A DNA stretch of 60,291 nt, the filler included, from Sluysia triapertura (lineage: Eukaryota), in NCBI GenBank assembly GCA_046118255.1. It is 5 parts of 5 records of this genome, joined end to end, with 100 filler letters (N's around TTAATTAATTAA, not from the genome) between each part and the next. Parts side by side here need not be neighbours in the genome. Positions count along the whole stretch, not along the records: positions 1 to 11,762 come from JBJNIA010172699.1; 4 more parts are not named here. The stretch is one strand, 5' to 3'. The translations under genes and the position numbers were made by a program. Positions 1-60,291 of this stretch are shown one piece after another. Under the pieces are notes generated by a model, which was given only the letters and a program-made list of their open reading frames with translations, did no database searches and had not been told where the DNA came from. The stretch's first letter is position 1. Each line of letters begins with the position of its first letter.

Positions 1-75
1 GAGTATACTCGTCTTGGCAATGCGTGACACCCTGCCAAGGACGAGTATACTCGTCCTTGGCAGCGAATGGGTTAA
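1..75. mobile_element. Terminus of a piggyBac-like element (truncated at window start)
   Basis: Ends ...GGCAGCGAATGGG|TTAA (CCC terminus with TTAA target site on the minus strand). Subterminal perfect 32-bp palindrome CTGCCAAGGACGAGTATACTCGTCCTTGGCAG at 32-63, with a partial second copy at 1-19. Confidence 0.7.
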
Positions 76-2949
76 TTTTTACCTTATAACTATTAGTTAT
101 TGACTAATTGAAACAATTTATTTTTAATTTAAAATCAATTAAATAACGTATTATACGTTTTTTACTTCATTTGTTTTGTATTCCATTTCAAATAATGTCA
201 TAGATTAATAATAACAAAATTATGTTATTTTTATAATTTTTGAAATTCTAATCTTAAATTGTCTACAAATTATATAAAATATGCAATAAATGACTAAAAT
301 AAATTGTAAATTGCAATTATTTAAATCTAATTGATTTTTGTGGAAAATTAAACAAAAGTTTCTGAAACTGAGCTATCATTACAGTCAATAATATAGTTTC
401 TTTATTGAACATTTTTAAGCCTAAATAACGACGTATCGATATAAGTAATTTCCATCGGAGAAGAAATTGCTTCATTTAATTTCAAATATAGTTAGAAAGA
501 TACAAACAGTAATAGAGATAGAGTTAGAGATAGGAAAAGATAGAGTTAAATAGAGGTAGGTAGGTGAGTAGGTTCATAGCTAGGTAGATAGAATATACGC
601 CGATACAAATTTTTTTTAGAAAATTTTCTTAGAAAATAATTTATACATTAAAAAGCAAATTCATGGGCACCTGAAGGGATTAAAAAAATTTTTATGGCAG
701 GAAAAATTATACATAAGGACCGTTCAAATCTAACTAATGCTTTATTTAATAATGAAAATTTGTTCAATAACTTCATTTTTATGCATTTATTTTTTATTTA
801 ATTAAATATGGGCTATGAAATATATTGTTATAGATTAAAGACATTATTATTTTCAAATTGTATTTTATGATTTATTTCGAGTTTATGTTAAATCTATATA
901 TTATGAATATATGTAATTACGATAATTAACGATTTTTGATGATAAACTTATGGATTTATAAATTAACTTCATTTTGTTTAGAAATTTTCATGTTTCCTCA
1001 CAATCATTTATTTATTGGAATTTTAGTACATATTATAAAAAGTTTTGGTTTAATAGATAAGACAGGTTCAATATGAATTAATGGAATTCTACTTCGAGAA
1101 TAAGTCATATTTCGTAAAAATGATTGTTAATATTCATTTTGAAATAAAATTAATAATGATTATTGGTTATTCGATTAATGAAAGATACTATGTCACTTTA
1201 GAGTTTTCGTAAGCAAACAAACATTGACAGTCAAATTTATCAGTATTATTTCTTGATAAAACTCAGACTGATTCATATCTTGATAAAACCCCAAATTTCA
1301 GATTTAGAAAATGTTAAGCCGATATATTTTTTCATTTGGCTCTAAACAGTATAGTGCCTATCTTATATTTGTTGTTTTTTTCTATTATTTTTTAACCTAA
1401 CAATTATAATTTAAATCGAGTTCGTCTGCGGTATATGGTTTATTACGTATCCACAGAAAATTTCTACGTGAGACGTTTCCCTAATCTTGAAAATGCGGGT
1501 AAGAATTATATCTAATGAATTTTTTATTTAGTCATAGCGTCTTTTATTCTACGTCTTATATTATTACACTTAGTTTATGTTTAATTCTTTTACTAATAAT
1601 TAATTTAATTAAACTCTTTAAAATTAATGTCTCTTTTTTATTTATCTTTTTGATTACCTTTAATAACTAATTAAAGCAATACAAAATAGATTTATTAAAT
1701 AACTTAATACAAAAAATGATAAAATAAATATAAAAATAATCAATTAAACTGATAGAATTAACTTCTTATCGTTATCTTAAAAGATTTTATTAAGATTTTA
1801 ACCCAGGCTTTATACTTGTGCTTTGAAACAAGTTAATGATTTTACGTACGAAATTAATTCTAGATTTATTTAAGCAAACTTACAAATATTATTTTACTTT
1901 GTCACTTTGAATTATGATAATATTAATGTTCCCAAATATTCGATATCGGTTATATAGTGTTGCATACAAAGTCTATAACGGTGGTTCGGAGTAATGTGAC
2001 TAATCTACTTCTTTTGTTGAAATAATTCTTCTGGTAAAATCGATGAAATAACACTTCTTTATGATTTTAAAAACCTTTTTGTCGTTCTATTCATTCTGTT
2101 GATGTAATTTCTTCATAATTCAATAGTGAAAAATTTTTTAATTCTTTTATTATTTGGATTTTATTTGGTTTTTATTGAAACAATTTGTAGATTTTTATTA
2201 TCAGAGCAAATAATAATTACGTACTAAATCGTCAATAAAACATTTTATAATTTCTTTTTTATTTTCAACTTGAATTAAATTTTTTTGTACTGTTAATATT
2301 TACAAAATATAATATTTAGTAGAATTTATTGGAAATAATATTTACAAAAATTATCGTTTATCAGTAATAATATTTGCAACTAATAATTACACAAATTTGT
2401 CTAATATTTACATATTGTTATACAACAATCAGTTAGATCGAATTGTTTCACAAAACAAATTCAGATTAAAATTTAAATTTTCAAATGATCTTTTAAATAT
2501 ATGAAACAGAGATTGCCAATAAGTTGAAACACCTTCACGTAAAAAGTTCTGAAAATATATGGATATTTCGTGGTGTGCAATATTGGCAGTGATTGTTGCA
2601 TGTTAGATAATATTAACACCATTTGTTTTGATTCAGTAAGAACATGAACACAACAACCAATGGAATGGTGTCTGTGTAATGACTTGGTTCACAGTTAAGT
2701 TTAAATAAACACCGGTTCTTTATGATATGAAGCTTATGAATTGTAGATGTAAAAACAGAAAGAAAATATAAACGATCAATTTCCGTTCATTAAAGACTTG
2801 CGATTGAAATTCTTGTTTTGAATAATAAGCGCAAATACTGGAATGTAATATAATCAAAAATAAAAGAATGAACAATTTATTTAAAATAAATAAAGAAATT
2901 ATTACTAAAATAAGCGTAAATTATTTTAAAATTTTCATTGTAATTTCAG

Positions 2950-3328
2950 AAAACACCGCAAATGAATTGGAAATTTAAGTGATGCCTTGAAAATTACTCT
3001 TAATAATTAGACAATGCTACTAACTATAATAATAATAATGATCATTATTAATAAATAATGATAATTTTCATTGTAATTTCAGGGAACACCGTAAAAGAAA
3101 TAGCAGAGTTCAGTGATGTCGTGAAAATTACTCGTAATAATTATATTATGCTACTAACGATAATAATAATATTTTTCATTGCAATTTCAGAAAATGGAAT
3201 TTCACATGATGTCTACACAATTATCCATAAAAATTATGGAATGCTGATAGCGATAATAATAATAATTGTTACTATTATTATTATTATCATTGTCGTATCT
3301 TCAATCATTTTAGCTCATTTTATTCGAA
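2950..3328 (+). CDS. Fragment of a spliced single-pass membrane protein gene: 51-nt phase-1/1 exon (3083-3133), TM exon (3191-3328), dead duplicate exon (2950-2999)
   Basis: Three copies of the acceptor TTTTCATTG(T/C)AATTTCAG; donors GTAATA (3134) and GTAATT (3329); phases are consistent. TM segment MLIAIIIIIVTIIIIIIVVSSIILAHFI. No family recognised; may be a pseudogene. Confidence 0.45.
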
Positions 3329-4363
3329 GTAATTAGTTTTATTTTGTTATATTTTATTATATAAATATCTTTATTTAATGCAAAATTTTGAAGTTATATT
3401 ACAAAAATTAGATTTAGAATACTTTTAATTTTTTCTATAATACATATCAATACCCTGTCTTAAATTTTTATTAAACTTTAAAGCATTCATATACCAGTCG
3501 TTCTCCAATTATTTAAGAGTTTAAAAATGTGGCTCTAACTTATGTTCAACTTATAACAAATAGTACCTTATTTAAAGTTATTTCAAATATTTTAAATTTT
3601 TTTGATGTTCTATTTATAATTAATTTTTAATTTCATTCAAAATTTATTTGTAAAATGTCAAACTTGTTATTGATGTTTTATTTTATTTTTCATCCTACTG
3701 AATGTTTGTTTCTTTGTCAATATTTTGGAAGTTTAAAAATTTAATATGTAATATGCTATACTTAAACAAGTATTTATTTAGTGGATATAACATAATAGTA
3801 GATGTATATTCTCGCAAAATCACACACACATATCTCTTCTCGATTGAGGAATTTAATGGACGTGAGTACTTTATGTAATGTTTAATTTTAAATTGTTTCC
3901 AATATGTTTAAAGCTATTTCGTAAATGTAGATTCTAACTTCAGGTAAGGATAATAATTTAATAAATATCACTTAAGAAATATAATTAAATAGATTTATTA
4001 ATATGAAAAGTCGGAAAAATTAAAAAAATCATAATAAAAGAATTATTATCATTATTCTTATCAAATAAGTTGTCATATGCGTCATCTTCGTATTGGTTCA
4101 GTCATTAATTAATTTTGTATATAGTTCATTTTATTCGTATTATTCATTTTAGGAAATGATCGTAATTAAATCAAATACCGTATTTTTAGGCACATGAGAC
4201 AAATTTTATTTATTTAACTTATACCAAAATAAAGCTCATCATTAACCATTATTTTAATTTAAGTAATAATAATCTTTTTTCCGCATTCTTAAAGAAATTA
4301 GTGATACTTAAATCTTTCTTTTCAATATAATAAAAATTATTTTCTTTCAGTGATAATAATAAA

Positions 4364-4588
4364 TTAACCCCTTAACTCGCACACTCGAATTAACTCGAGC
4401 GATGTTATTTTGGCATGTTTAGTTAGAAAATATATCTAACCAACATATGCTGATATAATAAATATATTTTTCATTGTTTTTTTGTTTTTGAATTTTTTTT
4501 GTAAATATCACACTAAAATATAGTTTAGTAAATAATAAGCAATAGAAAAATGAGTTTTTTTGAAAAAAATTGAACGTTAAGGGATTAA
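4364..4588. mobile_element. piggyBac-like MITE (~217 bp) with TTAA TSD
   Basis: TTAA|CCCCTTAAC ... GTTAAGGGA|TTAA: short TIRs with one mismatch, TTAA on both sides. Confidence 0.55.
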
Positions 4589-7500
4589 GAATTATCCAAA
4601 TTGTATAGTTAAGATAAAGCTATCCGATGTATTGGTATACAATTATTCACCGAAATACTCTTTATTATTGTTTCTGTTACAGGAAATATGCCGAATACCG
4701 CTCCACAGATGGTGTTGCATCTACATTTTTTATTATTAATAATCCAAGTTTGAGTAGTCTTGAATTCTGATATTAAATGCATAAATGAATAGGTTGTGGC
4801 CGCAGAAAGGTCAGAGCAAATTAGAATTTACATAAACTAAAACCATGTTTAATTTATTAGAATAGCTGTTTATTATTCATAATCTTTTTCGATATAAATA
4901 AAACATTGCGCTACTTTTCATAATTTACTATTAATAATACATTGTTTTGTTTATCGTTTATTTCTAAAATATCGACTACGTGTACGATGTGTGTTTAAGT
5001 GGAAATTTCAGTTTCAAAGATTGTATTGATTCCAGAAATTGGCAAAGGCTTATTGGAAATCTATTGAACAATAAACATTTTTATGATTTTAAATGCTAAT
5101 AAATAGACCAAGTTCAAAAATATATATGATTAACAAGCAAATTGTGAAACATTGTCGACATTCTATTTACGAAATGAGAAATATATAATCTTAATAAATA
5201 TATCGTCGCCGAAATCCATAAATGTAAATGATTTATTAAGAGGAACATATTGTATCATTTAATTTCAACAAATTCCAACATTGTGTAATAGAAAATCTAT
5301 TGATATCTATTAATAATAATGCGTAATTATAAAATAGTCATAAATATATCGTTCCTTTATTAAATCCATTATTGATTTTTATCAGAGTGCATTATTGTTT
5401 TTTGAATTTGAATCTGGTGCATTATTAATTATTGTATTATTTAGTAATTATAATAAACATTTTTGAATTTTATTAATTATTATCAATTTTTATTAAATCA
5501 TTTCATTTTTGGACTTATTTTATTTGGAAATGTATTCTATAAATTAAAATTATTTTGAACTTTTATTAATTTTTGTTTAAATAATTAAATTTTTATTTGT
5601 TTAAATTAACCTTCAAGGTTAATGTGCAAAAAGATATAAATATTTACATATTTGACACTATTCATCATTCGATTTCAAGTTTATTTGTTTTACAATTTTT
5701 CATTTGGTATAATCGTTGGATAAGCAATTGACCGAAAAACATTTTTTCACATTAATCCGATTAATCTTTCTTCGTAAACGTTAGTTTATTTTATTTAAGG
5801 TAGGATATTGTTAAAATATCAGTGAAAAATTCACTTAAAATATTTTATTAATTAACATTTGTGATCGTGTAATAGATCACTGAAAAATAATTTCCAAACT
5901 CTTTATCATTCAGAATTACAGGAAGTAATTCTTGCAAAATATAGTATTATTATTATTTTATTATAACCATTGTATTCTACAATTTCTGCGTGTAATAAAT
6001 TCTTTTTAAGAGATAACATTGTTTTTGATATAGTTAAAATTAAAATCCTTAATCAAAAAATAATTGTAAAGAATCCTTATTATAGGATTGTGTAAAATAA
6101 CTCTTAAATTGATAAGACAAGACACAATAAGAATAACCTCCATACTTTTAAGATATATATAGTTAGAGAATTATTAAACTTTCAAGACTTTAGCTACCTT
6201 TTTCTTTACGTAAAATCCAACGGCTGTCCCTCGATGGTAAGTCCAGTACGTTGGTGAACTCACAGTTTTAAATAAACTTTTATTCTATTAACGTTTAACT
6301 TTAATTCTCACAGTATTCAATTTCTAGGTTCATTTATGAACGTGAATTTGTCTTAAATAATTAATTTCTAAATTATTCTTTAGCCTAATAAAATCTATAT
6401 TTTTCAAACTTAAACTGTGTTTGTATTTTTGAATGCTAATACAGATTAAAATTTAAAATAGTAGTGTAATTTCTTTTACCTGCCTGAACTTTACTTGATC
6501 TAATATTTTACTGTACAAAATATTTGTCAAAAATTTAAACAACTCATTTTATAATGCACATTGTTAAAAATTACTCTAATAAGAGTTTGTGAAAGTATCT
6601 CTTTTAACGTTCAGTTACATCTTTTATTATTATTATTATTAATTCGTTTTAATCAAATATTATTATAACAGTTTCCAATATTAATTCACCACTGAAATTG
6701 GATATAGTGTACGTTTCAATTTAAGAGATGTATGCTGATTGTTATAATTTCATTGTTAAAATAATTATTGAGATTGTCATTGTAATAATAATTATTTTTT
6801 TCATAATATAATATGAACATTTTTTTCTTAATCTATTTATTTTGGTGATTTCATAGCTAATTTCCATGAAATACTTAATTTTATTATGTATTATAGTTTT
6901 GATTATTATTCTTTTATATTTGTAAGTGCTTGTTAGTTAACGGTTTTCCGCATTTATTTGCTTTATTTCTTACTTTTACTTTTTATTTCGTTTAACTATT
7001 TTGTAAGTATTTTTTTCTTGTAAAATATTTTTCCATAAATTTTCAAAATATTTTATATTTATTTGTTGTTTAACAAGTTTTATTTAACTATTAATATTTA
7101 TTTATTTTTATTTATTTAATTATTAATATTTATTTTCAGTTTGTATTTATTATTTTAATAATATTTTAATTAATTTATTAATTAATTGAATTTCGTAATA
7201 AGTGTAATTGGATATTAAAATAGTAATAATAAAAATAATGATAAAAATAAATTAACAAATAATACCATTATAAAGAATAATGATATAAATTATAGTACTT
7301 CATACCTCTGCATGTTATAATTCTAATTAAAATGAATAATAATTAAATATAAAGCTTAATTTAGTTTTCGTGATAAAACTATATTATTATTAAATAAGTA
7401 TCAATTATTATAAGATTCAACAAATGCAGTAATTGATCAGAATAAATATCAATAATAATGTTTAATAAATTAATGTTAATAAAAAAACTGTATTAATTTA

Positions 7501-8129
7501 ATCAATATATAAAATTAAAATATTTTAAAAGTTTAAAATTTAATAAATTCATAATATTTCTCTGATGAAATTTAAAAATAAAACAGTTTTTCAATGAAAT
7601 GAAACGGAAATCACTGATAAATTTCAATTTTAATTTGTTTTTGTAACTTAATAAAATATATAAATTATTTTACTTATATTTTAATTTATTATCCAGGTTA
7701 TTAAACTAAATAATTTTAATTTTATTTAATTATGTTTTAATAGAATATTTGTAATAAATATATTTAGTTAACCTCATTTATAAATTTAAAATAGCTAAAA
7801 TGAATTTACTTTGGTTTTACTATTTTATAAATTTCCCAATTGGCATTTGAAATATCTAAATCCCCACAAGTTAAATTGATCCTGTAAATTTTAAATAATA
7901 AAAAGAGGTGTTGTATCACAATAAGAGGCAAGCTGGTATTAAATAATATCGTGAATTATATTATTTTGAATTATCCTAAAATTTGAAACAAAAATTATAT
8001 GTTAAGTGATACTATGTAAATAATATCAAAATAATAATCAAAATGAATAAACTTAACAGTATCAATCAATATTCATATTGTGACATGTATGAAAATTAGT
8101 TTTAGTTCTAGTTCATAATAATAATAACA

Positions 8130-8161
<32 letters not shown>

Positions 8162-10528
8162 GTCGTGTTAGTGACTGGCTTAATTTGAAGCTCCCTGATG
8201 GCTATTTTGCAGATTTTGTTTATTTGAGTAATACACTAGATTTTTTGATTTAGCACATGATTACTTTCTTTGGATCCTCAACAGTTAGGGAAAACATCGT
8301 GTTAAAAATCGATTACATCTGAACATCTACTGCAAAAGTTGACTTTTGTATTAAATATAACTTTACAAATGCAAGCAAAATTTCATTGGTCAAAAAACTG
8401 TAAATGCAATTGACAAAAGCATGCTTAAACGGTAATTTTTAAATTCTGATTCAAACATTTCATTTATTCATTACTACATTTCTAAATTGAACAGCTTATG
8501 AAAATTACGAATATAATTATTAATTGTAGAAAAAGTTGGAATAATTGAATCTAAATTCAAATAAATGAACCTAAAAGATAATAAAAAATGGTATTAAAAA
8601 TATTAAAGAGAAGAAATATTTAGATTTAATGTTATCATTATATAGTTAAACTTGATGAAATAAGAACTTTAAAAAAGTTTTATTCAAAAAGAAAACAATT
8701 TAAAAAATAAAGCTAAAATTTAATTTCTAAGTTATATATAAGTAATAATATTACATATTTTACAATTTATTCCAAAATGTTAATTTACATTTATATTACT
8801 TTGATTTTTATTCAATCCCTATGTTCGTTATCAACCAGTAAATATAAATGCAACCTTTCCTTAAATTATTAATTACGGAATTATTCAATAAATTAAAACT
8901 TTCGAACCACATGTGTCAAAAGATACTTGTTTACATTTTAATTTGAAATTATTTTCTAAGTTTAATCATTTTTATCATTTCATGTTTTAACTTTTCGTAT
9001 AATAATTGTTGAATTTATTTAGTGGTATAATTTTACTTCAGCTCATCCTATACCTAAATATAAGTACTTAGTATGTGAATAGGTATACACAAAATCGTAG
9101 GAGAAATAGTGTTAATATAAATTAAAGTTTCTAATATCGTAAACTCTTTAACTTGTCTCAGTTTGTTAGATATAAAAATGCATTAAATTTTTTCAAGAAT
9201 ATTATAGGTTAAACTTTATTATTATTCAAATTCGTTAAACAAAATTATTTTCCAGATAAAATTACTTTAATGTAACAACTCTTATATGAAAATAACAACT
9301 TTTTAATTTTAATTTATTTACTGATTACATATGAAAGTCAAAGTTCGACTTGTCTTTGCTGTAACAAATGAAAAAGTTAAATTGTGATTTTTATTTTTTA
9401 AACCTGAATTTCTTTTTTAACTTCACTTAAATGAACAAATAGACTCTTAGTTAATCAAACTTTATTCATAACACAAATATAAATGATAACTAAATTATCT
9501 AATTTAATTAAAAAAGCTACACGTAATTTATAAAATGTTAAACTTATTATCTAATTTAAAAATTTTTCGAAATTATGTTTACTTTATTCGGAATATTACA
9601 CAATTACTACCAAAATTTAAATTTGAAACTTTCTGAACAAAAACAACCGCGAATGCTTATTCAGTAATCAAAATGTTAGTAATTCTTCACCAATGTTGAA
9701 TCAGAAATTCATAATCATGTATATTATATATATTACATACGTTGATAATCCTTGATTCAAACATTTATAAGTAAATTGTAAATTGTCAGTTGTCCAATGG
9801 AAAGCAATTATGTTTTAGCTAATATCTCTTTCACATTCACTTTTTCTATAATTAATTCTTATTCCAAGAGCCAATAATTTGATATTCACTAAATGCTTTC
9901 TAATATAGTTAGTACTTTGTAATATAATTCAGTAAGTACTTAACAATTTTTAATGGCCAATTTTATTTCATTATTTTTTTTGATTTTTAATTTTAGAAAA
10001 TCAATAAGGACATTATATAATCTAATAGAAATAACATTACGATTACAAAGGATATTATTTCTACTGTTAATTCTACGATATTCAATATGCACGTCTTGAG
10101 GTAAGGTCAATAATTATTTTAAACATTATAACTCCGAAATTGTTATTTTGGATATTCAAATAAGAAAGTGGTGAAGAACCTGTTAGGTAATACTTCTAAA
10201 TTTTTAAACAAGAAGAAGGTGATCACGTTCTTGAATTGGAATAAAGTCGTCTAAAAGTAAATTATTAAATCTAATATTTAATTTATATTTAACATGTAGA
10301 TAAAGTAACAAACATTTTATCAATTCATTTCATGTTATGAAACTCATGTTAACTTGAATTAATCTTAAAATACTAAACTCATTATTAACTACATTTTGAC
10401 ATAATAATTGCTAGAATATCTTCACTATTTAAATTTCGATTTATAAAATTCAATTTTATTAGGATCTTAACTATTATAGATATACATCATTCATCATCTT
10501 ATTATTAAAGTCAACATTGTTAAATCTA

Positions 10529-11719
10529 TTATTTATTTGGGTAAGGTTGCAAAAATGTTTCTTTTATGAAGGACTCTAGATACCATTTTTGGTATGATTG
10601 TGTTGGATGTTTTACAGAGTAATATAGAGTTTGCCTCAGATTTAAGATTGATAACATTTTTTGATTTAATTTATGATCAGTTCGTAAAATATATGATATC
10701 AAATATTTAGTTTTCGAAGATAAAAGATTATAGCGTAATTCTGTGTTTAAGGTGTGTGTTAAGGTTGAGGGCGTCATCTTAATTTCAGTAAGGGAGCAAG
10801 AATATGTTAGTAATTTAAAGAGAAAATATATACATAAAGAACTGATTTCATGGTATTCAGATTTGAGATTTAATATTTTTAAGGTTAATTCTTTATTTTT
10901 TTGATTTGAGGTATTATTCAAAACTAATGTTAACATTTTATTTAAACTACGGTAATGGATATCACTATTAGTACAATGATTAATGTGTGCTTGCTTTCTC
11001 AAATTAATAACTTCCGAACATTCATCATTTATGAATTCGCTTCCAAATTTAAAATCACTGTTACTTATCGAGAAAATAATAATAAAGCCAACTTTAATTA
11101 AATAAGAAAGATGAAGATTTATTACACGTGATAAAAATTTATTTAAATTCATGACTTCATTGTGGTTTCTCCATCTGGCTATCCAGTGTTCAGGGATCCG
11201 AACTGTATTTATCTTATCTAAAAAATAATTATATAATCTACTAAACTGATAACTAACATAATTACTAAACAAATATAAACTAAATATCTTACGACTATTT
11301 TCAGAAACGTATACCGTGGTAGAAATAGCGTTATCCTTTGATCTTTCAAAGTCTTCATTAATAGAAATAAGAAAAACAAATCTGTTGATCACATACTTTA
11401 AAATTCTGTTTGCGGTATAGACCAATAGATAATTCCTTAGATTGTTAGATAATTGGTAAAACTTAATGTTTACATTAAAATCAAATGTAAACATCTTTGA
11501 CAACGTGTCGAGCGGAATTTTCCACATGAAATATTGTTCTTTCGCTTTAGTATCTTCCACGTTTCGTAATATTACTTTTCTCGTTATATTTTCTAAGGAA
11601 AGATAATTATCACTAGCTGTACAAGATAACAATTTGGAATGAGAAAATTTTGATGTTGGCTGATAATAAGATGGATGTGCACATATACTTTTCTCGTTAT
11701 ATTTTCTAAGGAAAGATAA
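10529..11719 (-). CDS. Intronless ORF of unknown family (367 aa in the track, frame open up to 11719; true 5' end lost at contig edge); probably from a mobile element or virus
   Basis: More than 1.1 kb without stops in highly AT-rich DNA where recognisable host exons are under 400 nt. Ends ...LQPYPNK*. Decayed paralogue at ~51.3-52.4 kb. Confidence 0.75.
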   Translation of the reverse strand, partial: LSFLRKYNEKSICAHPSYYQPTSKFSHSKLLSCTASDNYLSLENITRKVILRNVEDTKAKEQYFMWKIPLDTLSKMFTFDFNVNIKFYQLSNNLRNYLLVYTANRILKYVINRFVFLISINEDFERSKDNAISTTVYVSENSRKIFSLYLFSNYVSYQFSRLYNYFLDKINTVRIPEHWIARWRNHNEVMNLNKFLSRVINLHLSYLIKVGFIIIFSISNSDFKFGSEFINDECSEVINLRKQAHINHCTNSDIHYRSLNKMLTLVLNNTSNQKNKELTLKILNLKSEYHEISSLCIYFLFKLLTYSCSLTEIKMTPSTLTHTLNTELRYNLLSSKTKYLISYILRTDHKLNQKMLSILNLRQTLYYSVKHPTQSYQKWYLESFIKETFLQPYPNK

Positions 11720-11762
11720 TTATCACTAGCTGTACAAGATAACAATTTGGAATGAGAAAATT
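11573..11762. repeat. Exact direct duplication (~77 bp, period 113) at contig end
   Basis: TACTTTTCTCGTTATATTTTCTAAGG...GAGAAAATT occurs at 11573 and 11686. The period is not a multiple of 3 and it abuts the gap, so it is likely an assembly artefact. Confidence 0.8.
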
Positions 11763-11862
11763 NNNNNNNNNNNNNNNNNNNNNNNNNNNNNNNNNNNNNN
11801 NNNNNNTTAATTAATTAANNNNNNNNNNNNNNNNNNNNNNNNNNNNNNNNNNNNNNNNNNNN
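11763..11862. other. Artificial contig spacer N44-TTAATTAATTAA-N44
   Basis: Six-frame stop linker centred in Ns, identical at four positions. Confidence 0.97.
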
Positions 11863-12759
11863 ATTATGGCTATTGAGAAAATTGTATTTTAATAAAATTA
11901 GATTTGTAATTGTTGGGTTTAAATTTTAAGTTATTGGTGATACCACTACACTTGTAAAAAAGAATTAATTTAAATATGGATACAAGCTGCTCTGCGACAT
12001 ATTCTGTTATTGGTACCGAAAAATTACGAAGAGATTATTCTATAAACTGTGTGTTTGTTCATGATTATTAACCTTCTATTTATACAATTTTTATTTTCGA
12101 CATTTCGTATTGATATTTATTATATTGATTGATTTAAACAAATTGCAGTATTAAATTAAATTGATTTTATTTATTAAATATTGTTTTTTAATATTTTTTG
12201 GTAATTTTCTTTAACTAATGTTTAAATTTATTATAATATTCATAATATTTTTTAGAATAAAATAAAATAATAAATAATATAATAATATAATAAATAAATA
12301 GATATTTTTAAGTTCAAATAAAATAAAATAGTATAATAATTAATATTTACACAGTTTCATTATTTACAAATCACAAATTGTTCTTACTACCTTAACAAAT
12401 ACTTAACACTTATAATAAATAAATTTCAAAATAGAAATATCAAGTGAAATTTAATTATAACTTCTGTAAGATTACAAAATAAAAGCAAAATAAGAGTTTA
12501 AATTTAAAAGCTTTTTAGTATCGACAAAAATATAATTATAACTAAAACGTAATTTAAGAAACAGTTTAAGAATCTAAAAATAAAATTTTTTAAATAGTTA
12601 TTCCAAAGCAGCATTCAGTTTTTCCCAATAAAGAAAAATAAATGTCAAATATGAATTTATTCATCTTCGAAATATTTCATGTCTTCATAATAATGATCGT
12701 AATTATTATTTAATTGCATTTCCTGCTTTAAATTGGATGAAGCATCATGGAAATTTTTC

Positions 12760-13070
12760 CACAAACATCATGTTGTACCAAAACCAGCTGATGCAGATGA
12801 ATATTTTAAAGTTTATGTCTTTACTTCATTCCAAGACTCACCAACCTATGCATTAACTAAAGAATATCCTGGAGGTTTTGGATTGCCATTTTTATAGAAA
12901 CTAAATTTGTTTCACTCATTAATATGCAGAAATATTGAATCTTTTAATGAACGGAAAATTCCTCTATGTCCTGTTTGAAGATGTGGTGTTAATCCACCAG
13001 GTATATCAATCATCTCAATTATTCTTTTATGACAATGTTCTTTAACTTTTTGGTCTATATACACTTGCCT
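12760..13070 (-). mobile_element. Decayed pogo-family (DDE_1) transposase C-terminal fragment
   Basis: Minus-strand translation IDQKVKEHCHKRIIEMIDIPGGLTPHLQTGHRGIFRSLKD...NGNPKPPGYSLVNA*VGESWNEV fits the IPGGxTxxLQ and GNxxxP...WVxxxW motifs; contains stops. Confidence 0.8.
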
Positions 13071-13305
13071 TCACTAACATCAATCAAAGAAACATACGAT
13101 CAGTCCATTTTATAATTACCATAATGACATTATTTAAATAGTATTAAAAAACTTAATAAGTTATTTAAATAATGAATCTATTTCGCGATATACTTTATAT
13201 TAATATGATAATATTATCATTATATTAGAAGTAATGATAATAGTAGCAATATAATGATGTATGAATATAATTGAAAACATGTTACAATATTTGACTTTAG
13301 CCGAG

Positions 13306-27823: not shown

Positions 27824-29426
27824 ATATAAAATATATAAATTTTACAATTATTAATCCTTTTGTATGAAAAAAGTTTGCCGTTAGATAAAACTTATATTTT
27901 TGTAATATTTTTAAATGTGATAATTGTAATATAATTATAGAATAAATTGTTGTATAGGTTCAAAGGTTTAAAAAATGATATTTCACATAATTTTTATTTC
28001 AATCAAAATACTATTTTTAAATTTTCAAAGGTTATATACTAGATCTAAAAAGTGGAGCTCTTAAAAATAGAGCTAAATTATTTTTATTTTTACTATTATT
28101 ATTCAGTAAAAATTTATACAATATATACATTATATTATGATATATTAATAAACTATTTTGAACCTTAATAATTAGATGTGCCTTGGGTAAAATTATTTGA
28201 AGATTTATAATTAAAAATGGGCATCTTTCATTTTTATATAAAAATTTTACATTTTTATTATTATTGATTTTAAATTTTATGGATGAATATATTTTAATAA
28301 TTATTCAACTTTAACTTAAGTGTTTCAAAGATAAGACATCAAAATTTTCGTACTTTTCATAAACTTTGACTAAAATAAGAAATTGGCTTTTAAAAGCTTT
28401 GTAACATTTCGACATATTTAAAGTTTTATTTTGAAAAAAACAAAAATTAACAAAACGTTTATATTTCATAGTACAAATTTTTATTACGATTTGATTTATA
28501 TTTGATTTTCAATATTTTTAATTGGCCATTTTGATCACAAAAATTCATTTTATTCTATCATTGTTAATTTATCATTTTTGTATTTATTTTTTTCGTGTTT
28601 TTAAATGATATATAGTTTTACATTATTTTTATTTTGCTACATATCTATAATTATTTATAATAATGCTATTTTATTTTATTTTTTTTATTTTACTGCCAAT
28701 TAATAATCTTACGATCTGCTTACAGTGTACGATTTATATCTGATCTAAGACGTAGACAAATTGCTAGAATTCCTCTATATTTTGTCAATAATCGTCCTAG
28801 AATGAACTTTCTTTTGAGGGTCTCTTATTTTTTCTCCTTAGACATTTTTAGTAACTTATGAATATTCTATAAACTAAATCAATTATTGTATTGACTGTTA
28901 ATAATTTTAAAATTTTAATACGTAAATAAGGTATATATGCACGAAAATCAAACAATAATGACCTTCCGCAAAAATAATAATTATAATAATGATAATAATT
29001 TAAAAATATTAACACTTCTAATAGTAAATATTGGATATTGAGAATGAGAACAATATGGAAAATATAGTGATTTTTAGTAGATTTTGAATCTTACTTGCAA
29101 AAATAAACTTTAATGATATAGCTTCGATATTTTTAATGATCTGACTTCGAAGATTCGAATAAATGTTTTTATTATTTTTACAAACTTTCTAAATCTTTCT
29201 TGTAATTTCTAACTTTTTTCATGTTTTTGTAAACTAAATCTATTTTATACAGGCATATTTTGACCAATGAGATTTTTATATAAGCAATACTCTCTTTTCT
29301 AACCTATCCCATGTTCCTGATCACATCAAACGTCAACTTACTGTTTTCGTACAATGATTGCTACTTTCTTATTTATGTTAAAACACTGTTTGATAAAATC
29401 GAGACTTATTCTGATATGCATAAGGA

Positions 29427-29584
29427 TGTTGGGGTAAAAGGCCTAAAAAGTGCCAAGTATTATAATTGAATATATTAAAAATGAAATTGTTAGATGGGGC
29501 TGATAGCTCAGTGGTAGAGCATCGACTGCGCAGACGATTGTCCCAGGTTCGATCCCCGGTCAGTCCATTTTACGAAGTCTAACA
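29427..29584 (+). mobile_element. Short TG...CA solo-LTR-like element carrying a tRNA-like cassette (copy 1)
   Basis: TGTTGGGG..GGCCTAAAAAGTGCCA..TATAATTGAATATA..[tRNA-like]..GAAGTCTAACA; the same framework occurs at 49878-50008. Confidence 0.7.
29497..29567 (+). tRNA. tRNA-derived sequence or pseudo-tRNA (non-canonical anticodon arm)
   Basis: Acceptor stem GGGCTGA/TCAGTCC, D arm GCTC-AGTGGTA-GAGC (A box), T arm CCAGG-TTCGATC-CCCGG (B box), TTTT terminator. The anticodon arm does not form a 5-bp stem with a 7-nt loop. Confidence 0.7.
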
Positions 29585-30379
29585 AATTACATCAAAACAA
29601 TTGTTGATTCTTATAAGGTTTTAAGAAATTTAACATCTAATCACAAACTTCTTCGTTGTGATAATTGCTTTTGATTTAAGAATGCAAATAAAGCATAATA
29701 TAATTTGTAATAATTATATAAAGCACAATATAATTATTTTAATTGTTTATGTTTTTATTAAGATATCTTAAATTTCTAATAAGTTAGTGTACATAAGATT
29801 TAACGATTATACTTACGTTATCATTGTACAATCTTGATAATGTTTTTCGACTTAGTATGATGGATCAACCCATAGTCTTATCAAACATAAAACATAATAC
29901 AACTTATCTCAAAGTCGTAACTAGGCAAGTTCAACAGGTGAACCCATGCTTGAGGGGGTTTCCTTTAGTGAGTCGACGAATGAATACATGTTTTCCCGCC
30001 AAAAATTTAAGTATTGATAGAAAATCTCCTACTCAAAATGAAATATAAAATAAATCAAAGATCCCAAAAAGGATTTTGATTTTAATATTTAAATTTTTCG
30101 CTTTATAATTTCTTTGTGTATAATAACTTGAATTTTGTTAATTTTTACTCATTGTGATATTTTAAGTTTAAGGACCTCTAAACATGTTAAACGTAATATT
30201 TTTAAGATTTTCAACTTATTAGTTACACAAACGCCAACTACTAGTTGTAAGACGTTTACTCTAACCGTACCCTGCTCAATTTTTATTTTGCCGTAGGTTT
30301 AGCTTTAAGAAAACCACAGCTTAAGAAACGTAGCTGTAATTTATGAATTCAAATCTAACATATAAAACAGATGTCATTA

Positions 30380-31260
30380 TCCAAACCTAGCTGCACAAAT
30401 ATTATGGTAAGTTTTGCTTAAAATGTACGTTTCATTGTTTCTTATCTGAACTTGTGGTACAAATTATCTTGTGCTAGTTTACATCTTGAAATTATAAACA
30501 TAATCCTTGAATGCTATAGCAACGAGGGCATTGTCTTCAAATGACTTAGTACCAATTAAATATGGCGTTAAGTTCCTACTTCATAACTTAAGTGAACCTA
30601 TTTCGTAATGTCTTTTAAATCTGATTTGTTAACTTTAGACGGAATTTCAACACTTTATATCCTAAATCTATCACTTTTTCCTTTCGTTCCACCAATATAT
30701 AGAAATCACATGTTTTTGTTATCACTGGCTACATAATAAGTTGCCTTGGATTCAAATAAAGGTTATTATATCATCTGGATTATCCACAATTTAAGACAGA
30801 ATACATTAGAAACATTAAGTAGATAAAGTGCATTAAAATATTTATGGTGGTTTTTTAAATAAGTTTAGTATATTAAATATATTTAAGTATATATTAATTC
30901 CAATTCAAATAACGCAATTAAATGTGCAAATATTGTAAAAAATTAAACAAACTCGAAGAGATTCAAATAGTTTTGTATAGCCATTACTTTGGTGATAACT
31001 GGCTCATCATTGGTAAGATCAGGATCATTTGGATATGGTTTCTATTTAATAAAAAAAATTAAATTATGTACAATTACTTCAAATGCATTATCCGATTTAC
31101 CAATTTTAATTATTTCGTCACGCTTTTTTGGACATAAAAATGTTGCAAATGATATAAAATCTTTCCACGATGCATCATTTAATGGAAAATCACCAATATT
31201 AATAAGAAATTGTCCTTCACCATATTCAAATGGTCCAGAAAATCGTTCACATTTTCTCAT
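30380..31260 (-). pseudogene. Decayed intronless gene of unknown family (copy 2)
   Basis: 72-aa ORF 31042-31260 reads on through stops and frameshifts: ..LTNDEPVITK..YLNLFEF..LWI..LTPY..FVPQVQIRNNETYILSKTYHNIC. Confidence 0.45.
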
Positions 31261-34200
31261 ATTGAATAATCAAATAATTAATTTGTGCTTTAATAAAATA
31301 TTGGTTGTGAGAAAGTTTGTACTTTAATAATATATAAAAAAACAAATTATTGATTATTATATGGATTATGATTTGAAAAATAAATACAATGAATTTGTAA
31401 ATAAAAGTAAATTAATTTTAAGTATTTTATTAATATATTGTTATTTTTTGATAAGTTAAAAGCATACTATTATGGGATTCTTTATCTGACACTTGTTTTG
31501 TTATGATCTTAGTTGTATCTTATCATTTAATTTTAATAAATGCCTCTTTAATTAGTGCAATTGGATTTACTGGAATTATTGTTTGGACATATGATTATAT
31601 TAATATTAAGTTAGTTAATGAATTTTTATTATTTTTCAATTACTGATTTAAATATCTATTGAAAATATTAATAACTTTATATTTCTTATCAATGAGAGAT
31701 ATTTAGGGGAATTAAAAATTGATTATTTGCTTTTACTTGAATTAAAATGATATAATTTAAAGTCTGTGACAAAATATCACAAATGCGTGATGAAAATAAG
31801 GATTTATAAGTTTATTTCCTAAACATTCATGGTAGAATTAGTTCAATTCAATAAAAAATGTGAGATAATTCGAAATATGTTATCAAATATTTCAATGGCA
31901 TTTTCCAAGCCTGCAACTCTTAAAAATAAAATAAAATGATGTATCGCTTTCATCATTTAAATTTTGACAAGAAACAGTTAAATGTTGCGTAATTTAATAG
32001 AAAGAATTATTAACAATAAGTTATTACTTTTAGATATAATAAGCATTTATGATTATTTCATGTCTATTTTTAGGTTGATATTGAGGTGGCTTTCTCCATA
32101 ACTCACAACCTTATTCTCAAAATCACAACACTTGCTAAAACTTTTAAACAGAGATCATAAGTCTTTTAATTTTCCACTCTACCGCTTACATATTTTATTG
32201 CATATTCTAAAGCATCCTTGCAACTCTTAGGTAAACTAATTTATAGACAAACCCATGTTAACTCTATTTATAATATTTTACAACTATTATTATATAAAAA
32301 CAATTTTAGTGAAACGCGATCAAACAATACAATATCACAATTTGAATCTTTTATTAAGTACCCAAAAATAAAAATAAATACTAAAAATGTTTTTAACTGC
32401 TTCACTCATTTTTAGTTATGTTTAATAAAAAACCTTTTCGTTTTGAGTAATATAATTTAGTTTAGAGATTGTTATTGCATTTGTAGATGAGAAATAGATA
32501 ATTAGAATTCATAGGAGGCGACTCTGGCCTACATTTACAACTACAAAGTATCGACTAAGAATATTATCAAATAAATTTCATTAAAAATATAAAATTAAAT
32601 ATGCGAAATGTTTCGATTACTTTTCGTATTAATATCGTAGTAGTGCTTTGAAATATTTTTAATACATTTCAGATCAAGTCAAGTTAGCATACTAATCGAA
32701 TTGTATAATTTCTTGAAAACTATACTTCGAAGCAGTTTCATTAAAGAATTATTCCAAAAAGGTAGTAAAATATTATTCGCTCACCATTATACTGATTCGT
32801 TAACCGTTAGTTATTTCACTTATGAAAATATATCGCTTTTATTAAACATATAAACGAAAATACATGGATATTTTTCATTGATTAATTTCATCATATAATA
32901 AAACACAATGAATTAAGAATAGAATTATTTCATGCATTCAGTTAGATATTAGTGTGTCATAAACATTAGTTTATAACTGATTCATAGCTAATCACAAATT
33001 AATGGGTGTGTTTGTTCTGATTTTGGCCAATAGCAATGTACAAGAAAACTTACATTTTAATAAGTCTAGTCGCTATGTATCAATAACTGGTTGCATTGAA
33101 ATTCAAAATGCAAAAATTATGCATTATAATCCTGATTTGTCTAGAAAACTAGATTTTCCATTTGAAAAGCTCATTACACAATTTAATGAAAACAATGAAA
33201 TCAATATCAGATCTAACGATTCAAATGCTAAACATCAATAAGATTTATGATCCCGTAATTGTTTATTTCTCAAAAATATGATTTACACTTTTTTCTCTTA
33301 GTTATTGGAATTCTATTGGCAAGTGCTCATGAAAAGTATGTTGTGTACTTGACAAACGTATTTAATGAATAACATTGGAATTATCACAATTTCACTATCA
33401 CTGTCATAAAAACACTTCAAATAGTAAAATTTAGTCTATGTTGAGTTAGAGTTTGGAATGAGAAGTGAAACAAATTCGTCCTAATTCATCCTAGTTTTGA
33501 GATTGAAATAAATCTTAACCGAAACTCGAAGCTAGCTTACATTACATGAAATTAATAAAAGACGACCTATAAAATGATCTAGTAAATAGTAGAGGTTTCT
33601 TAAATTTAACATTTTTGAAGTTATAAAACTTAGTTAATTAATTGGTAATGAAGTGATTAAAATTAAAAACTCTTGAGATTTACAATCATGTATAAACAAA
33701 ATTCTATATCAATATTACCTTAAATCATACGAAGAATCTCTTCACGAATATATATAATGTTTAAAACATTAGAATTCAGTGAATCAGTCTTAAGAAAATC
33801 TTAAGTAATATAATTGATACTCTTTCATTTTAAATAAATCCACTCGGTTTAACTTCTCATTCGAAAGATCAACATACTATATTGCGTTGAGCATAGTTTC
33901 AAAATGTATTCTCATAAAAAACGGTCAACAATATCAATTACATAACATGAAAAACCTTGAATTTTTTGTCGGGCCATTGTATCGAACACTCGAATTCGAC
34001 TATTGGATAAATTCAGACTTCTGATTGAGTACTAATCGAGGATATTGAAACTTTGATAATTAAATACAATATAAATTAAAATTAATTAAAAAATTTGGCA
34101 AATTGCTTATTAAATATTTTTAATATTTTTAGACTAATTGTCATACGCCATAGAATAAGTATTAGTTTTATTTGCATTTCCATCTCAAACATCAAAGACG

Positions 34201-34509
34201 ATTTTATAGATAGACTGTTAGATAAAGTAATTAAGCCATTTATTAGAAACAAATAAGAATAATTTTAAAGAATTAGAAATAAACGTGTTATAAAGTTTAC
34301 GAATAAAAGACATTAATTAGCAAGCATAGACCAAGTTTGGAGTTTGTAAATCTAATTTTAATTTAAAATAATAACTCATAAGAATTTTAAAATGATTTAA
34401 AATTAATAAATGTTACAATAAATATATTTATTTAGGCAATCATATGGTTATACATTGTTGGCAGTCATTTTGAAAATTTTGGTTTGTGGCTTTCATTAAT
34501 GGGTATGTT

Positions 34510-35040
34510 TTATTTATTATTATTACTAAATAATATATTAATTTATATTGCGCTCATATCTACTGCAAAGTAAGTACTCAAAAACGCTTAAAATGAATCA
34601 TTCACTATAATATTTCTGAAACATAAAGAACTTTGCCTTTTTCTTAAATATTTCATAATCTTCCAGTAATTTGATATTCTCTGGTAACTGGTTATATATT
34701 TCGAAACATAAACGATATACAACCTATCACCTAGCTTGTTATCACTTTGGATTCTGTACAGATTATTATGCCTTAATGAAATAGGCATTGATTTCCAATT
34801 TTTTCATTATTTCTAAAAGATATACAGGACTTCCGTAATGTAAGCATTTGTAAATTATTGTCATGATTTTGAATTCAATTCTTGCTTTTATTGGCAACCA
34901 ATGTAATTCCTTAAGATATGGTGTTATATGAGATCGTCTTCCCACTTGGAGAATTAGTCTTCCTGCTTGATTAATTATTAATTGCAATTTTTTCACTTTT
35001 CTATATGAAATTGAGTACAATAAACCATTTTAAGATCTAA
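34510..35040 (-). mobile_element. L2/CR1-group LINE 3' end remnant
   Basis: LQLIINQAGRLI..RRSHITPYLKELHWLPIKARIEFKIMTIIYKCLH..P.YL is the typical ORF2 C-terminal region. The 3' end GAGTACTTACTTTGCAG..GAGCGCAATATAAA is followed by an AT-rich tail. Other copies at ~48.4 and ~58.4 kb. Confidence 0.9.
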
Positions 35041-36241
35041 GTTGCTAATTATCAATAAATGAATTGTAGATTTTATCGTCAATAAAACGTAATAGCTGTT
35101 TGAATACTGTTTTACTGTTCGAATACTGTTTTAATCATCACTTATTAAATATAAAATTTAAATTTACATAATAATTTAACCAGAAGTTTTAATTAAAAAT
35201 CTAAAAATATATATTAGTTTGAAAGGAATTATTTGGAAAACATTAAAGACAAATTTCGTGATTATTCGACAGTTAACATAAAACTTTAGTAAAATTGATT
35301 TTGTAAGTGTGAATCATATGTTTGATGAAAATATTCTAGTTGACATAAAATATAATAAAGATAGCAAACATATTCAACAAATGCTTCAACTGACATCATA
35401 TCTGTTTTTATGATTGGATCTTTTTCAAGTGCTGATCAAATTTGAGTATTTAATATAAATTACATTTTAAATTATGTAGTCATCGGATCAGATTATTGCT
35501 TCATTTAGCGTAGATCATTACTGTCAATTCAAAGTTCCTGCATATTTACTACAAAATTGACGTTAAAAAACATTAAAAACATTTTATTGTATAAAATTAA
35601 TTTATATATATAAAATTAATATAATAGTAATAATTATTATCACATTAAAATTTTCAATAAATTTCCAACTTACGGAAACGTGTTAATTTGCTATTGCAGA
35701 TTTTATGGTACATAATTATTACCAAAATTAGTAATGGACACAATACGTTTTGCAGTTTAATTCCACAAATTATGTCCAATACTACGAATCTATATGCTGC
35801 AGTATTCTCATGATAATTTCAATTTTAGACATTTTAGTCATCACAATATGAGGTCTCATTTGTTTAACATGGAAGCAAATATAAAAAATGTTGAAGTGAT
35901 ACCATGCTCATTATGGCAAATGTTGATGACAAGACGTAAACTTCATGATAATGTACGTTATGCGATAAAAATGCTATTTTTTACAAAACTTTAAAATTGG
36001 AGCGAAATAGATATGCTGATATTGAAATTGAGCGAAGTAGACAATTAGATATTACAAAACTTATGAGCGACTCGATTTTAGATTTTTTAACTACACTGTT
36101 GCTGTTTTCATTCAAAAAAATAGTATTTAAATTAAGAAGATATTAATTTAATTAACTGCAAAAATAAATCAATTATTTATGTATTCACTATATTCAAATA
36201 TTAATTATCAACAATTTTCTTACTTACTAATGATAATAATT

Positions 36242-36341
36242 NNNNNNNNNNNNNNNNNNNNNNNNNNNNNNNNNNNNNNNNNNNNTTAATTAATTAANNN
36301 NNNNNNNNNNNNNNNNNNNNNNNNNNNNNNNNNNNNNNNNN
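36242..36341. other. Artificial contig spacer N44-TTAATTAATTAA-N44
   Basis: Same linker as the other gaps. Confidence 0.97.
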
Positions 36342-36415
36342 AATAACGTTCAACTTATCATATTATTCCAAGTTTTGACCCTTATATCAACCCTTATCCT
36401 TCACTAATCCCAACA
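36342..36415 (-). repeat. Terminus of an LTR-like repeat (TGTTGGGATTAGTGAAGG...), cut by the gap
   Basis: Reverse complement matches the sequence from 50844 (CGTTGGGATTAGTGAAGGATAAAGGTAGATATAAGGGTCA). Confidence 0.7.
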
Positions 36416-39337
36416 ATAATAAGCAAAGAAAATAGTAATAAAGAAAGTAATATTAAATATTTAAAGATACGGTTCTTTAAATATGGATTAATTGACTTTA
36501 ATGATGATTTTACGGCCTTTTAAACTGCCGAGGAAATAAATGGAGCGAAGGTTGTTATAATAAAATTAACGATAAATAATTAATAAAATATCTGCGGAAG
36601 ATTGTTTAATATTAGCCGATTTTGTATATAAATTGATGTCGTTAGACATCTTCTGATTTTATTTCTTTCTGTAATTTGTGTATGCTTCACCTGCCAAGCT
36701 CTATGTTCGACAACTTTTTAAATCGAATACTTTTTAGAAGCGTCTTTATTTCGAAAATTGTTTCATTTATATATCATTTGTGGATGACGGGTGTTCAACT
36801 TTCTTAATTATTTTAAAATCCTTGTTATTTAAAAATTTTAACATTTCTGAAATTAAAATTAAATTATTTAAGTTTTACTTAATTTATTTTTATGTAGGTA
36901 TTAATTTCTATTATATTCTTTATTTGATTGAAAATTTTATTTTCTACTGACATTATTATTAATACTTTGTCGTGAATCACTCATCGATAGTTTCAGTTTC
37001 AGCTTCATTTTTGAGTTATGACGCAAGTTGTAGATGTATCTGGTGAATGTGTGCATAATCGTTAAAGTCAGTTTCTTTAGGAAATTTTTTTCATTTATAC
37101 CTATAAGAATTTACAAATTTAATATTTTATAAACGCTTTTTCTACATTTCAAATAGTCTGTCTCATATAAGTCGATTTCAAAGATAAAACGACTTTTTTA
37201 AGCCAAAAAATTGTTTAATAACAAACTGAAAATCTTATTACATTAAATTTTGTAATTGCACATTACTTACAGAATTAAAATTGTCAGTTAATTCATTGTG
37301 CTTAATCAGCACTAAAAATAATGCATTTTTAATTAATTCCGAATTACTTCGTCAAATTTGAGTGCCAAAATCCAGTTAGTCAATTAAAAGGCGGAATTAC
37401 GATTAAGTAAAAATAAACAGCATAAATAAATTAAATGATTTTCGATAAAAAATTTTCTACGATATGTACCCCAATTATCGATATCAATATAAATAAAAAC
37501 AAAATTAAAATATATATGTATTCAATCAATAGCAAAAAACAGAGAAAACGTCAAAATTATAATAACAAATGTGATATAAAAATAATTTCTGATATAATTA
37601 ATAATAAAATATACAATTTTCAAAAAAATAACAAATAAAAAGGCACAAAATGTCAATATTATTCAGTGAGTATTGGAAGATGATTGGTGACAAGTTAAAA
37701 TGAGTATGTTTGGATTTGACTTATAAAAATCGTAATGAGATGTAGGGTCATATTTTAATGCAATGTTATATTATCTTTATTCATCAATTATAACAGATAT
37801 GATTTAATGCATGGCCTAAATAATAGATTCATCACACACACCACAACATACGTTCTTCAGCAAATAACGGAAACCGAATATAAATATTTTAAGTTCATTT
37901 ATGTACAGAAAAAGATTTTCTTAATAAGCTTCTTTTGGATTTTTAATTCAACTTGGGAAGACTGATCCAAAAGCACTGTATTCATTTTGATTCATATCTA
38001 ACATTTCCTATATAAGTATTCTTATTTTCAGAAATAAAATCCATAAAACCCCATATCAATCTTTATCAAAAATGTTGAAAAACTTTTGATACAAAACTGA
38101 ATTTTCATCTATCTAAAATAATAGAAATGAATATTTTGTCATAATTAATTATTTAAATCAATTAATATGCTGAACATTTAATTAAAGATATTTATGAAAA
38201 AATGCTGAAAACAAAACATTAAAACAACTGATTATGTAAAATTCAAAATATAGAATAAAAAACTTGATATGTTTCATAAACAGAAAACCAGTCATCAAAT
38301 TTTATGCAAAGATCACTATTTAAAATTTTTGTCTATATCAACTAATATAATTTTATAAATATTAATTTTGGAATCAATGATAAAATTAGTACTCATTCAA
38401 GGTTGTTTAATACATTTTTATAAAAATAAAACTTTTGGTTAATAACATCACATTAAGTCAATGGTCATCAGAAAATTTCTTCGATAATGATATGTAATAA
38501 GGCCATAAAACAAAGTAACACAGAAATATTTAATTCAAGTAATAATTGTTAAAATAAGCAGATATTTCACTTCGAATTTAAAATTGTTTATATTATATTA
38601 AAGAAAAGCATTATTTCATTCTTTCATTTTGTCCCAATACCTGTTTAATTTAATACTTTGCAACAAATTATTCATAAATTGTCTGAATAACGCATTTTTC
38701 GTCGCTGTTAAAAAAAATAAAAAATATGAAAATTATTATTCAAATATTTTTTTATCAAATATTTATTTATACTTTATTTTAAAAAGTATATTTTTCAAAA
38801 AATAACAACTATATTAATAATATAAAAATATTGCGAGCGAAAAACGGCTCAAATCATTTATTAACTGCATACAGGAAACAGAAATTTAAATGAATTTCTC
38901 AATTTATTGTACCAATATCATTAAATTACATACAATTGAAACAATATTATAAAATAATCAGTAAAGCTTATAATAAATCCAGAGAATCAATAAATCGTTT
39001 ATGTTAATGCGAATTGATAATAACATCCGTTACCCACAAAAATATTAACTTAATTAGTATCGTCATTTATCGACAATATTATGAAAATTGTAATTAATGA
39101 TAAATAATAAATATAATAGTAATACTAATTTTATTATTGTGGCGCAATCACCACTATATTGTACCGCTAAAAATTTTATACGAAGTGGTAAATGTTGCTT
39201 TATAATTAAAGTCTAACATAACTATTAACTTATTAAACTTCTTAACATAATGATTAAACTGTAGAATTACAAAATAATATAAATTTTTAAAAATGTGTCC
39301 AAATAAACTAAACTAAAAATGAAAATGCTAAAACGAA

Positions 39338-39390
<53 letters not shown>

Positions 39391-39410
39391 TAATAATAAT
39401 AATAACAATA
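39338..39410. repeat. (AAT)n microsatellite; similar arrays at ~18930-18980, ~39817-39875, ~55150-55188
   Basis: Direct inspection. Confidence 0.95.
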
Positions 39411-39425
39411 TAAAGTTAAAATTGT

Positions 39426-39800
39426 TCAAGTATGACCACGATGAATACCAACTTTTTCAATGTTTTCATCGCGTAGCAATTCATATGTTGGATTTTCTAG
39501 AACATGGAAATAATCAAATTGTTCTGCTTTTTGCTTTTGATGATTTCCAAATCCAAGTTTATTATTCATTTTGTTACTGTTATTATTTACCATATCCTCA
39601 TCTTTGTCTAGCAACCGTTTCCATGAACGACCAAGACGATTCGTGTTAACCGTTTTGGTAACAGTATCAGAGTTTAGACTTCGTCGTTTTCGTTGATTGC
39701 GCAGCAACAACAGTACAAAAAGAATAACAATTATAAACATAAATAAAAACAAAACAAGGGTTACTGATAAAAAATATCTCGATTTTGTAAAACCGTTTCT
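39426..39800 (-). CDS. APP/APL-1-like gene, terminal exon: TM helix and cytoplasmic tail with ENPTY
   Basis: YFLSVTLVLFLFMFIIVILFVLLLL followed by basic RNQRKRR and ...HVLENPTYELL...GHT*. Acceptor TTAAG at ~39801 (exact site uncertain). Confidence 0.75.
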   Translation of the reverse strand, partial: RNGFTKSRYFLSVTLVLFLFMFIIVILFVLLLLRNQRKRRSLNSDTVTKTVNTNRLGRSWKRLLDKDEDMVNNNSNKMNNKLGFGNHQKQKAEQFDYFHVLENPTYELLRDENIEKVGIHRGHT

Positions 39801-39812
39801 CTTAATTTAAAA

Positions 39813-39877
<65 letters not shown>

Positions 39878-40173
39878 TTTATTAATAGACAATCCTAAAA
39901 TAAATTTTAGCTCATTGTTTTATATACAGGCACGTCACTGGGCAAAGTCATAATGTGGATGCAATTTTTCTTTTAAGATCATTTTAATTATAAAATAATA
40001 CATTAAGTTGGCTTATTGTTTGACATTTAAAGTTACATATAAGAAGTTATTGTAAACTCTAAAAAATATTAAAAACTGTTTTAGAAATTAATTTTGATGA
40101 AAATTAATAAATGCAATATTTATATCATGAATAAAAATTTATAATATTACTAATATAATAATAATAATAATAA

Positions 40174-40251
40174 TAACGGGATTAAGCTTTTGGTCAGGAT
40201 CATTTATACCTAAATTGTCGTGTACAGTTGGATAACCTTCACGCAAATCAT
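40174..40251 (-). CDS. APP-like gene, small juxtamembrane exon (donor uncertain: 40210 or ~40177)
   Basis: Acceptor TTTTTTCAG; phase 1 matches the upstream exon; reads (N)DLREGYPTVHDNL(GINDPDQKLNP). Confidence 0.5.
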
Positions 40252-41095
40252 CTGAAAAAACATAAAATACTACATGAAACAAATATATAAAAATATAATA
40301 TGAATCAAAATTTAACACTTATTTTCCATTCTCGAAATATTTGAAATTGCAAAGAAAATTGTAAACAAAAATATAAAACGTAACTAATCTAAATTCAAAT
40401 TCTAGAAATCTATAAAACACAATATGAATGTCAAATCCAATTAATTTCAACACACCAATAAAATAAGCACATGCGCACACACACACACAATAAATTCAGC
40501 AAATATGAGTATTGATTTTTTAAAGAAATATTCGTTTTTATTTACCATTTTTATAACCATAAAGGAATTATATGAAAAAATAAAATCAAATTATAAAAAT
40601 AAGTGAATATTAAAATTTATTTATAAAAGTAAATATTACTATATAAATTAGTGATTTAATTATTATTATTATTATTAAAAAGGAAATAATTATTTCAATT
40701 AAAGTTTTTTAATAAACATAATCAATATAATCATTAAATATTTTAATTCGAACTTATTTTATGTACCAATTGAAAATAAAACTGAACTATCTTAGTAAAT
40801 ACAAAGAGACATAATTAATAAGATAAAAGTGGAACACAGAACTAAGTGAATTCACCTGAATGTATAGATGAATTATAATATGACCAAACTAATATTACAG
40901 AAGAAAATTAATTAATACATGGATGAAATTGGCCATATAATTATAGAAAAGTTATATCTGCAGCATAATGTGTGAGAATTTTTCGCTAACATTTTATTAA
41001 CAATTGATAGTGTTAAAATATAAGTAGCTGTCGCTTACACCTTTATATAAAACTAGATAAACTTTGTAAAATGAATTAATATAAACAATACTCAC

Positions 41096-41237
41096 TCTTT
41101 GATCCCAGCGATGTTAAAATTTCATCAATATCTTCAAAGTTGTTATTTTCTTTGGCATATGTGTTCAAGTGATGCTTATTCAAATTCGGATTGTAATGTT
41201 TAATCTTCCCCATCACAAGGCGATGTAGACTGGGATT
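41096..41237 (-). CDS. APP-like gene, internal exon
   Basis: Acceptor TATTTCAG, donor GTGAGT. NPSLHRLVMGKIKHYNPNLNKHHLNTYAKENNNFEDIDEILTSLGSK. 77-nt intron to the previous exon, phase 0. Confidence 0.7.
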
Positions 41238-41314
41238 CTGAAATAACAAGGTTAGTTAATAAATTATTGATTTTCTAAATTTAAATTATAACTAATCAAC
41301 TAAAAATGATTAAC

Positions 41315-41494
41315 TTTTTCCAATATTTGTAAGAGACTTGCCAAATGATTGGTTAATAATTCCTTCTTTTTAGTCATCGTTTCAAATGCAGCATAGTCAA
41401 CATTTTCTGCTAATTCCAATAATTTATTTAAATCATGCTGTCGAGTATAGATCACATTTTGAATTTTTTTCAATACTTTTATCAAATGGATTAA
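41315..41494 (-). CDS. APP-like gene, E2-domain exon 3
   Basis: Acceptor TATTTCAG, donor GTTAAT. LIHLIKVLKKIQNVIYTRQHDLNKLLE...LLTNHLASLLQILEK parallels the E2 helices ([23 protein letters not shown]...VMTHL). Confidence 0.7.
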
Positions 41495-41899
41495 CTGAAA
41501 TAAAATTAACACATTCATTATTTACAGTCATCAATGCAATAATAAATAATTCAATTCCAATACATCCATTGTATGAGTCATTAATGTAAATAATCTAATT
41601 TTAATAAATTTATAAGATAAACATAACACAGAACAAAAATAATAAAACCACACTGTTTTCTTCTTTAACGAAACGAAGATGATAATGAGTCATTAAATAA
41701 TGAGTCTAACAAAAAGAAAATAACGATCAGCACAAAGTTTCACGTAATTTGGCAAAACATTTCGATTTAAAAACAATTTTGTTTCATACCTGTACAATAC
41801 AAGTCTTAAATATTCGAAATACTAAACATTATTTTACAAGAATTCTGCTCTCCCAAATCATCTTCGATCAATACAATCTGTTTCACAAGTATCGGTTGT

Positions 41900-42925
41900 A
41901 TTTTGAGATTATCCGTGGATAATATTTAGAAAATGCATAATTGTTTAAATAAATACACATCTATTTATTTTAAGAAGTACAATTTTAATTTTATTGATTT
42001 GCCGGTATGTATTGTTTATATTTCTTTATTCTGAAAATACCTTATGATAATTAAAATTTTAATTAAAATTAAATTTTTTTTAATTTTAAATTATTTTAGA
42101 AAAATACCCTATTGCAATGTCAAATAATCGCAAAAGAGTCGTAAAAAACTTCAGTTAATTGAAATGAGTGAAAGGGGTAAATCCACATCGAAACTTTCGG
42201 AAGAATAGGAGTTTGTGCTCAAACAGTTCGCGATATAATTAAGCAAAAAAGAAAGTTGGAGGAGTTTACAAGAGATTATGATAGTAATGCAGGTCCTTCA
42301 ACTAGGAAAAGTTTGAAAATGTCATCATCTGAAGATTTATATATGCTTAAATGGTTTAATCAAAAACGAGCAGTAGGAATGCCAATTACAGGCTCTCTAA
42401 CTACACATAAAGCCGAATTCTTTTTATGATTCATTTGATTAAAAGACGAATTTAACCAAATGTAAGAAATGTCATGGTATCCTGAGCTTTCAATCCAAGG
42501 AGAAATGGATGGAATTTGATTCATCTGATCCAGGATTCCAGATACAGAATGACACGGATATTATTTCAAATCTGATTTCAAATCCAAATGAAAATGAAAG
42601 TGAGTCAGAAAGTGAGGTAGAAGATATTTACCAATCGTATTAGTCACTGACTTCTGTCGATACTTTACTAGAATATGTCAATCAGTGGAGCTTCGACTAT
42701 AACGATGTAATATCTTTAAGAAAAATTACAGATGATATTAAAAAGTCATTGATAAATTCACTTAAACAAACCAAAATTACCGATTCTTTAATACAGCATT
42801 GAATGTATTTTCATTGTTTTTGTATTATACTAGTATTTTTTATTATTTTGCGGATTATCCGTGTTTTTCAATTATCTGTGCCGACCTTCACCATCATTAG
42901 CCCGAATAATCGGGAGTTTACTTTA
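41900..42925 (+). mobile_element. Internally deleted Tigger/Jerky-type (pogo) DNA transposon
   Basis: Broken HTH_psq/CENP-B HTH from 42117: MSNNRKRVV..GKSTSKLSEE*..QTVRDIIKQKRKL..RKSLKMS..LKWFNQKRAVGMPITG. Right end CGGATTATCCG..GAATAATCGGGAGTTTACT-TA. Confidence 0.85.
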
Positions 42926-43039
42926 TATAGAAACACAATTTATGTTACAAGAAATTAACAATACTATTTAATAAAACGTGAATAAACGATTACTTATTTA
43001 TAGTTTATTGTCATCGATCTAAAACTGCACTTAATACGT

Positions 43040-43620
43040 TCAGTGAAGATGGACTTAAAGTATTAGAGTAGCCAGCAAGATCCCCTGACCTCAATTCAAT
43101 TGAAAAGTTATGGTCTCAATTATCCTTTAAGGCAGTGTTCTTCAAAAAGGGGGAAACGCGAGAAATTTCAAAATTATTGTAAAGTATTCATAAGAAAATA
43201 TTCTTTAATTTTTAATACAATTATTCTTTTATTTTATTGATATTAGTATTAGGCAACGAAATAGTAAATTTTTTCTTAATTCAAAAAATAGTTTGAAGAG
43301 TACGTTCTAATATGTTATTCATAAATATATTTTAATTTTTTGGTGTTAAAAAAATTTACATTATTATTTGTATTTTAGTTCAATGAAACTAGTTCAAGGA
43401 AACTAGTATAACAATCTATCTGAGTTAAAAGATGCAATTTGGATGCATGAGAAAAGATTGAAATAAAAAGTGTAAATACAATGATTAATTTGATGACAAA
43501 AATGTGTGTAGAGATATTGAAAAACTCAGGAACATCAATAAAATACTAATTTTGTACAATACGTTGTATAGTCTCTTAAATAAAAAATTTGTACAATGTG
43601 TTCCCTACTTTTGAAACGAA
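43040..43620 (+). mobile_element. Tc1-like transposase 3' remnant interrupted by a ~260-bp insertion
   Basis: LKVLE*PARSPDLNSIEKLWSQL (WPxxSPDLNPIE motif); insertion at ~43130-43385; resumes YNNLSELKDAI..MCVEILKNSGTSIKY*. Confidence 0.8.
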
Positions 43621-45070
43621 ATTTATCAGTGATAATACTGGATATAATGATTGTGATTCATAACTTTACATTTTGATTGGTATTGAAGTTAGTATAAGCC
43701 TATTTTCCTACTTATTCTTCTTATTCCTCAACACAATAGTAAACAAATCTTTGTAACTTAGTATTTGTTTCTGTAAGACAACGATTTTGCTGCATTTTCA
43801 AAAAATTTAAATTAGTATACTTTTTTTAATTTAAAACTAGAATGGTCAATAATGGTCAATAATTATTATATTACAAAAAAAGGAATATCAATGTATATAT
43901 ATTACGAATAATGTTTACATTATAACTTTATATTGTATAAATCTAATTTAGCACAGTTTAGCAAATCGAAACTAAACTGTTATGATTAGTAATGATAAAA
44001 TGGAAATAAAAAGACACGAATTATTTTGCTTATTTCAAATTGTATATTTTTATTTTATTTATAAATAAATTATGAATAAATAATCTTTAAGGTGATATTT
44101 CAGTGAACTCACTTGATTTCTAAAGATAGCACACTTGGCCTCAAATATGATAAGCATATTATTATATTATAATTATTAAAAGAGAATAATTATTTTATTT
44201 TTCAGTGTATTTCTGATGTGCTAATTAATCAAAAATAAAAATTGGATAGCAAAATTCAATAAAAGTATCTTTAATTATAAAATTTCTGAATTTAAATTTA
44301 ATAATGATAATAATAATAATAATAATACTACCATCAATATCAAATATTTCATATGTTGACTTTGAAAGTGATAAACAATATCATATGACATTACATTACC
44401 AGTGTGCTTGTATTGTGCAGGTTGAACAAAATAATTCATTTGAATAAAAGTACAAATTTTCTCAGTTCAAAGCCGTAAGCATTATTGCTGTATTACATAC
44501 ATAAATATAAATGTGAATACAACTTTAATGAGCAATGATCGATGAGCCAATAGATACTTTTCTAAAATTATACTTCTGTCATACTCTCTATTTGCCATTG
44601 TTTAATTATGATTAACACAAACAACTGTTTTTTTACAATTGTACACATTTTAATTAACTATTAAAGTATTATTGCTATACATTATGATACATAACAAACT
44701 CGTGATTCGTGAATCAGTTTTTTTACTTGAATGACAAGGATGTATTTTGATAAACGTACAACCAAATGTAAGGTAGCATGTGACGTTAATTTTACAATAA
44801 AAACTAAATAACTTAGTTATTTCAGTAGCTTAAAAAGTTTAAATGTTCTGAAATTAAGAAAGAAATATATCAAAAATGAATTTAATTTAAGAAGTAAATA
44901 TAAAATACGAAAGACGGGTTGGAATATGCTGTATTTAATTAAACGAAGCACCAACTACATCCTTGCATTGTAAAAATTGTTTAAAAATTCAAATACAATG
45001 ATAAAATATTACAATCTTAATAACGTTATATTTAAAATACCTCTGGTACTTGTTACAAAATCTAACTAAC

Positions 45071-45223
45071 ATCTTTATGTGCAGCAGCATCTTTGAATTT
45101 GACATCTAACACCGACATACGACTTTGGTAAATTAAAGCTAATCTATCGTAATGATACATCAATAATTGCTTTTCATTGTTATGGAACTGCTTCTTTAAA
45201 CTTCGATACAAAAGAATGAAGTT
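45071..45223 (-). CDS. APP-like gene, E2-domain exon 2
   Basis: Acceptor ATTTCAG, donor GTTAGT, 153 nt, phase 0/0. NFILLYRSLKKQFHNNEKQLLMYHYDRLALIYQSR parallels [28 protein letters not shown]. Confidence 0.75.
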
Positions 45224-45327
45224 CTGAAATCATGACAAAAACAATAAATATTTCACGATATTTTCTGTTGCATTCAAAATATTGGTACTTTCATATGTTA
45301 AATTATTACATCAAATTGGATTAAGTA

Positions 45328-45527
45328 TTGTGATTCTCAACTACTGTTCCGCCACTACCTCGTCAGAAAAGTGTGCATTATGTATGACTATTACAGCTTT
45401 AGTTACTAGCTTATAAAACTATATATTGTGTAGTTTATTAGTCGACGGCCACATCAATCAATTAATATCGAATTTATCTTATTGTTATGTTACTGTGTCT
45501 CGTCAAGAAAAATGCTGAGAATCACTT
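45328..45527. mobile_element. hAT/Charlie-like MITE (~200 bp)
   Basis: Inverted ends GTGATTCTCAAC / GCTGAGAATCAC. No clear 8-bp TSD remains. Confidence 0.55.
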
Positions 45528-46809
45528 ATCTAGGGTAAACAAATTTCATTGAGAAAGAACTCTATTTTGATAATAAAATATTTTTCTAATGTTATGGTTA
45601 TAAGACGTAAGTGGTATTGTTGACCGTTTTTTCGATGAGAATATCTAGAAATTATATTTGCTGTTTATGTTTCGAATGAAAAGGAATTAAACCGAGTAGA
45701 TTTTATTGAACATAGAAGAGTATCATTTCTGTGACTTAAAAATGTCATTGTGATTAACAAATGCAAATGATCTTGGTATAATTTAATATATATTGACAGT
45801 TTGATGAACAAACTGTTTATACCTAACTGAAAACCATACGAGAATTTATTTTTCGAGCCATTTTGTTACAATAAAATCTTAATTTAAATTTTATGACTTC
45901 AGAAATGTTGAATTTTTAATTTACGACACAATATTTTCATTAGTAAAATCTTCATAATATAAGTTAAGACTAGTAAAAAATGGTAAGAAATTATTTCAAT
46001 TATTATTCCAAAATTTAATCTAGTACAGATTAAGATTATTATTCGTTTAGATATTAAAGTTATTTCGTTTTCAATTAACTTCAATTAACATTTTCACTTG
46101 AACATTGATGGGAGTATGTTCATTTCCAATTACAACAAAGATATAATAAACAAGATCAAGAATTATAATGTATCGTTGTAATGCACAAAAATGATATGCT
46201 TTAGAATAAAAGGTTTGAACAAAATTTCTCGTTCTACTCGTAATTATTGAATATGTGTAATATTGACGAATCAGCGTAAGAGTAATGATGAAACTTTGGA
46301 TAACTCTATGTCGTTAAATGTAAAGAATTTTGATCATATTTTATAGATCTACGTTCACTTGTAAATTGGTTTACTTTGCTTCCCACTTCTATTTCTAACT
46401 GAGAAATATTGAATTAAATAAATAATGATACACGTTATCAAACACTTTGTAATAGATATTAAGATGTGTAAATTGCATGGTTGAAAAGATTTCAAAAGCA
46501 TCATTTGATTTGTTTAATGAATTTATAATACATAAACATAATGACTTATTGCTACCTCGAATTATGTTAATTAAGACTGATGCATCTAGACATACTGATA
46601 TTGTAATTGTTCGAGATTTACTGAAGATTGTGTGAAGTATAGCATGATATTACGTATGTTATGAGAACTGCAAATGTTTAAAGTTGTAAATGATTGGTAC
46701 TGAATGTTTTATCTTTATCATTGATAAAATTGTCACTCATAGAGTGAACTATGATTATCATTATTATTATGATTATGACATAGTGATTAACAAATAACAA
46801 TTAACAAAC

Positions 46810-47054
46810 ATCTGCTAATTTCTTTCGTTTTATATTGGCTTCTTTTGGTTCAGTTTTTTCCAATTCGTTCAATCGTTTCAATTCTTTATAATAATTTTTA
46901 ATTTCCTCATTTAATCTTTCACGTTCTGAATCTAACAATTTTCTCTTCTCCTGTTCATATACTCTTTGTTCATTTTCTATATTTTCAACAATAGGATTTA
47001 AAAGTAATCGATTTAAATAGCTTAAATTTGATTCTTCCAAATTTGTACTATTTG
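46810..47054 (-). CDS. APP-like gene, E2-domain exon 1 (upstream exons not found)
   Basis: Acceptor ATTTAG, donor GTTTGT. ENEQRVYEQEKRKLLDSERERLNEEIKNY..LEKTEPKEANIKRKKLAD parallels [22 protein letters not shown] and the invertebrate DPKxA segment. Confidence 0.75.
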
Positions 47055-48152
47055 CTAAATAATGATATATTATTATTATTATTAATTATAATAATTTTTA
47101 TAAATTATCCTTAAAATAATTTTAAAAATAATGTTAGTAAGCAATGGTTGAAGAGCCAATCACAAGAGCGGACTCAATAATGCAAGATAACTACACAAAG
47201 AAAAAAAGAAAATGTAATTTTTTAAAAAACATGTACTTGATCGTCTATCGTAGAGAACACCTAACAATGGAATGACCAATATTACTTGCAAGACTTTATT
47301 ATTAACTATATTAAAACGAATTTACTATTTTCTCAATGTAAGCCATTAATTCCACGGTTTATACAAAGTCATAAAGGATACATTATTCATACCAAATATT
47401 TACTTTCATAATGACTTTCAATTTAAAACGCCAATGAGAACTGATATACTCGTTTTATTTTTATTGTATTAAAGTTAAATTGAATTTCATAGAAATATGT
47501 TTGAAATAGTTTCGGTAACAGTGTTTCACCCACATCTACCTATTTAAAACCATCAATAGATTTATCGCAAGCTAGCTGCATTAAGAATAATTACATTTGT
47601 GCATTAATTAGATGAGTTTTTATTGCATAGAAATTTATGTTTCTTAGTTTTGTGTAAGAGATTGTACTGTGTTTCTAGAATGCTTTGTACATGAACTGCA
47701 TTATTATTAATCAAATTTATAAATGTAATGAATATACAATTTAAACAAAATTTATATTGCACAAATTTTTCTTAATCTGATTTTTAATCTGCTTATTACT
47801 AAAATAGTAGCACAAATACAGTCGAATATTCAAATTAGAGATCTGGTAGATTCGGAAACCATATCAATCATCTGTAGAGACCGAATAATATGGGGACTCG
47901 TGATCCTTAACATTAGTGTTATGATTATGATACAGATCATTGACAGTGGCCAACACTATTTTTAATTTCCAATTCAACATTTTGAATGAGTTTTTCACGA
48001 ACACGCATCCAATCAGATTTCTACTCTATTAGGATTTCTGAAACAATTTGGAATTTTTCCCTTATTTTTGTATTTTTATATGGATTCAAAAATGAACATG
48101 GAAGAAAATATTAATTGTATTGTTAAAAAGTGTAAATATCAATTAAGTAAAA

Positions 48153-48252
48153 NNNNNNNNNNNNNNNNNNNNNNNNNNNNNNNNNNNNNNNNNNNNTTAA
48201 TTAATTAANNNNNNNNNNNNNNNNNNNNNNNNNNNNNNNNNNNNNNNNNNNN
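48153..48252. other. Artificial contig spacer N44-TTAATTAATTAA-N44
   Basis: Same linker as the other gaps. Confidence 0.97.
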
Positions 48253-48384
48253 TGTAGAAATAATCCGCTTTACATTTTAAGTAAAATAAAACGTTATTGT
48301 TTAATATCGTTATTGTTTAATATTGTTATTGTTCTTTAAAAAAATAACAAATCTCAGGGATTAGGGCAAATTATGTTCAGTATT

Positions 48385-48675
48385 TATAATAATAATAATA
48401 TTAATAATAATTTATATTGCGCTCATATCTGCTGCAAAGTAAGTACTCAAAAGTGCTTAAAATAAATCATTCACCATAATATTTTTGAAATAGAAAGAAC
48501 TTTGCCTTTTTCTTAAATATTTCATAATCTTCCCTTGTAGCTGTTTGTATATTTTTGAAATATAAACGGTACATAACCTATAATCTAGCTTATTATCATT
48601 GTGGATTCTGTATAGATTCATCTTGGTTTCAAAATTTTTTATTATTTCTAATAGATATTCAGGACTTACATAATA
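48385..48675 (-). mobile_element. Second, 5'-truncated copy of the L2-like LINE 3' end
   Basis: Clear nucleotide match to 34540-34835 (TTATATTGCGCTCATATCT.CTGCAAAGTAAGTACTCAAAA..AAAGAACTTTGCCTTTTTCTTAAATATTTCATAATCTTCC). Confidence 0.9.
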
Positions 48676-48724
48676 TACACAACTCATTTCCATAGACGAT
48701 AATAATAATATTACTGATTTTTAG

Positions 48725-48840
48725 ATGCAGACAATCAGATAGTTATTCGAGATTCGAGAACTCGATATTCATCAGTCAGCAGTACATTATCTCATGAAAT
48801 TGCTGAATTAGTCAAAAGCAACACTGGATCAAATGTTTAA
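48725..48840 (+). CDS. Terminal exon of an unidentified gene ending in a class-I PDZ-binding motif (-SNV*)
   Basis: Acceptor TTTTTTAG, phase 1. xADNQIVIRDSRTRYSSVSSTLSHEIAELVKSNTGSNV*, followed by a T-rich UTR-like region and AATAAA at ~49185. Confidence 0.55.
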
Positions 48841-49522
48841 ATTATTTTATTATTATTATTTTATATTCGATATTTAATTTTGACAAATTTTATTATTTGG
48901 CATTTGTATCTTGTTATTATTAAATATTATTGCTTAATTTTGTATTTATATATGTCTTTTTTGTTATTGGTTTTTTGCTTTATATATTTAATTTTAACTT
49001 AAAAATGAAAAAATGGTTTTTTAAGAATATTTGATATACTGAATGAAAATTATATTAGTAAGGTATTATAAATTTAATTTTTTTAATTTTCTTTAAAAGG
49101 AGAAAGTGTAATATAAGTTGCCTTTGATTACATGTAGTAATATATTTGTTGTGAGAAGATTTTATATTACTTTTTTCTTATTCTAATAAAATTTATTTTG
49201 TTTATTGCTTTATTTATAGTGATTGTTAGGTATAACTTTACTGACAATGTAATATTTTGTCATGTTACGATCACTTGAATTATCAATCTTATTGCGAAAT
49301 AATTTAAAGGCAAAATGTATGTGCTGCATTCTTTTGTCAGAGACGAGCTCTTACAAGAATATGTCTTCATTTCCGGGAAATTAGAACATATTGTAAATGG
49401 ATATACTAAATTGTTATAGTGTTTATAAATAAACGGAGTGCTAAAATTGAATCTAGTGGACTTCAGGCAAATAAACCTAACTCGAATGTTTCTATGTAAC
49501 ATTTCATCTCTTACCTTAGTAT

Positions 49523-50450
49523 TGTTGGGATTGTCCAACTGTGGACAAGACGTGAGTAAGGAAGAAGTGGAGAATTAAAAAATATAGGATAAACTTGTAT
49601 AAAATGATGCTAAGGTATGATGAAACATTGGAGCAAGAATGATGAAGACAAAAACATCTATAGTCATTTTGGAATTGAAGAATACATTGGAGTTGCAAGA
49701 CCTTTGTAAGGTATTGAGACCATTAGAAGAGCTTAAGAATGATCAGGAGAACGTTTTTAAAGCATTGAAATACCTTGGACTTAATATCCTTGAGACTATT
49801 TGTTTGGTAATTTTGATACCTTCATTGGTGTTTCAGACCTTTAAGTGATAATCAGGAGATAAAATAATTGTTGCTAATGTTGAAACAGGCCTAAAAAGTG
49901 CCATTTCGGATAATGGTAGTATAATTGAATATAAAATAAAACGGCACAGCAGTAAAGTAAGATGGACCGGGTTTGAATCCCGGTCAGTTAATTTAATGAA
50001 GTCTAACACTAAATATCCACGATAAACTTGATGTATTAATAAAGAAGTAGAACGGTGAATGTAAAAATATCTAGAACATTCTGAGTGCCTTATGAAGTAC
50101 TAAACAACTTTAAAACCTTAATGAAACATTTAAATATAAAGTGAGATTAAGTCAAAAAATTAGTTAAAGTCTTAACTAATAAAAGTAAATTTTTTGTTAA
50201 TAATGTTTGAATGCGGAATGTAATTATGTATGTATTTGTTTTAAAAAAATCGTTTGATAAATATATGGTCTGACCGAGTTCATGCAAGAAAAGCCTTAAT
50301 ATTGAGCACAATTAAATGACAATTTATTTTTATTCATAGAATGCTGAATTTTTTATATTTAGAGTGATGAAAAAAATGTTTTGAGTATTGGATGATTGGT
50401 ATAGAAGGTAGAATCTAGAAATAAATTTGAAATATTTGTAAAATGGTTTG
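49523..50450 (+). repeat. Long LTR-like repeat, copy A
   Basis: Starts TGTTGGGATTGTCCAAC and aligns collinearly with the reverse complement of ~52800-53867 (for example TGTATTTGTTTTAAAAA..ATGGTCTGAC.GAGTTCATGCAAG.AA.CCTTAATA). Confidence 0.8.
49878..50008 (+). mobile_element. tRNA-cassette TG...CA element (copy 2) with 4-bp TSD CTAA
   Basis: CTAA|TGTTGAAACAGGCCTAAAAAGTGCCA...CCGGGTTTGAATCCCGGTCAGT...GAAGTCTAACA|CTAA. Absent from the homologous host repeat copy B. Confidence 0.75.
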
Positions 50451-50843
50451 TTTGAGAATGTAAACCTTTCCATTAGAACATTTGGTGTGAAATAACGAAG
50501 AATCAATTGAATTCTGAAAACTAAAGTTAAATTCATTATTTTTGTATGTGTTAAGAATATTAATGATTGTTAATTTAATGTGAGAAGTAATTTAGGTAAA
50601 AATATATCGAGTAGCGCAGAAAAAAATAATGATCGTTAATCAATTTTGTGTCTTGAACCTAATAATGTTTGATAGACCGTACCACACAATTGTCAAAACT
50701 GTTACTATCAATTTAATTCTTAAAGAAGGCTCAGTTGATTTGTAAAAGAGAATGTTTGTAAAACTAAATAATGATTGGAAAATGATAAAGTATAAAATGA
50801 AGTACTTAAAAAGTCAAAAAATAATATGCAGATTATATAAATT

Positions 50844-50920
50844 CGTTGGGATTAGTGAAGGATAAAGGTAGATATAAGGGTCAGGACTCATTACAACAGA
50901 ATATGGTGAATGTTATTAAA
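50844..50920 (+). repeat. Start of a related LTR-like repeat (extent beyond 50920 not determined)
   Basis: Matches 36342-36415 (-) and shares the (T/C)GTTGGGATT terminus with copies A and B. Confidence 0.65.
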
Positions 50921-51299
50921 GAATTAAGATAAGGAATTATGATGAATTATAATGGTAAAATAAGCACCTAAAATACTTGATTTAAAACAAAATAATGAGA
51001 AATATGAAGAAATAGCCATTTACAAGGCTTTATTTGTTAAAATATTAAAATACATATGTTAATTAACTTAATTAAAATTTGATTAATTTGATAACTCAAT
51101 AAAAATGTTTGTTCATGATATAATGGTATTAGATTTAGTTTATAATTATGATTTTAAAGATTGATTAGATGATATTGAAATGATAAGGGGAATGTTTGCC
51201 ACAAATACCATTATCTTTGGATAATTAAGATGTTAATGAGGTTGAAAATAGACAGAAATTGCTGTATAACTTTAGTCAGGAAAATTGGTCGGCTTATTA

Positions 51300-52420
51300 C
51301 CGACTAAAGGAGAATAGGCAGTTTTAATTTCTGTCTTGTTCAATTTCTAATTTTTACTTTCCCAAATCATCATAAAACAGATATATAAAAAGTTACATTT
51401 TTGCATAAAATTAGAAGGAAAAACGACAAAGACAAAAGGTAAGCAATAAAAGAAAACTTTTTAGCTATAGGAACGCTGCTTCAGTTCATCAGTGGATAAC
51501 GGTGAAACTGAAGTTATTTCTTTAGCAATCAGCTAAAATAAAATATGAACAAGGGTTAGTAACGTGTTCATTATTGATTACATTTTGTATTAATACGGAC
51601 GTCAACATTTATTTTAGATAAGTTGTGTCACCTCTGGTTGTGATTTTGTTATAAAAAATAATTTGTATTGTTGTTATAAAGAATGTTTTAGTTGTAATCT
51701 TGTGACAATATAGAGAATATATCGAGATTTTGAATTTATTTAGTTGTGGGTATAATGATTAAATTAAGACTTTTATTTACCGAAAATTTTAATTTTATTT
51801 CAAAATATCTATTATGAAATAAGGTCAATTCAAAATAATTGTGTATACATTTATTTATAAAACTAAATAACATCAAACATTTTAAATTAAATTGTTTATT
51901 GGATGTATGCTTCAAACCGAATTGGGGACATGCTGTCGCATTTCTGTCGTAGTTCTGAAACAAAAATCAAACGTATAAGTTCATTCCATCAAATTAAAAT
52001 TAAGATTTACCTTAAAATAGTCATTACCAATAAAACAGCTTTCCACATTTACCTTGTATAAACTCGATAATATACTAATAATTTGTTTACAACAAAGCTT
52101 GACCATCCTGGCTTTTGTCATTGCACCGTCGTCGTCTGTGTCGGTTTCAATATTCACTCTTACTAACGTTTGACCATAAAAGACAACTGTAATTTTAATA
52201 ATCAGAATCGTTTCCATGAGAAGTACTTAGGTAACCTAATGCTTCATACTTTAGAAACTGTGACATTACAACGTTGATCATTTTGCCGATTACTGAAGTT
52301 ACTCGACTAAGTTCTGAGAAATCCACTACTGGAGTACTAATATTTTCTCCGATGCTATGTTTGAATTCATTCATTATTATTTCGACCCATATTCTATGTT
52401 TTACATTTAGATGTAAGTTT
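51300..52420 (-). pseudogene. Decayed paralogue of the 10529-11719 ORF
   Basis: ILSSLYKVNVESCFIGNDYFKVNLNFNLME*TYTFDF aligns without gaps to ITRKVILRNVEDTKAKEQYFMWKIPLDTLSKMFTFDF (NVE-x7-YF-x13-TFDF). Stops and frameshifts present; boundaries approximate. Confidence 0.6.
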
Positions 52421-52799
52421 TGTTGAAATAAACAGTGATGTTGTTTTGTAATTTCTGATTATCTGATTAGCAAAAAAATTTAATAAAACATTTGACAGGG
52501 ATCTTCCCAAAACATTTATCAATTTATTTGAATTTATCAATATCTAGAAAAGTTAAAATTAAAATTACTTAAAATTGAAAATGTTTCAAATCAAAAATGA
52601 TAACCCCAAAAATCAAATTTATTTATTAATAACTTTAAAACTATTATGATTTCTTATTATTACAAAATTACTATTATTAAGCCAACTAAATATTTTCCTT
52701 AAAAAACTTATTTATTTTATTTTATTTAAAATAATAAAATACCAAAAAGCATTACCATATCATAGATCTTCTCCTATTCGATCCCTGTGCAATTGTGTG

Positions 52800-53867
52800 A
52801 TTGTGTTGTAAAATTTTAAAATTTTTTATTTTATACTCTCTCATTATCCAATCAATCCCAAATCTCAAAATCAAACACTTTCTCACACAAATCATCAGAA
52901 CCTCTTTGAAAACACTCTGTCAAACTTCATTAGGTACAAAATTTGGTTTAATTTATCTATCTAGTAGTTGGATTTTAAAAGTAAACAAGTGTAGGAGGTC
53001 AAATTGTGCTCTTAAGATTTCAATGTAATTAAATCACTTTTATTAGTTCAGAGAATTTTTTATGAAGAAATCCCTTTCAAAATAGACTTAAATTAATTAA
53101 AATATTATTAGTTATATACATTCCATAATTAAAAATTAATTAAAATTTACTCAGTATTAAGGGTTTCCTTGCATGAACTCAGTCAGACCATAATTTCATC
53201 GAAAGTTCTTTTTAAAACAAATACATACACTTTTTCAAATTTAACATAGCATTCCACATTCAAAAGTTATTCAAAAAACGTACTTTTTCTTAATTAAGTT
53301 AATTAAGATTTTAATTAATTTAACTATTTTTAGACTTAATCTTATTTTAAGTTTTATTAAGGTCGTACAGTTATTTAGTAGTTAATAGGGCATTCAGGAG
53401 CCTCTAGATGTTTTCACCTTCACCTCTCTGATTCCTTTTACTATTTCTTCATGATACTAGATTTATTCTGAATACCAATAACAATGATTTAATTTCTAAA
53501 CTATTTTAGAGATTTTAAACACATTACAAGATTACTCGAAGGTCTTAGATGCTTATCAAGGTTTCAGGAATACTTAAAGCTTAATAAGTCTCAGGTGATC
53601 TCAAGGTTTACAAGATCAAAAGTACTCTAATGACTTCAAAAGGCTACCAAGTCCACTTCAAGCTTCTACAAGATCTCAGCACAAGGTCTTTGGAACTCGA
53701 AGGTATTCCTTAGCTATTAACATTATTATAGATTTTTTACTTTCATGATTCTTATTCCGACAATGTTTATAATGTTCAACCCATCATTTTGTATCAATTT
53801 TTCCTTTATTTTATAGTTCTACGAGTTTCTCACATATCCCCTAAACCACCGTTGGACAATCCCAACG
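52800..53867 (-). repeat. Long LTR-like repeat, copy B (inverted relative to A)
   Basis: On the minus strand it starts CGTTGGGATTGTCCAAC. Similarity to A is clear over 53150-53867 and weaker to ~52800. Confidence 0.8.
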
Positions 53868-55149
53868 TAATTATAACAGTATCAAATGATTTTATATATT
53901 TAAAGTTGTTTAAAATTTTTAAAATATCAACCAAATTTAATTTACGATTTTAAATAGCTTTGTAAAATGCTAGGAAAATGAATTAAGCAAAGATTTTCAG
54001 TCAAATATTAACCACAGTACAAGCGATAAAAGCACATGTATTGTGACTTAAACTATTCAATTTATCATAATTTATTCTACTGAATGGAAAACTAAACATT
54101 TAGGTTGATATATTCTTAAAAGTTTATTTTAGTCCAAAACTTTTACAATCAATTGCTACATTTAATGCGGGCTTGTAATTATTTAAATGCAACGAATTAG
54201 CAAATTTCAAACGAGGAAACACTTTTTAGATGATATTTTTAAAATTAAATTACTTTTCGACCGGTCTTAGATTTTTGATTTTGTTTATTTAAAATGTTTA
54301 TTGAGTTTAATCTCAAAATATAAATAAAGTTGTAACATTTGACAATGTCAAAACAATGCAATTTACTTAATGAATAGTTCAAGTTATATCTACAAGTATC
54401 ATTTCCATAAAATGAAATTTTAAGTCTTGATTAAAAAACAATTTGTACTTTTTATTAACATTTTTTAAAACATTATGCTTCATTAAATTGCTTTTTCTAC
54501 CACTTTAATATGAATACCATGAAAAAATTTATAAAAATAATAAATATTTTTATTTTTCAGATATCCGAAAGCTTTTTCTTCATTTATTTCATACAAATAT
54601 AACATGAATATAAAAACGGATAATTTTCCATCTAAATAAAAATTTTTTTTCAATTTTTTTATTAATCTCAATAAATATTAAAAATTACCATTGACTCTTA
54701 CAGTTAAATTTATTTAGAATATTTTTAGAATACAATTGTTTCTTGAAATTAAATAAAGTTAAATTAATACTTTGTTTTGGTTAGTGTTAAATAATTAATC
54801 AAATAATTTTAAAATAATTTATTAAATAAAATTTGATTTTAATTTATGTACAAATTTTTAGATAGTATTTGCAAAAAAATATTTCAAATAAAAATACAGA
54901 TATTGACTTTAACCATTCTTTTAATATGCTTCTTATGTCAAGTTACTTAGCAAAATTATATACAAATTTTAAATGCAAAAATTGTTTTTAATTTTATTAT
55001 GCAATAATAAAATATTTAATATTTTCATTTTTAAATAAATTAACACAAAGATAATTTTTTTAGTTATCAGTTTTAATACATTTTTTGTTTACTATAATTA
55101 TTTAATGAATATATTTTAAACTATATTTCTAAACTTTATGCGTAAATAA

Positions 55150-55188
<39 letters not shown>

Positions 55189-55222
55189 TGGCATCATGTG
55201 TAAATAATTAACACTGATTTAA

Positions 55223-55411
<189 letters not shown>

Positions 55412-55572
55412 TGAAAATAGTATTTAAAATGAGAAATTTTATGCTGGTTATAATTTGAAATCAAATCGCACAAACATTTAAAATTAAATATAATAATTAA
55501 TAATAGAACAAAGAATTTAATGTAAAATATTTTTGCATTTTTTAAATGAAGCTTTTTTATGAAATTGTAATA

Positions 55573-55765
55573 TTGATTTTTTGTAATTTTGTATTTTATC
55601 GTTTTTTTAAATTTAAATTATATATAAATCAATATTTTGAAAATTCTTAGCTTAGAATTGGTCATGTTGATTTTTTGTAATTTTATATTATTTTATCGTT
55701 TTTTAAAATTTAAATTATATATAAATCAATATTTTGAAAATTCTTAGCTTAGAATTGGTCATGTT
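55573..55765. repeat. Near-identical tandem duplication (~95 bp x2) in CDKL intron
   Basis: TTGATTTTTTGTAATTTT...CTTAGCTTAGAATTGGTCATG occurs twice with a few differences. Confidence 0.85.
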
Positions 55766-56079
55766 TTAATTTTACATATCATAACGAAAAAGTCTATTTA
55801 AAAATTTGGATCATTTTTTAAAATTCTAATTTTAATAACTTTAGAGCTATAGTTATGTTTTTGTAAATTTAAATTTCCATTATGTATCGCTCCAAAAGAA
55901 ACTTTATAAAATAGAAGTAGGAAAAATATTAAAATCTTTAAAACAATCTAAGAATTCAACGAAATTTCTCAAACATATACTAATAAATAGTTGCATAATA
56001 ATCTTTGTATAAAGAGAAATTGGAATTTTCCGAAATATTTATGTCTAATGAAGTATGAAAAATGAAAAATTCATATTCG

Positions 56080-56180
56080 AATTAGAGACCATGAAAGAAT
56101 ATCTGATTATATGGCAATATATTACTTCAAATTAGAGACCATGAAAGAATATCTGATTATATGGCAATATATTACTTCAA
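56080..56180. repeat. Exact tandem duplication (50 bp x2)
   Basis: ATTAGAGACCATGAAAGAATATCTGATTATATGGCAATATATTACTTCAA at 56081 and 56131. Confidence 0.9.
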
Positions 56181-58379
56181 AAACGAATAGTGTTTATTTG
56201 TTTCCTTCTATAGATCAAGATATTATTGAAATTCCTGATGCAATGAAAGAAACTTGTATTTCATAAAAACTAAGTTGTAAATTAAAGGTAAATATCGTAT
56301 TTATATTCGTCTACAGAATCTATCTGTCTAATTTGTTCATATCAAAATGAATAATTCTGAGCGATTATTCGAATTAAACAATTAGTAGCTGAAGAAGAAA
56401 AATAAAGCATAACAAAATTTAATTAAACGATTTAATTAAAGATTTAATTAAACTTCTCCAATTAAGAGAAGGTTTGAATCTTATGTTTAAATGTTTATGG
56501 AAGTGACGAAATTACTGGATATAATAAAGTTAATAAATATCTTAATTAAAAAATTATTGGATTCCAAATTATTATCAAAAGAAAAATTTTTAACAAAAAT
56601 GAATTCTAATTTAAATTTTTAAAAACATTCAATATTAATACCAAAACTAATTTAGAGTTGCGTAATTGTGCTAGTTATATGCAATATAATATAATAGTAC
56701 ATTGGGTTTGTCTTAAAATATAAAATATCATTTTGATTATTACGGTATCAAACTTACTGAATTTCTTATTAATAGTTATGCTTTTAAAATATGTAGTATA
56801 TTTTTATTTATTCTTGTTAAAAATATGATTTTAATGACATAATTTTAGATATAGAAGTAGAAGAATATTTGCTAGCAAATTTTTTAGAGAAAAACGTATC
56901 ATGTAGATAAAATAAAAATAAAGTTTAATTTTAGTGAACATTATAAGTTAAACTTTATCTTATAAAATGTTGAGGCACGTTTCGATAAAGTATTATCGTA
57001 TATTGTTAAAATAAAATGCGATAAAAAGATGGTCAAAATTAATTTAAACATTACAATATTGTTTCTCGGATTTAGAGGTAAAGGAAGGTTGAGAGTGTAT
57101 AAAAACATTTTAATGATCTTCTGAATTTTACCAATTCCATTACTTCTGCTGCTAAAGTAAGGTTAGAATTAACTTTTAAATATGTAATATCTCTAACATG
57201 TGAAGGCGAACTTGCTTTTACGAGATTAGTTCATTTGTTTTCAGCTTGGAAAAGAGAAGTCTATTTATGGCTAATGAGAAACCATAAATAATCGATAAAT
57301 AAAAATGAGAATTTTTCATTGTTGTCGTTTTTCAGATTTAGAATGTAAATTTTTACTGTTATCAGTAGCTTTGCCCCGCAAATTAATTTTTGTAGATAAA
57401 AATTAAACAATTCATTAACAATATAAATTCGAGATATCTAACAACAATAATGACAAATAAAATCAAGCAGAAATTTAATGAATTAAATAATGTGTTAATG
57501 TAGAAGCGATACTACAAAAAATCTTAAAATTAAAAATGATATACAAGACAATGTGGAAATAATAAATAAAATGATAAAAAGAAATGATACGCTTATAAAA
57601 TGTGGTATTCGCTATTTTATTAGGTTTCTTTACTCCTAGTATTATCATCGATTATTCGTCCTTGATAACAAATTTTTTATTAAACACACCGAATTTTAGT
57701 TTAATTAGAAATACAAAAAAACTATAGAAAATTATCAACAGAATTAAACAAATATTAACCTGAATTACTTATGTTTCATCAAAATGAAAACAAATATATC
57801 AAGAAGTAAATTAATAAAACTTTAAAAATAAAGTTACAAACCCTACTACAACTCTGACAAAACAAAACAATCACTGTCTTCTATATTTGTCATTTTTTCT
57901 AGTACCAAGCATTATTTTCAATATGATAAATTAAGAAAGAATTAATCACTTAATTAACTGAAAAATAAATTCATTATTCCATCATTTAATCCAATCTTTT
58001 TTTTCATGAAATTTATCAAGGTAAACATTTCCTTACTTAACTAAATATAATTTGGGTTCATCTGATTTTAACTTGAAATTCAGTTTTCCTAGAACTTTTA
58101 TAATTAGTAAATTTTGATTGTTTCTGATTCCCTTCATTTTTAATTCTTGTTTATTTTCAATAGGTGCATAAAAACACAACTAAGTTAATAAATTTACATA
58201 AATAAATTAGTACTTTAATATTTGGGATCATTAAAATACACAAACCAAACAAATTAGATATATCTTGCTAAATCTTCAAATATTTTAATTGTAATTTAGT
58301 TATTAACTATTTAAATCATATACTATTTAAATATACTATCAATATTTTTTAAACATTTTTTAATGTTTTACGTAGAAAG

Positions 58380-58510
58380 TGTTGCCTATTAATTTCAAAA
58401 ACGTTCTGAAAAGCAAGGGTAGAATTCAAAATCTTGACAATAATTTATATGACAATCCTGAATATCTCTTGGAAATAATAAAAAATTCGGAAATCAAAAT
58501 GAATACCTTT
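58380..58510 (+). mobile_element. Third fragment of the L2-like LINE
   Basis: AGAATTCAAAATCTTGACAATAATTTA and TCCTGAATATCTCTTGGAAATAATAAAAAATT match the reverse complements of the 34.8 kb and 48.6 kb copies. Confidence 0.65.
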
Positions 58511-59713
58511 AAAATCTAGAAACTTATACATTGTTTTGTTTAGGTTTCAAAAATACATATTTTAGATTTTCTTATGAATTCTTAATATTTTCATTTCATA
58601 ATCCAAATATCATTATATTACTATACTATGTTAAGTAAATATAAATTTTTCAAAAGATCTACTTTTCAGGCATATTCTTTAATTGATACTCACTTAGTTT
58701 TATTTTTTCTTTGGTTTTTTTCGGATTTTTATAACTTCGATTACATCATTCTATTTCACCTTTTGCTAATTCTCGAAAAAGCATCATAATGTAAATAATT
58801 TTCTTTAGAAGAATCTGAAAAATATAGATTTACGCGATTAATTGAAATGTGCGATTATAATCTGGATTTATTTCTTACTACATTCAATTACTAATCCGTT
58901 TCTTATATATTTTTCAAAAAATAATTTCTTTTTGATAATATTTTACCTAATATATCTGATAATATACACATTTATATTTTAACCCATATATTCAAGTTAA
59001 TCCTGGAGTTGAATATTTATATCTTTGAATTTGTCAAATAGCTAATATTTCATATTCTCTTAAATTGAAATCTGAATACGAAAATAAACCCATTTTAAAT
59101 TTATGAAATTAATTTTTACTTTAACTACGAAACTATATGCGAAAATTTATTGTACCACTTTAGAATGCTTTTAAAAGGAACCTACACGAACGAGTAAATT
59201 GAAGAAATTGCAGAAAACTTTAAAAATATACAACGAAAGTATTTCCATAAAAATCAAAGAAGGACGTAGCAATAATTTTAAAGGACAAGGAAGTTAAGAT
59301 TCTGCATATTAAGTAGCGCCGGCTAACAGCTTGGAGTATATTCGTACTGTTATAGTATTATCCTAAAATTTGAACAATTAAAAAACTAATGGATCTAAGT
59401 CTAGTAAAAGTACGAATAACGCTTGAATATTTTCATGCCATTTTCGACTTTGAGACAAATTAAGAGTAACTATATTATCTTTCTTGTTGTATTCTTTTGA
59501 TGTTGAAAGATTCTGCAATATTTTTTATTTTTCTGCTCCAATTTCTTGAAATTTATTCAGAAAAACCTAATTTTTAATCATAAGCTTTCTTGAAGTCACT
59601 TTTAAAATCACGATCTTAGTAACTTCTAGGTAACTGAAGGTTTATCCAAAATTTGTAAAAATTAAAATTTTTGCACAGAAAAAAACTTAATAAATATCTC
59701 TATCTATTTCCAG

Positions 59714-59908
59714 CAATTGCGTCATGAAAACTTGGTTAGCTTAATCGATGTTTTCAAAAGACGTAAGAAATTGTTCCTGGTATTCGAATTCATTGATTAT
59801 ACTTTGCTGGATGATTTAGAAAACAATCCTGGAGGATTAGAAGACAAATATGCTAGACGGATATTATTTCAAGTACTACGTGGAATCGAATTTTGTCATA
59901 ATAACGAT
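59714..59908 (+). CDS. CDKL2: CDKL2-like kinase, second coding exon (gene continues beyond window)
   Basis: Acceptor TTTCCAG, donor GTAAGT, phase 0. QLRHENLVSLIDVFKRRKKLFLVFEFIDYTLLDDLENNPGGL..ILFQVLRGIEFCHNND. Confidence 0.93.
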
Positions 59909-60241
59909 GTAAGTGATGGTTTCTTACATTATTATTTATATTGTAAGAATGTAAATTTCTTAATTTTAAATAAAAATTTAAAAAAAATATTTTTTAATGA
60001 TAATCTTCAAAATTTATTTCATAAACAAAAATCTCAAAAAATTGAGCATTCTAAAATTAAGAAGAAAATACCTTTAAACACATCTAACTTAAGAAAAACT
60101 ATCGATTAAACGAAATCACAGTATGAATGAAAAATCATTATCTTAGTAATATAGAAATAAAAATGATTACTAAAAATGACTATATATGAAAACTAAATTC
60201 ATAATATGGATAAACCAATATTATAACAAAAAATTAACTAA

Positions 60242-60291
60242 TACAGTCGGACCCCGTATAACGCGACCCCCAATTACGCGATTTCGTATAA
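60242..60291. mobile_element. Left end of a Tigger/pogo-like element at window end
   Basis: TA|CAGTCGGACCCCGTATAACGCG: CAGT terminus after TA, with ACGCGA subterminal repeats. Confidence 0.6.

Follow-up and report, generated by a model that had tools for sequence, protein, structure and literature searches.

A many-copy open frame in Sluysia triapertura, possibly one partly broken member of an expanded F-box/LRR-like host family

F-box proteins act as substrate adaptors of SCF ubiquitin ligases: the F-box sits on Skp1 and the LRR surface meets the targets. Lineage-specific expansions with many pseudogenes are documented for F-box genes in nematodes and for NLR genes in fish (PMC5041008, in sections of the paper), and the same sections give counts of 688 F-box genes for C. 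remanei and about 260 for C. elegans, with pseudogenes making up many of them. The giant Ty3/gypsy elements of planarians known as Burro are a different kind of multicopy system; portions of a review describe them as LTR-bounded gag-env-pol polyproteins with BIR, MATH, ankyrin and BCL2-like domains (PMC6431247). A third precedent is the F-box A2 group of Caenorhabditis, multicopy genes that have captured a Tc1/mariner HTH (PMC12062965, in excerpt). The open frame that we describe here, P0001, resembles the nematode F-box and FBXL-type families in having many copies, broken copies among them and no outside relatives found, and it shares with FBXL-type proteins an N-terminal F-box-like stretch followed by repeat-like sequence. 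Unlike FBXL-type proteins, P0001 gives no match to an F-box or LRR profile, and open codons precede its F-box-like stretch.

The explanation that we favour, with a probability of roughly 0.45, is that P0001 is one partly broken copy of a lineage-restricted, expanded, fast-evolving F-box/LRR-like host family, and we infer a host rather than an element origin for it. In working copies the N-terminal F-box-like stretch would bind Skp1, bringing the protein into a ubiquitin ligase of the Skp1-Cullin-F-box type, and a degenerate LRR solenoid would select proteins for degradation. Segmental or tandem duplication would add members to the family and frameshifts would remove them, a birth-and-death process of the kind described for nematode F-box and fish NLR families; the present copy would be one that has been cut short at the 3' end and whose 5' end may be disrupted. 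The LRR nature, the F-box nature and the Skp1 binding of the product are all predictions. If they are correct, an invertebrate lineage has seen one more independent expansion of fast-evolving ubiquitin-ligase adaptors or LRR sensors, in a family too diverged for any profile; its members would be candidate defence or quality-control genes, and the case would extend a known pattern in a way that should not surprise a specialist.

The window, by which we mean the whole stretch of 60,291 nt that was analysed, consists of five contigs of about 12 kb from assembly GCA_046118255.1, with N-spacers at 11763, 23358, 36242 and 48153, and has a GC content of about 23%. P0001 lies on the first of these contigs and runs for 396 codons from stop to stop (Table 1). 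The open frame of more than 1.1 kb reported in a preliminary description of this DNA is real: the next longest frame in the window has 148 aa, the longest frame in 60 order-3 Markov simulations of the window averaged 108.5 aa with a maximum of 152 aa, and the probability of 396 open codons at the local composition is about 1.6e-15. The length of 367 aa first given for the protein is a count from a TTG at codon 30, and the first ATG, at codon 65 (11527), gives 332 aa. The frame was also called intronless, which is correct for one uninterrupted stretch of about 1.15 kb and excludes no upstream exons, the contig ending 44 nt upstream of the frame. Over the whole frame the codon periodicity is weak (p=0.13, a level reached by 98 of 425 random stretches). 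The idea that P0001 is the antisense shadow of a plus-strand gene was rejected, the plus frames being broken into pieces of 41-56 aa.

Table 1. Positions of P0001 and of the features in and around it, counted along the whole window.
Feature	Position	Strand	Basis
396-codon open frame P0001, core of a many-times-repeated unit	10529..11719	-	Frame length, simulations, contig depth
F-box-like stretch, codons 65-97	11429..11527	-	By eye and language-model clusters; profiles negative
Degenerate LRR-like strand motifs, irregular spacing	10620..11212	-	Motif tests and language-model LRR clusters
53 open codons before the first Met, likely coding	11528..11685	-	GC pattern and gap-free relative
Contig-end copy of 11573-11649, exact over 77 nt and offset by 113 nt	11686..11762		Sequence self-comparison
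Likely broken 3' continuation	9943..10563	-	All three minus frames hold stop-free pieces (26-57 aa)
31-nt patch between two joints of related contigs	10137..10167	-	Equals an 11-residue strict LRR core
AATAAA about 70 nt after the P0001 stop, possible poly(A) signal	10455..10460	-	Hexamer scan

Genome-wide evidence on the copies of P0001 comes from one public sequencing run, compared as contigs. The run contigs over the gene-free flanks show zero differences at a depth of 10.2-12.5 (four flank contigs), so the run behaves as genomic DNA, and it may come from the same sample as the window. Over six bins of the frame the summed contig depth is 432-1143, that is 38-100x the depth of the flanks; such a sum is not a copy number, and since short overlapping contigs inflate it we take it to mean tens of copies. 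The number of distinct contigs that differ at a single site in the frame reaches 20. Many related, diverged copies of P0001 are therefore present in the genome, and the high copy number proposed from a supposed paralogue at 52 kb is supported by these read data instead, the match at 52 kb being due to chance.

Three diverged relatives inside the frame occur among the 8 run pieces listed of 4792. Two of them, with 58 and 34 differences (17-20% diverged), align with 0 gaps against expectations of 9.3 and 5.4 gap openings; the expectation rests on 38 openings per 238 mismatches in 8 pairs of repeats from the window, and the comparison is biased in that the listed pieces favour long ones. The third relative has 22 differences and a 1-nt gap. 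The 17 variants inside the frame (of the 40 listed among 303) comprise 5 synonymous and 12 replacing changes and 0 stops, where 4.7 synonymous changes and 1.0 stops are expected at random, and purifying selection on this copy is not seen among these listed variants; such a pattern is as compatible with a gene under relaxed or diversifying selection as with a young pseudogene or an inserted copy of an element. Weak codon periodicity and neutral-looking variants might likewise be expected if the frame were an exon of a single-copy host gene or had opened by chance in non-coding repeats, but that explanation is largely refuted, and in our estimate very improbable, given the frame-length probability (~1e-15), the depth of 38-100x with many distinct contigs and the gap-free relatives. 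At 13 of the 16 listed GC-changing sites between 10685 and 11637, a G or C in this copy stands against an A or T in most relatives (binomial p=0.02); across the whole compared region such changes are balanced, and the excess possibly reflects display bias.

Tens of copies, some of them collapsed into deep contigs (6 contigs with a combined depth of 616 at one site), are also what might be seen if P0001 were an accessory ORF, or cargo, belonging to a mobile element or an endogenous virus whose transposed copies mutate neutrally after insertion and whose enzymes lie upstream, past the contig end. The neutral look of the variants (5 of 17 synonymous) would suit such an origin, as would the single long exon of P0001, which contrasts with the short exons of the genes recognisable in this genome. 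Giant elements have ubiquitination-related accessory domains, as portions of PMC6431247 relate, and LRR and F-box are listed in excerpts of PMC12062965 among the domains most often fused to TE or viral domains. The contig itself, though, gives no positive support to the element or virus that the preliminary description had proposed. That description had seen no RT, integrase or capsid, and this is borne out: in 58 of the 59 frames of at least 40 aa on the contig, gag, protease, RT, RNase H, integrase, polB, capsid and transposase are all absent above the Pfam cut-offs. The sole TE-type match is to a Mos1 HTH (E=0.0099) on the opposite strand, 8 bits below the cut-off and at chance level for 45 frames. 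There is no LTR or TIR and no long direct repeat 3' of P0001. Other than P0001 the contig has no frame longer than 93 aa, and the roughly 10 kb downstream is gene-empty, unlike a gene-dense viral insert; no capsid, polB or packaging ATPase was found there. Searches of viral, metagenome and prokaryote contigs gave 1, 106 and 50 pattern matches, none of them confirmed as a relative, phages gave none, and PHROGs gave one weak match (E=0.048).

The depth profile downstream of the frame also bears on an element origin. In five successive 200-nt bins the depth is 9x, 18x, 7x, 3x and 1.6x that of single-copy DNA, the last value being reached by 9581-9779, so that the repeated unit tapers over about 600-800 nt and has no sharp end of the kind that an element would leave. 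This stepwise fall would fit coding DNA that stays alike as its flanks drift better than it would fit the end of an element. An origin as element or viral cargo is in our view unlikely, and it retains what probability it has because the contig ends so close to the frame and because LRR and F-box sequences often accompany TE-derived domains. Less likely still, in our view, is a more specific form of it: the cargo of an undescribed element or virus would be an F-box/LRR ubiquitin-ligase adaptor, carried to tens of sites and serving to break down silencing or defence proteins of the host, and the enzymes of the element or virus would lie just past the contig end. If the copies did prove to be the cargo of one element or virus, a selfish element would be supplying its own ubiquitin-ligase adaptor in an animal, and the finding would matter more.

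Burro, which had been put forward as a candidate, is like P0001 in its high copy number and, in the available portions of PMC6431247, in accessory domains that are tied to ubiquitination. Unlike Burro, the contig of P0001 shows no gag, env, pol, protease, RT, RNase H, integrase, BIR, MATH, ankyrin or BCL2-like sequence and no LTR 3' of the frame, and the terms 'F-box' and 'leucine-rich' are absent from the main text of that review (PMC6431247). The Caenorhabditis F-box A2 genes are comparable as multicopy genes of F-box type that are tied to transposons (PMC12062965, in excerpt). They differ in carrying their HTH in the gene: the coding frame of P0001 has none, the Mos1-HTH match being antisense, below the cut-off and within chance.

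The proposal of an abundant element had been drawn in part from a decayed paralogue said to lie at 51.3-52.4 kb of the window, on another contig. The motif on which that paralogy was built, NVE-x7-YF-x13-TFDF, is literally present, with 9 identities in 29 columns, and has a stop inside it. As a whole, the region scores against P0001 as shuffled sequence does (P=0.51): the alignment score is 40 in the proposed frame and at best 44 when all six frames are tried, as against 44.5 +/- 5.7 in 300 shuffled controls, and 34 of 52 other 1.1-kb stretches reach a score of at least 44. A tblastn search with P0001 returned the region at E=7.2 without composition correction and did not return it at E<=10 with the correction. 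The likeness is a chance one, and the 52-kb paralogue is ruled out by the shuffles, the other stretches and the tblastn search together; a 9-residue match between Leu/Asn/Phe-rich frames in AT-biased DNA can mimic paralogy by chance.

The long repeats near 52 kb, described before as LTR-like, are in fact inverted arms about 70% alike. They enclose a decayed, element-like unit of 4.3 kb (49524-53866; arms at 49524-50343 and 53119-53866, blastn E 7e-40 and 2e-9) that looks like a long-TIR (foldback-type) element and for which no family was found. GC skew flips between the arms, from strongly positive values over 49-52 kb to negative ones over 52-54 kb. Inside the unit, at 51984-52458, are broken minus-strand frames of 81 and 87 aa; the 81-aa piece has no Pfam or PHROG match of note, and 18 candidates among longer proteins included none at E<=0.1.

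The ends of P0001 are informative about the state of this copy. The preliminary description had the frame running into the contig end, but its 5' edge is set by stops that sit within the exact 77-nt duplicate, and the duplicate is out of frame because it is offset by 113 nt from the original. It is either an assembly artefact or a duplication specific to this copy. One diverged relative (record 7 of the run contigs) aligns without gaps to 11397-11687; the alignment ends at the junction of the duplicate, leaving the last 18 letters of the relative unaligned. The 53 codons that precede the first Met are gap-free in this relative, and their GC content by codon position is 0.34/0.38/0.17 (p=0.049). 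The duplicate-made edge, the gap-free relative and these coding-like codons together suggest that the true start of P0001 is missing from the frame and likely lies upstream or on another exon; acceptor-like sites near the 5' part of the frame end at 11617 and 11593. The frame had also been described as intact, and this is doubtful in view of an edge that arises from an out-of-frame duplication and of LRR-like pieces that lie past the stop in mixed frames.

Several of the stop-free pieces past the stop hold motifs like an LRR core, about 85-120 nt apart. Over 186 control windows the strict core averages 0.62 occurrences and a relaxed core 3.92; this region has 3 and 9, counts that 6 and 5 of the controls reach (P about 0.03). 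The test was chosen after looking at the region, and these values are to be read accordingly. The depth over the region is 7-18x that of single-copy DNA. Its GC content (21.5%) is like that of the background, a continuous reading would need 7 frame breaks, where controls need 8.3 on average and 135 of 354 of them no more than 7, and 11 pieces from it have no Pfam or NCBIfam match. Related contigs of the run have joints at 10015>10137 and 10167>10273, leaving the 31-nt patch of Table 1 between them; both joints probably belong to one contig, to judge from depths of 21.9 and 32.2 and side lengths of 29 and 31. We conclude with moderate confidence that this region would be the decayed tail of the P0001 gene. 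Small introns are not favoured as the source of its frame changes, since the pieces abut or overlap and there are only 2 acceptor-like sites. The AATAAA that follows the stop is one of 6 such hexamers in 9900-10560, the motif being common in AT-rich DNA here.

What P0001 might encode is suggested chiefly by two language-model searches, which count as one source. The named clusters that they rank first are F-box, FBXL15-type LRR, LRR_8 and FNIP, at scores of 0.85-0.87 that fall below the 0.9 mark, with about 100 of 256 features in common and a recognition value of 1658 that is under the mark of 2300; 8 of the 10 best neighbours share a family or clan, and the top three clusters overall are unnamed hypothetical proteins (0.91, 0.90, 0.89). 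We treat the F-box/LRR likeness as a lead only. By eye, codons 65-97 resemble the F-box pattern, and several stretches further along look like LRR strands. The claim that the protein is an orphan with no recognised domain agrees with our searches: the whole of P0001 has no match to any Pfam family at E<=1, the F-box and LRR families included, and four sub-fragments likewise gave no F-box or LRR match (the two N-terminal ones at E<=0.5). Against a profile made from six viral half-F-boxes, a small and biased reference set, P0001 reached -1.7 bits (P=0.69 by 1000 shuffles), a score matched by 287 of the 364 frames in the window. Pfam and this one small profile are the basis of the F-box test. Because the profile test failed, we do not file P0001 as a member of the F-box family and propose only that it most likely functions as one. 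Among the viral frames tested for comparison, 6 of 8 have the first half of an F-box only, below the cut-off, and one full F-box was found, which led to few or no further sequences; none of 3 records searched held LRR_6, and none of 4 virus records held Skp1. Of six LRR motif tests inside P0001, one reached P<0.05 (0.042).

Homologue and fold searches were negative within their range. A phmmer search over 1.84 billion protein representatives returned 1 match (E=3e-5), to a tandem-repeat protein over codons 19-52 only, which we judged spurious; a word-indexed search yielded 1286 candidates with lengths of 182-581 aa but no match at E<=1, and neither PDB sequences nor NCBIfam gave a match. The structural check that had been recommended was run, and single-sequence AlphaFold2 gave pLDDT values of 34.7 and 39.7 and produced no solenoid; Foldseek on one of these models, an unusable one, had a best E of 0.45. 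The literature searched, at abstract level and with most subscription papers outside its coverage, does not describe the family, which is no proof of novelty. The uniformly negative profile and fold tests, the unnamed status of the nearest language-model clusters and a composition of 13% Leu, 11% Ser and 10% Asn could also be those of an expanded, lineage-restricted family of some other, unrecognised kind, mostly helical, whose likeness to LRR and F-box proteins is a by-product of Leu/Ile/Asn-rich, AT-biased sequence. We think this unlikely, since the named neighbours agree with one another on F-box/LRR and since the enrichment of LRR cores downstream and the kept patch both come from DNA that lay outside the sequence given to the language-model search.

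Expanded NLR families have long exons. P0001 could be the 3' half of an NLR-type (NACHT-LRR) immune receptor in which helical domains are followed by ribonuclease-inhibitor-like repeats, with the NACHT ATPase encoded upstream of the contig end. The frame is open and likely coding upstream of its first Met, the downstream LRR cores are in places about 28-30 codons apart, and codons 25-40 are, by eye, faintly like the NLR winged-helix motif. As in the expanded NLR families of zebrafish, coral, sponge and sea urchin, copies number in the tens to hundreds and the LRR-like motifs are C-terminal; sections of PMC5041008 put invertebrate NLR families at tens or hundreds of copies. Unlike those families, P0001 shows neither a NACHT nor a flanking domain: the available sequence, which is cut off at the nearby contig end, has no Pfam match to NACHT, winged helix or HD2, there is no NLR cluster among the language-model neighbours listed, and there is no match among PDB sequences. 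We therefore hold an NLR origin to be improbable and prefer the F-box/LRR-like host family.

Apart from P0001, its contig holds several repeats. Two are very abundant in the run, with summed depths of about 129,000 at 6198-6396 and about 13,000-15,000 at 8785-9182, where unique DNA has about 11. At 4364-4588 a sequence with short inverted ends (12 of 13 bases alike), each starting TTAA, resembles a piggyBac-type miniature element by eye, and bases 1-75 contain a similar TTAA-bounded end with a short direct repeat. A degenerate 134-nt tandem repeat at 2930-3336 overlaps a hydrophobic open frame of 93 aa.

The other contigs of the window carry host exons within 15211-20075, 25838-27820, 39426-39806 and 55223-60109, with matches to a doublecortin domain (below the cut-off), ferroportin, a membrane-protein tail with a weak cadherin match and a protein kinase, the exons of the last being CDKL-like by eye. 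Transposon remnants are present as DDE_3 at 26691-26897 (E 1e-13) and CENP-B/Tc5 at 42181-42426 (below the cut-offs), and a repeat shared by two contigs (34511-35029 and 48381-48677) contains a frame that by eye looks like the end of a LINE RT and has no Pfam match. The short host exons and the transposase remnants make an animal the likely source of the DNA. An Rfam search gave a single tRNA-like match, on a contig other than that of P0001, at 29497-29567; it has no assignable anticodon and is possibly a SINE head or a pseudogene. Finally, a stretch of 29% GC at 12632-14144 contains a cluster of unexplained open frames with no Pfam or PHROG match of note, including minus-strand frames of 148 aa (13306-13752) and 87 aa (13881-14144).
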